DNA from: a bacterium
Lineage (GTDB): Bacteria; SAR324; NAC60-12
Reading direction: 5' to 3'
Length of the DNA: 64,000 bases
Assembly: GCA_965233585.1 (NCBI GenBank)
Contig: CBDDTI010000745.1
Coordinates: 128,001 to 192,000 of the forward strand
Part shown: positions 1 through 64,000 of the stretch, in pieces
How the letters are laid out: each line of letters starts with the position of its first letter
Numbering within the stretch: position 1 is the first letter of the stretch
Made by a program: the position numbers and the translations under genes
The notes under the pieces: generated by a model
Seen by the model: only the letters and a program-made list of their open reading frames with translations
The model's database searches: none
What the model was told of the DNA's origin: nothing

Positions 1-174
1 GGCATAAGCGTATGACGGCTTTGCCTCTGCCTTTTTTTGTTGTTCAGTCGTGTTTTCGGTCGTTTCAGCTTCAGAAGAAGAGCCAGAACTGCTGGAGTCG
101 CTGGCACAAGAAGCAATCATCGCAGAAGCTAGGGCGATGGAGCTGATTTGAGCAAATCTTTTTAACAGATTCAT
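1..174 (-). CDS. Lipoprotein, N-terminal part (runs off window start)
   Basis: Manual translation from ATG 174: MNLLKRFAQISSIALASAMIASC-ASDSSSSGSSSEAE; lipobox-like IASC, Ser-rich linker, AAAGGA RBS upstream. Confidence 0.75.
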   Translation of the reverse strand, partial: MNLLKRFAQISSIALASAMIASCASDSSSSGSSSEAETTENTTEQQKKAEAKPSYAYA

Positions 175-305
175 AAATTATCCTTTGGATAGAGGTTTAA
201 AGAAAAGCCCCTCATGTGAGATGCGACTCACGGGAAGGGACTCATAACATTTGCTTGTTTCACACTGCAACACTCAAAAATCACAACAAAGACCTGATGA
301 CAGCC

Positions 306-462
306 GTCATTGCGGGCGTGGATTTTGGTCATTCCGTGCCTGACACGCCATCTGACGTTCCCCGTCATTCCGTGCCTGACACGCCATCTCCACAAAACCG
401 TCATTGCGGGCTTGACCCGCAATCTCCACAAAACCGTCATTGCGGGCTTGACCCGCAATCTC
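306..462. repeat. REP-like palindrome cluster 1, four tandem 36-bp units
   Basis: GTCATT(C/G)CG.GC(C/T)TGAC.CG..ATCT units at 328, 364, 400, 436; partial unit at 306. Confidence 0.85.
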
Positions 463-749
463 ATTGCGAGTTTTGAGACCCCGCATCAAGCACTCAAAAT
501 GACAAAGGTCGTCAGCAAGCCACCATCACCAAACACCCAAGCTAGCAGACTAACCAAGATTTATTTCATAAAAAGGGTATCTTTGTAACAAGATGAGATT
601 ACAGTCAAACAAGCAGAAGAGATTATGCACGTACAAAAAAAAAAACCAAGCCCCGCCTCAGAGAAAGCGATCATTTTTTGTGAAAAAACGTGGCAAATTC
701 AGCAAATTGACAAGTCTATGAGACAATAAAATCAAACACTTCCAACCAA

Positions 750-800
750 ATGAAAAAAGTTGAAAAAATTTTGAAAAAAGTTGAAAAAAGTTGGGAAAAG
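750..800. repeat. Low-complexity A-rich tandem repeat (TGAAAAAAGT-like, ~10-bp period)
   Basis: tgaaaaaagt tgaaaaaatt ttgaaaaaag ttgaaaaaag ttgg. Confidence 0.55.
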
Positions 801-870
801 GGAGGAGAATTGGGGAAACTGGAAAGGAATTGAGAAAAAGGGGGAAAGAAGAGGAGAAAAGACGTTCTTA

Positions 871-1275
871 GTCATTCTGCACTTGATGCGGAATCTCAAA
901 AAAAGGAGTTGTTGGCAAAAAGACAAGACAGATTGCGGGTCAGGTCCCCAATGACGTTTTTCAAGTCCTGCAATGAGGAGAAAAAACGAGCCTGCAACTT
1001 CTCTTAATCATTCCGCACTTGATGCGGAATCTCAAAAAAGGAATTGTTGACAAAAAGACAAAGGAGATTGCGGGAAAGTGAGAAAAGTGAAGAAACTAGG
1101 AAAAAGAATGAGATTGCGGGTCAGGTCCCCAATGACTGCTACTGTCATTCGGAACGAAAGAACGTCACCTTTGTGAAAACAGGGGCAGGAATCCAGTCAT
1201 GTAGGAATCTGTGCTTGGTTTTGAGATAGATTCCGTATCAAGCACGGAATGACAATTTTCAAGTTCTGCCATGAC
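871..1275. repeat. REP/REPIN-like palindrome cluster 2
   Basis: GTCATTC(T/C)GCACTTGATGCGGAATCTC at 871 and ~1008; inverted GATTGCGGGTCAGGTCCCCAATGAC at ~930 and ~1110; doublet 1144-1253. Confidence 0.85.
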
Positions 1276-1329
1276 GGGGTAGTGAGAGAATGAAAAATTT
1301 TTAAAAAGAAATTTTTTATTCGAATGGCT

Positions 1330-1917
1330 TTAAAGCACTCTTTTCATTTCTGCAACGAGTTCTTCAATGGGTGTTTCATGGTCAACGATGTTGTAAAAGA
1401 CTCCGTTGGAGTGCATCAGATAAAAAGAGCTTGTGTGAGCCATCGCATAGTAATCGGGGGCATTGGCAGGAGCTTCTAGCTTGGAATAATAGGCGCCATA
1501 AATTTTAGCAACATGCTTGATTTGTGCAGGTGTCCCAGTCAATCCTACGATGTTGTCATGGAAGTGACTGACATACTGTTTGAGAATCTCTGGGGTGTCC
1601 CGTGCAGGGTCAATGCTAATGAAGAGGACACGCCACGTCTGGGAGTCTTCACCCAAAGCGTTCAAGGCTTGCGAGATAGTAAACAAAGAAGTTGGACAAA
1701 TGTCAGGGCAAAACGTGTATCCAAAAAAGACGACCGTTTTTTTGCCGTTGTAGTTGCGTTCTGTCACGTCCTGACGATTGAAATCTGTCAGCTCAAACTT
1801 TCCACCAATGGGAACGCCAGAACTTTGGGGAGGTTGGGGGTCTTGCGTTAAAACCAAAACAGCACTGACCACCATCAACCCAATGGGTAACCCAAGATAA
1901 ATTAGGATTCTTGACAT
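1330..1917 (-). CDS. SCO1/SenC family copper chaperone
   Basis: FFGYTFCPDICP (CxxxC), FISIDPARDT, conserved His in MAHTS, N-terminal membrane anchor. Confidence 0.93.
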   Translation of the reverse strand: MSRILIYLGLPIGLMVVSAVLVLTQDPQPPQSSGVPIGGKFELTDFNRQDVTERNYNGKKTVVFFGYTFCPDICPTSLFTISQALNALGEDSQTWRVLFISIDPARDTPEILKQYVSHFHDNIVGLTGTPAQIKHVAKIYGAYYSKLEAPANAPDYYAMAHTSSFYLMHSNGVFYNIVDHETPIEELVAEMKRVL

Positions 1918-1978
1918 CAAACTCCTTTTTTCATTTTTAATTGAAAACGTTTGTTAATTTAGAACATTGAATGAATTT

Positions 1979-2800
1979 TTAAGAACTTACTGACAACTCT
2001 TGCGCCCTTTGAAGTCCTTTTTGAAATCCTTGTTTGAAAAGAGATTGCAAGCCAGTTTGGTCATCAAGCAAGGGATTCAAGACTTCAAGAGTTGTTCCAC
2101 CCGGACTACAAACTTGCTTTCGCAATGTTTCTGCTGTCAAATCGCTTTGCTGAATCAACGATGCAGTGCCAAGCAAAGTGTGTTCAACCAATGTCTTCGC
2201 TTGGTGTGGGTTGATTCCCAATGCAACCGCCTCACTTTGCATGACTTCTGCCAACAAGGCGATGTATGCAGGGGCGCAACTTGAAACAAGCATGCCAACA
2301 TCTAAAAGCCTCTCTGTCTCCATTTCTTCAACAAGTCCTGTGGACTCCAACAACTGCAACACGAACGCTTTTTGCTCATCACTCACTTTTGGTGACGCAA
2401 CAGATAACGTGACGCCTTGACCAATCTCACAAGGTGTGTTTGGCAACGCACGCACGAGGGGGACATCAGAAGACAAAATGTTGTGATATTCGCGGAAGCA
2501 CACTCCTGCTGCAAAAGTTAAAATAAATGTTTGGGACGTCACCCAGTGTTGATAGCAAGGCAACACTTCTCTTAATTTCTGCGGTTTGATGGCAACAACC
2601 AGACAATCATAAGTTTTTTGACTGGGGAGTTCCTCAACACAAGAGTAGGTTGACAAATGTGAATGGCTAGGAAGTTGTTTGGCGCTGTTGGGAGACACAA
2701 CAGAAATGGATAAATTTTGAAGCAGAGTGTCAGATTGAAGCCAGCCATTCAGCATGACTTTTGCCATCCGACCGCAGCCGATTACAAGAAGATTTTTCAT
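1979..2800 (-). CDS. proC: Pyrroline-5-carboxylate reductase
   Basis: IGCGRMA Rossmann motif, AIKPQ, RALPNTP, VCSPGGTT. Confidence 0.93.
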   Translation of the reverse strand: MKNLLVIGCGRMAKVMLNGWLQSDTLLQNLSISVVSPNSAKQLPSHSHLSTYSCVEELPSQKTYDCLVVAIKPQKLREVLPCYQHWVTSQTFILTFAAGVCFREYHNILSSDVPLVRALPNTPCEIGQGVTLSVASPKVSDEQKAFVLQLLESTGLVEEMETERLLDVGMLVSSCAPAYIALLAEVMQSEAVALGINPHQAKTLVEHTLLGTASLIQQSDLTAETLRKQVCSPGGTTLEVLNPLLDDQTGLQSLFKQGFQKGLQRAQELSVSS

Positions 2801-2935
2801 CAGTTCATCTCAATCAATTTGAAAAGAAGAATGTATTTTACACGTATTTGGCAGGCTTGTCAGACAATATTTTATTTTTGAGAAAAAGCTCAAAAATAGG
2901 TATCCTGTATTATTTTTTAAGCCAAGGGTAAGCCT

Positions 2936-4234
2936 ATGACAATCGTTTATGTGGGAATGACAGCTGACATTTTGCATCATGGTCATATCAATATTTTGGA
3001 AGAAGCCGCAAAGCATGGAGAAGTGGTAGTCGGTTTGCTGACAGACCGTGCAGTTGCAGAGTACAAAAGACAACCTTATTTAGATTTTGAACACCGCAAA
3101 AAAATCCTTGAACAACTCAAGTCTGTGCATCGTGTCATTGCCCAAGAACAATGGGATTATGCCCCAACTCTTCAACAACTGAAACCCGATGTGATGGTTC
3201 ATGGGGACGACTGGCAACATGGAAATTATCGCCTGATGCGTGAACGTGCTTTGGAGGCGATGGCAGAGTGGGGAGGTAAGGTGATTGAAATCCCATACAC
3301 TGAAGGGGTGTCATCAAAACGTCTGAAATCACAACTTCAGGCATTAGGCACAACAGCTGACATCAGAAGAGCCAGTTTAAGAAGGTTGATTGATGCCAAA
3401 GGGTTGGTGAAAATGATGGAGGCGCACAGCCCCTTGTCTGCTTTAATCATTGAACAAGCAGAGGTAGAAGTTGGCAGTTTAAGCAGAAGTTTTGATGGCT
3501 TTTGGGCGTCTTCTTTGACTGATTCCACACTTCGTGGCAAGCCTGACACTGAAGCTGTAGATTTGTCAACACGCATGAAAAGCGTTGATGACATCTTTGA
3601 AATTACAACCAAACCACTGATTTTTGATGCAGACACAGGCGGGCAAGTGGAGCATTTTTGCTTGAATGTTCGCACCCTTGAAAGGTTGGGAGTGTCTGCT
3701 GTCATCATTGAAGACAAAACAGGACTTAAAAAAAATTCTTTGTTTGGTAATGACGTCCCACAACAACAAGACGACATTGCCAGTTTTTCAAAAAAACTTT
3801 CTGCGGCAAGGCAGGCTAAAATGACAGAAGACTTTATGATCATTGCACGCATTGAAAGTTTAATCCTTGACTCAGGAATGGATGATGCCTTAACCCGTGC
3901 CAAGGCTTATGCAGAAGCAGGGGCTGATGGCATTATGATTCACAGCCGCCAAAAAAAACCTGATGAAATTCTTGAGTTTTGCTCTCAATTTAGACAATTC
4001 AGCAAAACGTTAGACCTTGTTGTCGTGCCAACCAGCTACAACTCCATCACTGACACAGAACTCATGCAGGCAGGGGCAAACATCTCTATCCATGCCAATC
4101 ACATGCTACGTTCCTCTTATCTTGCGATGCAAAAAGTCGCTCAATCTGTCTTGAAACATGACCGTTCTCTTGAAGCATCAGAGTTCTGCCTCTCTATCAA
4201 AGAAATTTTAAATCTGATTCCCGGCACCAAGTAG
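2936..4234 (+). CDS. pepM: Phosphoenolpyruvate mutase with N-terminal cytidylyltransferase domain
   Basis: N-terminal HHGH nucleotidyltransferase motif; PepM signature EDKTGLKKNS (EDKx5NS); DADTGG. Confidence 0.96.
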   Translation: MTIVYVGMTADILHHGHINILEEAAKHGEVVVGLLTDRAVAEYKRQPYLDFEHRKKILEQLKSVHRVIAQEQWDYAPTLQQLKPDVMVHGDDWQHGNYRLMRERALEAMAEWGGKVIEIPYTEGVSSKRLKSQLQALGTTADIRRASLRRLIDAKGLVKMMEAHSPLSALIIEQAEVEVGSLSRSFDGFWASSLTDSTLRGKPDTEAVDLSTRMKSVDDIFEITTKPLIFDADTGGQVEHFCLNVRTLERLGVSAVIIEDKTGLKKNSLFGNDVPQQQDDIASFSKKLSAARQAKMTEDFMIIARIESLILDSGMDDALTRAKAYAEAGADGIMIHSRQKKPDEILEFCSQFRQFSKTLDLVVVPTSYNSITDTELMQAGANISIHANHMLRSSYLAMQKVAQSVLKHDRSLEASEFCLSIKEILNLIPGTK

Positions 4235-4356
4235 CTTTGGTTTTTTAGGTCATGTCGTGTTAGTCACTTGGCAACAATCAAGTCATCAATAACTAAATTG
4301 CTGACTATACTATGATAACTGATTTGTTTAATCATTTTTATTTTTAGGATTTTGTT

Positions 4357-4662
4357 ATGAGTATTACATTAAATTTGCCAATAGATATTAAGAATGCTTT
4401 GCTTAAAGAAGCAGAAGCAAAAAAACAAGATTTAGAAAGTATTATTATTGAATGCTTGAATACTAAAGTAAATAATGATGTCAATGAAAGTTTAGATTTA
4501 AAGGGTATGCTTGCAGAAGTAGAACAGAAACTTGAAGAAGTTAAGAAAAGACCTAAAACAAATTTATTATCAATGGTTGGTTCAGGTGATCATTGTAGAA
4601 GTTTTAAATCTACGCAAGAAGCTGAACGATTTATTCGTGATTTAAGGAACGAATGGGGTTAA
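4357..4662 (+). CDS. Putative antitoxin partner of PIN toxin
   Basis: Small ORF with RHH-like N-terminus and IRDLRNEW end, directly upstream of PIN gene; strongly AT-rich. Confidence 0.65.
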   Translation: MSITLNLPIDIKNALLKEAEAKKQDLESIIIECLNTKVNNDVNESLDLKGMLAEVEQKLEEVKKRPKTNLLSMVGSGDHCRSFKSTQEAERFIRDLRNEWG

Positions 4663-4664
4663 AA

Positions 4665-5108
4665 ATGAACTTTGAAAGTGATGATAAAATTTACTTTGAT
4701 TCAAATATTTTTATTTATTCTATTGAAAATTTAGATGATAGTAAATCAGTGTTTATAAATGATTTTTTGAAATCACTTGATTGTCGTTTAAATCAAATTA
4801 TTACAAGTCAGTTAACACTTTTAGAATGTCTTGTAAAGCCTAGAAGAGATAGAAATAAAGAACTTGAAAATAAATATTTGGATAATATTGTAAATAACGA
4901 AAATATTTTTTTAGATGATATTGATACAAAAACTCTTATGTTAGCATTAGATATAAGATCCAAAGAAAATTTTCAAATTCCTGATGCAATTCATATAGCA
5001 ACAGCAGTCAAAAATGAGTGTTCTGCTATTTTAACAAATGATAAGCATTTTAAAGTATTAGAAAGTCAAAATATGAAAGTTTGGTACTTAGATGATTTGC
5101 TAAATTAA
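4665..5108 (+). CDS. vapC: PIN-domain VapC-like toxin
   Basis: IYFDSNIFIY, TLLECLV, PDAIHIATA, ILTND acidic PIN motifs. Confidence 0.88.
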   Translation: MNFESDDKIYFDSNIFIYSIENLDDSKSVFINDFLKSLDCRLNQIITSQLTLLECLVKPRRDRNKELENKYLDNIVNNENIFLDDIDTKTLMLALDIRSKENFQIPDAIHIATAVKNECSAILTNDKHFKVLESQNMKVWYLDDLLN

Positions 5109-5239
5109 ATAAATACACAACAAGCAAAATAAATCTGAATCAAAAACGTGTTTGATAAATTAGGTGACAGTCCAGCGAAAAAGGAACGACCCGCTCAATA
5201 TTATCAATCACGAAAAAGTAGAATAAAAAACAGTCCACT

Positions 5240-6367
5240 ATGAAAGCACAAGAATTATATCAAGCACTGACTGCTCAAGGCATTGACTTTTATGCAGGAG
5301 TTCCAGATTCGTTGTTGAAGCATTTTTGCTCATACATGACCAGCAAATTGCCCAAAGACCAGCATGTCATTACTGCTAACGAAGGTGGTGCTGTCGGATT
5401 GGCAATAGGCAGGTATTTGGCAACGGCAAAGCCTGCTGTGGTCTATATGCAAAACTCTGGATTGGGTAATGCAGTCAATCCAGTTGTTTCATTGGCAGAT
5501 TCGTTGGTGGCAGGGATTCCAATGGTGTTGCTGATTGGCTGGCGTGCAGAAAGATTGGAAGACGGCACACAGCTCAAAGATGAACCACAGCACCTCAAGC
5601 AAGGGCAAATCACAACTTCTTTGCTTGAGACCATGGGGGTAGAGTATCAAATCATTGATGCCGAAACACCCAATCTTGCAGAAATTGTTTCCCAGCTTGT
5701 GCAAAAAACAACAGCTTCACAACAGCCTGTCGCTTTGCTTGTTCGCAAAAATACGTTTGAAAGTGAACCTTCGCTTGACTTTTCAACACCCTATCATTTG
5801 AAAAGAGAAGAAGCGATTGAACAGATTTTACAAGCCATTCCTTCAGACACTCCTGTCATTTCTACAACGGGCATGATTTCAAGAGAAGTGTTTGAGTTAC
5901 GGAAAAAACACAAGATGGGACATGAAAAAGATTTTTTGATTGTTGGGGCGATGGGGCATGCCTCGCAAGTAGCGATGGGTGTTGCCAGTGCATATCAGGG
6001 GAAGGTGTTATGTTTAGATGGCGATGGAGCTTTTTTGATGCACTTGGGGTCTTGTGCTTTGACAGCAAGATGCTCAAATCTCATTCATGTTGTGCTGAAC
6101 AATGCCGCACATGACAGCGTTGGGGGACAACCCACACTTGGCTTTGACCTGAAAATAGATGCCCTTGCCGAAACACTAGGTTATCAATCTGTCAAAACTT
6201 TGCATGAATTAGGAACGATTCAAGACTCCTTACATCAAGCCTTTCAAGCAGAAGGAAACACGTTCATTGAAGTCCGCATCATACGAGGCAACCGACCCGA
6301 CTTAGGCAGACCGACAAACTCCCCTTCACAGAACAAAGCACTTTTCATGCAAGCCTTCCAAAAATGA
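5240..6367 (+). CDS. ppd: Phosphonopyruvate decarboxylase
   Basis: GVPDSLLK, ANEGGAVG, MQNSGLGN, DEPQH, ThDP motif DGDGA...NN; downstream of pepM. Confidence 0.95.
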   Translation: MKAQELYQALTAQGIDFYAGVPDSLLKHFCSYMTSKLPKDQHVITANEGGAVGLAIGRYLATAKPAVVYMQNSGLGNAVNPVVSLADSLVAGIPMVLLIGWRAERLEDGTQLKDEPQHLKQGQITTSLLETMGVEYQIIDAETPNLAEIVSQLVQKTTASQQPVALLVRKNTFESEPSLDFSTPYHLKREEAIEQILQAIPSDTPVISTTGMISREVFELRKKHKMGHEKDFLIVGAMGHASQVAMGVASAYQGKVLCLDGDGAFLMHLGSCALTARCSNLIHVVLNNAAHDSVGGQPTLGFDLKIDALAETLGYQSVKTLHELGTIQDSLHQAFQAEGNTFIEVRIIRGNRPDLGRPTNSPSQNKALFMQAFQK

Positions 6368-6738
6368 ATGAAGCAGAAAATGACCCCCAAAAAACAGAAT
6401 CCAATAAAGAAACCCTGACCCAATCTGCTCAAACAGAGTCTTTAAGTGATTTTTTAAGCCGTCATCAAGATGAAGTAGAATCAGACCCGCTGCACTTTGT
6501 CAGTGATGTCTCACTTCGTCTGGAAGCAGAGCTTGCTAGAATGGAGGTGCCTCTGCATGAATTGCTGGCATGGAAGACTCAACATGTTGTCAAGTTTAGG
6601 CGAATTGTTGGTGAACCTGTTGACCTTGTTATCAGAGACCGTTTGATTGCAAGGGGTGAGGTAGTGATTGTTGAAGACCATTTTGCAATCCGTGTTGTAG
6701 AGATTTGCAACGTTGATGAAAAAATTCAAAGTGATTAA
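6364..6738 (+). CDS. FliN/FliM C-terminal (SpoA) domain protein
   Basis: GEPVDLVIRDRLIARGEVVIVEDHFAIRVVEI; ATGA overlap with ppd stop. Confidence 0.85.
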   Translation: MNEAENDPQKTESNKETLTQSAQTESLSDFLSRHQDEVESDPLHFVSDVSLRLEAELARMEVPLHELLAWKTQHVVKFRRIVGEPVDLVIRDRLIARGEVVIVEDHFAIRVVEICNVDEKIQSD

Positions 6739-6873
6739 AACGTCAGCTTCATTGACTAATCTCAAAAATTTTTCAATACTTGTCTAAGTTTATTTTTTAA
6801 AAACACGAATTATTTTGGCAAAAATTCAACTCAATTTCATTGACCTTTTCACAAATTAAACAAAGAAACCGCT

Positions 6874-8580
6874 ATGTTAAATTTTTTAAATCAAGCCAGA
6901 GAATGGGCTACTTCAACATGGTTTGATTCAAACACACGCCAAGAAGTACAGGACTTACTTGACAACAATGACACTCAAGAGCTAGAAGACCGCTTTGGCA
7001 AATCACTGGAATTTGGGACTGGTGGCATGCGTGGAATCATGGGCGCTGGCACAAATCGTCTGAATCGCTACACTGTCAGGAAGGCAACAGCAGGGCTTGC
7101 AAGCTATCTAAGTTCTCACTTTGGGGAAGGTGTGGCGTCTGCTGTGATTGGATATGATTCACGCAATCGTTCATACGATTTTGCATGCGAGGTGGCATGT
7201 ACTTTGGCAGGTTATGGAATCAAATCCTTTGTGTTTCAAAAAGTAGCACCGACTCCGCGTGTCTCTTTTGAAATCTTGCAAAGGCAGGCACACACGGGCA
7301 TCATCATCACGGCAAGCCATAATCCCCCTGAATATAACGGCTATAAGGTGTACTGGCAAACAGCGGGGCAAGTTCTCCCTCCTCACGATACCAAAATCGT
7401 TGCATTGGCAAATTGTATGGTGTTGCAAGAGGTGCAACGTCTTTCTTTGGAAGAAGCCGTCAAGCAGGGTTTGATTGAATGGATTGAAGACGTTGCCAGT
7501 CCTGATTACATGAATGCTCTTGAAAAAGTGTCATTTGGAAACAAGGCGTCTAACGCCAAGCTGTCTGTGATTTATACACCTTTGCATGGAACTGGAAAGG
7601 AATGCGTTGAAGCTGTTTTTCAAAAAAGAAATTTTCAGCAGGGACGTGTTCTGCCTCAACAAGCAGAGCCTGATGGCAACTTCACTACCCTCAAAATTCC
7701 CAATCCTGAAGAACCCAAAGCCTTTGAGCTGGCAATCTCACAGGCACAACAAGATGACCACTTAATCCTTGCCAATGACCCCGATGCAGACCGTGTGGGG
7801 GTGATGGTTCGTCATCATGGTCAGTGGCAGTATCTCAATGGCAATCAAATTGGGGCTTTGCTTTTGGAACATTACCTTAAAACTCATCAAAATCAAAAAG
7901 GGTCTTTGGTTTATAGCCTTGTTTCTTCTCCTCTTCTGGCAAAAATTGCAAAACATTATCAATGGAGTGTGATTGAAACCTTGACAGGCTTTAAATGGAT
8001 TTGGGAGCAAATGCACCAAATTCAAAATGACAATCATTTAGTTTTTGGTATGGAAGAAAGTCATGGTTATTTGATTGGCAATTATTGTGGAGACAAAGAT
8101 GGAATCTGGGCAGTGATGGCGTTTGCTGAAATGACCGCACTTTTTCAGGAACAAGGCACGGATCCATGGCAACAACTACAAGCGATCTATGAAACCTACG
8201 GTTTTCATTTGGACTATCAACATAACTTCGCTTACTCAGGAGTAGAAGGAGCGAAACAAATGAACAGCATCATGCAGGAATTGCAAGACAATCCTCCGCT
8301 GAATTGGGGGGGTTTTAGGCTTCAAAGGCAGGTGGATATTCAGAAAGGCATTGCATGGAACTATGACACGCAAACGCAAGAAACGATTGACCTCCCTGAA
8401 TCCAAAGTTTTAGTTTTTGAACTTGAGCAAAATGCGAGGGTCATTGTCCGTCCTTCAGGAACAGAGCCTAAAATCAAATTTTATGTCAGTTTGAGTGGGG
8501 CATCGCAGCAAAACATTCTTGAACAAAAGACACTCTTATCTGACGAAATTTTAAAATATCAAAACGTTGCAAATGTTTGA
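6874..8580 (+). CDS. Phosphoglucomutase/phosphomannomutase
   Basis: FGTGGMRG, TASHNP, NDPDADR, GMEESHG, RPSGTEPKIK. Confidence 0.94.
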   Translation: MLNFLNQAREWATSTWFDSNTRQEVQDLLDNNDTQELEDRFGKSLEFGTGGMRGIMGAGTNRLNRYTVRKATAGLASYLSSHFGEGVASAVIGYDSRNRSYDFACEVACTLAGYGIKSFVFQKVAPTPRVSFEILQRQAHTGIIITASHNPPEYNGYKVYWQTAGQVLPPHDTKIVALANCMVLQEVQRLSLEEAVKQGLIEWIEDVASPDYMNALEKVSFGNKASNAKLSVIYTPLHGTGKECVEAVFQKRNFQQGRVLPQQAEPDGNFTTLKIPNPEEPKAFELAISQAQQDDHLILANDPDADRVGVMVRHHGQWQYLNGNQIGALLLEHYLKTHQNQKGSLVYSLVSSPLLAKIAKHYQWSVIETLTGFKWIWEQMHQIQNDNHLVFGMEESHGYLIGNYCGDKDGIWAVMAFAEMTALFQEQGTDPWQQLQAIYETYGFHLDYQHNFAYSGVEGAKQMNSIMQELQDNPPLNWGGFRLQRQVDIQKGIAWNYDTQTQETIDLPESKVLVFELEQNARVIVRPSGTEPKIKFYVSLSGASQQNILEQKTLLSDEILKYQNVANV

Positions 8581-8588
8581 ATTTGAAC

Positions 8589-8700
8589 GCCGAATGAGTT
8601 ATAAGAATCTGTTTCACTGATATTTATAGTAACCACTGTCGGCTTTATGCCTATGAACTCGTAAGAGTAAGATTTTTGTACTGTAGCCACTTTGGCAGAG
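8589..8700 (-). pseudogene. 3' remnant of a paralogue of the 9980-10389 gene
   Basis: Diverged direct repeat of 9955-10073; shared blocks TAAGATTTTTGTACTGTAGCCA and ATCTGTTTCACTG; peptide ATVQKSY..PTVVTI in both. Confidence 0.7.
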
Positions 8701-8722
8701 ATTTTGGAAAGAGAATATTGAC

Positions 8723-9832
8723 ATGTCCACAACCCACTTTTTATATGATGAGAAAGTCTTTTGGCATACAACCCGAGATGCCGTTTTGTCTTTGCCCCCC
8801 CATGGATATTTGCAACCGCTGACGTCCTTGGGGCATGTGGAGAATGCGGAAACCAAAAGACGATTTTTGTCCTTGGTGCATGTGACGGGTTTGATGAAGC
8901 ACTTGCATACCTATGATGCCCAACCCATCACCTATGAACAGGCCAATCTGGTGCATACCCAAGACTACCTGAACGCAATCATAGAATTTTCCCAAGGCGA
9001 GGGTGGAACTTTTTCAGAGGACCTACCCTTTGGTCACAAGGGGTACGACTATGCTTGTGTATCTGCTGGCTTGGCGGTGCAGGCATTATCTTTGGTTCTG
9101 GATGGCAAGGACCAGTCCGCATATGCACTAACCCGTCCACCCGGTCACCACGCAGAATCTAACGAAGGTACGGGATTTTGTCTGTTGGCTAATATTCCTA
9201 TTGCCATTGAAGTGGCAAAACAAAACAATCCTGATTTAAAAGTACTGGTCTTGGATTGGGATGTGCATCACGGTAACGGTACGCAGAATATCTTTTACAA
9301 TCGTGACGATGTACTGGCTCTATCGTTGCATCAAGACGGTTTATACCCCCTTGATTCTGGACATACTCACCATGTGGGGCAGAGCAAGGGATATGGCTAT
9401 ACCATCAACGTTCCATTACCTGCTGGTACAGGTAATGGGGGGTATATGTATGCCGTGGAAACTATTTTTGTGCGTGCAGTGGAAAAATTTAAACCCGATG
9501 TTATCATTGTGGCATCAGGGTACGATGCGGGGTGGACAGACCCTTTGGGACGCATGTTGGTGACTTCTAAAGGATTCGTCAACATGACCCGTGTAGTGCA
9601 ATCGGTGGCATCCATCAGTCACGGGCGATTGATGTTCACCCACGAGGGAGGATATTGTCCATGCTATGCTCCCCTGTGTGCCTATAAAACCTTGGAGACC
9701 CTAGCGGAAGTGGACTTGGATGTGCAAGACGACTTTGACCCCGATAGTCGTCAGTTGCCTGATTTTGACCTGCAACCTCATCAGAAAAATCGCATTGATG
9801 ACCTATATGCCAATCATCCTTTTTTTAGGTAA
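8723..9832 (+). CDS. Zn-dependent class II histone-deacetylase-like amidohydrolase
   Basis: RPPGHHA, GFC, LDWDVHHGNGTQ, SLH, GYDA..DPLG, HEGGY all intact. Confidence 0.93.
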   Translation: MSTTHFLYDEKVFWHTTRDAVLSLPPHGYLQPLTSLGHVENAETKRRFLSLVHVTGLMKHLHTYDAQPITYEQANLVHTQDYLNAIIEFSQGEGGTFSEDLPFGHKGYDYACVSAGLAVQALSLVLDGKDQSAYALTRPPGHHAESNEGTGFCLLANIPIAIEVAKQNNPDLKVLVLDWDVHHGNGTQNIFYNRDDVLALSLHQDGLYPLDSGHTHHVGQSKGYGYTINVPLPAGTGNGGYMYAVETIFVRAVEKFKPDVIIVASGYDAGWTDPLGRMLVTSKGFVNMTRVVQSVASISHGRLMFTHEGGYCPCYAPLCAYKTLETLAEVDLDVQDDFDPDSRQLPDFDLQPHQKNRIDDLYANHPFFR

Positions 9833-9979
9833 AGGCCAGGTCAAATCAAGTAGAAGATTTGATTCCCAACAACTATGACAAAGTAAAAAATTAAATCTTC
9901 AAAATTTTCTCTTCTGTCAACTATCCTGCCAAATACTCCATTCTGAAACTTAAAGCCAAATGAGTTGTAAGTATCTGTT

Positions 9980-10389
9980 TCACTGGCATTTATAATAGAT
10001 AGTAACTACTGTGGGTTCCTCGCCCAGTAACTTGAAATAATAAGATTTTTGTACTGTAGCCAATCTTGCAGAGGGAAAAATAGTGTATAGAACAAAAATT
10101 GTTCCCCACCCAATAGTCTCTAAAAACTGTATAACCTCTGTATCTTGATCAATATTCCTAGTGATAAGCAATAATGGATTTACCCCCAAGGAACCGATCG
10201 TAAAAAATTCACCATTTTTTTGTAAATTTTTAAGGGTATAGAAGGATCATCATTAATAATAAATTCGTTTTTGGTTAAATTCATAAAATCATCTCTATAG
10301 CTAGTACAAGATGCAATAAGTTGTTCTGCCATGACGTCAGTTGTTAAAGCAAATAAGCAAGTAAAAAACAAAACTGCAATTTTTCTCAT
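9980..10389 (-). pseudogene. Secreted protein gene split by a frameshift, most simply in an A7 tract
   Basis: Signal peptide MRKIAVLFFTCLFALTTDVMA; one extra A at ~10215-10221 joins ORFs 10180-10389 and 9980-10189 (YKKNGEFFTIGSLGVNP). Confidence 0.7.
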
Positions 10390-10521
10390 AACAAACTTCT
10401 AAATTTAAATGAATTGATAGTAAAAATTTTCCAAAAGATGTGAAAAACTGATGAAGGGTACACAAAACCAATCACTCCTGTCAATGCCTGAATTTAAAGT
10501 CTATGGCATTCGCAAAATGTG

Positions 10522-12552
10522 TCAAGACCTGATTTTCTGGGAGCAAAACACGGTGGCGTACAATCCGATTCCGATGAGGTAGCACCAGTTTTGATTGCCT
10601 AACCCGATAACAGGCGAGACAATGTTAGGTAAAAACATCAGGGGAATGATTGCAAACAGCAAGGCGCTTTCAAAAAGGTTGTTTCGTTTGATGAAGTAAC
10701 GTTGTGTCAGGCAAGAAAAGGCAAACATTCCAACAATGGCAGTTCCAAAGATGACAGCAATTCGGAAAGGGTCGGTTATCCAGACCCACGTTGAAGGTGA
10801 TGTTGGGACTCCCACACTTTCAATCAAAATGAGTTCATTGTTAAAAAAGAACATAAACGGTAAAATCGCTGTCCTTATGTCGTATGAAAAACCCTGTATT
10901 CCTGTTTTAATAGGTTCAGACCGAGCAATGCCACTTGCTGCATAAGCTGCTAATCCAACAGGAGGTGTGTCATCAGCTAAAATTCCAAAATAAAAGACAA
11001 ACAAATGTGCGGCAATCGCTGGCACGATGTAGCCGTTGTCTTCTGCTAAAATCAAAATGACAGGAGCTGTTAAACTTGCCATCACGATATAGTTGGCAGT
11101 TGTTGGCAATCCCATTCCCAAAATCAACGAGGTCACACCCGCTAAAATCAAGATTAAAATAATGTTGTTACCTGCAATCGCTTCTACCACTTCCACCAAG
11201 ACTTGACCGATGCCTGTGAGAGTGATTGAACCAATCACGATGCCTGCAATTCCTGTTGCCACAGCGATTGGAATTGAGTTTTTTGCCCCTGTCACGAATC
11301 CGTTTAAAATGTCATAAAAGCCTTGTAGAAAAAGTGCTTTGGTCAGAGGAGTTTTTGTGAGCAATGCTTTAATGGGGTGTTGAAGCAACATAATGAGTAG
11401 CAAGAACATAATCGCATTATATGCGGCTAGTGCTGTGGACTGCCTTGCAAACAAAAGGCTGTACAGGAGAAAGAAAATGGGGACTAGGTAATGGATTCCA
11501 CTCAAGAAGGTTTTGACAAATGCAGGTAATTGTTTGCGGTCCATGCCTTCTAATCCCAATTTTAAACTTTCCAAATGCACAATGTAAAAGAGCGCAAAAT
11601 AGGAGACGAAAGCAGGAATGAATGCAGAGATGATGACGTCAGAATAGGCAATGCCTAGAAATTCAGCAATGATGAATGCTGCCGCTCCCATAATCGGGGG
11701 CATCAACTGACCGTTGGTGCTTGCTGCCACTTCTACTGCTGCTGCTTTTTCAGGTGTGAAGCCTGTCTTTTTCATTAAAGGAATTGTGAACGTTCCTGTT
11801 GTGACAGTGTTCGCAATGGAACTTCCTGACATAATTCCAGTGAAACCACTTGCGACAACACTTGCTTTAGCTGGTCCTCCCCTGAACGTCCCAAGCAGCG
11901 CATAAGCTAAATCAATGAAGTATTTGCCTGCCCCTGCTTTGTCAATCAAAGCACCAAACAAAACAAACAAAAAAATAAATCCTGCAGACACTCCCAATGA
12001 CACACCAAAAATCCCTTCTGACGTTAAGAACAGATGCCCTGCTAATTTGTGAAGGCTTGCTCCTTTGTGTGCAATCATATCAGGAAAGTAGCGTCCAAAA
12101 AGGTCATACAAGATGAACACAATGGCAATACAGCTCAATGCCAATCCTAAAGAACGGCGACCTGCCTCCAACAAAATGACAATTCCTACTAAAGCAACAA
12201 CAATGTCAAGGGTGATGTAAGCCCCTGGACGCAGCGAAAGCTCTTCGTAAAAAATGGCAATATACAGCATGACCATTGAGGCAACAACTGCCATGATGAA
12301 GTCATACCAAGGAATGCGATGAAGTAACTGAGTGTTTTTGTAGAGAGGATAAAGCAAAAATGCTAAGAAAATAGCAAAAGCAATATGAATGGAACGAATG
12401 ATGTCATTGGTGATGGGTGCTAAAACGACAAACAGCTGAAAACAAGACCAGACCAATGCAACACCAGAAGTCAGCCAAAACTCATAAGATTGAGGTTGAA
12501 AACTCCTGACACCCTCTAATTCAGTGAGTAATTGTTCCTCTTTCTGTTCCAT
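10522..12552 (-). CDS. TAXI-TRAP fused 4TM/12TM permease
   Basis: RGGPAKASV, SGSSIANTVTTG, GQLMPPIMGAAAF, GMGLPTTANY, DDTPPVGLA. Confidence 0.93.
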   Translation of the reverse strand: MEQKEEQLLTELEGVRSFQPQSYEFWLTSGVALVWSCFQLFVVLAPITNDIIRSIHIAFAIFLAFLLYPLYKNTQLLHRIPWYDFIMAVVASMVMLYIAIFYEELSLRPGAYITLDIVVALVGIVILLEAGRRSLGLALSCIAIVFILYDLFGRYFPDMIAHKGASLHKLAGHLFLTSEGIFGVSLGVSAGFIFLFVLFGALIDKAGAGKYFIDLAYALLGTFRGGPAKASVVASGFTGIMSGSSIANTVTTGTFTIPLMKKTGFTPEKAAAVEVAASTNGQLMPPIMGAAAFIIAEFLGIAYSDVIISAFIPAFVSYFALFYIVHLESLKLGLEGMDRKQLPAFVKTFLSGIHYLVPIFFLLYSLLFARQSTALAAYNAIMFLLLIMLLQHPIKALLTKTPLTKALFLQGFYDILNGFVTGAKNSIPIAVATGIAGIVIGSITLTGIGQVLVEVVEAIAGNNIILILILAGVTSLILGMGLPTTANYIVMASLTAPVILILAEDNGYIVPAIAAHLFVFYFGILADDTPPVGLAAYAASGIARSEPIKTGIQGFSYDIRTAILPFMFFFNNELILIESVGVPTSPSTWVWITDPFRIAVIFGTAIVGMFAFSCLTQRYFIKRNNLFESALLFAIIPLMFLPNIVSPVIGLGNQNWCYLIGIGLYATVFCSQKIRS

Positions 12553-12565
12553 TGGTTTTTTGTGG

Positions 12566-12805
12566 TTAGGAAAATTCTAAAATTGGAATGGCATCATTTC
12601 CTCCTGCCGTAGCTTTTGGAAGAGGTTGACCATCTGCTTGATAGAGTGCAATGATTTCTTCAACCATTTGACATAGCTCCGCAAAAACTTGGTATTCATC
12701 TGTTCCATGGCATCCTCCATAAAAAAGCCCGGGGCAACTTCCTATAAAACATTGATCTTTTTCCGACCACTCCACAATTTTGATGTAATTCAAACTTGAT
12801 TTCAT
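12566..12805 (-). CDS. hicB: HicB-like antitoxin (short form)
   Basis: IVEWSEKDQCFIGSCPGL..GCHG...PLP; overlaps hicA stop. Confidence 0.85.
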   Translation of the reverse strand: MKSSLNYIKIVEWSEKDQCFIGSCPGLFYGGCHGTDEYQVFAELCQMVEEIIALYQADGQPLPKATAGGNDAIPILEFS

Positions 12806-12999
12806 TTTTTTGCTTCCTGAATCGCTAGTTTCACTGCTTTTTCTTGATAATGTTTTGCATCGGCATTCAGATTTCCAGATATAGTAATAGGCATGGAAAC
12901 TTTGATGTGGGTGAAATTTCTATGACTTCCTTTGCCTCCTCTATTGACAAAACCTGCCTGTTCTAAATCTGTAATCAATTCTCTAACCTTACGAGGCAT
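12802..12999 (-). CDS. hicA: HicA mRNA interferase toxin
   Basis: 65 aa; LEQAGF...GKGSHRNF HicA signature. Confidence 0.9.
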   Translation of the reverse strand: MPRKVRELITDLEQAGFVNRGGKGSHRNFTHIKVSMPITISGNLNADAKHYQEKAVKLAIQEAKK

Positions 13000-13038
13000 C
13001 GCTCCAATACAACAAGTAATGAATGTTTTGTCTTTCCT

Positions 13039-13241
13039 TTAATACGAACAATAAGTACTACCAAAAAAAACTCTATAAATCTGTCCGTCCGAACCTTTAT
13101 AAGTTCCTATATATCCATGTTGTAACCATATTTTCCCCAATCACAACTAATTAGTGTGGCGTACATTCCACCTATAGTATATGCTTGCAATGATACTGCA
13201 GTAAGCCAGCAGATAAAAAATAAACTCACAATTTTTTTCAT
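13039..13241 (-). pseudogene. Small secreted Tyr/Gly-rich protein gene with 1-bp frameshift
   Basis: MKKIVSLFFICWLTAVSLQA signal, then ATLISCDWGKYGY / HGYIGTYKGSDGQIYRVFFGSTYCSY*; 203 bp, one base short of 68 codons. Confidence 0.7.
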
Positions 13242-13289
13242 AATGTACCCTAAAAAATTTAAATCATAACGTTAAGTCATTGTAAAATA

Positions 13290-13309
13290 CCTCCCTAGTC
13301 ATAGGGAGG
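13290..13309 (-). terminator. Hairpin after TAXI binding-protein gene
   Basis: CCTCCCTA-gtca-TAGGGAGG perfect inverted repeat. Confidence 0.65.
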
Positions 13310-13330
13310 TTGTTCAAAACAAGAAGTCAA

Positions 13331-14275
13331 CTAAAGTAACCCTTGTTCTTCATAATACTTTTTAGCTCCATCATGGAGGGGAGCGCTCAAGCCTTCAAGC
13401 AAAGACTTTTTGGTGATTTTAGAATAGGCAGGGTGCAGTTTTTTGAAGGAGTCAAAATCATTTAAAATCGCTTTGGTGATGGTGTAAACAGCATGGTCGC
13501 TCGTGTTAGTGCTAGAGACTAATACTGCTTTGACCCCAAAACTTTCTACATCGTTAGAAATCCCCTTATACAAACCACCTGCAATGACTCCTTTGGCATA
13601 GTAAGGATACTTCTTGATTAGACCATCTACTGTCTTTCCTACGATTGGCACGATTCTAATTGGTGTGGAGTTTGCCGCATCTTTGAGATTAGCTGCAGGG
13701 TGTCCAACAATGAAAAAATAGCCGTCAATTTTTTGGTCTCTTAACGCATCAGGTGCTTCAGATGACCTCAAACTTCCTGCTAGCTTTAAATCATCTTCAA
13801 CAATTCCATATTCTTTGAGCAAGATTTTGGAAGTTGCCCGTGTTCCACTACCGAAGTTGTCAAGGTTAATTTTTTTCCCTTTCACATCTTCAATCTTACG
13901 AATCCCAGACCTTTGACTTGCAACAAAAGTCACAATTTCAGGATAAATTGCCATGACAGACCTTAAACCTTTGTAAGGCTTTCCCTCAAATTTTCCTGTC
14001 CCTTGATGTGCCTGATACACAACATCACTTTGTGCCATTCCCAAATCAAGCTCTTTTGATTTGATGTTGTTGATGTTGTAAACTGAACCACCTGTTGACT
14101 CAACACCGCATCGGACTTTGGACTCCTTTTTGTACTTGTTGACCAAACGGCAAACCGCCCCACCAGTAGGATAATACGTTCCCGTCACCCCACCCGTTCC
14201 AATCGTCACAAATTCAATGGCAAATGCAGGCAGAACAAACCCCAACATTGAAACCAAACTCACTATTCTCTTCAT
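13331..14275 (-). CDS. TAXI family TRAP solute-binding protein
   Basis: IGTGGVTGTYYPTGG, STGGSVYN, GSGT, PLHDGAKKYYEE. Confidence 0.95.
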   Translation of the reverse strand: MKRIVSLVSMLGFVLPAFAIEFVTIGTGGVTGTYYPTGGAVCRLVNKYKKESKVRCGVESTGGSVYNINNIKSKELDLGMAQSDVVYQAHQGTGKFEGKPYKGLRSVMAIYPEIVTFVASQRSGIRKIEDVKGKKINLDNFGSGTRATSKILLKEYGIVEDDLKLAGSLRSSEAPDALRDQKIDGYFFIVGHPAANLKDAANSTPIRIVPIVGKTVDGLIKKYPYYAKGVIAGGLYKGISNDVESFGVKAVLVSSTNTSDHAVYTITKAILNDFDSFKKLHPAYSKITKKSLLEGLSAPLHDGAKKYYEEQGLL

Positions 14276-14295
14276 TATGAACTCCTAAATTGAAA

Positions 14296-14395
14296 TGAAT
14301 TGACCATCAAAATCTTCCACAGAATTATGAAAGATTTGGCAAGGATACACAAAACTCATCACTTATGCAAGTCTTTTTTTTAATCTTTGTGAGAT
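14296..14395 (-). promoter_or_regulatory. Repeated promoter module, copy A
   Basis: Minus strand TTGCAT (14365-14370)-N17-TATCCT (14342-14347); near-identical to copies B and C. Confidence 0.7.
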
Positions 14396-14532
14396 TTAGT
14401 CTTGAACTAGCTTTTTGAACTAGCATTGATGACAAATCAAATGATTAAAGTTTTTGTGTAAACCAGTGATTTTTTCAGGGATCCAAACTGCATTGCCAAG
14501 ACAATGAGTTTGCCCCCCTTCAAAGACTTGAC

Positions 14533-15618
14533 TCAACCGTAGCGATACGGACGACCTGCTTTTTCCATATCAGCGTTGTATTGTTTGATGATTTTGACAA
14601 TTTTCGCTTTGGTTTCTGATTCTTCAGCAATTTCGTCCCAGAACTTATAAGCGGCTTGTTCTACTTGACTCCATTCTTCATCAGGGATACTTGTGAGTTT
14701 CATCTTTGTCCCGTTGACTCGCAATGCTGCCTCACCTCCCCAATACCACCATTGACGGTAATAGTGAGAGCTATCCATCGTCACTTTTAAAAGTTCTTTC
14801 AAGTGTTCAGGCAGTTCTTCATAACGTTCCATATTGGCAAAGAAAGAGCCTACCCAAGCCCCTGAAATGTTATTTGTGAGAAAGTAATCCGTCACATCTG
14901 CCCAGCCAACTGTGTAGTCTTCAGTGATTCCAGACCAAGCAATTCCGTCTAATTCTCCCGTTTGTACAGCGACTTCAATGTCTTCCCAAGGCAAGGTGAC
15001 AGGCACGACTCCAAATTGGCTAAGGAAACGTCCTGCTGTAGGAAAGGTAAAAACACGTTTGCCTTTGAGGTCTGCTAAACGATAAATTGGTTCTTTAGTC
15101 GCAAAATGACAAGGGTCCCAAGAACCTGCAGAAATATGTTTGATTCCCACTTTGCTATATTCTTCTTGCCAAATTTCATTGAGTCCATACTGATTGAAAA
15201 GCACTGGCACATCTAAGGAATAACGTGAGGCAAAGGGAAAGTATCCTCCAAATACCGTCACCTCCGTAGGAGACGCCATAGAATCATCATCAGATTGAAC
15301 AGCATCAATGGTGCCGCGTTGCATGGCACGGAACAATTCACCAGTGGGAACTAATTGGTCAGCAAAGTACAACTTGATTTCCATTTCATCACCAGCAATT
15401 TTATTGAAACTTTCAATAGCAGGTTTGATGACGTGTTCTGCCAAAGATGCCCCAGCGTAAGTTTGCAATCGCCAAGTAATTTTTGATTTTGCAATGGCAG
15501 GAGAGGCAATGCTTGTCCCCACTGCAGTTGCTGCCGCAACTCCCGTTCCTTTCACAAAATTTCTTCTTGTGACAAGGTCGTTTTTTTTGGTATCGCTACT
15601 TTTGATTGAATCACTCAT
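14533..15618 (-). CDS. dctP: DctP-type TRAP solute-binding protein with Tat signal
   Basis: TRRNFVK twin-arginine leader, WRLQT, DLKGKR, next to dctQ/dctM. Confidence 0.92.
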   Translation of the reverse strand: MSDSIKSSDTKKNDLVTRRNFVKGTGVAAATAVGTSIASPAIAKSKITWRLQTYAGASLAEHVIKPAIESFNKIAGDEMEIKLYFADQLVPTGELFRAMQRGTIDAVQSDDDSMASPTEVTVFGGYFPFASRYSLDVPVLFNQYGLNEIWQEEYSKVGIKHISAGSWDPCHFATKEPIYRLADLKGKRVFTFPTAGRFLSQFGVVPVTLPWEDIEVAVQTGELDGIAWSGITEDYTVGWADVTDYFLTNNISGAWVGSFFANMERYEELPEHLKELLKVTMDSSHYYRQWWYWGGEAALRVNGTKMKLTSIPDEEWSQVEQAAYKFWDEIAEESETKAKIVKIIKQYNADMEKAGRPYRYG

Positions 15619-15822
15619 AATTTTCCTTTTGAGCTAAAAGTTTAAAAAAAGTGTCACAACTGAAACACTGATGTAACACGAAAAATAACAACATTTTGAA
15701 AGATCCTATTTCAGTCTCTGTGAGTTAAGAGTCTTTGCACAACCCACTTCAAATGATTGACTGCGTCTTCCCTGTCAGGTACGAAAAGGGTGCAAATCTG
15801 TTTCAGTCAACATGACTTCCAG

Positions 15823-17145
15823 CTATCTGCCGTAGAATTGTTCTGGTAGCCAAAGAGCAATTTGTGGAAAAATCATCACTAAGGCTAAAGCAACAATCAT
15901 AATCACGACAAATGGACTAATAGAAGCATAAATATCTCTAATGGTGATGCTTGGTGGTGCCATAGCACGCATCAAAAAAAGATTGTATCCAAAAGGGGGC
16001 GTCATGTAAGCAATTTGTGTGGTAATGGTATAAAGCACTCCGTACCATACTAGGTCAAAACCCAGTACCTTGACCAAAGGAATGTATAAAGGCGCTACGA
16101 TGACCAACATGGCAGTATCGTCCAAGAAAGTCCCCATGATGATAAAACTCAGCTGCATCAGAATTAAAATCATCCAAGGGTTAAGTTCTAATTGCTGTGT
16201 GAAGAATATTTCAATAGCCCGCACTGCCCCTAATCCATCAAAAACTGCCCCAAAGCCTAAAGCTGCCAAAATGATCCACATGAACATACAAGAAATCCCT
16301 AAAGTTTGCTTGAGACAAGTTTGAAACACTTCTTTTGTCATACGTCTTTTGACAAAGGCAGTGAGTAATGAAGCTAATGCGCCAATGGCAGATGCTTCAA
16401 CCAAAGAAGCCCAACCGTTGATAAAAGGGACAATCATCACAGCAAAGATTCCAATCGGTAATAAACCAGCTTGAAGCAGTTTTATTTTTTCAGACCAAGA
16501 CACTTGACGATGTTCTGAACTCATTGCAGGAGCTAAGTGGGGGTAAATTTTGCAAATGACTGCAATGTAGATGATAAACATGGCTGCCATCATCAAACCC
16601 GGAAGTATTCCAGCTAACCATAATTGACTTACAGGTTGACGAGCAATCATCGCATACAAAACCAACACCACTGACGGAGGCACAAGAATCCCCAAAGAAG
16701 AACCTGCTTGAATGACACCAGTCACCATGCGCTTATTGTAACCACGCCTTAGTAATTCTGGTAAAGCGATGGTTGAACCAATAGCCATACCTGCCACAGA
16801 AAGTCCATTCATCGCAGAAATCAAAACCATCAAAAGGATCGTGCCAATGGCTAAGCCTCCATTCAAAGGTCCCATCCAGACATGCAACATTTTGTACAAA
16901 TCATCAGCAATCTTAGTTTCTGAAAGCACATAGCCCATGAAAATAAAGAGAGGCAACGTCAACAAAGGGTACCACTTCATCAATTTCATGGCTGCAGAAA
17001 AAGGAAGACTACTGCCTCCAGTCCCCCACAACAACAAGGCTGCAATCGCAGCAGTGAAACCAATTGCTCCAAAAACACGTTGCCCTGTGAATAAAAGAAG
17101 CATCATGCAAGAGAACATGAAAATGGCTATCATTTCATAGGACAC
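15823..17145 (-). CDS. dctM: TRAP large permease
   Basis: LGILVPPSVVLVLY, TPPFGYNLF. Confidence 0.93.
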   Translation of the reverse strand: MSYEMIAIFMFSCMMLLLFTGQRVFGAIGFTAAIAALLLWGTGGSSLPFSAAMKLMKWYPLLTLPLFIFMGYVLSETKIADDLYKMLHVWMGPLNGGLAIGTILLMVLISAMNGLSVAGMAIGSTIALPELLRRGYNKRMVTGVIQAGSSLGILVPPSVVLVLYAMIARQPVSQLWLAGILPGLMMAAMFIIYIAVICKIYPHLAPAMSSEHRQVSWSEKIKLLQAGLLPIGIFAVMIVPFINGWASLVEASAIGALASLLTAFVKRRMTKEVFQTCLKQTLGISCMFMWIILAALGFGAVFDGLGAVRAIEIFFTQQLELNPWMILILMQLSFIIMGTFLDDTAMLVIVAPLYIPLVKVLGFDLVWYGVLYTITTQIAYMTPPFGYNLFLMRAMAPPSITIRDIYASISPFVVIMIVALALVMIFPQIALWLPEQFYGR

Positions 17146-17663
17146 ACCATCTCCTTTCCATAGAGTTTGTAAACATCTTTAATGAAAATTGCAATAGCTT
17201 GCAAGATCATCAAAAAGATACCAAGAACCATAATGATTTTGATTGGGTACAAATAAGGACGCCATGCCGTAGCGCTTCGTTCATTGTATTCTAAAGCGTA
17301 CATGGTGCTGTCTATTGCGCCGTAAAACAAAACACCTAGATAAAAAATCATAAAAAAAATAGTCATGCAGTCTAGTTTAATCTTGTTCCGTTCTGAAAGT
17401 TTTTCATAAAAAACGTCCATACGAACGTTAGCGTTCATTTGCAAGGCGTAAGGACCTCCTAAAATATAATAAGCCACCATCGCAAACTGCGCCATTTCCA
17501 AAGTCCAAAGAGAAGGCACAAAAAAAGTTTTAGAGACAGAAGACCACACCAAAATGAGAAGCATGACAAAAATACCATAGCCCACCCATTTCCCAATGAG
17601 TTGATTCAGCTTGTCAACAACTTGAACATAAAAACAAAAAAATTGATTCATCAAATCACTCAA
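17130..17663 (-). CDS. dctQ: TRAP small permease
   Basis: Four hydrophobic segments, NVRMDVFY motif, adjacent to dctM. Confidence 0.9.
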   Translation of the reverse strand: MSDLMNQFFCFYVQVVDKLNQLIGKWVGYGIFVMLLILVWSSVSKTFFVPSLWTLEMAQFAMVAYYILGGPYALQMNANVRMDVFYEKLSERNKIKLDCMTIFFMIFYLGVLFYGAIDSTMYALEYNERSATAWRPYLYPIKIIMVLGIFLMILQAIAIFIKDVYKLYGKEMVCPMK

Positions 17664-17743
17664 TAAATTGTAATTGCCTCATCATCTAAAAAAAGATTAA
17701 AAAAATCAAATCATTCAGCTCAAAGTATAAAAACTCTTTCGCA

Positions 17744-19180
17744 TCAAATAATCTCAAAATAACGTTGCAAATGCCAAATTTCTTTTTGTTGTTTTTCAAA
17801 CCCTGCTTTGTCAGTTGAAAGACTATTGGAGTTTGTCATAGATTCCAAAAATTTTTGCTGTCGTGTCTCTTCCCAGAGTCGGGTGTAAGCAAAATGTTTA
17901 ACAAAGGGAGTTCCAAACCACTCATGCGCCATTTCAGATTGAAGCAAAAGTTCAGCAGCTTGTGTTAAAGAACTGGAAAGTTTCAGCTCTTGAGGAAACT
18001 TTTGAGCGTAGGCATTGCCAGCAACGGGAGAAGAAGGGTTTATTTTGTTCTTGATTCCCCACAATCCAGAGGCGATGGCAGCAGAAAGAGCAAGATACGG
18101 ATTCATGTCTGCACCAGCTATGCGATACTCTACCCGTTGAGAAGCAGCTGAACCAGTGATTGCACGTAAAGCACAGGTTCTATTTTCAATGCCCCACGTT
18201 GCGTCGGTTGGCGCCCAAAACCCCGGAATAAGACGTGTGTAACTATTGCAGTTGGAAGCGACTAAAGCAAGCAGTTCTGGCATCAGTTTTTGTTGTCCTC
18301 CAATAAACCAAAGCATTTCTTGGGAAAGCGTCCCGTCAGTTGATTCATCATAAAAGACAGGCTTTTCATCATGGTCTTGGAGAGAGAGATGCAAATGTCC
18401 AGATTGTCCGGGGTAGATTGGCGACCATTTTGCCATGAAGGTTGCCATCATCTCTTGTTTCTGTGCCAGAACTTTCGTAAAAGTTTTAAACAAGGTCGCA
18501 TCGTCTGCCGCTTTGAGTGCTGGCTGATACTTCAATGCCGCCTCTATCACTCCGGGACCAGTTTCTGTATGAATGCCTTCTAAAGGCATGTTCATCTCCT
18601 GACAAAGATCCATCAAATCATGGTAAAACGCATCATGTACTGACGAACGCAAAACGGAGTAGCCAAACATTCCCGGTGTGAACGTTTTAAGGTTTTGGTA
18701 GTTTTTTCCTCGCACACTTTCAACAGTTTCTTGAAAAAGAAAAAACTCAAATTCTGCAGAAGCCAACACCCTAAACCCCGTAGATTCTGCTTGCTTTAAA
18801 ACCCTTTTGAGCAAGGAACGTGGACACACTTCTGCAGCAGAACTTTCTGAAAAGTCAGCCAGACAAAGCGGGGTCATCTTTTTCTCCAAAGGAAGCATTC
18901 GGCAGGTTGTCAAATCCAAAGTCGCCCAAGCATCAGGGAATCCTTTTTGCCAGCCCGTAAAAGAGTCTTGCTCGTAAAGCTCATCAGCACTATCCCAACC
19001 AAAAATCACATCGCAAAAACCCAGACCTTTTTGAACAGCAGAAAGGAATTTTTCAGAACTCACATACTTCCCACGCAAAACTCCATCTAAATCAGTGATT
19101 GCTAGCTTCACTCTGTCAATCGCTTGTTGTTCCAAAAACGTTGCCGCTTCTTCAACAGTTTTTAATTCAAGTGGAATCAT
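17744..19180 (-). CDS. Glutamine synthetase-like gamma-glutamyl-amine ligase
   Basis: DLDGVLRGK, EFEFFLF, HTETGPG, SGHLHLSL, WGIENR, EYRIAGADMNPY; catabolic neighbours. Confidence 0.88.
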   Translation of the reverse strand: MIPLELKTVEEAATFLEQQAIDRVKLAITDLDGVLRGKYVSSEKFLSAVQKGLGFCDVIFGWDSADELYEQDSFTGWQKGFPDAWATLDLTTCRMLPLEKKMTPLCLADFSESSAAEVCPRSLLKRVLKQAESTGFRVLASAEFEFFLFQETVESVRGKNYQNLKTFTPGMFGYSVLRSSVHDAFYHDLMDLCQEMNMPLEGIHTETGPGVIEAALKYQPALKAADDATLFKTFTKVLAQKQEMMATFMAKWSPIYPGQSGHLHLSLQDHDEKPVFYDESTDGTLSQEMLWFIGGQQKLMPELLALVASNCNSYTRLIPGFWAPTDATWGIENRTCALRAITGSAASQRVEYRIAGADMNPYLALSAAIASGLWGIKNKINPSSPVAGNAYAQKFPQELKLSSSLTQAAELLLQSEMAHEWFGTPFVKHFAYTRLWEETRQQKFLESMTNSNSLSTDKAGFEKQQKEIWHLQRYFEII

Positions 19181-19189
19181 AAGAATTTT

Positions 19190-20008
19190 TTAAGTCATTT
19201 GAGTAGTGGTCATTGATGACATAGTGAAGTGCAACCAATTTCTGATTTCAACACTATGTTGTGGATAATGAAGAACCTCTTCAGGTAGATTGATTTCTTT
19301 TTGAAGGTTTTGCATGAAGTCTTCTATTCCTTCATCGGTGTCCATGTGTTGTTCTGTCAAAGTGTTCCCCATCTCTTTCAAAAGACCAAGCATGTCTTGA
19401 CATTGAAACTCGGGATGATACTGCACCCCTACAAAAACCCCTCCTTCAAATTCTATTTGTGCCGCTTGAACTGAACTATGTTGATTGCTTGCTAGTACAG
19501 TAGAACGTGCAGGGAGCTTTTCCACTTCGTCATAATGAACACAGAAACTTTGAAAGTTATCAGAACGTTTCTTCAAAAGAAAATGCTTTTTCCCTTTATC
19601 AGTTAATTTGATAGGAGTCGTGATTCCTATTTCAATGCCATTTGGTGAATCTCTTACTTGACCTCCTGCTGCCACTGTTGCCACTTGTAGCCCCCAACAA
19701 CTTCCGTAAAACGGAACGTGACTTTTAAAAACATCTTGAGCAAATTCAATTTGACGCAAGACCTCTGTTTTTTGATCCATCACACGCAGAGATGAGCCTG
19801 TCCACAAGACTCCAGTATATTGTTGCAATTCACGCACTGAGGGCAATTTGAAGTCAAGCTGTGCAGGAAAAGCAACATCAATCGCCGCATGAGGCACTTC
19901 TTCCATGACCAAATTGGAGAACTGCTGATGATAAACAGTTCGTTGCAAGGTCTGCATCTCCTTCAACCTAGCAGGAGTCTGTCCCTCTACTATTAAAAAT
20001 TTTTTCAT
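19190..20008 (-). CDS. Class I glutamine amidotransferase-like protein, putative gamma-glutamyl hydrolase
   Basis: GSCWGLQ nucleophile motif, QYHPE. Confidence 0.85.
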   Translation of the reverse strand: MKKFLIVEGQTPARLKEMQTLQRTVYHQQFSNLVMEEVPHAAIDVAFPAQLDFKLPSVRELQQYTGVLWTGSSLRVMDQKTEVLRQIEFAQDVFKSHVPFYGSCWGLQVATVAAGGQVRDSPNGIEIGITTPIKLTDKGKKHFLLKKRSDNFQSFCVHYDEVEKLPARSTVLASNQHSSVQAAQIEFEGGVFVGVQYHPEFQCQDMLGLLKEMGNTLTEQHMDTDEGIEDFMQNLQKEINLPEEVLHYPQHSVEIRNWLHFTMSSMTTTQMT

Positions 20009-20052
20009 TCTATTACTAAAAATTTTTGCATTCGGTGGATTGACCTGCTTTT

Positions 20053-21225
20053 TTATAAACGATTCAAATCTCCAAGCACCGCCGCAGAAAACAACTTGGT
20101 CAAATCGTCAGCACAAAGCGGTTTAGCATTGGTTGGTGTAGAAGGGTCAGCTTCTGCCAAATCTCCAATGGATTCTGCTTGATCCAAAGGAATCTCAATT
20201 TCTCCAAGACTATGGGGAATGTTCAATTCCTGACGCAACTTCAAAAAAAACTCCAAAACACCTGATGTTCCTTGCCCGGGCAACTGAAGATAATTGCTCA
20301 AATAATCCATTTTTTCTCCAATGGCATCAGCATTTTGTTTGAGTGCATAAGGTAAAAGAATCGCATTGGTCAGTCCATGATGTGCATTATAGATTGCACC
20401 AATAGGATGAGCTAAAGAATGGACTGACCCCAATCCTTTTTGAAAGGCAGTAGCTCCCATCGTTGCCGCAACAAGCATCTGTCCACGTGCTTCCAAATCC
20501 TGACCATTTTGAAAAGCACGAGGCAGATAAGTTTTGACCAAACGCATTGCTTCCAGTGCAATCCCATCTGCCATAGGGTGATAACTCGGTGAACAAAATG
20601 CTTCCCAAGCATGAGTCATCGCATCAAGACCTGTCCATGCTGTGAGGTGAGCAGGCAGTGCCAAAGTCAATTCAGGGTCAGCAATGACAAGTGACGGGAG
20701 CATAGTAGGGTGAAAAATAATCACTTTACGTTGGCTTTGTGTGTTCACAATCACTGATGCACGCCCCACTTCAGAGCCTGTTCCTGCCGTAGTAGGAATG
20801 GCAATGACAGGCGGGAGGTTGGTTGCTTTGGCTTTTTTCCAATTTTCTCCTACATCTTCAAACTCCCAAAGTGGCAAGTCTTGTTCTGCCATCAAGGCAA
20901 TGGTTTTTCCTGCATCAAGACCTGACCCTCCACCCAAAGCGATGACTCCATCATGTTTTCCTTCCCTATAAACTTCAACACCATTGAGAACATTTTCCCC
21001 AGTAGGATTTCCTTGAACATCAGAATAAAGACTCACTTGCAACCCTTGACTGGTTAGTAGTTTAAGTGTGTTTTGAACAACTGGAAGATGAGCCAATCCT
21101 GCATCGGTGACCAATAACGGCTTTTGGATATTCTTATCACGGCAAGCTCTTGGCAGTTCTTGGATACGACCACGTCCAAACCAAATAGTGGTGGGATAAT
21201 TCCAATTAGCTTGTGGTAAAGTCAT
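20053..21225 (-). CDS. Iron-containing alcohol dehydrogenase
   Basis: GGGSGLDAGK, PTTAGTGSE, DAMTH, HSLAH, HHG. Confidence 0.93.
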   Translation of the reverse strand: MTLPQANWNYPTTIWFGRGRIQELPRACRDKNIQKPLLVTDAGLAHLPVVQNTLKLLTSQGLQVSLYSDVQGNPTGENVLNGVEVYREGKHDGVIALGGGSGLDAGKTIALMAEQDLPLWEFEDVGENWKKAKATNLPPVIAIPTTAGTGSEVGRASVIVNTQSQRKVIIFHPTMLPSLVIADPELTLALPAHLTAWTGLDAMTHAWEAFCSPSYHPMADGIALEAMRLVKTYLPRAFQNGQDLEARGQMLVAATMGATAFQKGLGSVHSLAHPIGAIYNAHHGLTNAILLPYALKQNADAIGEKMDYLSNYLQLPGQGTSGVLEFFLKLRQELNIPHSLGEIEIPLDQAESIGDLAEADPSTPTNAKPLCADDLTKLFSAAVLGDLNRL

Positions 21226-21252
21226 CTTGGTTTTTGGAACGAGCAAAAGGTT

Positions 21253-22635
21253 TTAGAGTTTCAAGTGATAAGATTTAGGGCGTGTGAGGTGTTGATAACC
21301 AAGTGCGGAAAGCGTCACGCCACGTCCAGTATTTTTGACTCCAGTCCAAGCTAATGCTGGGTCAAGATAATCACAACGATTCATAAACACAGTGCCTGTC
21401 TCTAGGAATTGTCCCAGCTGTTTAGCACGTTCTACATCTTGAGTCCAAAGCGAAGCTGTCAATCCATACTGGCTGTCATTCATCAGCTGAAGGGCTTCTT
21501 GGTCATTGCTCACTTTCATTATGCCAACAACGGGTCCAAAACTTTCTTCTTGCATCACTGCCATCTCGTGATTGACATTCACTAAAACGTGAGGTGCCAG
21601 ATAAGGCGTGCCAGCACATGAGTTTTTAAAATGACTTTCATCAATCAAAGATGTTGCCCCTGAATGAACAGCCTGTGCAATTTGGCTTCTGACAAAATCT
21701 GCCGCTTGAGTTTTCACCATTGGACCTAAATTGGTGTCCTCTTCTAGTGGATTTCCAAGACGATATGCTTTGGTTTCTTCTACAAAACACTCTACAAATT
21801 CCTTGTAAATTGCTTGTTCCACATAAATTCTCTCAATACCACAACAAGATTGTCCAGAATTGAAAAATGCACCATCTACCAAACTTGCTACTGCTTGATT
21901 CAAATTGGCATCTGAACAGACGTAAGCAGGGTCTTTCCCCCCCAATTCCAAACCACAGGGAATGAACTTTTCAACAATGTTTTTTTGGACAACTTTTCCT
22001 CCTTCTACTGAACCTGTAAAAAACACTCCACAGGTGTCTTGATGAGCGACTAAAACGGCAGCCAGTTCGTGATTCAAGTGCAAATGTTGAAAGACTCCTT
22101 GAGGAAACCCTGCTTGTTGTGCCGCCTGACTGTAACGTTCTGCAACCAATGGAGTTTGGAAAGAATGCTTCAAAATCACAACATTTCCTGCAACCAATGC
22201 GGGTATGATGGCATTCACCGATGTCAGCCATGGATAATTCCAAGGACTCAAAACTACGACAACCCCTAAAGGTTCATGGGCAATCCAACGTTCAAAACCT
22301 TTCTTTTGATTAGGCAAGTCAGGGGCAAGGGCTTCTTGGGCAATCTCAATCATGTAGCCAGCACGTTCTGCAAAGCCGTCAATCTCAAAAGGGGTTTGAC
22401 TGATGGGTCTCCCCATTTGCCAAGTGATTTCTTCTGATAGTTGTTTTTTTTGGTCAATAAGAATCTCAACAAAACGTGTGACAGATGCAATCCGTTCTTC
22501 CAGCAAAAGTGATTTCCATTCAAGAAAACCCTGCTTTGCTTGTTTCAAAGCATTTTCAATGTCTTGATGGGTCTGTTGTTCTCCTTCTTTGTAAATTGAC
22601 TGGTCAACAGGGCTAATGGTTTGATAACGTCGCAT
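21253..22635 (-). CDS. Aldehyde dehydrogenase
   Basis: PWNYP, FTGS, LELGGKDP, GQSCC, EESFGP; ATG 22635 preferred over the track start 22683. Confidence 0.94.
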   Translation of the reverse strand: MRRYQTISPVDQSIYKEGEQQTHQDIENALKQAKQGFLEWKSLLLEERIASVTRFVEILIDQKKQLSEEITWQMGRPISQTPFEIDGFAERAGYMIEIAQEALAPDLPNQKKGFERWIAHEPLGVVVVLSPWNYPWLTSVNAIIPALVAGNVVILKHSFQTPLVAERYSQAAQQAGFPQGVFQHLHLNHELAAVLVAHQDTCGVFFTGSVEGGKVVQKNIVEKFIPCGLELGGKDPAYVCSDANLNQAVASLVDGAFFNSGQSCCGIERIYVEQAIYKEFVECFVEETKAYRLGNPLEEDTNLGPMVKTQAADFVRSQIAQAVHSGATSLIDESHFKNSCAGTPYLAPHVLVNVNHEMAVMQEESFGPVVGIMKVSNDQEALQLMNDSQYGLTASLWTQDVERAKQLGQFLETGTVFMNRCDYLDPALAWTGVKNTGRGVTLSALGYQHLTRPKSYHLKL

Positions 22636-22807
22636 GTGGCGTCTTTTGTGATGAGAAATTGATTGACAGTTGGTGTAAATCACTTTTTTTCATATCTCTC
22701 GCACTTCTGATTCTTTCAAGGGGTATGATGTTCTCTGTGTTTTAAAAAATTGTTTTCATTTAAATGAATCATCAAAAACCTTTCACAGAATTATGAAAGA
22801 TTTGGCA

Positions 22808-22836
22808 AGAATACACAAAACTCATCACTTATGCAA
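22808..22836 (-). promoter_or_regulatory. Promoter module copy B, upstream of the ALDH operon
   Basis: TTGCAT-N17-TATTCT; CTTTCA-N8-TGAAAG palindrome at 22780-22799. Confidence 0.7.
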
Positions 22837-22938
22837 GTCTTTTTTTAATCTTGGTGAGATGAGTTGAAAAATACCAAATCATTTTTGGAAAAGGTGTGAT
22901 AGCATTTTGCTGTTTTTTGACTTCTGACAAATTGACTG

Positions 22939-23313
22939 ATGAATCGTCTCATTTACTACACATATTTTGCCTTCTTTGCCTTGGGTGCAGGAGTCGCAGA
23001 AGCAGGGATTACACTAGTTTGGTTTGATGAATTTTTCCCTTTATGGAGCAAGGAAACCATTTTATTCACAAGGTTTGCAGGGTCGTTGATTGGTGGGGCT
23101 TTCTTGATTGCCAAATTCAATCTTTCTCGGTTTTGTTATGTCACACTAGGTCTGGCTCATTTGCTGTTGCTTGTTCCGTCTGATGAAACAGGGATTTTTG
23201 CTTTTTTTATACGTGGCGTAGTGGGAATCATCTTGGTCATTTTTCATAACACACAGATTGGCATTTTGATTGAGAATTTGGAGAGGCGTCAGAAGGTGAT
23301 GAATCTGGCACAG
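22939..23313 (+). pseudogene. Truncated duplicate of the MFS gene 25004-26134
   Basis: First ~125 codons nearly identical to the full gene, then reads into attC sequence. Confidence 0.9.
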
Positions 23314-23333
23314 ACGGTGGGACGTTATTCAAT

Positions 23334-23411
23334 GCCTAACGCCAAAAACCAGAGGCTGACAGCACAGAGCGAAGCGGCGTTTTGGCAGTCCGCTGGAGTA
23401 CCTTGTTAGGC
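23334..23411 (-). mobile_element. Integron attC site 1 (78 bp)
   Basis: GCCTAAC AAGGTACTCCAGCGGACTGCCAAAACGCCGCTTCGCTCTGTGCTGTCAGCCTCTGGTTTTTGGC GTTAGGC: complementary RYYYAAC/GTTRRRY ends, imperfect stem, upstream ORF stop inside the first box. Confidence 0.85.
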
Positions 23412-23513
23412 TTTTTTGTCTTTTGGTGATTTGTGATTTATGGCTTGATACGCAACGACACCAAGACCAGCGATAAAGAATAAGAATGTGAATATAAATA
23501 GGTATTGTCCCAT
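23406..23513 (-). CDS. 35-aa single-pass membrane peptide (cassette gene)
   Basis: MGQYLFIFTFLFFIAGLGVVAYQAINHKSPKDKKA*; TAATG overlap with upstream ORF; stop inside attC. Confidence 0.65.
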   Translation of the reverse strand: MGQYLFIFTFLFFIAGLGVVAYQAINHKSPKDKKA

Positions 23514-23737
23514 TACAATTTCAGACGGTCCAAACATTTAAAAACCTTGCGATTTATAGCCGCAATAATGACAGTGATAAAAACAATAGACATTGAGCAA
23601 AGAAGTAAAACTGCTATATCTTGTTCTTGAAAGTTTTGTACAAACCAAGCCAACAACGATAAATCGGTTGCTACAAAAATGGCAAAAACAACTTTATACC
23701 AACCAATTTCTTCTTTGATTCTAGCTTCCTCAGACAT
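23513..23737 (-). CDS. Small two-TM membrane protein (cassette gene)
   Basis: 74 aa, two hydrophobic segments, lies between two attC sites. Confidence 0.75.
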   Translation of the reverse strand: MSEEARIKEEIGWYKVVFAIFVATDLSLLAWFVQNFQEQDIAVLLLCSMSIVFITVIIAAINRKVFKCLDRLKL

Positions 23738-23783
23738 GGTTTTGATTTTATCAAGTCTGCGGTGAAAAGCAAAATTTGAACGA

Positions 23784-23843
23784 ACTTAACGCCCAAATAA
23801 GCGGTGGCTTTTTGATGTCCGAGTAGCATTTGCCTTGTTATGC
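23784..23843 (-). mobile_element. Integron attC-like site 2 (60 bp)
   Basis: GCATAAC AAGGCAAATG..CGG...CCG..ATTTGGGC GTTAAGT, starting 2 bp after the nuclease stop. Confidence 0.72.
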
Positions 23844-23845
23844 AC

Positions 23846-24796
23846 TCACTCAACCCCAATTAACAATTCTGGAGCATGCCGAATTACAAATCTAGCAACA
23901 TCAGAGCCAGCTATTATATCTATGGCTTTACCTATTTTTTCTGAGGCTTGCCTAACACAATCTTCTAACTCTTCTGTTTTTTCTGCGGTAGTAATAAGCA
24001 GTCCACCATCAGCCTCGTACTTTTTAATACCATTCACAATTTGATCTACAGCATTTAAATCATAGTGTTTCCCTTCATAGGATTTTGCCTGCACTATCAA
24101 TCTACTGGTAAAACTAACCCCTATTATTGGGTTTTGAAACTCTACAATTAAATCCGCTCCATTATCAGTCTTCCACCCAAATCCGTTTTGTATGGATTCA
24201 ACATTGGGCATATTATCAAAAATTCTATGTAAAAACCTTTCAAACTCCTTGCTCTTATTCATTTCGTGAATATAACCACTAATTTGTGGTAGCAATTCAC
24301 TCACCTTTTCTTTGAGGTGAATAACCCCTCGAGACTCGTCTTGATTCTCTGAAAATTGATTCCTTTTGATGTTATCCAATGATTGTAAAAAATCTTTCAC
24401 CTGCAACACTCTCTGTCCTCTGCGCATGGGTGCCAAATTAACAGATGGCAGAATATTCACATCTTTACGATTAAATTCGACAATAGTTTTAGGGTCAACA
24501 GGAATGTAATTATTGAAATCACGACCCCAAGAACATTCTACTCCATCATCAAAATCATACTCCCCAGTAGATTGAACCGCCACACAATTGTCATAGCTTG
24601 GATTATTGATATGGACTATCCAGTCTCCTTTTTTGATTCTCAGTAAAAAAGCATTTTTTCCAAGATAGTTTTTTCTTAAGTCACCGCCTTGTGCCCATCC
24701 AAAACGAGATTTACCTAATTTGATTGACTCATAAACTTTTTTACGAGCGTCTTCGCAATTATCTATTTTTGCAAAAGCATAAACTTGTGTTTCCAT
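23846..24796 (-). CDS. Mrr-like (type IV) restriction endonuclease, cassette gene
   Basis: C-terminal EFE...GADLIV...IVQAK motif and GGLLITT; lower GC than flanks. Confidence 0.8.
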   Translation of the reverse strand: METQVYAFAKIDNCEDARKKVYESIKLGKSRFGWAQGGDLRKNYLGKNAFLLRIKKGDWIVHINNPSYDNCVAVQSTGEYDFDDGVECSWGRDFNNYIPVDPKTIVEFNRKDVNILPSVNLAPMRRGQRVLQVKDFLQSLDNIKRNQFSENQDESRGVIHLKEKVSELLPQISGYIHEMNKSKEFERFLHRIFDNMPNVESIQNGFGWKTDNGADLIVEFQNPIIGVSFTSRLIVQAKSYEGKHYDLNAVDQIVNGIKKYEADGGLLITTAEKTEELEDCVRQASEKIGKAIDIIAGSDVARFVIRHAPELLIGVE

Positions 24797-24837
24797 TTTA
24801 TTCCTTCATTACTATTGAATTTAAACGAATTGACCAC

Positions 24838-25378
24838 CAAAAACCTTTCACAGAATTATGAAAGATTTGGCAAGAATACACAAAACTCATCACTTATGCA
24901 AGTCTTTTTTTAATCTTGGTGAGATGAGTTGAAAAATACCAAATCATTTTTGGAAAAGGTGTGATAGCATTTTGCTGTTTTTTGACTTCTGACAAATTGA
25001 CTGATGAATCGTCTCATTTACTACACATATTTTGCCTTCTTTGCCTTGGGTGCAGGAGTCGCAGAAGCAGGGATTACACTAGTTTGGTTTGATGAATTTT
25101 TCCCTTTATGGAGCAAGGAAACCATTTTATTCACAAGGTTTGCAGGGTCGTTGATTGGTGGGGCTTTCTTGATTGCCAAATTCAATCTTTCTCGGTTTTC
25201 TTATGGCACACTAGGTCTGGCACATTTGCTATTGCTTGTTCCGTCTGATGAAACAGGGATTTTTGCTTTTTTTATGCGTGGCGTTGCAGGAATCATCTTG
25301 GTCATTTTTCATAACACACAGATTGCCATCTTGATTGAGAATTTGGAGAAGCGTCAGAAGGTGATGAATCTGGCTCAG
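24838..25378. repeat. 541-bp direct duplication, right copy
   Basis: Matches 22773-23313. Confidence 0.95.
24873..24901 (-). promoter_or_regulatory. Promoter module copy C, upstream of the cassette array
   Basis: TTGCAT-N17-TATTCT, ~77 bp upstream of the nuclease ATG. Confidence 0.7.
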
Positions 25379-26134
25379 TTGATGTTTGGTTTAGGTGCTG
25401 CCTTCTTTCCATTGATGATGTTTGTCCTCAGCTGGCTTGGCACACAGCTTTCTACAATCATCACTTTGAGCATGATTTGCCTTGCAACTACCTATTTTGT
25501 CTTAGCCTTTTTATTTAAAGGCTGCTACGACTCCCAAACAGAAGAAAAAAGAAGCCAGCAAGAAGGTCAAACCAGCAAGCTCAATCTTGCTTTTTTAGGA
25601 ATTTACGTCAGCGTCTTTTTCATGTATGCAGGCATAGAAAACGGGTTGGCGGGATATTTACACTCGTGGGTTCTGGAGTATTTGACCTTTGATGCAGAGT
25701 ATGAAACGTATTTAATTTATTCGTTGTTTTGGCTATGCCTTGCGATAGGCAGACTTTGGGGGTATTTTTTGGGTTTCAGAATGTCTTCCTTTCAGATTGT
25801 CATGCTGAATAGTGTTGGAATGCTGGCAGGGGCAGGTTTAGTCATTTCTGGGCAAATTGTTATAGGTGTCATGTTGCTTGCTTTGAATATAGGACCAATG
25901 TTTGCCAACCTCTATTTATTGGTATATCGCACTTGTGGAACAACTGAGCAAATTTCTGCTTCTACCATGACTGCCAGCGGTTTAGGGTCTATGTTGATTG
26001 GCTCACAACTCAATCGCGTCCTAGATTTCTTTTTCCAAACAATTATCCTGCTGATTGTGATAATGACCTCCCTGATTCTTTTTGCAGAGATGAAGTATAA
26101 GCACAAAATGGCATCAACGCACAGAGGTCATTGA
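25004..26134 (+). CDS. MFS transporter (FucP/TsgA-like)
   Basis: ~12 hydrophobic segments; FGLGAAFFP, FMYAGIENG, LAIGRL, GPMFA. Confidence 0.8.
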   Translation: MNRLIYYTYFAFFALGAGVAEAGITLVWFDEFFPLWSKETILFTRFAGSLIGGAFLIAKFNLSRFSYGTLGLAHLLLLVPSDETGIFAFFMRGVAGIILVIFHNTQIAILIENLEKRQKVMNLAQLMFGLGAAFFPLMMFVLSWLGTQLSTIITLSMICLATTYFVLAFLFKGCYDSQTEEKRSQQEGQTSKLNLAFLGIYVSVFFMYAGIENGLAGYLHSWVLEYLTFDAEYETYLIYSLFWLCLAIGRLWGYFLGFRMSSFQIVMLNSVGMLAGAGLVISGQIVIGVMLLALNIGPMFANLYLLVYRTCGTTEQISASTMTASGLGSMLIGSQLNRVLDFFFQTIILLIVIMTSLILFAEMKYKHKMASTHRGH

Positions 26135-26335
26135 CAGGTCAAGGTGAGCAATGACTAAAACGCAACCTCTCTCGGTCATTCCGTGCCTGACGCGGAATCT
26201 ATCACCAAACCAAGCACAGATTCCTAACATGACTGGATTCCTGCCTTCGCTCCGAATGACAAAAAAAGAGGCAAGAATGACCAAATGCAACACAGCAAAA
26301 TCCTCCTGTCATTGCTCACCTTGACCCGCAATCTC
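26135..26335. repeat. REP/REPIN-like palindrome cluster 3
   Basis: 26176-26260 is an inverted copy of 1144-1253; 26258-26313 matches 36661-36716. Confidence 0.85.
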
Positions 26336-26447
26336 TTTTTTGTTCTTGTTTTATTTTTTTCTTTGCTTTGTTTCAACTTCTTCCTCTATCTTCCTTCAAA
26401 AAATGCTAGGGTTTTATTTTTTGAGTATTTTCAATTTAGGGGTAAAG

Positions 26448-26519
26448 ATGTCAAAACGTTTAGATAGAGTAGAAAAAATCTTGGAAGAAGCTAGTGCCTT
26501 TGCTAAAGAGTACAAATGA
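26448..26519 (+). pseudogene. Short ORF, possible N-terminal gene remnant
   Basis: AGGGG RBS-like then MSKRLDRVEKILEEASAFAKEYK*. Confidence 0.35.
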
Positions 26520-26571
26520 AGGTTGAACAATGCAGTGAAATGCTATAGATTGTAGATTTTCTACTTTATTT

Positions 26572-28158
26572 ATGGAGGTGTCTATGCTGAACGCTATGTC
26601 TTTGGATCAAAAAATTGGTCAGTTGTTTATTCTTGCCTTTCCGACTAAGCAAATAGAACCAGTTTTACCTTTGATTCAAAAGTATCAAATTGGAGGTTGC
26701 TACATCAGTCAGGATAATGCGGCTACTTTTGAAGAAGCCAAACAACTCACACAGCAAATTCAAAGTGAGGCGTTAAAAGCTGACCCTAAATTGCCTTTGC
26801 TTTTAGGGGTAGATCAAGAAGGTGCATGGGGGATACTCATTCCTGAGTCAACGATAGGTCCCGGGAATTTAGCTCTGGGTGCTGGAAATGATTTGGAAAC
26901 GACCAAGAAAATGTACCAAATCTTTGCAGAAGAAATGGGGTCAGTAGGCTATCAAGTCAACCTTGCTCCTTGTTCAGATGTCAACTTAGACCCTAGAAAC
27001 CCAATTATTGGCACAAGGTCATTCGGGCAATGTCCAGAGTTAGTTGCAAAGCATGTGGCTGCTGCAGTAGAAGGAACTAAAAAAGGTGGGGGCATTTCTA
27101 CTGCCAAGCATTTTCCAGGACACGGGGACACTCATCTTTGCTCTCATAGAGAATTGCCTCAAGTGGATAAACCAAGAGAAGAGTTGATGAAGAATGAGTT
27201 TCTTCCTTTTCAAGCGGCAATAGATGCAGGTGTTGACCTCATTATGACTAGCCATATTTTATTTCCACAAATAGACCCAGACTATCCTACGACCCTTTCA
27301 TCAAAAATCTTGACAGACCTTTTGAGGCACAGCATGGGATTCAAAGGATTAATCATTACAGACAGCATGAACATGGGAGCGATGAAAAAAACGTATGACC
27401 CCCATAAATCTACACTTCAGGCACTTCAAGCTGGTGCTGATTTGGTCATGTTTTCTGAAGAGCATTATGACCATTCAGATGACTACTTTCAAAAACAAGT
27501 GGACACGATTGAAAGTGTGATTCATGCAGTCAAGAATGGAGAAATTTCATTGTCTTTGATTGAAAGTAAGGTAGAAAGAATGATTGATTTTAAACTCAAA
27601 AATTTACAAAAAAGAGAGTCTTTGAACTTGCTTTCAAAAAAAGAAAAACAAGAGATTGAGCAAAGGGCAGCGGTTAATGCCATTCAAGTTGTCAAAAATG
27701 AGAATCATTGCTTGCCTATTCGTTGGGAGGCGTCTGTTGCTGTTGTCAATGCAACACCTGTCAGTTCTTACAGTCGCCTAGTCAATTCTCGGGGTATTGG
27801 TCCTAATCAAGCTCAACCAGCTTATGAAGCCTTAAAAGAAACTTTGCAAACTTTCAAAACTGATGTTGCTTTTCTAAATTATGAGAAAATTATCGCAGAC
27901 TTGTCTTGCTTAGAACAATATCAAACTGTCATTGCAGTCACAGAAAACTACCCTTTACCAGGTGAAGATTTTGAGACAAAGGAACAGGTTCAGTTGATTC
28001 AAAAATTGGTCAGTCAGTACAGCCAAAAACTGGTTGTTGTTGGTTTGAGAAGCCCTGATGAGTTAATGGATTTTGAAGATGTTGCTTGCTATCTGACTTC
28101 GCATTCTAGTCGCACTTGTTCTGCTCAAGCTGTAGCCCGTTTTTTACTTGACAATTAA
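26572..28158 (+). CDS. GH3 beta-N-acetylglucosaminidase (NagZ-like, two-domain)
   Basis: VDQEG, RSFG, KHFPGHGDTHLCSH, ITDSMNMGA. Confidence 0.88.
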   Translation: MEVSMLNAMSLDQKIGQLFILAFPTKQIEPVLPLIQKYQIGGCYISQDNAATFEEAKQLTQQIQSEALKADPKLPLLLGVDQEGAWGILIPESTIGPGNLALGAGNDLETTKKMYQIFAEEMGSVGYQVNLAPCSDVNLDPRNPIIGTRSFGQCPELVAKHVAAAVEGTKKGGGISTAKHFPGHGDTHLCSHRELPQVDKPREELMKNEFLPFQAAIDAGVDLIMTSHILFPQIDPDYPTTLSSKILTDLLRHSMGFKGLIITDSMNMGAMKKTYDPHKSTLQALQAGADLVMFSEEHYDHSDDYFQKQVDTIESVIHAVKNGEISLSLIESKVERMIDFKLKNLQKRESLNLLSKKEKQEIEQRAAVNAIQVVKNENHCLPIRWEASVAVVNATPVSSYSRLVNSRGIGPNQAQPAYEALKETLQTFKTDVAFLNYEKIIADLSCLEQYQTVIAVTENYPLPGEDFETKEQVQLIQKLVSQYSQKLVVVGLRSPDELMDFEDVACYLTSHSSRTCSAQAVARFLLDN

Positions 28159-28175
28159 AAAATGTGTGATACACT
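28148..28175 (+). promoter_or_regulatory. Sigma70-like promoter
   Basis: TTGACA-N16-TACACT with TGn extended -10. Confidence 0.5.
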
Positions 28176-28210
28176 GCTCATTTTTAACGCTAGAAGAGGT
28201 TGAGAGTATA

Positions 28211-29317
28211 ATGGATAAGTTATCGTACTTGTTAATGGTTGCAGGAACATTGATCAGTTTTGTTGGCTGTGGAGTCAGTGATACTAGCAAAGTAGAAACA
28301 TTGACTTTTCAATCTGAACGCACGGTTTCTGATTACACAACGTCAAGAGATGGTGACGTTACTGCATCTTTTTCGGGTCTTGAGAAAAATCTTGACCATG
28401 CAAATGGTGTAAGTGAATATAGCCAAGGAAGTCTTTTGAAACGTGGGACGTATGATGATTTTTTAACACAAATCAGGGTGTTTGAATCAAGCATTGATCC
28501 TAAAAAAGCTCAGTATTATACAGATAATTATGATAACCCTGCAGCGGTTCCATATCCTGAGGTAGAGTATCCCGGCAGAGTCATCAGAGATAACGCGGGT
28601 AATCCTGTCCGAAGCACAACTTCTATAAAAGGCTATTTTGAAAAATTAGGAATAGATCACCTTTACCAGAAGGGAACAACAGACCCAGAAGTTTTTAGAC
28701 AGATGCAATATGCTGTCATTAATTACTTGGGGTTTGTTGGCTATCAGTTTAGTGAACAAGATTTGTGGGTGTTGGGGTATTATGAGCATACAACGCCTCA
28801 TGGAGACCTTCCGATTATTTACTCAGATGTTCCTAATTCTGTTTGGGCAAATGGTGTGCGTTCTGTCATGAGGGAGGTGCCAGACTTTGGGCTGTCTATT
28901 GTTACAGATGTTAATACATGGGAGGGTATTTGGTTGGGTAAGCACGGAATCAACTCTTTCAAAGATTTGATAGACCCAGTCAAACAAGATTTTGTAGCCA
29001 AAGATCATTTCAAATATAAATACGATAGAATTGTTGAGTTCCTTGCTAAACATGAAAAAACAATTCAACAATATCTTGGAACAAAGTTGTACTGGGATAG
29101 ATGTATCCCCCCAGTTTCTCCGCCTCCGGGAGGAAGAAGTAATGAAGTGGTTGTGACTATGTCTGGTTTATTGGCTGGGGCGCATCTTAGAGGTGCGGCT
29201 GGAGTAGAAGCGTTGTTGATTGACCATGAAAACCATGCTGACGAAAATGGGACGACTATTTTGCAATATGTTCAAGATTTTGGAGGTTACCAGACCCCGT
29301 TTGGTTCAACTCATTAA
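28211..29317 (+). CDS. Lipoprotein with putative lysozyme-like fold
   Basis: Signal ending FVGC; motifs FESS, GFVGYQF, SGLLAGAHLRGAAGV, DENGTT..Y..FGGY. Confidence 0.6.
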   Translation: MDKLSYLLMVAGTLISFVGCGVSDTSKVETLTFQSERTVSDYTTSRDGDVTASFSGLEKNLDHANGVSEYSQGSLLKRGTYDDFLTQIRVFESSIDPKKAQYYTDNYDNPAAVPYPEVEYPGRVIRDNAGNPVRSTTSIKGYFEKLGIDHLYQKGTTDPEVFRQMQYAVINYLGFVGYQFSEQDLWVLGYYEHTTPHGDLPIIYSDVPNSVWANGVRSVMREVPDFGLSIVTDVNTWEGIWLGKHGINSFKDLIDPVKQDFVAKDHFKYKYDRIVEFLAKHEKTIQQYLGTKLYWDRCIPPVSPPPGGRSNEVVVTMSGLLAGAHLRGAAGVEALLIDHENHADENGTTILQYVQDFGGYQTPFGSTH

Positions 29318-29341
29318 AAATTTCAACTTTTGTTATTTGCT

Positions 29342-29361
29342 CACATCACATGTGTGATGTG
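29342..29361. promoter_or_regulatory. Operator-like palindrome upstream of the sugar-binding protein
   Basis: CACATCACA-tg-TGTGATGTG perfect 9-bp inverted repeat. Confidence 0.5.
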
Positions 29362-29391
29362 CTATTTAATCTTTCAATCAAAGAGGAAAAA

Positions 29392-30459
29392 ATGATGGAA
29401 ATCAAAAAATTGGTAGTTGCCACGTTCGCATCAGCTTTGGCTAGCTTTTCTTTTGCCCAAGGCTTGTTAGAGACTGAAGGACCCAATGGCAACAGTCCTG
29501 TGTCTCATTATACGATTGCTTTGTCCAGTTCCCAAAAGCAAAAAGTAGCCAAGAAAAACCTGAAGGCAGCAATCTTGATGCACGCTAGCTCTGACTTTTC
29601 TAACGCACTTGTTTCGGGGGCGAAGCAGGTTTTTGAAGATTTGGACATAGAAGTTGTTTTGACAACAGACGCAGGTTTTGATGCAAATAAGCAAAGAACA
29701 GACATTGAGAATGCACTTATTTTGAACCCAGACATCATTGTGACTTTGGTACTTGACCCCGTTTCAGGTGCAGCAGCCTTGAAACCTGCCATTGATGAAG
29801 GTGTCAAAGTTGTTTTAATCAGCAATTTACCTAAAGACTTTGTGCATGGAAGAGATTATGCTGCGATTGTCACAGACGATTTATTTGCAATGGGAAAGTC
29901 AGTTGCAGAATTGATGAACGACCATCTTGGAGGCTCTGGAAAAGTTGCTTTGCTGTACCATGATGCAAATTACTACGTCACTAACCAAAGAGACCAAGCT
30001 GTTGAAACTGTCTTAAAACGAAATTATCCAAACATAGAAATTGTTGCTAAAAGAGGAATTGCTAACCCCAATGATGGAGAAACGATTGCCTCAGCAATTA
30101 TTACTCAAAATCCAGATGTGGAAGCAATTTATGCCCCATGGGATACCATAGCAGAAGGCGTTGTTGCCGCTACTCGTGCCGCAGGAAGAAAAGACATTAA
30201 GGTTTACACAATGGATTTAGGAGAAAATAATGCTTTGGATTTAGCTAAAGGTGGGAATGTTGCAGGCATTGTTGCAGATTTACCATACGATCTTGGAGCG
30301 ACTTTAGCGAAAATTGGTGCATTGAGTGTGCTTGGACAAAAAACTCCGGCATTTGTGACCGTTCCTGCAGTCAAAGTGACTCAGGACAATTTGGAAGCCC
30401 GATGGGAACAGTCTCTACAACGTCCCCTTCCTATTGAAATCAGGAAAGTCCTAGACTAA
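29392..30459 (+). CDS. Sugar ABC transporter binding protein (RbsB-like)
   Basis: Signal peptide, PBP type-1 pattern, upstream of ATPase and permease. Confidence 0.88.
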   Translation: MMEIKKLVVATFASALASFSFAQGLLETEGPNGNSPVSHYTIALSSSQKQKVAKKNLKAAILMHASSDFSNALVSGAKQVFEDLDIEVVLTTDAGFDANKQRTDIENALILNPDIIVTLVLDPVSGAAALKPAIDEGVKVVLISNLPKDFVHGRDYAAIVTDDLFAMGKSVAELMNDHLGGSGKVALLYHDANYYVTNQRDQAVETVLKRNYPNIEIVAKRGIANPNDGETIASAIITQNPDVEAIYAPWDTIAEGVVAATRAAGRKDIKVYTMDLGENNALDLAKGGNVAGIVADLPYDLGATLAKIGALSVLGQKTPAFVTVPAVKVTQDNLEARWEQSLQRPLPIEIRKVLD

Positions 30460-30470
30460 CTACTTCAAAA

Positions 30471-30493
30471 AGCCTCTCTTTGCCAGAGAGGCT
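30471..30493 (+). terminator. Intercistronic hairpin
   Basis: AGCCTCTCT-ttgcc-AGAGAGGCT. Confidence 0.6.
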
Positions 30494-30527
30494 CCTCCTT
30501 CCTCTTTTTAATTAAGCCTCTTATTCC

Positions 30528-32018
30528 ATGAATGCTCTAAGACTTCAAGATGTCAGTATTGGTTTTGGTGGTGTCCCTGTTCTTAAAAATATTTATTTTA
30601 GTTTAGAATCTGGGGAAGTACATGGCGTAGCAGGAAAAAACGGAGCAGGCAAATCTACCTTAATGAAAATTATTACTGGGATCAATCAAGTTGATACAGG
30701 TTCTATTTCCTTATTCGGGCAAAAGTTAGAAAAATTTTCTCCAGAGATTGCTATCAAAAAAGGGGTCGCTATGGTTTATCAAGATTTAAGCCTAGTGAGT
30801 TCGTTAACTGTCACTCAAAATATTTTCCTTTCTCATCACCCCTTCCAAAAATTCGGCATATTAAACGATAAAAAAGCAGACCAAGAAGCAATTCGTCTTT
30901 TGGAGATGCTTGGAGTGAGTTCTATTGACCCTAAAGCTAAGGTAGAAAGCCTGAGTGTAGGGCAATCTCAATTAGTTGAAATTGCCAAAGCACTTGCTAG
31001 TCAGCCAAAAATCTTGATATTAGATGAGCCTACTGCATCGCTTTCTTCTATGGAAATAGAACAACTCTTTCAATCTATACATGCCCTAAAACAAAAGCAA
31101 ATTTCCATTGTTTACATTACACACTATCTTGAAGATATTTTAAAAATCTGCGACAAAGTGACCGTTTTAAGAGATGGGGTTAATATTTTTACAAATGAAG
31201 TCAAGGAGACCTCCATCAAAGAGATTGTAGATGGAATGCTTGGTGAACAAGAAAATCTACAACAAAAAAACTGGAACAACCAAGAAACGTCTCACACAAA
31301 TCAAAAAATCTTGTTAGAGTTAAAAGAGGTCTCTAACCAGTCTATTTCTCAGGTCAATTTAAAAGTTCATGCAGGGGAAATTATTGGGTTAGCTGGTCTT
31401 TTAGGGAGTGGTAGAACAGAAATTTTAGAATTGATCTATGGTTTGGAGAGTCCCCAAAGCGGGCAAATTTTACTAGAAGACCAGAGTATTGCTGTTGCCT
31501 CTCCTAATCAGGCTTTAAATTATGGTATTAGCTTGTTGCCTGAAGAAAGAAGGACGCAAGGATTGGTTCTTGATTTTAGTATTGAACACAATCTAATTCT
31601 GCCTATCCTCAGAAGACTCAAAAAGTTACTGTTACTAGATGCTAAAAAAAGTAAGGATTTAGTTGATTATTACATTGATTACCTCAAAGTGAAAACGACA
31701 GGAAGAAACCAAGTGATTCGTTTTTTATCAGGAGGGAATCAACAAAAAGTGGTCATGGGAAAATGTCTGGCATCAAAGTCCAAAATCTTACTGCTTGATG
31801 ACCCTACCTTTGGTATTGACATCATGTCTAAAATTGAAATTATGAAAATTGTCAAAGAGTATGCTTTGAAAGGACATGGTGTGATTTTTGTCTCCTCTGA
31901 ATTTAAAGAAATTGCAGAGTTTTGCGACCGCACTTATATTGTGAAAAAGGGAAAAATTGTTAAAGAAATGTCTAATTCTTCTCTAACAGAAGAAAAAATT
32001 TTACGAGAAGTTCAATGA
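30528..32018 (+). CDS. Sugar ABC ATPase (RbsA-like, two NBDs)
   Basis: GKNGAGKST, LDEPT, GLLGSGRTE, LSGGNQQK. Confidence 0.93.
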   Translation: MNALRLQDVSIGFGGVPVLKNIYFSLESGEVHGVAGKNGAGKSTLMKIITGINQVDTGSISLFGQKLEKFSPEIAIKKGVAMVYQDLSLVSSLTVTQNIFLSHHPFQKFGILNDKKADQEAIRLLEMLGVSSIDPKAKVESLSVGQSQLVEIAKALASQPKILILDEPTASLSSMEIEQLFQSIHALKQKQISIVYITHYLEDILKICDKVTVLRDGVNIFTNEVKETSIKEIVDGMLGEQENLQQKNWNNQETSHTNQKILLELKEVSNQSISQVNLKVHAGEIIGLAGLLGSGRTEILELIYGLESPQSGQILLEDQSIAVASPNQALNYGISLLPEERRTQGLVLDFSIEHNLILPILRRLKKLLLLDAKKSKDLVDYYIDYLKVKTTGRNQVIRFLSGGNQQKVVMGKCLASKSKILLLDDPTFGIDIMSKIEIMKIVKEYALKGHGVIFVSSEFKEIAEFCDRTYIVKKGKIVKEMSNSSLTEEKILREVQ

Positions 32019-32043
32019 TTTTTTTATAAAGGAGAATGCAACG

Positions 32044-32985
32044 ATGTTCAGTAAAATTAATTGGCAAGACTACATTATTTACATTGTCTTTGCAGGGATT
32101 TTTTTGTTTTTCTCTTTGACCCTGTCAGATAGGGGTTTTTTAAATCCTGCAAATTTAATGAATATTGCAAGGCAGACGGCTATGATTTCTATCATGGCAG
32201 TAGGCATGACCTTTGTGCTTTCTGCTGCTGAAATTGATTTGTCATTTGGTGCTGTGGTGGCGCTGGCAGCCATTGTCTCGGCACTTGCGTTGAGAGCAAC
32301 CGATCATGTGTTGATTGCTGTCTTGTCTGGTTTGGGTGCAGGAACATTTGTTGGTGTCCTGAATGGTTTTTTTGTGGGTTATGTGGGAATCCCAAGTTTT
32401 TTAGTGACTTTGGGTATGACGGGCATTGTCACAGGTGTAGCCCGTTGGATAACACAGCTACGTTCTATTCCTGTTAACAATGATACCTTTACCTTTATCT
32501 TTGGTTCAGGAAACATTGGTCCTTTTTCTGTTTTGTTTTTTTGGATGTTTTTAGTCGCTATCGCTGGTGCTATTGCTTTGAACAAGACTGTGTTTGGTAG
32601 AGAAGTTTTGGCAACAGGAGGGAATCTGACATCATCGCTTTATTCAGGGATTCAGGTCAAAAAAATCAAAATGATGGTGCTGATTCTCAATGCTTTTTTA
32701 GCATCGTTGGCTGGAATTTTGTATGTTGGACGCCTTCATGGAGCGCGTTACACGCTTGGAGAAAATGACTTAATGGTTGTCATTGCTGCAGTGATCATTG
32801 GGGGGACAAGTTTATTTGGGGGCAAAGGAAGGGTGTTAGGGTCAGTCATTGGTGCATTGATTATGGGAATGGTCAATAATGGTCTGATTCTGATGAATTT
32901 ATCAGTAGATCATCAGCTTGTGTTACGGGGAATGATTATTATTCTAGCAGTCACTGTGATGATGAAAACAAGCCGAAAATCCTAA
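32044..32985 (+). CDS. Sugar ABC permease (RbsC-like)
   Basis: IDLSFG, IPSFLVTLG, IAAVIIGGTSLFGGKG. Confidence 0.93.
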   Translation: MFSKINWQDYIIYIVFAGIFLFFSLTLSDRGFLNPANLMNIARQTAMISIMAVGMTFVLSAAEIDLSFGAVVALAAIVSALALRATDHVLIAVLSGLGAGTFVGVLNGFFVGYVGIPSFLVTLGMTGIVTGVARWITQLRSIPVNNDTFTFIFGSGNIGPFSVLFFWMFLVAIAGAIALNKTVFGREVLATGGNLTSSLYSGIQVKKIKMMVLILNAFLASLAGILYVGRLHGARYTLGENDLMVVIAAVIIGGTSLFGGKGRVLGSVIGALIMGMVNNGLILMNLSVDHQLVLRGMIIILAVTVMMKTSRKS

Positions 32986-33117
32986 ATTAAAATGTTGTTC
33001 CCATTTGTCAGTATGAAACATATCCTAAAATCAGGACGTATGCTAAATTCTTGATTTAGCATGAAAATTTTCTTTTCTTAAAGCTGAAACAGGTACAGCC
33101 TTTATTCAATTTATTTA

Positions 33118-35001
33118 ATGTGTGGGATTGCAGGATTTTTTGGGAGTTTTCAGCCTGAGTTACTAGACCGTATGAATGCTATTCAGGCACATCGTGGTCC
33201 TGATTTTGGTACAACTTTTTACCTTCAAAATTCCTTGATTGGTCTGGCACACCGCAGACTTTCTATTCTTGACCCCAGACCTGTTGCCAACCAGCCTTTG
33301 AAAAAAAATCATGCTGTTCTTTGCTTCAACGGGGAAATTTATAACTTCCGCGAACTGAAACAAGATTTAGAACAAGACGGCTTCCAGTTTCTCTCAAATG
33401 GTGATTCAGAGGTGTTCCTTTCTCTCTATCTTCGTGATGGTGTGAAGGCGTTTGAGAAAATCAATGGCATGTTTGCTGCAGCGATTTGGGATTCACAAAA
33501 ACAGTGTTTGTTGATTGCACGTGATCCTTTGGGATTGAAGCCTTTGTATTACACAGAAACCAAGCAAGGTTTTTTGTTTGCGAGTGAGATGAAGGCTCTT
33601 TTGCAAGAGTCTTCGGTGGAAAGACAAATCAATCATGATGCAGTGATTTCGCATCTCAAATATTTGTGGTCTCCAGCCCCTGACACTCTTTTGAAAAATG
33701 TGATGAAACTGGAGCCAGGGGAGTTGATGACTGTCAAAGATTCCCGTATTGTTAGCAAACGCAAATTCTATCATCTGCCTTACGACCAACCTGTTTTAAA
33801 CATCACTGAACAAGAAGCATTAGAAGAAACAAGAAGGCTGGTGAGACAAGCAACCAAAAGGCAACTGGTTTCTGATGTTCCATTGGGTGCATTCTTGTCA
33901 GGTGGGCTTGATTCCACATCGCTTTGTGCGATGGCATGTCAAGAAGGCATGCAAAATTTACCTTGTTTCACAATCGCTTTTGAGGGTGATGAATTTCAAG
34001 CAGAAGGAACAACAGATGATTTGCCTTTTGCCAAGCAAGCCGCCTCTCATCTTGGTCTGAAACTCTCTGTTGTCAATGCCAGTCCGCAAGTCTGCGACCT
34101 CTTGGAAAAGATGATCTATCACCTTGACGAACCTCAGGCAGACCCTGCACCCCTGAATGTTTTTTTAATTTGTGAACAAGCACGGAAACAAGGCATCAAA
34201 GTTTTGCTATCAGGGGCTGGAGGTGATGATATTTTTTCAGGGTATCGCCGTCATCAGGCGTTGCAATGGGACAGCCTTTGGAACGTGATGCCCCAACCTA
34301 TGCGTCAACTGATTGCAAAAAGCTCACATCTCTTGCCACAAAATCAAGTCATATTGCGTCGGATTCGTAAAGCGTTGCGTTCTGTTGACCTGAACCGCAG
34401 TGAAAGATTGGTTTCTTATTTTCATTGGAGTTCGCCAGATTGGATTCAATCTGTTTGTGGTCAGCAACTTCAAGAAACTTTGCAAAAGCCTGCCCCTGAT
34501 TCATTGCTGAATGCTCTTGGTGAGCTTGCCCCAAGTACGCCACCTCTCAATCAAATGCTGTATCTTGACACTCGCTTCTTTTTGGCAGACCACAACTTGC
34601 ATTACACTGACAAAATGTCAATGGCATCGGGTGTGGAGGTTCGCTCTCCTTTGCTTGATTTAGACCTTGTCAATTTTTGTGCAAGGTTACCTGTGAAACT
34701 GAAGCAAAAAAAAGGCATTGGTAAGTATCTTTTTAAGAAGTCCATGCAGGCATATCTTCCTGAATCTTTAATCTATCGTCCAAAAACAGGCTTTGGTATG
34801 CCTCTGCGACATTGGTTGCAGAATGATTTAAAACCGTTGTTTGAAGAAACGTTGTCAGAACAGGCATTGCAAAGAAATCAGCTTTTTGACTCTCAAGGGG
34901 TGCAACATCTTTTGAAACTGACAAAACAAGGTCGGGTAGATGGAACTTACACTTTGTTTGCCATGCTTTGCATTGAAATTTGGAGCAGGCAGTTTCTTTA
35001 A
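33118..35001 (+). CDS. asnB: Asparagine synthase (glutamine-hydrolysing) family amidotransferase
   Basis: MCGIAG, HRGPD, FNGEIYN, LSGGLDS, EVRSP. Confidence 0.9.
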   Translation: MCGIAGFFGSFQPELLDRMNAIQAHRGPDFGTTFYLQNSLIGLAHRRLSILDPRPVANQPLKKNHAVLCFNGEIYNFRELKQDLEQDGFQFLSNGDSEVFLSLYLRDGVKAFEKINGMFAAAIWDSQKQCLLIARDPLGLKPLYYTETKQGFLFASEMKALLQESSVERQINHDAVISHLKYLWSPAPDTLLKNVMKLEPGELMTVKDSRIVSKRKFYHLPYDQPVLNITEQEALEETRRLVRQATKRQLVSDVPLGAFLSGGLDSTSLCAMACQEGMQNLPCFTIAFEGDEFQAEGTTDDLPFAKQAASHLGLKLSVVNASPQVCDLLEKMIYHLDEPQADPAPLNVFLICEQARKQGIKVLLSGAGGDDIFSGYRRHQALQWDSLWNVMPQPMRQLIAKSSHLLPQNQVILRRIRKALRSVDLNRSERLVSYFHWSSPDWIQSVCGQQLQETLQKPAPDSLLNALGELAPSTPPLNQMLYLDTRFFLADHNLHYTDKMSMASGVEVRSPLLDLDLVNFCARLPVKLKQKKGIGKYLFKKSMQAYLPESLIYRPKTGFGMPLRHWLQNDLKPLFEETLSEQALQRNQLFDSQGVQHLLKLTKQGRVDGTYTLFAMLCIEIWSRQFL

Positions 35002-35087
35002 ACTTGCATTCTTTCCAAAAACTTTTTATTTTGTAGCCATTGATTCCTTGACTTTTTGAATTGACCTGACTAAAAGCTAAAAAAACT

Positions 35088-36005
35088 ATGAGTTTAAGCA
35101 AAAGATTAGAACGCCTTGCAACGTTTCATTTGGACGATGACACCATTCATAAATTATTGCTCAGTGGAAAGTTAGATGACCGTTATATTGACATTGAATC
35201 TGTGCTGGAGTGGTTGGGGCAACTTGCCAAACTTTTGCCTAATGAACAAAAAAAATTGCTAGAAAAAGCACGCAGGAACTTGGAGTCAAATTGTCAACAG
35301 ATCATCTCTGAATATGCTAACTACTTTCAAGAACATGACCATATTGGCGATGAGCTTCAAGCACCCCCTGATTATGTCATCATATTGGGGGCAAATGATT
35401 CTGCCGTTCTGGAAACACGTGTGCAAAAGGGAGTTGAGACAGCAAGGAAGTATCCAAATGCCAAATTCATTTTGTCAGGTGGTGGCATTTGGACAGGAGA
35501 AACAGAAGCACAAAAGATGCAAGGTATTTTTGAAAAGCAATGCGACGGTGGCTGTGAGATTTACAAAGAAGAGGATTCTTTGGATACCATAGGCAATGCT
35601 CTGTTTTCCAAGCTCTTCATTGTCCAAAATGGTTGGGGTTTGCAAAATCGGTCTATCATGGTGATTACATCAGACTATCACGCTATCCGTGTGTTGAGCA
35701 TCTTCAAAAGAGTCTTTGACCCAAAAACCCGAATCATTGTTGAGGTCATCAGAACTCCTTCCTTTGAGAAACAACACATCTTGCCTGAATTAACCATCAA
35801 GGAAATGTCCACAGCTCATCATTCCAACTTTTCTATCTTCCGCCCTGAAGCTAGCTTGATACGTTTGGAACAAGATGAAAATTTGTCAGAACAAGAGAAT
35901 ACTTGGGACGAATCAGAAATCTTTTATCACATGTTGATGAAACATGACATGTACAGAAATCGCTTTGACCTCTTACGCAAATATGCTCAATACATTCGCT
36001 TTTAA
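35088..36005 (+). CDS. YdcF/DUF218 family protein with N-terminal extension
   Basis: IILG, ILSGG, EAQKM, EEDSLDTIGNA, ITSDYHAIR. Confidence 0.8.
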   Translation: MSLSKRLERLATFHLDDDTIHKLLLSGKLDDRYIDIESVLEWLGQLAKLLPNEQKKLLEKARRNLESNCQQIISEYANYFQEHDHIGDELQAPPDYVIILGANDSAVLETRVQKGVETARKYPNAKFILSGGGIWTGETEAQKMQGIFEKQCDGGCEIYKEEDSLDTIGNALFSKLFIVQNGWGLQNRSIMVITSDYHAIRVLSIFKRVFDPKTRIIVEVIRTPSFEKQHILPELTIKEMSTAHHSNFSIFRPEASLIRLEQDENLSEQENTWDESEIFYHMLMKHDMYRNRFDLLRKYAQYIRF

Positions 36006-36464
36006 TCATGTTGAAGCAATGATTTGAATCACTCCTGCCTTTTCTTGCATCAAATAAATCTGATACCTTTGAGCTTCTGAAACCACACTGGCATCAAAAG
36101 ATTCACTGGCTAATCCTAAATGAAATTTAAAATCCTTGAAGTAAGGAAAGACAACAGGAAAGGTCTGCTTTTGTTTTAAAAGTTGCTCAAGATCATTGAC
36201 ATGGGCTTGTCTTTTGACTTTCACAATCAAGATGTGGTTCTGATTGAATAAAGTGATGTTATATCGCACAACGGTCTGACCAAATTTGCCACTGATATTT
36301 TGGTTGAGACTATCATAGAAAATACCCTGTATTTCAACAAAGCTGTCTTGTTCTAACGCCTCGTCAAAATAACGATAGACTCGGTCTTCTAGGGTTTCAC
36401 CATCAGAATTGATCAAACCTTTTCTGATAAATAATTCCTCTATTTCATCAAACTTTTCACTCAT
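36006..36464 (-). CDS. Hypothetical protein with degenerate PD-(D/E)XK-like fold
   Basis: GETLED..YF and YNITLFNQNHILIVKVK resemble the nuclease-like pattern with acidic residues lost. Confidence 0.5.
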   Translation of the reverse strand: MSEKFDEIEELFIRKGLINSDGETLEDRVYRYFDEALEQDSFVEIQGIFYDSLNQNISGKFGQTVVRYNITLFNQNHILIVKVKRQAHVNDLEQLLKQKQTFPVVFPYFKDFKFHLGLASESFDASVVSEAQRYQIYLMQEKAGVIQIIAST

Positions 36465-36536
36465 GTTGCTCTCCTAAAAATTCCAAATTTTAAAACCAAA
36501 ACTTTCCAGTCTAGCAGTTTTTTGAGAAAAAAGAGA

Positions 36537-36890
36537 GAGATTGCGGGTCAAGCTCTCAATGACGAGACAAAACAAGCCTGCAACCTCATTCTTCTGTCAT
36601 TCCGTGCTTGACACGGAATCCATCAGCAGTTAGGGGGTAGATTCCTGCTTTCGTAGGAATGACAAAGAAAGAGGCAAGAATGACCAAACGCAACCCAGCA
36701 AACTTTCTCTGTCATTCCGCACTTGACACAGAATCTCAAAAAGCAAGAGTGAGATTGCGGGTCAAGCCCACAATGACGAGACAGAACAAGTCTGCAACCT
36801 CATTCTTCTGTCATTCCGTGCTTGACACGGAATCTCAAAAAAAAAAGTACGAACAGAGTGAAAGAAAAAAAAGATTGCGGGTCAAGGTGA
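36537..36890. repeat. REP/REPIN-like palindrome cluster 4
   Basis: GTCATTCCGTGCTTGACACGGAATC at ~36597 and ~36810; ~85-bp unit 36537-36620 repeated at 36751-36835. Confidence 0.87.
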
Positions 36891-36979
36891 GCAGTGCCTC
36901 AAAGGCAAGCCAAGCAAAGAGTGCCAAGATGAGGCACTCTTTTTGAAGTGATGGAGAAAAAAATAAGTCTTGAAAAGTA

Positions 36980-39312
36980 TTAGTCTGTAAACTCAATGTC
37001 TATATTTTTCTCAGCACCAGTAACCTTTGAAATATCAGCATTTGAGCCAAATGCTGCAGGTTGCCAAACGATTTTTATAGTCACATTTTGTTGGGTAGTG
37101 TGAGGGTTTGCGTTTCCTTCAAATGTGATGGCAACTTTTTTATTATTATCTTGAAGTTGAGCCTTTAACGTCAAACCACTGGGAACAGCTCCTCTAATCT
37201 GATAGTGCGTATCTTTGACAAGTTTGCCTTGGGGGGCATTTTGTGCTTTAAATTGATCCACACCTTCTAAAGTTACTTCCAATATTCCATCTAAAGACCC
37301 GTCATTGGCAGTCTTTTCTGTAAATTTGGTTGCATTATTTTGGTAAACATACTTGATTTCGTTAGGAAGTTTGGCTCCGCCATTGTTACCTCCATTATTA
37401 TTTCCACCGCCATTGTTGTTATTTTTTGGGGGTAGCTTTGCTAACTCTGTTCTTAATTGAGCAAGAATTTTTTCACCTGCACTGACATTATAAAAATAAA
37501 TGGTTTCTGTTCCTGTTTTTGAATCATATGACATGATACGCTATGGCTTGTTGTCATCATAGTCAGCATCATAAGTCACGACAAGATTATTGAAAGGTCT
37601 TGTATATCTCCCATAGATTAAGTAGTCTTTTCCATCTTTGGTCTTAATCTCATAGTCTCTAAGGTAATACGATTTTTTTGTGTCGTGATGATAAACCCAT
37701 TGTTCACCTCCTGAACCATCAGCTTTTGGATTTTTAAAGTATTCTTTATAATCATTCTCACCTCTATTTTTAGCATAAGACTCATCAGCTGCTTTAATAT
37801 AATCTGCGATGGTTGTTTGATCTAGGTAATCTTTCTTTGATTTCGTGCCACAATTTCTTGATGATGAACGAAAAGGTTCATCTTTAGCAGGACAATCCTT
37901 GTCATTTGGATATGCAATTTGACCAAAAGCTTTCCGTTGATAATTCCAAACATATTGAATGTCTCCTTCTCCAAAAGTGACAGAAACATCTTTGAGTGAT
38001 GCTGTACCATACCTTGCCCTCACTAGATCATTCATCAAAATGGTTTGACCTTTCAAGTCCACTGTCTTTGCTTTGTTGCCTTCTGCTGCCATAGTCTCAA
38101 AAACTGTTTTAATGTTATATCCACTTTTTGGCAATGTGTATTTAGCAATAGTTGTCTTCTCTGCTAACTCGTCATCTTCCAGTTTTTTTTCTAAGTTACT
38201 TTTCATCTCATAAATCTTAACTTTGGATTTAGTTAGGTCTAGCCTAAAAGTAAATTCAACAACTTTTTTACCACTCAAAAAGATGTCATTAAAACTGCTT
38301 CCTTGAGCTTTTGAGCTTCGCTGCACTTTTTCTTTAGCAAATTTGAGAGAATCTTTTGAGGCAGTCACCCCTAAATCATAATTGGCTTGTCCAAACTCTG
38401 CATCGTCAGCTGTCTTTTTCAAATCTTCCAAGCGATTGGAGGCTGTTTGCATGACAACCTGATTGATTGCTGTCAGGTCTGTATCATCAATGTTAGCAGC
38501 TTTCAAAGCTTCTTGAAATTGAGTCGTTTGTTTGACCAATTCTTTTGCCACTTTATGCAGCAATTCCGCATCTTTTTTGGTGTTGGCATCGGTGGCTTTT
38601 TTGTTGGGAATGTAGTCATCAAAAGCAGAGGCGGTGTAGTCTTTGCCATCGTGCATGTCTAGCTTTGCTAAAATATTTTGTTCAGCATCTGTTGGGTCTA
38701 AAGTGGGGTCTATGTCCATTTCTGCTTTAGCGAGGGTGGTCAAAGGAGAGATGACAGCTTGCTTGCCTGCTGGAGTAGAAAGAGTGTAGGGTTTAGCCAC
38801 TTTTGCACCTTTGTCATCTTTGTCTTTGGAATCTGCCGTGACCTCTGCAATGATGGGATAGTTTTCTTGGTCATCAATGACTTGGTCAAAGGCATACTTT
38901 CCAGTTGCATCAGTCATGGCAAAGGGTTCATCTGCATCACATTTGGTGTTTCTGTTTTTGTCAAGACAGACTTTGGCATTTTCAATATAGCCATCTACCA
39001 CTGTTCCAGCAAGTTTGGCTTTGGCTTGAGTGGTCGTCTTTTCTTGTTTTGTTTCAGAAGAGTCAGAGCTACTGTCATCATCATTTGCACAAGCGAAAAT
39101 GACAAAAATTGTCAGCGGAATGAGAAGAGTTTGAGTGAAAAAATCTTTAAAAAAGAAAGGAAAGTTTTTGAGAAAAACTTTGCGAGGGGGTGATTTTTGT
39201 CTTGACTTTTGAAAAAGCTGATTCAGCCTATAATAGATTGCGGATTGCGGATTGCGGATTGCGGATTGCGGATTGCGGATTGCGGATTGCGGATTGCGGA
39301 TAAATTTTCCAT
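36980..39312 (-). pseudogene. Large surface lipoprotein gene, out of frame at a 7-bp repeat and with an in-frame TAG at 37541-37543
   Basis: ATG 39312 with AAAAGG RBS; frame open 39316-37544 with lipobox IFAC (Cys 39089-39091); ORF 36980-37534 is in the same frame after TAG-CGT-ATC. Confidence 0.8.
39236..39301. repeat. Simple sequence repeat (GATTGCG)9 + GAT
   Basis: Nine perfect heptamers counted at 39236-39298. Confidence 0.97.
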
Positions 39313-39608
39313 GTCGTTACCTTTTTTAGGTTGATAATAAAAAGATGCTATTTAGACCATCATCTCAAATAGCTAGAAAAGAAGTAGAAGATTGTAGCTG
39401 AGTCAAAAATGAAATGCAAGCGATTTTTTGAAAAATTTACAAAACATGGAATGATTGAAAAAATCATTTGTCTATCTCTTGCAAAAAATGAGACTTCTTT
39501 AGGTGTTTTTCTTCATGGAACAAAGATGAATCCACTTTTGACCTTTAAGTCACATTTGCTTTTTGGTTGCCAACTTGCTGGTGAGGTCTCAAGGCTGAGT
39601 CTGTGAGG

Positions 39609-40307
39609 TTAGAAGTTTGGAAAGTATTCTGAAATTTTAATGAATTGCGTCTCAAGGTCTCGTCCAGAATAGGAGATCGTGTCAGCATCTTGCCACTCAA
39701 GTTCTATGTTAAAAAACTGACTGGTGATTTGGATTGGAAACGTTAAGACTTTCCCTTGCTTTCTCTTCAGCAAATGAACTTTTAAAGTGTAAACTTCTTT
39801 GGTCTGACCATCTTCCAACTGTGACGTCTCTCGTTTGGCAATGTGGTAAAAAGTTGCGGATTTTTCAGACAATTCCAATCCTCTGACGGTGTTGATACGA
39901 AAGGCAATCGGATTCAGCTTCCCGTTTAAAATCTGGACAAATTTAGAAAAGCCGTTGGGCATCTGGAGTCTGTAAAACTCACGGTCAATGCGTTTGAGTC
40001 GGGGTTTTTCATCAGGGTCAAGAGAACTCATTTGCACCTCAAAATTGGCTTGTGTGTCGTCAAGCAAGTATAAAAACAGATTGGAATTTGGAATCAATAG
40101 CACATCAACAATGACCTGTGCATCGTGCATCGCCACTAGTTTTCTTTTGTAATATAACGCATTGCCGATCCTGCCTTGTGGGAATATCTGATACTCTCCT
40201 TTGTAGGAAACCCCTTGATATTCATTGCCTGTTGGTAATCTTTCTAAACCCCAAACAACCGAACTGGCTAACAAGAAGCCTACCAACGTTAAATATTTCA
40301 TTTTCAT
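39609..40307 (-). CDS. Hypothetical secreted protein
   Basis: Signal peptide MKMKYLTLVGFLLASSVVWG; long ORF. Confidence 0.7.
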   Translation of the reverse strand: MKMKYLTLVGFLLASSVVWGLERLPTGNEYQGVSYKGEYQIFPQGRIGNALYYKRKLVAMHDAQVIVDVLLIPNSNLFLYLLDDTQANFEVQMSSLDPDEKPRLKRIDREFYRLQMPNGFSKFVQILNGKLNPIAFRINTVRGLELSEKSATFYHIAKRETSQLEDGQTKEVYTLKVHLLKRKQGKVLTFPIQITSQFFNIELEWQDADTISYSGRDLETQFIKISEYFPNF

Positions 40308-40445
40308 CAAAATCACTCCAAAAGACAGAACATTTGAGAAGGGTCTATTTTAAAGATTCTGGTTGACAATACTAGGGTAGTTTGATAAACAATGTCAACA
40401 GGTCTTCACTCTTTCATCATTTAGCCTTATTAATTTAACTGGTCT

Positions 40446-41687
40446 ATGACTCATGCTATTTTGCTTGGTCTTCGCTGTGCAGAACAAACTTTAGAAGATG
40501 CCCAAATTTCATTTCAAGAATTAAAGGAGCTTTCAAGAAGTTTGGGAATTGAGGAGGTCGGTCAGGCGTTTCAAAGCAAAGTGCATTCAGGACACCGCAT
40601 AGGCAGAGGCAAATTGGAAGAAGTCAGACAGCTTTTTGAAGAGACGCATGCAGACTTGTTGATTGTTGACCATACCTTGACGCCCAACCAAGCAAAACAC
40701 TTGGAAAAAACACTCAAAAGCATGGTTTGGGACAGGACACAGCTGATTTTGGAAGTATTTGCATCACATGCCAAGACGCAAGAAGCTTGCAAACAAATTG
40801 AATTAGCCAGATTGCAATACATGTTGCCAAGACTTGCGGGCATGTGGGCACATCTGGACAGAGAGCGTGGAGGAGTTGGAGTGTCTCGCGGTGGGGGAGA
40901 AAAGCAGATTGAAACCGACAGACGTTTGGCAAGAAGACGTATGACCCACTTGCAAAATGAACTCAAACGGCTGGAAACAAGCGAAGAAACCCAGCACAAA
41001 AAAAGACGAAATTGCCTCAATGTTAGTTTAGTTGGATACACCAATGCAGGTAAGACAACCTTGATGAATACTCTGGTTGGGGAAGCACTCCACGCACAAG
41101 ACCAGCTTTTTGTCACTCTTGACTCCACCACTCGGATTCTTGATAAAAACCGACGCCCTCAAATCTTAATCTCTGACACTGTCGGATTTTTACAGCATCT
41201 TCCCCATGAATTGATTGCCTCGTTCCGATCTACTTTAAAGGTCGCAACTACTGCTGACTTACTGCTGCACGTTGTAGATTCCAGCTCTCCTCATCTTGAA
41301 AAACAGATTGATGTCACACTTAACACTTTGGATATGATTGGAGCAAACTGCATTCCTCGTTTGCTTGTGATGAATCAAATAGACCGCATTGACCTCATTC
41401 AGCAAAGACTCTTGCAAAGACTTTATCCTGATGCCATTTTTGTCTCTGCCATTGAAAATGCTAGTCTCGTGTTTGACAAAGTTGGAGAGTTTTTTGACCA
41501 ACGTATGGAAGAAATCAACCTTGTCATTGATTACGGACAAACTAAACAGCTTTCTCAAATCTATCAACTGGCACAAGTCAAATCTATTGAGTACGGCAAC
41601 CAAGCCATAGAATTACAGCTGATGGTCTCACTACCTAATTTGTCAAAGCTACAAAACTATCTGAAAAAAAGCCCCTCCAAATTCTAA
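40446..41687 (+). CDS. hflX: Ribosome-splitting GTPase HflX
   Basis: ELARLQYMLPRL, GGGEKQIETDRR, GYTNAGKTT, LFVTLD, DTVGF. Confidence 0.96.
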   Translation: MTHAILLGLRCAEQTLEDAQISFQELKELSRSLGIEEVGQAFQSKVHSGHRIGRGKLEEVRQLFEETHADLLIVDHTLTPNQAKHLEKTLKSMVWDRTQLILEVFASHAKTQEACKQIELARLQYMLPRLAGMWAHLDRERGGVGVSRGGGEKQIETDRRLARRRMTHLQNELKRLETSEETQHKKRRNCLNVSLVGYTNAGKTTLMNTLVGEALHAQDQLFVTLDSTTRILDKNRRPQILISDTVGFLQHLPHELIASFRSTLKVATTADLLLHVVDSSSPHLEKQIDVTLNTLDMIGANCIPRLLVMNQIDRIDLIQQRLLQRLYPDAIFVSAIENASLVFDKVGEFFDQRMEEINLVIDYGQTKQLSQIYQLAQVKSIEYGNQAIELQLMVSLPNLSKLQNYLKKSPSKF

Positions 41688-41826
41688 AAAGCAGTTCTCT
41701 CTTTTTCTCAAAGTCCTTGCTTTTTGTCTTTCATTTAGGCTCAATTTCAGCTAGTCTAGCTACTTAAAGGTGTTTCTTTTTGCCTGTTCACTTCAACTCA
41801 AATTCATTTAATCTAACACAATTTTT

Positions 41827-42675
41827 ATGAAGAACGTTTTCAAGATTTTTTCCTTCGTTCTCTGCCTGTTCCTGACAGGTTGTAGTGCGCTACGTTCCAC
41901 GTATGACTACGCAGACCGCCTGATTCTTTGGCAATTAGATGACTACTTTGACCTAGAATCTGAGCAAAAAGATGCCTTGTTGATTGCCATTAGACGCAAT
42001 TTAGAACAACACCGCCTTCAAGAATTACCTAAATATCCCAAACTGATTCGCTCTATTCAAGAAGTTGGGAATGATGGTTTAACTGCTGAAGAAATTCAGC
42101 AAACCTTCCAAGAATTTGGACAGTTGTATGAAAATATTGTCAGACAACTTTTACCTGATGCTGCCTTGTTGTTATCTGGACTTTCACAAGAGCAGATTTT
42201 GCATTTTCAAGAAGTCTTGAAAGAGGAAAACGACGAGATTGCAGAACCCCTTGAAGACTCACTTGAAGAACAGGAAAAAGATTATGAAGAACGTGTTTTG
42301 GAAAACTCTGAAGAGTGGCTTGGAGACCTGTCAGATGAGCAGGAAGAACTCCTCAAAAAGAAGAGTAAAGAATGGTACAACGGGGGGGAGGGAATCAGGA
42401 AAAGGCTTGAAAGCCGCAAAAACTTTCAAAGCCGCTTGTTTGAATTTTTGCAGACTCAACCAGACGCCCAAAAAACAGAGGTCTTTTTAGGAAATTTATT
42501 ACAAGAACAGTATTCAGATGATTCGGACGATTCCGATGCTTCAGAAAACTCTTTCATTCAAGGGATTTTGGAAATAGACCAACTTGTTACACCTGAACAA
42601 AGGCTTTATGCCTCACAACAACTTGATGAATACGCAGGAATCATAGAAGAAATTTTGGAAGAATACAAAGAATAG
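41827..42675 (+). CDS. Lipoprotein, DUF6279-like helical
   Basis: Lipobox LTGC; YDYADRLILWQLDDYFDL, HRLQELP, WLGDLSDEQ. Confidence 0.7.
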   Translation: MKNVFKIFSFVLCLFLTGCSALRSTYDYADRLILWQLDDYFDLESEQKDALLIAIRRNLEQHRLQELPKYPKLIRSIQEVGNDGLTAEEIQQTFQEFGQLYENIVRQLLPDAALLLSGLSQEQILHFQEVLKEENDEIAEPLEDSLEEQEKDYEERVLENSEEWLGDLSDEQEELLKKKSKEWYNGGEGIRKRLESRKNFQSRLFEFLQTQPDAQKTEVFLGNLLQEQYSDDSDDSDASENSFIQGILEIDQLVTPEQRLYASQQLDEYAGIIEEILEEYKE

Positions 42676-42749
42676 CTCTAGTTCATATTTCACAAATATT
42701 TATGTTGACTTTCATCAAACAAAAAAGATAAACTGGCGGGTTTGTATTT

Positions 42750-42821
42750 TGGGGTGTAGCCAAGTGGTAAGGCAACGGGTTTTGATCCCGTCATGCGAAG
42801 GTTCGAATCCTTCCACCCCAG
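42750..42821 (+). tRNA. tRNA-Gln(TTG)
   Basis: TGGGGTG acceptor stem, ACGGG-TTTTGAT-CCCGT anticodon arm, GTTCGAATC T-loop; CCA not encoded. Confidence 0.97.
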
Positions 42822-42966
42822 ACATTTGAATCGCTACGATGCAAGAAACCGAGTCAGGTTAAATTTAATTTGAAAATCGGTTTTTAGATTCCGAACCATT
42901 ACTTTTCACAGATTGCTTCTCATCTCAAAGCGTGATAATCCGAAACCTTCCCCTTCAGGAAACGAC

Positions 42967-43284
42967 ATGACTTATGTTGTTACGCAATATTGCCATAAAT
43001 GCAAGTACACGGATTGCGTAGAGGTTTGCCCCGTTGATGCCTTTCATGAAGGTGAAGAGATGCTTTATATCAATCCTGAAACATGTATTGATTGCAATGC
43101 TTGTACAGAAGAATGTCCTGTGGAGGCAATTTATGCAGATATTGACGTCCCCGAAAAGTGGGAAAATTGGTTGCAGATTAATGCTGATGAATGTGAAAAA
43201 TATGACGTCATCACTGAAAAAAAAGACCCTTTGCCAAGTGCGAAAAGCCTTGAAGAGTTAAGGGAAGCAGACCCTGATGCTTAG
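42967..43284 (+). CDS. fdxA: 7Fe ferredoxin (FdxA-type)
   Basis: MTYVV..CHKCKYTDCVEVCPVD and CIDCNACTEECP; AGGA RBS before ATG 42967. Confidence 0.92.
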   Translation: MTYVVTQYCHKCKYTDCVEVCPVDAFHEGEEMLYINPETCIDCNACTEECPVEAIYADIDVPEKWENWLQINADECEKYDVITEKKDPLPSAKSLEELREADPDA

Positions 43285-43286
43285 TC

Positions 43287-43820
43287 ATGTCTTGGAAAAT
43301 TGACGCAAGAGAAATCTTGCAAAATAGACCACTTAAAAGAGAAGGCTCTTTGACACTCAGCAATCTGGAACGTTTGCAGTCCATAGAACAAGTCCAAGGT
43401 TGCCAAGTGGCATATCACGTTGTTTTGACCAAAAAGCAACAGCTCGGTTTTTTGCTTCAAGGGCATCTTGGTTGCAAGTTTCAAATCTGTTGCGATCGTT
43501 GCTTGGACGTTTTTCATAAGCCCCTTGACCTTGACTTTGAGGTGTTGTTACAACCTGAATCTGAAGACAAGGTCAGCCAAGTGGAAACGATTTTGAGTTC
43601 GGAGATTCCAGAGACTCAGTTTTACTCAAATCATCAAATTCAGTTGTTGGAGTTGCTGGAAGATCAAATCTTGCTGGAATTGGAGATGAAGAATATTTGT
43701 TCAGAATCATGTCAGGGGGTTTGTTTCCAGTGTGGTCAGAATCTCAACTCTAGTCCTTGTCATTGTAGCCTCTCATCAAAAACGGATAACCCCTTTGCGA
43801 AACTCAAACAAGTTATTTGA
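43287..43820 (+). CDS. yceD: YceD/DUF177 family protein
   Basis: CDRCL, CSESCQGVCFQCG, NPFAKLK; upstream of rpmF. Confidence 0.9.
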   Translation: MSWKIDAREILQNRPLKREGSLTLSNLERLQSIEQVQGCQVAYHVVLTKKQQLGFLLQGHLGCKFQICCDRCLDVFHKPLDLDFEVLLQPESEDKVSQVETILSSEIPETQFYSNHQIQLLELLEDQILLELEMKNICSESCQGVCFQCGQNLNSSPCHCSLSSKTDNPFAKLKQVI

Positions 43821-43849
43821 TTCACCATCTTTTGCCCAATTAAATTTTT

Positions 43850-44035
43850 ATGGCAGTACCTAAATATAGAACCTCACGAAGTAAGCGAAATTCAAGGCGT
43901 TCACAAAATAGCAAAATTAAAGTGCCTTGTTTAAGCCTTTGCAGTCATTGCGAAGCAAAGATTCTTCCCCACCGCGTTTGCCCCCAATGTGGCTATTACA
44001 AAGGTGTCAAGATTATAGAAGTTGAAGCGTATTAG
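43850..44035 (+). CDS. rpmF: 50S ribosomal protein L32
   Basis: MAVPKYRTSRSKRNSRRS, CSHC...HRVCPQCGYY. Confidence 0.97.
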   Translation: MAVPKYRTSRSKRNSRRSQNSKIKVPCLSLCSHCEAKILPHRVCPQCGYYKGVKIIEVEAY

Positions 44036-44038
44036 GCA

Positions 44039-45052
44039 TTGATGTTGAAGGTTGCAGTTGATGCAATGGGCGGGGATTTCCCAGTCTCTGCACCTGTTGC
44101 AGGTGCCATTGAAGCAGTTCGTCAGCATCAAATTCCTGTCATAATCGTTGGTGATGAAAGGCAAATCACAGTGGCATTGTCCCAACATAAAAATTATGAC
44201 AGTTCTCTAGTTTCAATCAAGCATTGCACGCAAAAAGTGGAAATGGACGACTCACCTTCTGTGGCGTTACGCACTAAAAAAGAGTCTTCTATCCGTATTG
44301 CCATGAATCTTCATCGCGACCAAGAAGTCTGTGCTGTGGTAAGTGCGGGACATTCAGGGGCGACTATGACCATTGCCAAAATCGTTCTCAAAGAAATCAA
44401 ACATATTGACAGACCTGCCATTATCACCCCTTTTCCCTCTAAAAAAGGACATTTTGTCCTTCTTGATGTCGGTGCAAATGTGGAATGTAAACCCCAATAT
44501 CTTTTGCAATTTGCCTTGATGGGAGAGTCCTACTCTCGTCTAGTTTTTGGGGTTGAAGAGCCTCAAGTAGCTCTTTTGAGTAATGGAGAAGAAGAAGTCA
44601 AGGGAAATTCTTTAACCAAAGAAACCTATGCCTTGTTGAAGCAAAGCCAGCTTCATTTTATGGGAAATATTGAAGGCAAAGACATGTTTGATGGTCAAGC
44701 AGATGTCATTGTCTGTGATGGATTTGTTGGCAATATCACTCTCAAAGTAGCAGAGGGAACGTTTGAGTTCATTCGCTACCTTTTAAAAAAGGAAATTGAA
44801 AAATCATGGATAGCGAAGCTGGGATATTTGTGCATGAAGCAATGTTTTAAAAATTTGTTGGAACGCGCAGACTATACCCATGTTGGCGGTGCGCCTTTGC
44901 TTGGGGTCAATGGGAATGTAGTCATTTGTCATGGAAGCTCAAAACCTTATACGATTGCTCACGCCATCAGACATGCGTTTCACTGTGCAAAAATACAGCT
45001 CAACGAAGAAATCTCAAAAGAGTTAGACCGACATTCTGAACTTCTCCAATGA
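44039..45052 (+). CDS. plsX: Phosphate acyltransferase PlsX
   Basis: AVDAMGGD, LDVGAN, CDGFVGN, GGAPLLGV, CHGSS. Confidence 0.96.
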   Translation: MMLKVAVDAMGGDFPVSAPVAGAIEAVRQHQIPVIIVGDERQITVALSQHKNYDSSLVSIKHCTQKVEMDDSPSVALRTKKESSIRIAMNLHRDQEVCAVVSAGHSGATMTIAKIVLKEIKHIDRPAIITPFPSKKGHFVLLDVGANVECKPQYLLQFALMGESYSRLVFGVEEPQVALLSNGEEEVKGNSLTKETYALLKQSQLHFMGNIEGKDMFDGQADVIVCDGFVGNITLKVAEGTFEFIRYLLKKEIEKSWIAKLGYLCMKQCFKNLLERADYTHVGGAPLLGVNGNVVICHGSSKPYTIAHAIRHAFHCAKIQLNEEISKELDRHSELLQ

Positions 45053-45065
45053 CTGATGAAGCTCA

Positions 45066-45512
45066 ATGGTATCACTACTAATTGTTCAAAAGGACAAACT
45101 GAGTCCGGAAGAAAAAAACTGGCTTGCCATTGCAATATGCGGTGCAATCATTGCTGATGGCAGTGTCTCAACCGCTGAAATCAGGTATCTTGAACAGGCT
45201 CTAAAATTCCTCCCATCTTCTGACCAAATCAATTCTCTCATCAACGCAGTCAAACAAAAAAAACTTCCTCCTCTCACCAAGCTAGAAACATCTGCTTCTG
45301 TCAAAGCACAAATTTTGATAGAAATTTCCAACGTCATTGCATCGGACAATAGCCTGAGTATTCGTGAAGTAGATTATCTTTTTGAGATTGGAGGCATACT
45401 TGGTTTTGAAGATGAATATATGCAGATGATTTTACGGTGGTCTAATGAGGGCATCATCTGGAGACATAAAATGAAACATCTACTGAAAGTGGGGGAGCAG
45501 CTGCAACCATGA
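45066..45512 (+). CDS. TerB-like protein
   Basis: IIADGSVSTAE and IASDNSLSIRE duplicated motifs. Confidence 0.75.
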   Translation: MVSLLIVQKDKLSPEEKNWLAIAICGAIIADGSVSTAEIRYLEQALKFLPSSDQINSLINAVKQKKLPPLTKLETSASVKAQILIEISNVIASDNSLSIREVDYLFEIGGILGFEDEYMQMILRWSNEGIIWRHKMKHLLKVGEQLQP

Positions 45513-46561
45513 AACCCATTCATCAACAACGTTCATTTGGGCTTTCTTCATTTTTTTTAGGGGGGATTTTTTTGATTGCATTGGGTGCAGTGTTGCAATC
45601 GCTCAAAGGAATTTTAGCACCCTTCTTGATTGCATTATTTATTCTCTATCTATTTGAACCCCTACAAAAATTGATGATTCGTTGCAGACTACCCTTAGTT
45701 TTCAGAATCATCATTGTCTTGAGTTCCACACTGATGTCAATGTATTTGATTGCTACATTTCTGATTAGCAATTTGGTGAATGTTGGTTCTCGTCTGGAAG
45801 GCTATGTCAACCAGCTTTTGCAGACCATTCAAGTTTGGGAGAGTTCACTACCGATTGAAACCTTAGACATTGGCTCAATCCTCAGTGGAATAGATTGGTC
45901 TAGGTATTTAGAAGGTGGTGCTGCAAAAGTACTGGGATTCGGTGTGGAAAAATCGGGGGCGCTATTTGTGGATATTGGACTGATTTTGATCTACATGCTT
46001 TATATGCTTTTTGAAAGAGAGTTGTTTTTAAACAGAATCCAAAAAGCATTTAAGCCAGAAAAAGCAAAGAACATCGTATCTATTTTGAAGTACATCAACC
46101 AGCAAATTGCCGCCTATTTAGAGGTCAAAACACTTGTCTCACTCGGGACAGGAATTTTAGTGACATTGCTTTTAACATTTTTAGAGGTAGATTTTGCACT
46201 ACTTTGGGGTGCATTGACTTTTCTCCTCAACTTTATCCCCTCTGTTGGCTCTATCATTGCGACCGTCCCACCTGTCATTACTGTCTTGCTTCAATTTCAA
46301 TCTCTCACATTGACCATAGTCGTTGCGTTAGTTTTGGGGGGACTTCAAATGACAATAGGAAGCATCATTGAGCCTAAAATCATGGGAAACCGTCTTGGAT
46401 TAAGCCCTCTTGTTGTTCTCTTAAGCCTTGTCTTTTGGGGGTGGATTTGGGGACCAGTTGGAATGATTCTTGCCGCTCCTGTGATGTCTATGATTCGGAT
46501 TGTTTGTGACAACGTCCCAGCTCTCCGACCTGTCAGCGTCTTCATGGCTGAAAAATCTTAA
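45509..46561 (+). CDS. AI-2E family transporter
   Basis: LNFIPSVGS, IEPKIMG, FWGWIWGPVGMILAAP. Confidence 0.92.
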   Translation: MKPIHQQRSFGLSSFFLGGIFLIALGAVLQSLKGILAPFLIALFILYLFEPLQKLMIRCRLPLVFRIIIVLSSTLMSMYLIATFLISNLVNVGSRLEGYVNQLLQTIQVWESSLPIETLDIGSILSGIDWSRYLEGGAAKVLGFGVEKSGALFVDIGLILIYMLYMLFERELFLNRIQKAFKPEKAKNIVSILKYINQQIAAYLEVKTLVSLGTGILVTLLLTFLEVDFALLWGALTFLLNFIPSVGSIIATVPPVITVLLQFQSLTLTIVVALVLGGLQMTIGSIIEPKIMGNRLGLSPLVVLLSLVFWGWIWGPVGMILAAPVMSMIRIVCDNVPALRPVSVFMAEKS

Positions 46562-46654
46562 TATCTGCCAAAAAACAAAAACACAATTTTAGTGAAGAGA
46601 CCTAAGCTGATCAAAGTACTTTGCTGAAAGGACAGAGTGTTTTGATGTCTTGTT

Positions 46655-47035
46655 TTAGTTGGGAGTAGGAAGAGAAGCAAACAAAAAGGCTAGCATGACG
46701 CCAAGTGTCACGAGATTTAAGGAAATGCCAAAACCCACCATCCATGACAACAGCTTGAATTTGCTATCAACTTTCTTATTGAGACTAGCAACCTGCTCTT
46801 TCGTCGCTTTTTGCTTCAGCTGCTCTTCTAAACTAGCAACCTGTTCTTTCGTCGCTTTTTGCTTCAACTGCTCTTCTAAACTAGCAACCTGCTCTTTCGT
46901 CGCAAGTTTGGAAAAGTTGCTTTCCACAACAGATTTAAATTCTTCTGTTAGTGCCTCTGCTTGTTCTTGTTCAAAGCCTGCAGATTGAAGATGTTTAGAC
47001 GTCTTAAGTGTGTCAAAAAGCAAAGCAGTTTCCAT
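46655..47035 (-). CDS. DUF1640/CCDC90-like coiled-coil protein with C-terminal TM
   Basis: FDT...LQSAGFEQEQAEAL, LATK repeats, hydrophobic C-terminus. Confidence 0.82.
   Translation of the reverse strand: METALLFDTLKTSKHLQSAGFEQEQAEALTEEFKSVVESNFSKLATKEQVASLEEQLKQKATKEQVASLEEQLKQKATKEQVASLNKKVDSKFKLLSWMVGFGISLNLVTLGVMLAFLFASLPTPN
46784..46903. repeat. In-frame 48-bp tandem repeat x2.5
   Basis: Units at 46784, 46832, 46880 encoding ATKEQVASLEEQLKQK. Confidence 0.93.
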
Positions 47036-47303
47036 AAGCCTACGAATGAAACGTCAAAACCAAAATCGTAACAAATCCTGAGACAAAATGAAAGAGAATT
47101 ATTGACATTAGATTTCCCTGACACTTGCTTATTTCATCTTGACATTTGGGTTTGGCTGTCATACATTGACTGCTCGGTTCACTGCCCTAGAGAAAGAGCA
47201 TTGAGACTTTCAAGTCTTGTCTTCCTTAAATCCATTTTTGCTGAAGTGCTAAAATCTTTTAAAGAATTTGATTCTAACTATTTTTAAAGTTTAACGGAAA
47301 ACG

Positions 47304-47996
47304 ATGAAATTCTTGTGGATTGTTGGGCTTGTCTTTTCTATCTCACCTTTAATCTATGGGCAACAAAATGCTGGAAAAAATTCTTTTGAATTAGGTTTGA
47401 TGAGTAATCATAACTACGGCATCCTTGGAATTAATCCAGATATGCCTGTGCATTTTCAATATCGTTATTCTTTCCTTCCTGAACATAATCTTGGTTTTTT
47501 AATCGGAAGCCGCGTTCACGACCCCGTTCCACCTTTTCAAATGACAGATGAAGATGAAGACCCAGAAGAAAATATGGAAAAAGAAAAGGAACTCAAACGA
47601 ATCAAAGGCATTGGTAATTTTTATGCTTTGAATTATGGTTATTCTCTGGGCGAACGAGTAAATTTATTGTGGTTAGTAGATGTTTTTGCGGGATGGCTAG
47701 AAATCAAATTAAGACACGAAGTTCACCCTAGCGGAAACCAAGTTGACACTCAATTCTATCGCTCCAGCAAAACAGAACGTGGTTTTTATTATGGGTCAGC
47801 ATTGCATTTGTCAACACTGAGAAAATCAAGGTGGAATTTTTCTTTTGGAGGTGGAATAGAAGGCTTCAGTTCCCAACAATCAGAAATGACCATTGATGAA
47901 ACCGATCCTTCTTGGGCCGTTTCTAACTTAGAACAAACAGAAGCCAAACTTGCCAATTTCTTTTTTTTGAGGATAGGAGTTCTTTTTTCATGGTGA
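47304..47996 (+). CDS. Putative outer-membrane beta-barrel protein
   Basis: Signal peptide, alternating aromatic strands, C-terminal LRIGVLFSW. Confidence 0.65.
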   Translation: MKFLWIVGLVFSISPLIYGQQNAGKNSFELGLMSNHNYGILGINPDMPVHFQYRYSFLPEHNLGFLIGSRVHDPVPPFQMTDEDEDPEENMEKEKELKRIKGIGNFYALNYGYSLGERVNLLWLVDVFAGWLEIKLRHEVHPSGNQVDTQFYRSSKTERGFYYGSALHLSTLRKSRWNFSFGGGIEGFSSQQSEMTIDETDPSWAVSNLEQTEAKLANFFFLRIGVLFSW

Positions 47997-48075
47997 TGTT
48001 TTAAATTTCTTTTTCATCTTCAGCATTTCTGTTCAAATAAAGTTTTCACACAATTTGACCTACCCTGCTTTTATC

Positions 48076-48564
48076 ATGCGACAATTTATTGCAATCTTAA
48101 TATTTCTCCTCAATATCCTGTTTCTTTTTGTATCTTGTAGCATAGAAAGTTTTGAAGACAAAAAAATTTCTGATAAGAATGTGAAAATCTACACACCTAA
48201 TCTACTCATATCTAACAAAAGTCTTGATGAAAAAATTTTGCTTAAACGGGTTGTATTTCACCCTGATTTAAAAAAGTCATTTTTTGAGTTTGAGCCAAAG
48301 ACTAATAAAGGAGATGTCTCACCTTCCATTTGTGACACTTCCATATGTGCAAAATTTCGTATCGTCACCAGCCAAGACACTTATGATTTGTTAGATTTGC
48401 AAGATAACAAAGGGCGATCACAATCTGAAAAGTTGAAATTTTCCGAACATGAAAATTTTACTTTGTTTTTTGATTATTTTGACCAAACAAAATTTCAATT
48501 AACCGAGGGAGATTGTTCTGATTGTTTTCAGCAAGATGTTGATTTAGAAAAATCCAATTCATAA
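48076..48564 (+). CDS. Hypothetical lipoprotein
   Basis: MRQFIAILIFLLNILFLFVSC signal; AT-rich. Confidence 0.65.
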   Translation: MRQFIAILIFLLNILFLFVSCSIESFEDKKISDKNVKIYTPNLLISNKSLDEKILLKRVVFHPDLKKSFFEFEPKTNKGDVSPSICDTSICAKFRIVTSQDTYDLLDLQDNKGRSQSEKLKFSEHENFTLFFDYFDQTKFQLTEGDCSDCFQQDVDLEKSNS

Positions 48565-48610
48565 TATTGAATTTTATGAATTTTTCATTAAATCTAGTTT
48601 TTAGCAGAGT

Positions 48611-49291
48611 TTAATCAACAGCTGTATTAATGTTTGATTTTGAAAAATGATTCAAGCAATATTGCTGATTCTCTTGCATGAATTTTTTTAGTTTTTGAGC
48701 ATAATCAGAAAGCTCTTGATCAGAACATGAGGCAGGAATGAAAAGAGGTTCTCCAAACCTCCCAAAGATTTTCCCAAATGGTAGGGGGATTTTTTGGCGG
48801 TCCCAACTGGAAGCACGCCAAACTTGGCTTCCTTCATAATGAAAAGGCATGATAGGCAGCCCTGTTTTTTTAGCCAAAAACAACGCCCCAGTTTTGATTT
48901 GATGGGCAGGACCCTTGGGACCATCAGGAGTGACAACAACAGAATTTCCTTGATTCAAAGTCTGAATAGATTGTTTCAAAGCCCCAATCCCACCACGTGT
49001 TGTAGAACCACGTATCGCCTTCATACCAAAATGCCTTGTAACCTCACAAATGGCATCTCCATCTTTGGAACGGCTACTTAAAGACGTCAAATTCAAATGC
49101 TGTAACAAAAAGATAGAAAAATAAATATCTTCGTGCCATAAAACCACAATCACTGTCTGGTATTGCTTGAATATCTCTTTTGCCTGCTCTGCTTGCTCTA
49201 TTTTAACCCTAGAAGTGCCTCCAGTGAGTTTTAAAATGTAAACGACCAACTTAATCAAAAATTGATATTTAAGTCTCTGCAAAAAAGTCAT
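48611..49291 (-). CDS. DUF374 / lysophospholipid acyltransferase family protein
   Basis: LWH, SRSKDG, IRGSTTRGG, TPDGPKGP, SSWD..PLPF. Confidence 0.9.
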   Translation of the reverse strand: MTFLQRLKYQFLIKLVVYILKLTGGTSRVKIEQAEQAKEIFKQYQTVIVVLWHEDIYFSIFLLQHLNLTSLSSRSKDGDAICEVTRHFGMKAIRGSTTRGGIGALKQSIQTLNQGNSVVVTPDGPKGPAHQIKTGALFLAKKTGLPIMPFHYEGSQVWRASSWDRQKIPLPFGKIFGRFGEPLFIPASCSDQELSDYAQKLKKFMQENQQYCLNHFSKSNINTAVD

Positions 49292-49605
49292 GCTAAACCT
49301 AGTGAAAGTTGTCGTTTGGTATGATAACAACGAACTATTATAAACGAACAAACTCATATAAACCAAGTGTTCCTAGGAACATAGATTCCTCTCTTCACAC
49401 CAAATGGCTAAGAACAAGGTAGGAGTAACTTTATTTTCTGCTATTTTATGAAATTGTTCAGAATTTTAAATTTATCATAAAAACATTAAATCCATACAAA
49501 GCATTGCACTTTATTTTTGAGTAGTTTAGAATGAGTTTGCTTCTAATTTTTTGAAGTCAGCTGAAAGGTTGAAAAATTTAAATACTTTTATACGAGGAGA
49601 AGATT

Positions 49606-50259
49606 ATGAATAAACAGACAGTCAGACAGGTTGCAATAACATTAGGCAGTTTTGTCAAATTTGTCATTCTTTACTTAGTGCTTGCTGAAGCAATCCAAGC
49701 CAAGCAAGTCAAATTAGTTTTTGTAGGAGATTCCATTACAGAAGGCTATGGTCTCTCTCAAAAAGATGCCTACCCAAGTTTGTTGGAGGACAAACTCAAA
49801 CAAGCTAAAATTCCGGTCAAGGTACTCAATGGGGGTGTCAGTGGAGCTAGTTCTGCAAGTGCAGAGTCTCGCGTCAAGTGGTATTTGAAGGTGAAGCCTG
49901 ATTGGATTGTCTTGCAGCTAGGAGGAAATGACGGCTTGAGGGGGCAATCTTTAGAAGAAACAGAAAACAATCTTGCAAAAGCGATTGAGCTAACACGAAG
50001 CAAAGGTGTCAAGGTTGCGATTTTAGGCATACGCATTCCAACAAATTATGGACAACAATATAGAAAGCAATTTGAGGAAATTTTTCCCAAGTTGTCAGAA
50101 AAATATCAAGTGCCTTTGCTCCCTCAATTACTTGAAAATGTTGGAGGAATACCTGAAATGAACCTACCTGATGGCATTCACCCAAACAAAGCAGGGCATC
50201 GTATCATTGCAAAAAATGTCTTTGAATTTTTTCTTCCTCTCTTATCTAAAGACTCATGA
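49606..50259 (+). CDS. tesA: GDSL arylesterase/thioesterase
   Basis: GDSITEGYG, LGGNDGLRG, DGIHP. Confidence 0.9.
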   Translation: MNKQTVRQVAITLGSFVKFVILYLVLAEAIQAKQVKLVFVGDSITEGYGLSQKDAYPSLLEDKLKQAKIPVKVLNGGVSGASSASAESRVKWYLKVKPDWIVLQLGGNDGLRGQSLEETENNLAKAIELTRSKGVKVAILGIRIPTNYGQQYRKQFEEIFPKLSEKYQVPLLPQLLENVGGIPEMNLPDGIHPNKAGHRIIAKNVFEFFLPLLSKDS

Positions 50260-50930
50260 CATTACTGAAACTTCAAAATCTTTCCAAACAGTTCCCTTCA
50301 CCTGACAAAACGTCTCCAGTTATCCCACTGGAACGTATAGACCTGACGGTAGAAAAAGGTGAAACTGTCGCCATCATAGGTAGTTCAGGCAGTGGAAAAT
50401 CTACTTTACTGGCATTGCTGGCTGGACTAGATACTCCCACCAATGGAACAATCCACGTTGGTGACCAATGTATTTCTAGCTTTTCAGAAGGAGAGCTGAC
50501 TGAGTTTCGTGCAACAAATTTAGGAATCATTTTTCAGCAGTTTTATTTGTTGCCCCATCTGACAACATTGGAAAATGTCGCATTGCCTTTGGAACTCCAA
50601 AATGATTCTGATGCCTTTCAAAAAGCGCAAAACATGCTGAAACTTGTCAACCTAGACCATCGTCTAAAACACTTCCCTAAGCAGTTAAGTGGAGGAGAGT
50701 GTCAACGGACTGCAATCGCAAGGGCATTGGTGGTACGACCCAAATTGCTGTTAGCAGACGAACCTTCAGGAAATTTGGATCAACAAAACGGAGAGAAATT
50801 AGCGGATTTGTTGTTTGACCTTGTCAAATCTATTCAAATGACAATGATTTTGGTTACCCACAGCCAAGAGCTTGCCAATCGTTGCAGCAGTATTTACCGA
50901 TTGCAGAATGGAAAACTTGTCAAGGTGTAA
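50256..50930 (+). CDS. ABC ATPase, YbbA/LolD-like
   Basis: [26 protein letters not shown]; coupled to tesA. Confidence 0.9.
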   Translation: MTLLKLQNLSKQFPSPDKTSPVIPLERIDLTVEKGETVAIIGSSGSGKSTLLALLAGLDTPTNGTIHVGDQCISSFSEGELTEFRATNLGIIFQQFYLLPHLTTLENVALPLELQNDSDAFQKAQNMLKLVNLDHRLKHFPKQLSGGECQRTAIARALVVRPKLLLADEPSGNLDQQNGEKLADLLFDLVKSIQMTMILVTHSQELANRCSSIYRLQNGKLVKV

Positions 50931-50963
50931 TTCAGTAAGTTTGAGTTTAGAGTTTTCAACTTG

Positions 50964-51161
50964 TCACTCTTTAGTCAGTTTTTTCACAATTCTAACAGCA
51001 TAATGTCCATTCTGATTGACAAGTTCCCCCTTGCCCACATGTCTTTCTCCAATATACAGATCAACTAGGTCTTTCATACCCTGTTTGAGTTCCATGAGCC
51101 GATCAGATTTTTTGAGTCGCCCTGTGCTGTGAATCTGAACTTTTAGGATAGATGATAACAC
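50964..51161 (-). CDS. Short SpoA (FliN/FliM C-terminal) fragment, possibly a remnant
   Basis: LVDLYIGERHVGKGELVNQNGHYAVRIV. Confidence 0.65.
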   Translation of the reverse strand: MLSSILKVQIHSTGRLKKSDRLMELKQGMKDLVDLYIGERHVGKGELVNQNGHYAVRIVKKLTKE

Positions 51162-51163
51162 AG

Positions 51164-53659
51164 CTACTTCGTGTTAGTGGTCATAATGAATATCAAGCCT
51201 AAAACTCCCGTTACGATGCCATAGAGAGCTATCGCAATCGTTGTGTCGTTGGTGATGACAAATAACAAACTGCTTAAAAGTGGTCCGATTACATGACCTA
51301 TTCTTTCTAGGAAGATATAGGTTGCCGTAATAGATTTATTACCAAAACGCTCTGCAGACCGTGTTTTATTGATATGGGTTAAGACAGGTGCAGCAAGTAA
51401 GCCGTTTGATGCTCCTGCAAGCAACAAACAGACTAAAACAATGTACGTTGCAAGGTTGCTTAAACCGAACAAAGCCAAAAGTTTATTAAACTCTAAAGCG
51501 AGATTTGCTAAGGGAACAATAAGAAAAGCCATTCCTCCTACATCTTCTGCAGAAGTAAAGCCAACCATACCAAGCACAGCCATACTGACTGCCCCTATCA
51601 TTGCGCTAAGGAATAAAACACTCTTCGTGTTTCCAAGTGCATCAACTGTACGAGAAGCATAGTGGGTGACAACCATTGATGAGATATAATATAACATCAA
51701 TAATTGCCCAATTTCTTCTGTGGTAAAACCATTAATTGAAAGCACCAATGGCACTGCAAACATGACTACGCCCGTGATTGCTGCCTTACCAATCAGGCTT
51801 AGGCACATCAAGGTTTTAACAAATTCTGCATCTTTCAGGCAACTGATAATATTTTGCAGCAACCGTCTAAAACGGACAGTTGTTTTAGACTTCATTTGGG
51901 CTTGATGCACAATAGTATCCACACTTGGCACAAGAACCCAGAGGTACACAATGCTAATCATACTGACAGCAGCACTGACAAGAAAAAGTGTTTGATAATC
52001 CATGTAAGAATACAACAAAGCACCAATGGCTGTTCCTGATATTAAACCTGCATTGCGTCCGATCACTTTGACTGCCGCACCCTGTGTCCTTTTATTTTGA
52101 GGGGTAATAGCGAGAATATAAGATTGCAAGCCAATCAAAAATAGTCCTTGACCAATTCCAGAAAAACATCTTCCTATGGTGAGAAACCAATAATCATCAA
52201 TAAATCCTATGAGTAAAAGCCCAACCAATTCAGAAAAGAACCCCACAGCCATCAACTTCTTCAAGTCACCATTTTCTGCATACTGTCCAGCAGGCACGAG
52301 AACCATCGCAAAAAAGAAATAGAAAATGGTAAAAGGAAGAGATGCCGTTGCGGAAGATGAATTGGTCTCAGAAGCGAGTTCTTTCACAAGTTGGGGTAAA
52401 AATGAAACAGCAAGAGCGTTGACAAAAACGACAAGAAAATAGGCAGGCTTGACTAACCGAAGACCCATTTGAAAACTCTCATCATCTTTAGCGAGGTGAG
52501 GGTCATCGTTCTTTTTTTGTTGAGAAATTTCTCTTTTCTCAACCCATACCATCAATGTTGTTCCAGCATCTAAGAACAAGGCAGAGATCAGACCACACGC
52601 AATCAGCAACACTAAAAACGCCTTCCCACGAGACAGAATTTCTTGAAAAATAACATTTTCTGGCAAAGACACAATCACAGCAAAATTTTCAATAGATTCC
52701 TCGGATCCAACACGACTCACTTGACTAATCACATCGCTTGGTTTGGTATAGACTTTTCCTAATTGTGTTTGATCGGTGTGAAAGAGAATATTATTATCTT
52801 TTAAGATGGCAATGTTACTAATATCAGGGTTATTGCGTTGGTAGTTTTGTAAGGCATTGTTTATCCCCTCAATACTTGAAAAATCAATACCCAAATCTAA
52901 AATCACCGACAGCCGCTCACTCAAAGACCCTGACAAAGCGGCAGCTCTTGCAGTAGCACCATGCTCATAAATTTTAAATATCACAGCCCCGATAGAAGAG
53001 GACATAATCAGGAAACAAATCAAATAAACAATCTCTAAAGAACGTCTTTTGTACTTCCTATTAATCCCCAATGCCTCATAGATGATGACAAAGGCTGCAA
53101 AAAAAGCATTGAGACCCAGAAAGATGTTAAAAATCAAACTAAACGAATCTTCTAAATATGCAAAAACTCTATCCTTTCTTGATTCAACAATCAGGTAACC
53201 TGCAACAACAAATTTATTTTTGAGAGACAGAGTGACCCTGAAACTGGCATTTGATTCCTCAACCAAGATGTTGTCTCTGGAATATTCCATTTCGGAATAT
53301 ACCCTTTGTTTGAGGACTTTTGCTAAATCTTCTTGGGCAATATCACTGGCAACGTTTGTAAAAATAGGCTTGCGTTGTGAGTTGAGTAACCTGAAACTTT
53401 CAAGGGTATTGTCAGAGCGAAGCAAAGTGTTGGTTTGATTAGTGAAGCCGCTGTATTGTTTGAGAGATAGCCCAGACTGAAGATAACGATCCAGGGAGTT
53501 TTTAATAATCTCTCCTTGCGCAATAAGCTTTCCTGATTCAAATTTAGGATACTTTCTTTTGACCTCACCCCAACCAATGTAAACCAACAACAGCAGAGTT
53601 AATGCTAAAACTGCAACCAAAGGAAGGGAGAATAACATCCCCAATACTTTTCTATTCAT
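51164..53659 (-). CDS. MFS transporter fused to an N-terminal region with 4 TMs and two extracytoplasmic domains
   Basis: C-terminal ~430 aa MFS pattern (IGRCFSGIGQG, GTAIGALL, ERIGHVIGP); N-terminal TM-loop-TM-TM-loop-TM. Confidence 0.8.
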   Translation of the reverse strand: MNRKVLGMLFSLPLVAVLALTLLLLVYIGWGEVKRKYPKFESGKLIAQGEIIKNSLDRYLQSGLSLKQYSGFTNQTNTLLRSDNTLESFRLLNSQRKPIFTNVASDIAQEDLAKVLKQRVYSEMEYSRDNILVEESNASFRVTLSLKNKFVVAGYLIVESRKDRVFAYLEDSFSLIFNIFLGLNAFFAAFVIIYEALGINRKYKRRSLEIVYLICFLIMSSSIGAVIFKIYEHGATARAAALSGSLSERLSVILDLGIDFSSIEGINNALQNYQRNNPDISNIAILKDNNILFHTDQTQLGKVYTKPSDVISQVSRVGSEESIENFAVIVSLPENVIFQEILSRGKAFLVLLIACGLISALFLDAGTTLMVWVEKREISQQKKNDDPHLAKDDESFQMGLRLVKPAYFLVVFVNALAVSFLPQLVKELASETNSSSATASLPFTIFYFFFAMVLVPAGQYAENGDLKKLMAVGFFSELVGLLLIGFIDDYWFLTIGRCFSGIGQGLFLIGLQSYILAITPQNKRTQGAAVKVIGRNAGLISGTAIGALLYSYMDYQTLFLVSAAVSMISIVYLWVLVPSVDTIVHQAQMKSKTTVRFRRLLQNIISCLKDAEFVKTLMCLSLIGKAAITGVVMFAVPLVLSINGFTTEEIGQLLMLYYISSMVVTHYASRTVDALGNTKSVLFLSAMIGAVSMAVLGMVGFTSAEDVGGMAFLIVPLANLALEFNKLLALFGLSNLATYIVLVCLLLAGASNGLLAAPVLTHINKTRSAERFGNKSITATYIFLERIGHVIGPLLSSLLFVITNDTTIAIALYGIVTGVLGLIFIMTTNTK

Positions 53660-53682
53660 AAATAATAACTAACTGAACGATT

Positions 53683-54846
53683 TTATCTCACCTCTTGCCC
53701 AAAGTTGCGGACCATTCTGCCACTATAATCATAAATAAAAGCTGCTGATTCAATAATACTGAAAGGGATTTTGAGATTGATCTTTCTTGCCACAGCAAAA
53801 TTGATTGCCAAATCAGGAGGCGTTACAACACCAACTTTTAGTTTTCCCGGCTGCACTTGTTTTTTAAGAATCCTAATAGCATATACACTTGCCAAATGAG
53901 CATTGTTTCGTCGGTCAATGCCTACTGCCAAAACAGCGCTGCCTGTGCCTTCACTCACAATGTTAGGGATGGACCCTAAAACTGGAACAACAGAAGAAAG
54001 CTGGCTAATCATATCTATCTTAGAAAAGACAGCAGTACTACTTGTCACCCAGAAAATACTATTTTGCAGTGAGGGGTCATTCTTTTTCATTGTCTCAATA
54101 GCAACTGGGATTTTTTCGGTCAACGTGTATTCAGCAGGAACGTCATCGCCTACTGCAATATCAAAGACATTCAAACCGAGTTGCTCCAATTTAGTTTTGA
54201 ATGGTCTGACCTCTGTTGCCATCACCGCCCCATGATTCCGATCATACATAATCGCAATGTTTTTGATATTTGGCTTGAGCCTCTTGAGGTAATCCATCTG
54301 CAAACTGATTGGAACGTTCAACGATGTCCAAGCAATATTTGAACGACTGCCTGTGTCATAATCCTTGACAAGCCCCAAAAGAACAGGGTCTTTAGTGATA
54401 GAAACGACAACAGGAAGTTTACCACCCTCATAATAACTTTTGATAAAACGAGCTGACTCTGAACCAGCAGTAAAAATCAAATCATAATTATTATTTTCTG
54501 CAAAAACAACTGATCTTTTTGCATATTCTTCATCTTTTGCAAAATTTTGGACGGTTAAGTGAGCATACACCTCCTCACGTTCCAAAATTTCTAGCAGTTT
54601 GTTCACTGCAGTCGTATAGCTGCCAGATTTTTTTGAGACCAAAACAAAAATACGAGCTTCTAGGGAGGAAGACGTTTTTTCCCACTTTGGTTTGATGACC
54701 AGAGATTCTCCCTCGATGGCACTCTGATAAAAATCTAAATTTTTATCATTCAGCTTCAACCAAGAAATGTAATATTTGGAAGTTTGTGCCAGCCCCACTT
54801 GCTGTAAAAACAGAACCAAAACAGATATTAAGATGTATTTTTTCAT
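53683..54846 (-). CDS. Periplasmic substrate-binding protein (ABC_sub_bind-like)
   Basis: Signal peptide; YDLIFTAGS, LPVV...DPVLLGLV, LAINFAVARKINLKIP. Confidence 0.8.
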   Translation of the reverse strand: MKKYILISVLVLFLQQVGLAQTSKYYISWLKLNDKNLDFYQSAIEGESLVIKPKWEKTSSSLEARIFVLVSKKSGSYTTAVNKLLEILEREEVYAHLTVQNFAKDEEYAKRSVVFAENNNYDLIFTAGSESARFIKSYYEGGKLPVVVSITKDPVLLGLVKDYDTGSRSNIAWTSLNVPISLQMDYLKRLKPNIKNIAIMYDRNHGAVMATEVRPFKTKLEQLGLNVFDIAVGDDVPAEYTLTEKIPVAIETMKKNDPSLQNSIFWVTSSTAVFSKIDMISQLSSVVPVLGSIPNIVSEGTGSAVLAVGIDRRNNAHLASVYAIRILKKQVQPGKLKVGVVTPPDLAINFAVARKINLKIPFSIIESAAFIYDYSGRMVRNFGQEVR

Positions 54847-54995
54847 CTTGCCTTTAGGAATATAAAAATTAGGTTGTAGCACATAATGTGCCACAGTATA
54901 TTTGCTTAAATATAGAACTATTCAAGATTGAGTTTCAAGTCACATATCAAGAAATCCCAGCTATCATCAAATTTGAATCCCCAAGTGATGATCAA

Positions 54996-55661
54996 TTATG
55001 TTCTCTTGGTAAAAAATGCTCCTCTTCCCAACGACCAGCAGTTATTAATTGTCCAATATAAAACTGCTGCTGCTGGGGCTGTGTAAAGAATTACTAAAAA
55101 AAAGAATGCTAAAGCCAGTAATTTCAGAGTTTCAGAAGCTGTTACTGCCTCAAAAAAATAAAGCGACCCCAAATTAATCAAAGTCATAATGACAGGAAGC
55201 ACGTTAACATCAAGTCCTGCAATGTTTAGAATTTGATCAGGTTTTGATAAATCATTGACCAAAAAGAAAGAAACACCCTGAAAAGGAGTGTAACTAATCA
55301 ACAAGAGATATGCCGCTATGAAAAATGGCACTTGAATAAAAAACCCCAAACTGGACCGCAAAGACTGAATGGGGTGATAACGATGTTCTTTGTAGAGTTG
55401 TGAGATTTGTTTAAAACGTTCTTCACCTCGTGAATTTTTTTTAATCTCTATTATTTTGGGTTGCAACACAGACTGAATCTGGCGTTCTTTCTGGTCTAGT
55501 TTTTCTGCAATTTGATAAAGCGGTATCATCAAGAGATTCACAGCCAGACTCAAGATAATAATTGACAAACCATATTCTCCAACCACTGCAAACGCTTGTT
55601 CCAATATCAGTTGCATCAAAAGTGAGAGTGGGGCAATAAAAATAGATTGTAATAACTCCAT
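54996..55661 (-). CDS. Short YidC/Oxa1 family insertase
   Basis: YGLSIIILS, LQPKI, LYKEHRYHP, IQVPFF, DLSKPD, PAAAVLYW..NN; no periplasmic domain. Confidence 0.85.
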   Translation of the reverse strand: MELLQSIFIAPLSLLMQLILEQAFAVVGEYGLSIIILSLAVNLLMIPLYQIAEKLDQKERQIQSVLQPKIIEIKKNSRGEERFKQISQLYKEHRYHPIQSLRSSLGFFIQVPFFIAAYLLLISYTPFQGVSFFLVNDLSKPDQILNIAGLDVNVLPVIMTLINLGSLYFFEAVTASETLKLLALAFFFLVILYTAPAAAVLYWTINNCWSLGRGAFFTKRT

Positions 55662-56777
55662 TTACAGACTTTCCAAAATTTCAATGATTTGATTGGCAGC
55701 AATTTCACCGACCTGCCCGACATGGTATAAAGAGCTATTCATTAATTCTGTCATTTGTTCCTGATTCATTTGTGTTGTGGTTTGCTTCACGATATGAGCT
55801 AGTTGTGGCAAATCTTTTTCTGTGATTACCGTCCCCAGCATTTTCCTCACACGCAATTCCCAAAGTTCATTATCTAGTAAATCTATTTCCGTTCCTTCTG
55901 TCTCAATTTCAGATTCAACACAGATGACAGGTTTTTTGCACAAAAAAGCAAAATCAAAAATCATGCCTGACAAATCTGAAATCATGGCGTCCGCTTGGAG
56001 CATGGAAGACATTCCATCATTCTCATAGTCCCATGTGACTAAATCAGAATGGCTGAATCTCTGCTTCAAACTTTGCAAAAGTGCGGGATGAGAAATTTTT
56101 GTCTGTGGGTGTGGTCGGACAATCACTGAATAATTCTGGGCAATCAAGGGGTCAATCAACTTGTGTCCATAACGTTCTAGGCAACTATTTTTACCCCAAG
56201 TCCCTGCAATTAAAACGGTTGGCTGATTTGATTCTTGGACAGAATAAGCCTCCTTTTTTTGAAATAAAAAATCTAAGTGAGGAAACCCAGTCTGATAAAG
56301 TGTCTTGGGAGGTGTTTGGTGCTTTTCTTCCAGAGTTCTAATATCCAATTCTTGGTGCTTTCCTGCACACAAAACACTATCAAAGTGATCAAAAGCATGC
56401 GACCGATACAAACCACAACCTGTTGGTGCATGGAAAAGATAAGTGTAATGCTTGACCCCTGGAGACCTCTTGATGTTAAGAATGTTTAGATTTGGTGTGG
56501 TCATCACGACAAGCTTTGCAGCAAGCAAGTTCATCCACAAAGCAGACCCTGTATTTCCTCCGATAAAAAACGCATTCACCCCAGACAGTCCCATCTTAAA
56601 GACAGGATCACTCTGGCTCATGGTCAGAACACAACTTTGCTGACCTTTTTGTGTCAGAGCCTTCAGCACGGGTTCAAGTGTTGAAAAATATTGACCACCT
56701 TCAGAAAAAAAAACTAAATGACGACTTTCTTTGGGAAGGTTCAGAAAACGGATTGCCTCTTTGAGATAAAATCTCAT
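55662..56777 (-). CDS. CDP-glycerol glycerophosphotransferase (TagB/TagF-like) family protein
   Basis: FHA, TGFPHLD, LIAGTW, VRPHP, MISDLSGMIFDF..KPV. Confidence 0.82.
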   Translation of the reverse strand: MRFYLKEAIRFLNLPKESRHLVFFSEGGQYFSTLEPVLKALTQKGQQSCVLTMSQSDPVFKMGLSGVNAFFIGGNTGSALWMNLLAAKLVVMTTPNLNILNIKRSPGVKHYTYLFHAPTGCGLYRSHAFDHFDSVLCAGKHQELDIRTLEEKHQTPPKTLYQTGFPHLDFLFQKKEAYSVQESNQPTVLIAGTWGKNSCLERYGHKLIDPLIAQNYSVIVRPHPQTKISHPALLQSLKQRFSHSDLVTWDYENDGMSSMLQADAMISDLSGMIFDFAFLCKKPVICVESEIETEGTEIDLLDNELWELRVRKMLGTVITEKDLPQLAHIVKQTTTQMNQEQMTELMNSSLYHVGQVGEIAANQIIEILESL

Positions 56778-56992
56778 TTTTTTGGATCAGACTCTTCTTG
56801 TGTATCTGGAACTGACGGCTTAAAGATCATATTTTTGAGCTTATAAAACCAGCCCCGCAAGGTATAGAGTAACGTGGCAATCACCCCGACAACAGCAGAA
56901 ACAAGCATGCTCCCTGTTCCAGGATCAAGGTAAGCAAAAGCATGTTGTGCAAACAAAAGAGCAACAGAGGTTGCAAATAAGAGCTTTGACAT
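56774..56992 (-). CDS. Small YLDPGTGS-motif membrane protein
   Basis: Signal peptide ending AFA, YLDPGTGS, one TM, basic tail; ATGA overlap with next gene. Confidence 0.8.
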   Translation of the reverse strand: MSKLLFATSVALLFAQHAFAYLDPGTGSMLVSAVVGVIATLLYTLRGWFYKLKNMIFKPSVPDTQEESDPKK

Positions 56993-57081
56993 AGAAACTA
57001 CCCATCAAAAAGTTCAAACCTTCAAATATAACCCACTTTGTGTTAGACTGCAACAATTAAACTTGATATTTAAGGAAGAAT

Positions 57082-57531
57082 ATGAAACGTACTCTGGTAG
57101 ATATGTCTGCAACCATTTTGCATCATGGTCATATAAGACTTTTGCAAAAAGCAAAAGAAATTGGTCACGTGACTGTAGGTCTTTGCACTGACGATGAAAT
57201 TCTGAAAACCAAAGGTTACATGCCTGAATTAGCTTTTGAATACCGCAAGGAAATCTTGGAAAGCATTCGCTATGTTGACAAGGTGATCCCTGCTCCATGG
57301 CTGATTGACAACGCATTTTTGGATAGACATCATATTGACCTGCTCATACACGGACATGACAATTCCAACACTGTTGACCCAGAACGAATCGTCACCTTCC
57401 CACGCACTGAAGGTACAAGCAGTTCTGACATTCGGGAGTATGCCGCACACGCCTACTTGTCAAGCCTACTCACCAAAGAAACCTTACCCGAAAAACTAAA
57501 ACAACTTTGCCTACAACTATCATCTAAATGA
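57082..57531 (+). CDS. Stand-alone cytidylyltransferase (TagD-like)
   Basis: ILHHGHIRLL, VGLCTD, HGHD, RTEGTSSSDIR. Confidence 0.9.
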   Translation: MKRTLVDMSATILHHGHIRLLQKAKEIGHVTVGLCTDDEILKTKGYMPELAFEYRKEILESIRYVDKVIPAPWLIDNAFLDRHHIDLLIHGHDNSNTVDPERIVTFPRTEGTSSSDIREYAAHAYLSSLLTKETLPEKLKQLCLQLSSK

Positions 57532-57534
57532 ACT

Positions 57535-59163
57535 ATGGATTCTAATCAATTAGCTCTTCATGTTGACTCTGTCGGAGTGCAATTCCAAACAGAGTATGGT
57601 CCTGTTGATGCCGTCAACAACGTCTCATTTCAGCTCAAAAAACGCTCAACCCTTGCACTCGTTGGAGAATCAGGTTCAGGTAAGTCTGTTGTTAGTCTGT
57701 CTATTTTGAAACTTCTACCGTACCCAACAGCAGTGCATAAATCGGGGTCTATTTGGTTTGATGGTCAAGATTTGCTTCAACTTTCCCAGTCAAAAATTAG
57801 GCATATTAGAGGCAAGCGGATTACTATGATTTTTCAAGAGCCAATGACTTCTCTCAATCCTCTTCATACGGTTGAACAACAGATTTCAGAGAGTCTTTTT
57901 TTGCATACGAAAGGTATGAAAAAGTCTCTTGCGACTGAACGGACTCTTGAATTGCTGAACCTTGTTGGCATTGATCGCCCATCAAAGCGACTCAAATCCT
58001 ATCCCCACGAGCTATCAGGAGGACAAAGGCAACGTGTGATGATTGCGATGGCTCTTGCAAACACTCCTGATATTTTAATTGCTGATGAGCCAACCACTGC
58101 CCTTGATGTCACAACGCAGCTCCAAATTCTTGATCTTTTGCAAGACCTTCAAGATCGCTTGGGTATGGCAATTTTGTTCATTACCCATGACCTCAATATT
58201 GTCAAAAAAATCGCTCAAGATGTTTGCATTATGAAAGGTGGAGAAATTGTAGAAGCAGGAGAGACAAGGGAGATTTTTACCTCACCTCAACACGAATATA
58301 CGAAAACCCTGATCAATGCCACACCTCAAGGATTCAAAGCACCCCCTGTGAAAGATGCTCCTACCATTCTCAAAGTCAATCACCTCAAGGTGCAGTTTAC
58401 TTTACATAAAAATTGGTATGGAAAAGCGATTGATGTTTTAGATGCCGTCAATGATGTTTCACTTGAACTCAAAGAAGGTCAAACCATTGGAATTGTTGGT
58501 GAATCTGGTTCTGGAAAGTCCACATTAGGCAAAGCCATTTTACACCTTGCCCACTTTCAGAATGGAACAATTCACTTTGAAGGCACTGACATTGCAAGAT
58601 GCACTACAAGAAGTTTGAGGAAGTTGCGCAAAGACATGCAAATTGTCTTTCAAGACCCTTTTGGTAGCTTGTCTCCAAGAATGACGGTGGGCGAAATTAT
58701 TGCAGAAGGATTGCTCACGCATGAAAAACACCTAACCAATCAGCAAAGGCATGAACGCGTTGAGAAAGTGATGAGGGAGGTCTCGCTTGAACCCGATATG
58801 TTTGTACGTTACCCGCATGAGTTTTCAGGTGGTCAAAGACAGCGCATTGCTATTGCTAGATCGTTGATTCTCAACCCTAAGTTTATTTTATTAGACGAGC
58901 CAACTTCTGCACTAGATCGTTTTGTGCAAGTCCAAATTGTCAATCTGTTAAGGGACTTGCAAAAAGAATTGAAACTTGCCTACCTTTTTATCAGCCATGA
59001 TCTGTCTGTCGTACGAGCCATGTCTGATTATGTTCTAGTAATGAAAAATGGAAAGATTTTAGAACAGGGGTCAGCAGAACAAATCTTCAATGAACCTCAA
59101 GCAGAATATACTCGCACACTAATTACTGCTGCCTCACCTGTCGCTATGGATTATGCAAATTGA
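57535..59163 (+). CDS. Peptide ABC ATPase with two NBDs (YejF-like)
   Basis: Two [12 protein letters not shown](L/F)SGGQRQR, DEPT motifs. Confidence 0.92.
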
Positions 59164-62100
59164 ACAACAAATAGAAAGATTGACTTCTCTTTACCAGATC
59201 ATTCCTTTCAATCGTTCAATTCAATCTCAAAATGAGATGTTAAGCTCTTTGGTTCAAGAGCTTCAAACCCACTTCATCTCTGAACAAATTCGCCAAACCT
59301 ACCCCGAGCAATCTATCAATACTGGGTTATCTCAAGCTCATCTCTTTCTCACAAAGAGAACTGAGGTCAACCATGAGCGGTTAAACTATATTGGACTCTC
59401 TTCAGTACCAGAACTCAAACTTGCTCTCTTTGAGACCTTGATTCTGTTCAACACTCCCAAAGGGTCGGAAGTTAAACTTGATCCAGTCAATAAAGACGCC
59501 AGTCAAAAAAAATGGAGGTTGTTCTATGAAAACGCACCATCAGGGATTGCTTGCATTTTACAACAACTTCCCCATGAGATTTTGCGGTCTGTTCATTCCA
59601 CGACCATTTACGAATATGTCCGCCAGTACTACCCTGACCTTCAAAATCCCCTCAAGCAACACGATAACCCTCATATCTGCTCTATTCTCTGTTCTGGAGA
59701 AATAGGAACAGCCGCTTACCACCCAGAGCAACCGATTGACTTCCACCTGATTTGTGATGCCCCCAAAACTTCACTCAAATGGAATGATGCGGATTTTTTC
59801 ATTGCAGCTATTCAAAAAATTTTCTCGGTTACGTACCAAATTTACCAAGAAAAGCTGGATCAAACAAAACTGTCAGAATCTGTGAAAAAACAAATTGACG
59901 AGCAGTATGCTGAATTATTGAGCAAAGATGAATTGCAACAGTTTCAAATCATGTTTCCAGATTCCTATTCGTACATCTATCAACTTGAAACGGAAAAATA
60001 TTTTGAGCAGGAGCAAACCTCTGTTCAAGCTAAAATCCTTTGGTCTGGCATCATTGAAGTTTTGTCTCAAACTCCATACTTTGAAAAATTTTTCTCACAG
60101 TTCAGACGTTTTTTCTCATTTATGAAAGTTCCTGCTGATCTGATGCAAGCCTACTGGTTTCCAGCATCACTAGACAAAGCATGGCAAGAACAAATCAGAA
60201 AGAAACTTCTTGAATTTTATACAAAAACGTATCTAAAGCCTCATCAACTTCAATCTATTTTCCGACACTATAAACTCTCAAAATCTAAAGATCAGGGGAA
60301 AGACCAAGACCTCACCTTGCTTAAACACTTACAATCTACTCCCCAATGTGCATCCATTGTTAAAAAATTTTTGCAAAATATTGTTCACTCTATCAGTTTT
60401 CACCAAATAGACACTTTTCATCAAGCGTTCCAACTTCTTCAGCAACTTTTTGACAAAAAAAGAGAAATTCTTGATAGTGATTTAAGCGATGAGTTAACAG
60501 AAATCATTCAAACCAATTTTTTTAAGCAACAGTTTAAAATTGCTCAAAATTATTTGGACGAGGAACGTTACAAGCATCAGGCAAAACATGAAGTAGAATT
60601 TTATTTAAAATTGCAAGATGCCACAGAATACATCAATACCAAATTTCAAAAAGTGTCTGTCCGCTTTCACGGTCATTTTCTGCGCAACCTTCAAGAAGAC
60701 AAGTTGCAATCCATTCTCACTATCACTCATGCACCAACAGGGGGCAAGCCCTTAAAAGACATTTTATATTCTTCTTTAACAGTTGCAGGACACCCTCTTT
60801 GCCCCTACCAGATCCCACACCTACTTCATACCTTTGGAAAAATTGGAGTGTTGGAGGCAAATTTGTTTCAAACGACTTATTCAGGCTTTAGCAAGGATGT
60901 AGAGGTGAGTTATTTACAGCTTCCTCACTTGGGGGGATTGGAGAAAATCAACCAATTTGGTGCGGCATACATTCTTCCTTTTTTACTTTACGAAACCATT
61001 AAGCTGGAGCAATGGGAGCTTCCTGAAGCCTTGCTCAATGCCTGGTGGCTAGAACTTGCATACTGCCAAGAACAACAACTCACTATTACAGAACTCATAG
61101 ACCAGCCAGAAAAACGTAAAAGCTTGCAACTTGCAAAACAAGGTGCAGAACATTGTCAAGCCATAGTCTCAATAGAGCAAAAATTTCCTAGACTAGCATC
61201 TCATTTCCGATGGGTGCAATTTGCAGAAATCTTTACAAACTCTGGGAAAGAAAATAGAAGTTATGCTGCATGGTGTTATGGAATGTACGTCTCTTTTGAA
61301 CGTATCATTGACGAGACAACACAAGTCAGGCAACTGTGGTCGGGTCAGAACCAGCCTTGGCAGATGCAATTTATTTTCAAATTTGCAGAGCTTTTTCTCA
61401 CAGATTTCACCGATGATTTTTTCATTGCAAATATCAACGGACAATTACAGCAACAAATCCGTCAGGCAAGAAAAATGAGAATTTTGTTCTTAGAAACCTT
61501 GCAACGTACTGAAAAGAAAATTCTTGAATACGATGCCCACCGTTGTTTGTCTAAATTGATGGGACTCCTTCTTAAAAAAAATGATTATGAATTTGCCAAC
61601 CATGCAGAAAAAATCTCAACTTTAACGCAAGAAAAATTAAGTGAGGTTTATTCACGTATCATCTTGACCGAACACAACAACAATCTCCAAGACCAAACGG
61701 CATTGACAGAATATGAATCTGCATCGGAAAGTCATACCGACTTTGAGACGCTAGCTCATCAAACTGCAGAACATTTGTCACAGCAATATCTTAATTTTAA
61801 CATCTTCGTACCAGAAGAAGACCTCAAAGCAGTTCTCTTGTCAAATTGTAGCCACGTGCAATGGAATCAAAATGAATGTGCCATGTTAAGACTAAGGTTA
61901 GCCATGATTTTCCAAAGTCAATCCCACCAGTTGCATTTACCGATTGCATACATGGTCGGAAAACCTAGACGATTTATCACAATTCATTTTGAACCCAATT
62001 CACAACGTTGGTCGTTTGAATCTACCACATTTCAGGTCAATCAGGGCTATCGTAAGTTTAACGAAACCAGTGATCCAGAAAATAAATTTGAAATCTTTGT

Positions 62101-62791
62101 CAATCACTTGAGTCATGGATTAGCGCAGTGTCTTTTCAGCAGGTATTATGGTGTGGAACAGAATGTCAAAACTATTTTTAAGAAAAAATCAGATCGTAAA
62201 CATATCTTGGGAACGGTACCGGGAAACCCTGTTTTCCCATCTACTCTTGAAGACCTATCCCACCAAATTCTGGACTTTTTCGTGCCTCAATCTATACGTT
62301 CTTACGAAATTTTTGCTTCCAAACATTATGTTCGGGATATTTTTGTGATCTGTAACATCAGTCGTTTTAATACGGTGTCTATCATTATCAGGGCAAATAC
62401 TGGTAGAATTTTTGTGTTAGAGCTTCACACGGATAGAATCCCTGTCAAACTTCATAGGAGAGATATGGAAGTAGATCCCGGGATTGCAAGGTTTTTCCTG
62501 CAACTTAATCATCAAAAAAGTAGAATGGAGCTTATACGGCTCATCAATCAATGTGATTTATCCTTTAATGAAAACGCCTTGCCTAGATATAAAATTTGGG
62601 TGAATCCAAATAACTTTGAAACGAGACTCAAGCCACAATACCAACAACCCTATTTGAGAGCCATTGCTAATGCAGTCTGGAATTCCAGACAGATAGGGAC
62701 TTATGATTTTTTAAAACCTGTCAAATTTGATTGTTCACTTAATTCTATTGGACAGAAGGCTGTGCAACAATTAACTGATATTCAAAATTAA
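59153..62791 (+). CDS. Large protein with degenerate class I adenylate cyclase-like motifs
   Basis: SILCSGEIGTAAYHPEQPIDFHLIC, DILYSSLTVAGHPL, HLGGL...PEALLNAWWLE occur in the order of CyaA motifs. Confidence 0.55.
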   Translation: MQIEQQIERLTSLYQIIPFNRSIQSQNEMLSSLVQELQTHFISEQIRQTYPEQSINTGLSQAHLFLTKRTEVNHERLNYIGLSSVPELKLALFETLILFNTPKGSEVKLDPVNKDASQKKWRLFYENAPSGIACILQQLPHEILRSVHSTTIYEYVRQYYPDLQNPLKQHDNPHICSILCSGEIGTAAYHPEQPIDFHLICDAPKTSLKWNDADFFIAAIQKIFSVTYQIYQEKLDQTKLSESVKKQIDEQYAELLSKDELQQFQIMFPDSYSYIYQLETEKYFEQEQTSVQAKILWSGIIEVLSQTPYFEKFFSQFRRFFSFMKVPADLMQAYWFPASLDKAWQEQIRKKLLEFYTKTYLKPHQLQSIFRHYKLSKSKDQGKDQDLTLLKHLQSTPQCASIVKKFLQNIVHSISFHQIDTFHQAFQLLQQLFDKKREILDSDLSDELTEIIQTNFFKQQFKIAQNYLDEERYKHQAKHEVEFYLKLQDATEYINTKFQKVSVRFHGHFLRNLQEDKLQSILTITHAPTGGKPLKDILYSSLTVAGHPLCPYQIPHLLHTFGKIGVLEANLFQTTYSGFSKDVEVSYLQLPHLGGLEKINQFGAAYILPFLLYETIKLEQWELPEALLNAWWLELAYCQEQQLTITELIDQPEKRKSLQLAKQGAEHCQAIVSIEQKFPRLASHFRWVQFAEIFTNSGKENRSYAAWCYGMYVSFERIIDETTQVRQLWSGQNQPWQMQFIFKFAELFLTDFTDDFFIANINGQLQQQIRQARKMRILFLETLQRTEKKILEYDAHRCLSKLMGLLLKKNDYEFANHAEKISTLTQEKLSEVYSRIILTEHNNNLQDQTALTEYESASESHTDFETLAHQTAEHLSQQYLNFNIFVPEEDLKAVLLSNCSHVQWNQNECAMLRLRLAMIFQSQSHQLHLPIAYMVGKPRRFITIHFEPNSQRWSFESTTFQVNQGYRKFNETSDPENKFEIFVNHLSHGLAQCLFSRYYGVEQNVKTIFKKKSDRKHILGTVPGNPVFPSTLEDLSHQILDFFVPQSIRSYEIFASKHYVRDIFVICNISRFNTVSIIIRANTGRIFVLELHTDRIPVKLHRRDMEVDPGIARFFLQLNHQKSRMELIRLINQCDLSFNENALPRYKIWVNPNNFETRLKPQYQQPYLRAIANAVWNSRQIGTYDFLKPVKFDCSLNSIGQKAVQQLTDIQN

Positions 62792-62799
62792 AAAAACAC

Positions 62800-63096
62800 A
62801 TGGGTTCAACTCACTCTAAGCCTCAAGATTTATCCGATTCACTTCAAAAACAGCGAAATAGAATTGACGAAATTGACTCACAGCTTCTAACATTACTCAA
62901 TGAACGAGCAAAGGTTGCCTTAGAAATTGGCTATTTCAAAAAACAAAATCAGCTTCCCATTGTTTCATTGGAGAGAGAACAAGAGCTACTTGACAAATTA
63001 AAACAAAAAAATCAAGGCGTGCTTTCTGGTCAACAAATCGCAGCAATTTTCCAGCAAATCATTCTTGCCATGCGGGAAGTTCAACAAAAACTATGA
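62800..63096 (+). CDS. AroQ-type chorismate mutase
   Basis: RNRIDEIDSQLLTLLNERAKVALEIGYFK...RE. Confidence 0.9.
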   Translation: MGSTHSKPQDLSDSLQKQRNRIDEIDSQLLTLLNERAKVALEIGYFKKQNQLPIVSLEREQELLDKLKQKNQGVLSGQQIAAIFQQIILAMREVQQKL

Positions 63097-63293
63097 CCAA
63101 AAAATTGGCATCGCTTCAAAATTAGTTGCAGGCTTGACAAAAGTTAAAGTCTGTTACAGAATCAACCGCTTTGACTAGCACCAAACTAACAATATTCTGA
63201 CGGGGAGAGTAAGGACGGTCACCGACCCGATGTCTCAAAATCTCTTGACACAAAGTACGCTCCAACATCTCAATATTTGTCATAGTTCAAACG

Positions 63294-63599
63294 ATGAACA
63301 GAAAACCTCCAATTTGGTTGCCTACCCTGTTTTATCCCCAATACGAAAAGGCTCGTAGAGATTATGTCAGTCCTGTTAAACGAATAGTTCGCACTGAATT
63401 TCAGGTGGTCATTCCATACTATGAACTTTCACAAAGCGACACACAAGATGATGGAACTGGTAGTTTTTTTGAACAAAGTAATGATTTAAGACATACAAGA
63501 CCCCCTGCATTTGTCCTTAGAAAGAAAACACAACCACATCTTAAATTACTGAATCTCAAACGACAGAAAAAGACAATCAGACCTAAATTTGTCATTTAA
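63294..63599 (+). CDS. Hypothetical protein
   Basis: 101-aa ATG ORF, no recognised motif. Confidence 0.4.
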   Translation: MNRKPPIWLPTLFYPQYEKARRDYVSPVKRIVRTEFQVVIPYYELSQSDTQDDGTGSFFEQSNDLRHTRPPAFVLRKKTQPHLKLLNLKRQKKTIRPKFVI

Positions 63600-63703
63600 C
63601 AGAGACTGAAATCGGTTTGAATTAAGGTCACATTGTATGCCTCAAAAGAAGTGGTCTTTTTTCTCAATTCTTCTCACGTTGTTTGATGAAAACGAATGAT
63701 CTT

Positions 63704-64000
63704 GAAGCCTGAAAAACGGTCGCTGCGATTTTCAATCGGAGAGGAAAGTCCGGACAACATAGGGCAGAATGCCAGTTAATGACTGGGCAGTGCAAACTGA
63801 CGGAAAGTGCAACAGAAAATATACCGCCAGTTACTTTAAATGAGTGTTCTGGTAAGGGTGAAATGGCAGGGTAAGAGCCTACCGCAAGTCTGGTAACAGA
63901 TTTGGCATTGTAAACCCCATTCGTTGCAAGTCCAAATAGGGTTGTAGAAGTTGCCCGCTTCTATGCAATCGGGTAGGACGCTGGAGGTTTATGGTAACAT
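63704..64000 (+). ncRNA. rnpB: RNase P RNA (type A), truncated by window end
   Basis: GAGGAAAGTCCGG at 63741, GAAAGTGCAACAGAAA, AGGGTGAAA..GGTAAGAGC, GTAAACCCC..GCAAG. Confidence 0.95.

Follow-up and report, generated by a model that had tools for sequence, protein, structure and literature searches.

A transporter leader repeated at one spot of a SAR324 genome resembles a known type of recombination scar

In a 64,000-nt stretch of an uncultured SAR324 genome (the window; lineage NAC60-12, GenBank GCA_965233585.1, contig CBDDTI010000745.1, positions 128,001 to 192,000), the leader of a TAXI transporter gene is present in five copies within 15 kb, with no copies elsewhere in the genome. We consider it probable, at roughly 0.6, that the locus arose by stacked insertions with long target duplication, in which circularised donor DNA would have entered the chromosome through a single crossover. 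On this reading, the locus looks like a known type of recombination scar that was repeated at one spot and not like a new gene-capture machine.

Leader copies differ in length and divergence

The initial annotation had described a module of about 100 bp that is directly repeated three times, each copy facing a different minus-strand block. BLASTN and alignment recovered three direct copies, M1 (Table 1), M2 (22758-22860), and M3 (24799-24925), with M1 being 87% identical to M3 over 133 bp and 90% identical to M2 over 108 bp, and each copy indeed sits ahead of the first gene of a minus-strand block. However, M2 and M3 belong to a longer repeat (22758-23313 and 24819-25378, 556/560 bp, 542 of 560 positions identical, 96.8%) that spans the promoter side and codons 1-125 of the MFS gene, and the module has more than three copies. 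BLASTN against the whole 12-Mb assembly returned only the three copies and one weaker local copy, which shows that the module is not a dispersed repeat.

An older relic, M0, is identical to M1 (14251-14396) at 101 of 147 positions. When 17140 candidate starts were compared with the TAXI start, that of M0 scored highest apart from TAXI itself. A second older relic, 34 bp of the TAXI RBS and start, lies at 13222-13254 (28/34 identical); it ranks second among non-self matches in the 369 M[KR][KR] starts, and its score ties with that of one unrelated start among all 17140 candidates. At 24799-24811, M3 still has a vestige of the TAXI start (13/14 nt; 20 of 2000 shuffles), and its TAXI leader is 25 bp longer than that of M2, which it therefore does not simply duplicate. 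The idea that each insertion duplicated the promoter holds in that blocks were added next to a duplicated promoter or leader, but the duplicated stretch differs from event to event (34, ~107-145, and 556 bp, with differing ends). Since the boundaries vary from copy to copy, there is no fixed crossover site.

Divergence between the copies is graded (69%, 87-90%, and 97%). Within the 556-bp pair, an identical tract of 362 bp lies beside a stretch with 12 differences in about 180 positions (chance about 1.6e-11), which suggests that M2 and M3 were homogenised over 362 bp by later gene conversion. Because of this homogenisation, the order of insertion is not readable from identity.

Table 1. Features of the locus, with positions in the window
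Feature	Position	Strand	Basis or remarks
69-aa ORF, signal-peptide-like N-terminus resembling that of TAXI	10180..10389	-	no Pfam family; single copy in genome
M0, probably the oldest copy of TAXI promoter, RBS, and first codons (TTGACA-18-TACCCT)	10366..10510	-	heads the 69-aa orphan ORF; promoter-like site at 10484
TAXI fused permease (DctM + DUF3394)	10522..12552	-	Pfam
Insert between TAXI binding-protein and permease genes	12566..13254	-	34-bp relic, interrupted small secreted-type ORF (start 13241), hicA, putative hicB
TAXI solute-binding protein, native to the order	13331..14275	-	TIGR02122 above cut-off
M1, promoter/leader in its probable native place	14264..14395	-	TTGCAT-17-TATCCT; plus-strand TTGACC-17-AATTAT; palindrome with one mismatch
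Amine gamma-glutamylation block: ALDH, Fe-ADH, class I GATase, GS-like, DctQ, DctM, EtoX-type (ethanolamine) TRAP binding protein	14533..22683	-	Pfam
M2 and 5' MFS fragment (codons 1-125), left copy of long target duplication	22758..23313		
attC site 1, 78 nt, degenerate	23334..23411	-	38.1 bits, model R1
Cassette with 74-aa membrane ORF (23513-23737) and a short ORF behind it	23400..23737	-	unnamed clusters at 0.91-0.93, weak
attC site 2, 28/88 consensus positions missing, hairpin core deleted	23784..23843	-	37.6 bits, alignment to model R1
Mrr-type (type IV-like) restriction endonuclease cassette gene	23846..24796	-	PF04471
M3 (with TAXI start remnant) and 5' part of intact MFS, right copy	24799..25378		
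Intact MFS transporter gene, lineage-specific	25004..26134	+	Atlas MFS_1 clusters at 0.98

A candidate promoter is kept in the long copies

As described initially, TTGCAT-N17-TAT(C/T)CT is present on the minus strand of all three module copies (14370, 22836, and 24901), and a minus-strand -35/-10 pair is kept in all four long copies (M0-M3). The predicted promoter agrees with the sigma-70 consensus at 7 of 12 positions and was absent from the list of a consensus scan, which gave 30 sites vs 37.1 expected. Across 1161 upstream regions, this -35/-10 class is enriched ahead of genes (9 sense matches, 1 antisense, and 1.6 in shuffled sequence), with up to 3 of the 9 sense matches being the module copies themselves. 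Judging from these motifs, it is plausible that the module carries a candidate promoter. The plus-strand pair seen in M1 has suffered a 4-bp deletion (TGAC) in M2, where this second candidate promoter is therefore predicted to be lost.

The palindrome ascribed to the module, CTTTCA-N8-TGAAAG, is perfect in M2 and M3, but M1 reads CTTCCA in one arm and M0 lacks it altogether. It was rejected as a regulon operator, with the two module copies being the only exact N8 matches; when one mismatch was allowed, there were 37 matches at N8 vs 29-37 at other spacings, that is, no enrichment. An Rfam scan of 8000-27000 gave 0 matches.

Native and added genes around the leader

The TAXI solute-binding protein is present in 34 of 64 genomes of the order, and the two TAXI genes adjoin each other in 15 of 16 relatives' loci; here, they are separated by an insert with a HicA family match (Pfam). 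A collapsed attC site considered at about 13260-13275 (TAACGTTA) had no score under model R1, an attC covariance model built from 46 public sites and used in place of IntegronFinder's model. For the MFS gene, one database relative was found (71%, encoded on a 40-kb ENA contig), and none of 87 other genomes of the phylum yielded an orthologue.

The EtoX-type binding protein of the 8-kb block matches PDB 4uab (E 7e-183), which we take to be Csal_0678. The block is composite and its codon usage is host-like, so it does not look like recent foreign DNA; given both properties, it need not have come as one piece. In relatives, the GS-like genes adjoining EtoX share only 30-36% identity with the GS of the block. 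An ethanolamine gamma-glutamylation operon with the TRAP transporter EtoVWX is described from Phaeobacter MED193 and Chromohalobacter (PMC10132767). The block shares with it the EtoX-type binding protein, a GS-like enzyme, ALDH, and Fe-ADH, but has a class I GATase where an amidohydrolase is named, lacks the RpiR regulator, and has another gene order.

The attC cassettes reported initially are real in that both sites are recognised by the covariance model, but both are decayed. The folding z for site 1 is +0.28/+0.48, no fold beats shuffles, and the family of site 2 consists of 82-94 nt sites from metagenomes. Our own attC heuristics found nothing in the window and only noise on three large contigs, while a loose attC pattern gave 51 matches over the genome vs 55 in the control. 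The cassette region had no match among plasmids, and the site 2 pattern had 0 matches in viral contigs. The restriction endonuclease has 260 relatives, of which the best 120 are 61-79% identical and the named ones come from unrelated phyla. Among 19 genomic loci of these relatives, obtained from the alignment, an attC-like site follows the gene in 2-3 as judged by eye; a related-locus search with the endonuclease protein alone confirmed 0 of 78 candidates. The cassette block ends about 20 bp past the attC crossover, and no GTTRRRY core lies ahead of the endonuclease start, so neither block end is an attC crossover.

With attC sites less than 4 kb apart and no intI next to them, the cassettes resemble a CALIN (Cury et al. 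2016, PMC4889954): two same-strand attC sites lie behind cassette-type genes, and intI was detected neither nearby nor in the genome. They differ in that both sites are decayed, one being unable to form a hairpin, and in that the array lies inside a probable target duplication, behind a predicted host promoter.

In line with the initial annotation, no integrase or transposase family was found by Pfam in the 60 ORFs scanned in the window (28 + 32). A 152-aa ORF (36006-36464) considered as an IS gene had no Pfam match and belongs to a small dispersed family.

Insertion with long target duplication is the probable explanation of the locus

Insertions with long target duplication have been described chiefly from competent species, with repeats of 24-423 bp that are often imperfect and often lie over a start or stop codon (Furuta 2010, PMC2853133). 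The locus studied here is similar, with direct repeats longer than 30 bp around inserts shorter than 20 kb (repeats of 556/560 bp enclosing 1.5 kb and repeats of 108-133 bp enclosing 8.4 kb), repeats that are unique to the locus and cover a translation start, and no linked mobility gene. Restriction-modification cargo is present as the type IV-like endonuclease gene (PF04471) between the long, imperfect repeats of the 556-bp pair, which looks like the most recent cargo, but not in the other blocks. Other differences are that the 556-bp repeat exceeds the longest in Table 3 of that article (423 bp), that one leader is reused up to four times, and that attC cassettes are part of the cargo, together with a toxin-antitoxin pair and a metabolic operon. 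A passage of the same article cites amplification through such repeats as shown.

In E. coli, 56 of 60 clones obtained with DNA of one-sided homology carried duplications, which measured 109-950 bp in the 14 clones sequenced and were attributed to circularisation and a single crossover, whereas classical homology-facilitated illegitimate recombination predicts deletion and not duplication (PMC3240628). One-sided homology is likewise a feature of our explanation, and 109-950 bp covers the main repeat sizes here, but that system was a laboratory conjugation assay in E. coli and lacks the extra gene-conversion tract found at our locus.

Applied here, incoming DNA would have carried new genes beside a piece homologous to part of the TAXI/MFS intergenic region, with the donor most simply being a sister strain that had other cargo behind the same leader. 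An illegitimate joint would have closed this DNA into a circle, which would have integrated by one RecA-dependent crossover, so that each of the successive events left the homologous piece twice, at a length set by the position of the joint. Events that duplicated the promoter and RBS may have persisted because the resident gene stayed intact and the cargo could be transcribed. The attC cassettes would have been passengers from another organism's integron that have since decayed, and the 556-bp pair would later have been homogenised over 362 bp, a step needed because a single crossover of diverged alleles alone would not yield 362 identical bases beside 12 differences. No empty site or one-insert intermediate was found in the relatives searched, in which neither module nor MFS was found and which include no close relative, so the term insertion describes an inferred event and not one shown by comparison.

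ComEC, DprA, and ComM-family genes are above cut-offs in this genome; ComEC and DprA are also present in 10 of 14 control genomes and are no proof of competence. Loci with comparable local repeats number 20 in 2.52 Mb of this genome, 12 in 0.8 Mb of a relative (G005), and 0 in 0.31 Mb of a further genome (G008). The same architecture is seen at other loci, with an RM pair, a xylulokinase 5' fragment, and three unrelated genes with one leader.

Alternative explanations

The alternative that survives best, which we nevertheless regard as doubtful, is that promoter-plus-gene segments were tandemly duplicated in situ and most of one copy was then deleted or replaced, so that neither a donor allele nor a circle took part. 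The genome contains many tandem arrays of paralogues that have a leader in common, the graded divergence would fit repeated local duplication, and leaders fused to new signal-peptide genes would fit replacement of a redundant copy. On the other hand, the sequence between the copies holds no leftover of duplicated cargo or of another TAXI body, and the truncated MFS copy runs through its 125 codons without a stop or frameshift. Between the two MFS 5' copies, 6 of 47 synonymous and 6 of 148 non-synonymous sites have changed (Fisher p 0.04, from small counts), and relative to an outgroup the changes fall on both copies. This pattern is expected of diverged working alleles and favours the insertion reading.

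It is improbable that the leader is a true capture hot spot, in which a divergent, face-to-face promoter pair would surround a central palindrome that serves as a preferred nicking site or as the anchor for recombination. If it were, the cell would repeatedly gain genes pre-fitted with a promoter, an RBS, and even a signal-peptide start, and RecA could drop or amplify whole blocks. A second case (C746) comprises three unrelated exported proteins with one common leader, and the two together would then represent an integrase-free route that gives expression and secretion signals to incoming genes.

Less probable still is the dedicated, integrase-free, integron-like platform envisaged in the initial annotation, where the module would direct insertion and blocks would be routinely excised or amplified. 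The leader does occur five times in 15 kb and nowhere else, with its enriched-type -35/-10 pair kept in every long copy, and, as in an integron, what are in effect promoterless cassette genes lie behind a predicted host promoter, and the repeat pair that looks youngest adjoins a fixed anchor. However, the locus lacks IntI, an attI or fixed crossover with a GTTRRRY core, and recombinogenic attC hairpins, and its blocks are each headed by a separate copy of the candidate promoter, where the cassettes of an integron share one Pc. The variable repeat ends, a palindrome that is neither conserved nor enriched, the prior description of the pattern (PMC2853133), and similar repeats being no rarer elsewhere in this genome and in G005 all argue against a platform.

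Like any direct repeat, the identical 362-bp tracts of M2 and M3 could recombine so that a 2065-bp unit is excised or amplified, but read depth in four sequencing runs gave no clear amplification or loss. The cassette block was about as deep as the single-copy MFS 3' end (2.7/3.6, 9/7, 2/2, and 3.7/3.8). The 8-kb block was 1.4-2.0x deeper than the TAXI side in one sample and showed no excess in the second, and since between-block differences vary twofold between two runs of one sample, these depths are read only as no large change.

An assembly chimera, in which strain alleles were joined in tandem over the 362-bp identical tract or a 36-bp shared word, is very improbable. The four runs represent two samples of one study that may include the source of the assembly, no raw-data contig spans the stretch, contigs break at both shared tracts, and the assembly contains much non-bacterial DNA. 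Nevertheless, each novel junction in the covered stretch falls within a contig of two or more runs, all four runs contain the return joint 24830->22773, and the diverged part is represented by both of its letter versions. The shared tract forms a separate contig in three runs, and there its depth approximates the sum of its two exits (5.67 vs 6.3, 14.7 vs 16, and 3.54 vs 4). The alternative path would require a 2-kb circle that does not replicate and yet is about as abundant as the chromosome.

Least probable of all is a site-specific event, with either IntI acting on a secondary site or XerC/D acting on a dif-like site of the module. Despite the presence of attC sites and three tyrosine recombinases on the genome's large contigs, this is already largely refuted by the block boundaries. 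The best genome-wide IntI (TIGR02249) score is 51 bits vs a cut-off of 265 in an assembly that is 92.5% complete, and duplications of 556 bp are not produced by such events. TTATGAAAGAT matches what we take to be one dif arm at 8 of 11 positions; by inspection, this is the only arm-like stretch and the second arm is missing, and a Xer pdif module (two 11-bp arms with a 6-bp spacer) was rejected.

Significance

Gene entry with long target duplications and without a recombinase is an already described process, and our case is built on one uncultured genome without a comparison strain. A literature search for promoter duplication or capture by insertion found no papers, which is not proof of absence from print. 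Expansion of the genome to 12 Mb by this process was also considered and rejected, with only about 3.4 Mb being gene-dense among the 10.2 Mb in contigs of at least 8 kb.

Insertion with long target duplication would make this locus an unusually layered example of its kind, with five leader copies of graded age and a visible conversion tract. The finding would gain weight if, in sister strains, the leader turned out to draw more insertions than selection for intact, expressed genes can account for. Integron cassettes stranded behind a predicted host promoter may represent one concrete route by which CALINs originate and come to be expressed.

Copies of the module

The module repeat is confined to this locus: BLASTN against the whole assembly returned zero copies outside it. 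The three direct ~100-bp copies described in the initial annotation (M1, M2 and M3, 87-90% identical) are present, but their extent and number had to be revised, since M2 and M3 each form the left end of one copy of a 556/560-bp repeat (22758-23313 and 24819-25378, 542/560 identical) that spans the promoter side and first 125 codons of the MFS transporter gene, and since an extra copy (M0) and a 34-bp relic accompany them. When 369 M[KR][KR] starts are ranked by their match to the TAXI start, M0 and the relic come first after the TAXI start itself. Because the 34-bp stretch ties with one unrelated gene among all 17140 candidate starts, it is likely, not certainly, derived from the TAXI start. 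Of the 16 loci from relatives, 15 have the TAXI binding-protein and permease genes side by side, and the sixteenth stops too early to tell.

Module copies at the locus and loci with comparable repeats on contigs C745 and C746 of this genome
Feature	Position	Identity	Setting
M0, fourth copy	10366-10510	101/147 to M1	ahead of 69-aa ORF behind TAXI permease
Likely relic of TAXI RBS and start, 34 bp	13222-13254	28/34	ahead of interrupted small ORF and hicAB, between both TAXI genes
M1	14264-14395
M2	22758-22860
M3	24799-24925
Methyltransferase pair	C745:208604/210682		between 5' gene fragment and whole gene
Xylulokinase 5' fragment	C746:730750/736777
Rhodanese, cyclase/arylformamidase-like protein, ABC binding protein	C746:517540-524271 (L022)		common leader

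At the TAXI start, M3 still matches 13 of 14 bases (20 of 2000 shuffles), and its share of the leader is 25 bp longer than that of M2. These bases support descent of M3 from the TAXI leader and show that it is no plain copy of M2. Between the long-repeat copies, an identical tract (22773 to 23134) adjoins a last ~180 bp with 12 differing positions. Such a tract beside 7% divergence has a chance of about 1.6e-11, which points to gene conversion, so percent identity is no guide to when the events took place. In the MFS copies, 6 synonymous and 6 non-synonymous changes were counted (p 0.04), and they fall on both copies. The genus is represented by this one genome; the module was not found in the 30 relatives searched. 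For the MFS gene, 87 other genomes from the phylum yielded no orthologue and the databases one relative, at 71%, which leaves the TAXI<-P->MFS ancestor of the initial annotation hypothetical.

The motif TTGCAT-17-TAT(C/T)CT agrees with the sigma-70 consensus at 7/12 positions and is not among the 30 sites that a consensus scan reported against 37.1 expected. Across 1161 upstream regions, we found the TTGCAT-N17-TA...T class 9 times in sense (at most 3 being module copies), once in antisense and 1.6 times in shuffled sequence, while M0 bears TTGACA-18-TACCCT at the aligned position; this enrichment and the aligned site both favour the motif as a candidate promoter. On the plus strand, M1 and M3 carry TTGACC-17/18-AATTAT, from which M2 lacks four bases, a loss that, at a guess, would fit a copy without an intact MFS gene to drive. 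The palindrome CTTTCA-N8-TGAAAG, initially ascribed to every copy, is perfect in M2 and M3 only and is not enriched genome-wide.

The 8-kb amine block

This block holds an amine gamma-glutamylation set and an EtoX-type TRAP protein matched to PDB 4uab, which is Csal_0678. Of 44 other genomes in the family, 20 contain this TRAP protein. The enzymes of the block most resemble those of a cluster with a different gene order in another genome (G056); three relatives' loci have TRAP genes apart from such enzymes. The block is a long-standing composite, with codon usage between the genome's 22nd and 98th percentiles, and not fresh foreign DNA. Its order ALDH-ADH-GATase-GS (17744-22683) is a circular permutation of the GS-ALDH-ADH-GATase of G056 (L256), which a circle intermediate would give, though this is a single comparison. 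PMC10132767 provides the pathway context.

Comparable repeats and other features

Under one filter, which also admits tandem paralogues, we counted local direct repeats of low copy number that include non-coding sequence: this genome has 20 loci in 2.52 Mb, the relative G005 12 in 0.8 Mb and the genome G008 none in 0.31 Mb. Several of those in this genome are built like the window's. At C745:208604-210938 (L017), the genes for a DNA methyltransferase and a 275-aa protein are flanked on one side by a 5' fragment (69 codons) of another methyltransferase-like gene and on the other by that gene in full, the repeat measuring 258 bp (94%). The C746 trio encodes unrelated exported proteins sharing an 86-139-bp leader (CTGGGA...TCCCAG palindrome, RBS and first 7-10 codons). 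A stricter screen, for unrelated neighbours with a common leader, examined 15311 near pairs here and 12041 in G005; it yielded this trio and a weak pair in the former, a single case in the latter, and missed the window's own copies. Two neighbouring genes at C747:929277-930410 resemble each other over 151 bp (79%) that cover the leader and signal-peptide codons. A second window pair, unrelated to the module (8578-8700 and 9944-10073, 97/130 identical, 75%), flanks a histone-deacetylase-family gene (8723-9832) with atypical codons (1.6th percentile, GC3 0.48) and probably marks a further insertion that duplicated its target.

The window also contains REP-like hairpin clusters (GTCATT...GAATC family; 300-1280, 26138-26355, 36525-36900), one directly behind the MFS gene; a 7-bp tandem array (GATTGCG, 39222-39308); a 48-bp coding repeat (46760-46927); phosphonate biosynthesis genes (PEP mutase, TPP-dependent decarboxylase; 2936-6367) split by a PIN toxin-antitoxin pair within a low-GC stretch (4357-5108); and a 1212-aa protein (59153-62791) without a Pfam match at E 1e-5. 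Among the assembly's 436 contigs that reach 8 kb, only 23 (3.4 Mb) are gene-dense, and the bulk of its 12 Mb looks like eukaryotic host DNA.

Probable route of insertion

The locus has the pattern described in PMC2853133 as 'insertion with long target duplication'. The repeats in that paper measure 24-423 bp, are often imperfect and often cross a start or stop codon; mobility genes are lacking, most cases come from competent species, and amplification is cited as shown. Serial cases resembling ours may appear in its Supplementary Figure 7. Incoming DNA would be circularised and then integrated by a single crossover, leaving a long target duplication, a route to which we give a probability of roughly 0.6. 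For E. coli, PMC3240628 gives an experimental route, single crossover of a circle, and reports duplication in 56/60 clones (109-950 bp in 14 sequenced); according to PMC3410848, cassettes can move by natural transformation without integrase. This genome carries ComEC, DprA and ComM-family genes. Duplication in situ with later loss is unlikely, though the next most probable reading. In outcome the locus is a little like an integron, its cassette genes ending up behind a host promoter, but it is without integrase, fixed crossover or intact attC; the integron-like platform once proposed is not supported, and we consider a dedicated capture platform quite improbable.

Assembly support

Four public runs (two samples of one study, possibly the assembly's own source) cover the stretch, and 8300-24830 was compared with their contigs, which break at shared tracts, no single one spanning the locus. 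The return joint from 24830 to 22773 is present in 4/4 runs, both letter versions of the diverged repeat part occur, and the runs' contigs list no differences in the identical tract. Depths of the cassette block and MFS 3' end are close (2.7/3.6, 9/7, 2/2 and 3.7/3.8). Relative to the TAXI side, the 8-kb block is 1.4x and 2.0x as deep in one sample, and the two are level in the remaining run covering both; from such depths we draw nothing. The tandem arrangement is the simplest path, and an assembly chimera is very improbable.

The cassette block

Relatives of the Mrr-type endonuclease encoded here number 260; the best 120 share 61-79% identity with it, and those with names belong to unrelated phyla. 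By eye, an attC-like site follows the gene in 2-3 of 19 genomic relatives. We take the site family to be attC from its RYYYAAC...GTTRRRY layout. A pattern from the window's site retrieved 120 metagenome stretches; of 80 examined, 60 have the closing core, 31 of these spanning 88 nt. A covariance model trained on 46 sites (44 from these stretches, 2 viral) scores both window sites at ~38 bits and matches nothing else in the genome at E < 0.3. In site 2, 28 positions of the consensus are missing, and the predicted folds of both sites are no better than those of shuffled sequence. Our genome search found no IntI above cut-off; of three tyrosine recombinases on large contigs, the two scanned are XerC/D-like and below cut-off. 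Because the block extends ~20 bp beyond the attC crossover and its head is without a core site, it was not placed by an integrase. Of all the readings, site-specific insertion is the least probable. The block falls under the CALIN definition of PMC4889954. The observation is real and richer than initially annotated, and the locus adds a new, layered case to a kind already described.

Follow-up and report, generated by a model that had tools for sequence, protein, structure and literature searches.

A PF04392 binding protein paired with a twin-PDC MFS protein in a SAR324 bacterium: a candidate ABC-independent transceptor

Known systems and the SAR324 locus

Transporter-fold proteins that report a solute to a signalling enzyme are known from the trigger transporters UhpC-UhpB and DctA-DcuS and from the yeast transceptors Snf3 and Rgt2; to our knowledge, all of them lack both PDC ectodomains and a binding-protein partner. 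Class III cyclases can be pseudo-heterodimeric, as the mammalian C1/C2 enzymes are, with one active and one degenerate cyclase-homology domain. Receptors of the LuxP-LuxQ kind, TorT-TorS among them, are stimulated by a periplasmic binding protein (SBP); LuxP docks on the PAS/PDC-type ectodomains of LuxQ. ATP-free transport that depends on a binding protein is known for TRAP (DctPQM), TTT (TctABC) and, recently, TAXI-GltS systems, in which an SBP serves a secondary carrier with four extra transmembrane helices (TMs) besides twelve. The TRAP and TTT tripartite transporters are described in PMC5812351 and PMC9352664, and PMC12344293 indicates that new classes of binding-protein-dependent secondary transporter are still emerging.

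We analysed a stretch of 64,000 nucleotides (the window) from a bacterium of the SAR324 lineage NAC60-12, in which a PF04392 SBP gene lies next to a gene for an 831-aa protein. The features of this unit are as follows.

51164..53659, minus strand: gene of the twin-PDC/MFS fusion protein (831 aa; intact open reading frame)
52526..53659, minus strand: N-terminal module, residues 1-378; a unit of one TM, a long stalk helix, an alpha/beta PDC-like domain and a second TM, present twice (model pLDDT 84.4)
53138..53581, minus strand: periplasmic PDC-like domain 1, residues 27-174, from the predicted fold against known structures
52622..52975, minus strand: periplasmic PDC-like domain 2, residues 229-346, from the predicted fold against known structures
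51167..52489, minus strand: 12-TM MFS domain, residues 391-831, from Pfam, Foldseek and conserved columns
53660..53682, minus strand: 23-bp spacer between the two genes, in which a terminator-like site was not found
53683..54846, minus strand: SBP gene (PF04392, ABC_sub_bind; secreted), 387 aa from ATG, intact open reading frame, from a Pfam profile match
54787-54846, minus strand: predicted cleavable SBP signal peptide, residues 1-20, no lipobox Cys, read from sequence
54909..54938, minus strand: candidate sigma-70-like promoter (TTGAAA-18-TATATT) within the 149-bp gap that precedes the SBP gene, a consensus match only

The pair resembles the LuxPQ type in having a binding protein and PDC-type ectodomains on which it may dock, but its output is an MFS domain and not a histidine kinase in the same chain, each PDC stands between its own pair of TMs and not in tandem on one pair, and the SBP is of PF04392 and not of LuxP type. 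Like TRAP, TTT and TAXI-GltS, it combines an SBP with a putative secondary carrier, four extra TMs and twelve TMs in the absence of an ATPase. The carrier, however, is a rocker-switch MFS protein, whereas DctM, TctA and GltS are of the elevator type; the SBP belongs to another family, and the four-TM part bears sensor domains and has no DctQ or TctB Pfam match. The SBP family is shared with ABC importers of the TrpX type, although here the SBP has about 55 N-terminal residues in addition and its partner is an MFS fusion protein instead of a permease and ATPase. In contrast to UhpC-type systems and transceptors, the outputs appear exchangeable, being cyclase, kinase or c-di-GMP enzymes. The degenerate cyclase domain, unlike that of the C1/C2 enzymes, sits on the MFS protein in certain relatives and is absent from the window's own protein, which ends without a cyclase-like tail. 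Our literature searches retrieved no description of a PF04392 and MFS pair or of PDC-topped MFS proteins, and no published MFS example of binding-protein-dependent transport.

Architecture of the two proteins

The first-pass annotation of this DNA had described a binding-protein gene 23 bp upstream of an 831-aa protein with two loops of about 140 and 110 aa, four extra TMs and an MFS domain. Both reading frames were recovered intact at that spacing, and a hydropathy scan gave the close figures of 148 and 118 aa with four TMs. The order is TM-loop-TM-TM-loop-TM followed by the 12-TM MFS domain: TM 8-26, loop 27-174 and TM 175-193 form the first half of the N-terminal module, and TM 210-228, loop 229-346 and TM 347-373 the second, with a K/R-rich turn of 16 aa between them. 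By the positive-inside rule, both long loops are placed extracellularly. The AF2 model of the whole protein has a mean pLDDT of 83.1 and a pTM of 0.79.

Both loops are sensor-type PDC folds in the predicted structure, in agreement with the earlier suggestion that they might be sensor-like or Cache-like. The first matched KinD (4jgo_A, VIA Z 10.6, rmsd 3.7, 138 aligned) and WalK (4ywz_A, VIA Z 10.4, rmsd 3.1, 124 aligned), and the second CitA (2j80_A, VIA Z 10.6, rmsd 2.6, 106 aligned) and DctB (2zbb_A, VIA Z 10.4, rmsd 3.9, 135 aligned). The periplasmic domain of LuxQ was also among the structural matches of the loops (2hj9_C, VIA Z 8.1; 3c30, 3c38), with Foldseek probabilities of 0.99-1.00 to WalK and LuxQ. 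The match is of fold only, as residues 1-400 gave no Cache, sCache or dCache Pfam match at E<=0.01. An internal duplication of the module was not found by BLASTP (E 26); a profile-profile comparison of the two units with hhalign gave a collinear alignment (E 1.7e-4, probability 50%), which lends weak support to a duplication.

The MFS half is the best-conserved portion of the protein. It matches MFS_1 (PF07690) over residues 408-703 (E 6e-29), and Foldseek aligned it with MdfA and VMAT2 at TM-scores on the target of 0.75-0.79 (0.65-0.79 with SPNS2 included). Invariant or nearly so in sets of 11 and of 34 sequences were G458, the E462 region, G464, K467, R497, D673 and G676. We take G458..E462..G464..K467 and D673..G676 to be motif-A-like loops of TM2-3 and TM8-9, and R497 to be the TM4 Arg.

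The SBP scored 69.6 bits (E 3.6e-19) with PF04392, for which the cut-off is 25.9, and matched NF041285 with E 4.1e-16, far under the cut-off of the latter. A GTG at 54894 is an alternative start that would yield 403 aa. In the N-terminal segment ahead of the PF04392 core, W29 is invariant and W40 nearly so by sequence comparison. The PDB relatives of the SBP are 6hni, 3lkv and 3lft. The three liganded PF04392 structures hold L-Trp, L-Tyr or L-Phe, according to Table 1 of PMC10443332, and the window's SBP has low identity to them. The promoter scan that gave the match upstream of this gene returned 18 sites where 15.7 were expected.

Pairing and gene neighbourhood in relatives

Of 25 genome loci, 23 have the SBP gene next to the MFS gene, and the remaining two are cut upstream at a contig edge. 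A search of 40 kin genomes gave two strong relatives, and both have the SBP gene as well. The SBP gene precedes the MFS gene in 19 of the genome loci and follows it in 4, so the adjacency withstands rearrangement. In a metagenome scan with a profile built from 26 closer sequences, an SBP-profile match directly followed the MFS gene in 75 of 80 loci of a clade only about 30% identical; four of the remaining five had no downstream DNA and one was an exception. The two proteins share a single frame in six of these 80 loci and in P0123 and P0145, and an SBP of another family, PF12974, is fused N-terminally to the MFS protein in P0117 and P0118 with an additional TM that preserves the topology. The pairing is thus obligate and almost never separated, and the window's SBP gene is the single PF04392 gene of a 12-Mb genome. 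The N-terminal module was found at E<=1e-3 in 538 representative clusters (50% identity) from several phyla. MFS_1 was matched in 33 of the 34 scanned sequences from its 150 best matches (31 above the curated cut-off), and PF07690 was present in 36 of 38 matches in a further comparison. Cultured carriers of the pair include Algibacillus agarilyticus (L018), in which the SBP, MFS and cyclase genes abut, as well as Litoribrevibacter euphylliae and Litoribacillus peritrichatus, in which a Ser/Thr kinase adjoins the pair.

No ABC route was apparent. The unit in the window has no ABC permease, ATPase or kinase, and no conserved permease (PF02653) or ATPase was seen beside the pair in 105 related loci. 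The ABC ATPase at 50256-50930 (plus strand) is convergent to the unit and sits with a GDSL lipase; the nearest PF02653 permease (32044-32985) is part of a sugar ABC operon that is complete in itself, including a binding protein and an ATPase. In the unit, PF04392 and MFS_1 are the only Pfam matches, with none of the TRAP or TTT components (DctP, TAXI, TctC; DctQ/DctM, TctB/TctA).

That the unit lacks a signalling enzyme, first described as the lack of a kinase, holds for the window only; many relatives have adjoining signalling enzymes or fused signalling domains. A gene for a dCache protein with a class III cyclase adjoins the pair in 11 of 25 genome loci and in G044, with stop and start codons overlapping in places; the MFS and cyclase genes themselves abut or overlap in L001, L018 and L021. 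Degenerate cyclase-homology tails are carried on the MFS protein in L021, P0010, P0011, P0047 and P0100. These tails align with the neighbouring cyclase, C-terminal extension included, and lack the metal-binding and transition-state residues; P0010 and P0011 retain all invariant MFS residues. The MFS protein P0092 has an FHA insert. Ser/Thr kinases adjoin the pair in L008, L009, L012 and L013, a PAS-HK-REC protein at G023, and GAF/PAS kinases or GGDEF-EAL proteins in 35 of the 80 metagenome loci, the GAF/PAS proteins beginning with soluble domains. Across the family, the neighbours include cAMP, c-di-GMP, two-component and type VI secretion genes. A signalling enzyme is absent at L011, L020, L024 and L025, and no signalling gene adjoins the pair within the window.

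The window's genome has a full-length cyclase orthologue (E 7.9e-180, 43% identity, query 10-700) on the same contig, at a distance of about 170 kb, and because it is unlinked, its partnership with the pair is a guess. Such a full-length orthologue elsewhere was found in only 2 of 14 genomes without an adjacent cyclase at the locus.

In the distant clade, 37 of the 44 loci that could be assessed have a Ddl-like ATP-grasp ligase gene immediately upstream, and the ligase recurs in the sister family, which suggests that the cargo is metabolised. The L022 query found no ATP-grasp partner in the window's own genome (92% complete).

Three other assignments were dropped. In the sister-family loci G020 and G030, the two genes after the SBP had been guessed to be an ABC permease and an ATPase, and Pfam gives a D-Ala-D-Ala-ligase-like enzyme and a phosphopantetheinyl transferase. 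P0026 (1576 aa), considered as an MFS-cyclase fusion, has a best BLASTP E of 1.3 against the cyclase, with the dCache-like part only. A generic histidine-kinase sensor module was rejected as the general reading, since the kinase (HisKA and HATPase_c) occurs in P0051 only, which is one cluster whose closest relatives, at 48% identity, are without exception MFS fusions; P0051, on one 2475-bp contig, could be a chimera.

A proposed mechanism and its alternatives

The pair is probably a device in which the binding of an extracellular molecule is coupled to transport and to signalling in the cell. In the mechanism we propose, to which we give about an even chance, the SBP feeds an MFS transceptor, and the two work as a single device that is independent of ABC components. 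The SBP, once secreted, would bind a small molecule outside the cell and, once loaded, dock onto the platform of two PDC domains on the four-helix membrane bundle fused to the MFS protein. Docking would be relayed to the MFS domain, which retains the hallmarks of an alternating-access transporter and might import the ligand, report occupancy to signalling enzymes at the cytoplasmic face, or both. The likeliest output partner in the window's lineage would be the membrane dCache class III cyclase. The enzymes vary by lineage while the SBP and MFS protein stay constant, so the adjoining enzymes look like exchangeable outputs and not like the real partner of the SBP; nor is any ABC gene conserved that could take that place. 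Of the initial alternatives, a binding-protein-dependent or ligand-gated MFS protein or a transceptor, such exchangeable outputs favour the transceptor. The co-occurrence, the fusions, the PDC loops and the lack of ABC genes support the first-pass interpretation in part; the protein may transport, signal or do both.

Complex prediction, one of the checks suggested at the outset, gave ipSAE values of 0.54, 0.55 and 0.54 for the pair against a best control of 0.00, with at least 94% of contacts shared between runs and a partner pLDDT of at least 86. Among the reference cases, 116 of 157 solved complexes passed the mark, as did 2 of 215 mismatches, but passing scores up to 0.60 were obtained by only 18 of the 157 and yet by both of the passing mismatches. 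The value of the pair is in this weak band, and the predicted complex is weakly supported.

It is unlikely, although worth weighing, that the pair is a plain binding-protein-dependent MFS importer, with the PDC pair and four helices as a docking scaffold like a Q or TctB subunit and signalling neighbours that respond to the imported nutrient. By our own comparison, the layout of four and twelve TMs with an SBP would parallel the tripartite transporters; the strongly conserved MFS motifs and the Ddl-like ligase, with its hint of cargo metabolism, would suit an importer, and the GAF/PAS neighbours that begin with soluble domains could sense imported cargo. An importer would leave the degenerate cyclase tails and the FHA domain fused to the MFS protein itself, the abutting or overlapping MFS and cyclase genes and the receptor-typical PDC folds poorly explained, and the ATP-grasp query had no match in the window's genome. 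UhpC is an MFS sensor, and in a pure sensor the MFS domain would no longer move cargo but would act as a conformational transducer between the SBP-loaded PDC platform and the enzymes, as UhpC does for UhpB. The recurrence of signalling enzymes and fused signalling domains, and the likeness of the ectodomains to LuxQ, CitA and KinD, speak for such a sensor, which we nevertheless consider improbable: the MFS half is the best conserved and retains the TM4 Arg and a motif-A-like loop in each of its own halves, no output is universal, and the window and several other loci have no adjoining enzyme.

PDC domains usually bind ligands directly. They could bind a ligand of their own and thereby gate export or import by the MFS domain, while the SBP acts elsewhere and is only co-regulated, and the low complex score would agree with this. 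We regard it as very improbable, since the SBP adjoins in all testable loci but one, two SBP families are fused in frame, the genome has a single PF04392 gene and the complex-prediction controls scored 0.00.

Beyond the SBP-fed transceptor proposed above, we tentatively consider a new class of binding-protein-dependent MFS transporter that is also a modular receptor. Here the SBP-loaded, duplicated PDC "pseudo-dimer" would open the MFS domain for uptake and switch exchangeable outputs: histidine kinases, c-di-GMP enzymes, a cAMP cyclase through cyclase-domain pairing and, by way of FHA, a Ser/Thr kinase. Where a lineage has the Ddl-like ligase, the imported and ligated molecule might itself be the intracellular signal, as Lsr imports and modifies AI-2.

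No family of secondary carriers is larger than the MFS, and a binding-protein-fed member would therefore broaden the supposed abilities of that fold beyond the ATP-free systems described so far. With 538 clusters in several phyla and signalling and secretion genes as neighbours, the arrangement may be a common and overlooked link between the sensing of an outside compound and its uptake.

The gene pair and its conservation

The first-pass annotation had proposed that an ABC-type binding-protein (SBP) gene is paired with an 831-aa MFS protein carrying two extracytoplasmic loops, four extra TMs and a full MFS domain. Both ORFs are intact and lie head to tail, the SBP gene first, with a 23-bp spacer, and the predicted topology bears out the loops, the extra TMs and the MFS domain.

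53683-54846, minus strand, SBP gene: 387-aa secreted protein; PF04392 ABC_sub_bind match, E 3.6e-19
51164-53659, minus strand, MFS gene: 831 aa; sole Pfam match MFS_1, residues 408-703, E 6e-29

From hydropathy and the positive-inside rule, the MFS protein is predicted to have a cytoplasmic N-terminus, TM 8-26, an outside loop (27-174), TM 175-193, a 16-aa basic turn, TM 210-228, a second outside loop (229-346) and TM 347-373, then a cytoplasmic linker and 12 MFS helices. The N-terminal part with its two TM-loop-TM units is called the module here.

A promoter-like match (consensus match only) was found within the 149-bp gap 5' of the SBP gene. The region upstream (54996-57531) holds same-strand genes for a short YidC-like insertase (221 aa) and a glycerophosphotransferase-like PF04464 transferase, and a divergent cytidylyltransferase-like gene (57082-57531). 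None of the three recurs as a conserved neighbour of the pair's relatives; together they suggest a CDP-glycerol or teichoic-acid-like envelope pathway. Downstream, a convergent ABC ATPase gene is grouped with and overlaps a GDSL lipase gene (49606-50930, plus strand), which we take to be a TesA/YbbA-like arrangement; no permease gene follows them, since the opposite-strand MFS gene already ends 233 bp further on. Elsewhere in the window, an oligopeptide-type double ABC ATPase (57535-59163) is directly followed by a 1212-aa ORF (59153-62791, plus strand) that matches no Pfam family at E<=0.001, and a 126-aa coiled-coil protein (46655-47035, minus strand) has a C-terminal TM segment, repeats a KATKEQVASLEEQLKQ-like unit three times in tandem and gives a weak CCDC90-like match.

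The SBP-MFS pair is obligate. A pattern scan with one genome per species gave 25 loci from Thiotrichaceae, Oceanospirillales, SAR324, Spirochaetaceae, Bosea and others, and an SBP homologue directly adjoins the MFS gene in 23 of them (tblastn with the window SBP), in the order SBP-MFS in 19 and MFS-SBP in 4; in the other two (L012, L020) the sequence covers only 353 and 14 bases ahead of the MFS match, too little for an SBP gene to be seen. A second scan addressed a metagenome clade with only about 30% identity to the window protein; of 413 pattern matches, 237 were confirmed as relatives. The reading frame directly behind the MFS matches the SBP profile in 75 of the best 80 analysed, although in L108 the match consists of two fragments only. 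Four others (L062, L075, L093, L111) have at most 117 bases downstream, too short to show an SBP, and L072, with about 590 bases and no match, is the one exception among the 80. Strong module matches occur in only 2/40 kin genomes, so the distribution is patchy, and the SBP adjoins the module in both. The genome holding the window has one module copy and one PF04392 gene.

Predicted structure, fusions and possible docking of the module

The 831-aa protein was modelled with AlphaFold2 from a 34-row alignment (mean pLDDT 83.1, pTM 0.79), and its N-terminal 378 residues alone gave pLDDT 84.4. In the models each long loop begins with a long stalk helix that prolongs a TM helix; two short helices and a sheet of five strands follow, and the chain then runs into the next TM. 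The loop models were compared by Foldseek and by a Foldseek-independent structural aligner (VIA).

Structural matches of the modelled loops (VIA); helical-bundle proteins also appear at Z 9-10, so the stalk helices add noise.
Loop 1, KinD 4jgo_A: Z 10.6, rmsd 3.7, 138 residues aligned
Loop 1, WalK 4ywz_A: Z 10.4, rmsd 3.1, 124 residues aligned
Loop 2, CitA 2j80_A: Z 10.6, rmsd 2.6, 106 residues aligned
Loop 2, DctB 2zbb_A: Z 10.4, rmsd 3.9, 135 residues aligned

LuxQ from the LuxP-LuxQ complex reached Z 8.1 in the same comparison, and Foldseek, used independently, gave WalK, dCache chemoreceptor domains and LuxQ as its leading matches. On these matches both loops, as modelled, are PDC/Cache-type sensor folds, as the first annotation had wondered, despite the lack of any Pfam Cache profile match at E<=0.01 in the protein. 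The two units align collinearly in a profile comparison (E 1.7e-4, probability 50%), which weakly supports their origin by internal duplication. The twin-PDC module resembles, we infer, the TM-PDC-TM dimer of sensor kinases with its two halves joined covalently. In structure, the C-terminal half is similar to MdfA, VMAT2, sialin and SPNS2.

Module, MFS and SBP share one stop-free frame in 6/80 metagenome loci, and the metagenome proteins P0123 and P0145 have the same single-frame layout. In P0117 and P0118 a different binding-protein family, PF12974, stands at the N-terminus, separated from the module by one more hydrophobic segment, so that the SBP remains on the outer side of the membrane. 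These fusions argue for a physical partnership of SBP and MFS, and they suggest a platform able to accept more than one SBP family. Four proteins (P0012, P0014, P0015, P0021) carry two module copies each.

Complex prediction, which the first-pass annotation had named as a check, covered module residues 1-400 together with the mature SBP. The complex scored 0.54, 0.55 and 0.54 against 0.00 for three controls; the pass mark was reached by 116/157 solved complexes and 2/215 mismatches in the benchmark, and scores from the pass mark up to 0.60 include 18/157 solved complexes and both passing mismatches. Runs agreed in at least 94% of contacts, with partner pLDDT of at least 86. This result lends weak support to docking of the SBP on the module.

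A module profile matched 538 clusters at E<=1e-3 (203 at E<=1e-30) among 1.84 billion representative proteins. MFS_1 was found in 33 of the 34 members domain-scanned among the 150 best matches listed (31 over the curated cut-off), and the remaining one, P0051, carries a histidine kinase instead; this lone cluster, from a 2475-bp contig, is most closely related to MFS fusions. Thus this MFS clade has the module essentially to itself. Apparently stand-alone modules also exist, in P0115 (353 aa, 1.01-Mb contig) and other ~350-420-aa matches; by analogy, they could be a split form like the separate Q and M subunits of TRAP carriers.

Signalling and ligase neighbours of the pair

The pair had been described as having no kinase. 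This holds for the window, where no signalling gene adjoins it, but not for many relatives, which have cyclase, kinase or GGDEF-EAL neighbours or fused domains. A ~700-aa protein adjoins the pair in 11/25 genome loci; one member was domain-scanned (dCache_1 plus Guanylate_cyc) and the others were placed with it by BLAST clustering. Kin genome G044 also has this cyclase beside the pair. The MFS ORF shares 4 bases with the cyclase ORF in L001, and the two abut in L018 and L021. In L021 the MFS protein is extended by a 262-aa tail with homology to the catalytic domain and C-terminal extension of the neighbouring cyclase (E 6e-18); P0010, P0011, P0047 and P0100 carry this tail too (E 2e-24 to 4e-36). 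The aligned tails lack what we take to be the second metal-binding Asp and the active-site Asn and Arg, all kept in the neighbouring cyclases, and are degenerate cyclase-homology domains. As class III cyclases function in dimeric form, it is reasonable to suppose that the tail pairs with the active enzyme. Directly 5' of cyclase and pair, two SAR324-type MAGs (L006:119-4572, L007) encode a SulP-STAS transporter that includes a cyclic-nucleotide-binding domain and on which the cyclase's product could act.

A full-length cyclase orthologue is present on the window's contig ~170 kb from the pair (E 7.9e-180, domains confirmed). Because only 2 of 14 other genomes lacking the cyclase at the locus have a full-length orthologue elsewhere, the cyclase link is clade-specific, not universal.

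Other partners differ. Three Oceanospirillales genomes (L008:330-13067, L009, L013) have the pair embedded in a type VI secretion cluster, in the order TssM/IcmF, 291-aa Ser/Thr kinase, SBP, MFS, one to three ~425-aa paralogues with no Pfam match, and VgrG; the kinase and SBP ORFs overlap, and the pair may be an input to the T6SS threonine-phosphorylation switch. P0092 has an FHA domain in its central cytoplasmic MFS loop (residues 615-692), which hints at phospho-threonine-dependent control. A 743-aa Ser/Thr kinase lies downstream of the pair in L012 and a PAS-HisKA-HATPase-REC protein in G023, the nearest kin with the pair. The ~30%-identical clade has a GAF/PAS protein cluster in 35/80 loci (three histidine kinases and two GGDEF-EAL proteins among five scanned) and a Ddl-like ATP-grasp ligase upstream in 37/44 testable loci, mostly spaced by 38-64 bases. 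A more distant sister family from the window genome's own taxonomic family (L121:5239-11180 in G020; L122 in G030) has the order twin-loop MFS (module match E 5e-18), TerB-like 151-aa protein, PF04392 SBP, D-Ala-D-Ala-ligase-like enzyme and 4'-phosphopantetheinyl transferase. A single query found no ATP-grasp partner in the window's genome.

Transport, sensing or both

The absence of an ABC ATPase or permease from the unit was upheld, and neighbour clustering found neither conserved across 105 loci. The window's genome has 16 PF02653 permease matches; the one in the window is part of a sugar ABC operon that is complete in itself, binding protein and ATPase included. In the three PF04392 structures solved with a ligand, that ligand is L-Trp, L-Tyr or L-Phe (PMC10443332). 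Many uncharacterised domains are fused to MFS proteins, mostly C-terminally, according to a review (PMC10710835), and our literature searches returned no description of a PF04392 plus MFS pair or of PDC-topped MFS proteins.

We consider a plain SBP-dependent importer rather unlikely. A pure sensor is less probable again; motif-A-like loops in both MFS halves and the TM4 Arg are well conserved, cyclase-tailed members included. PDC-gated transport with an unrelated SBP, set beside the conserved adjacency and the fusions, is very improbable. Because SBP, twin-PDC platform and a well-conserved MFS recur throughout the family, whereas the signalling enzymes vary, as does the ligase present in some clades, we favour, at about an even chance, a binding-protein-fed transceptor.
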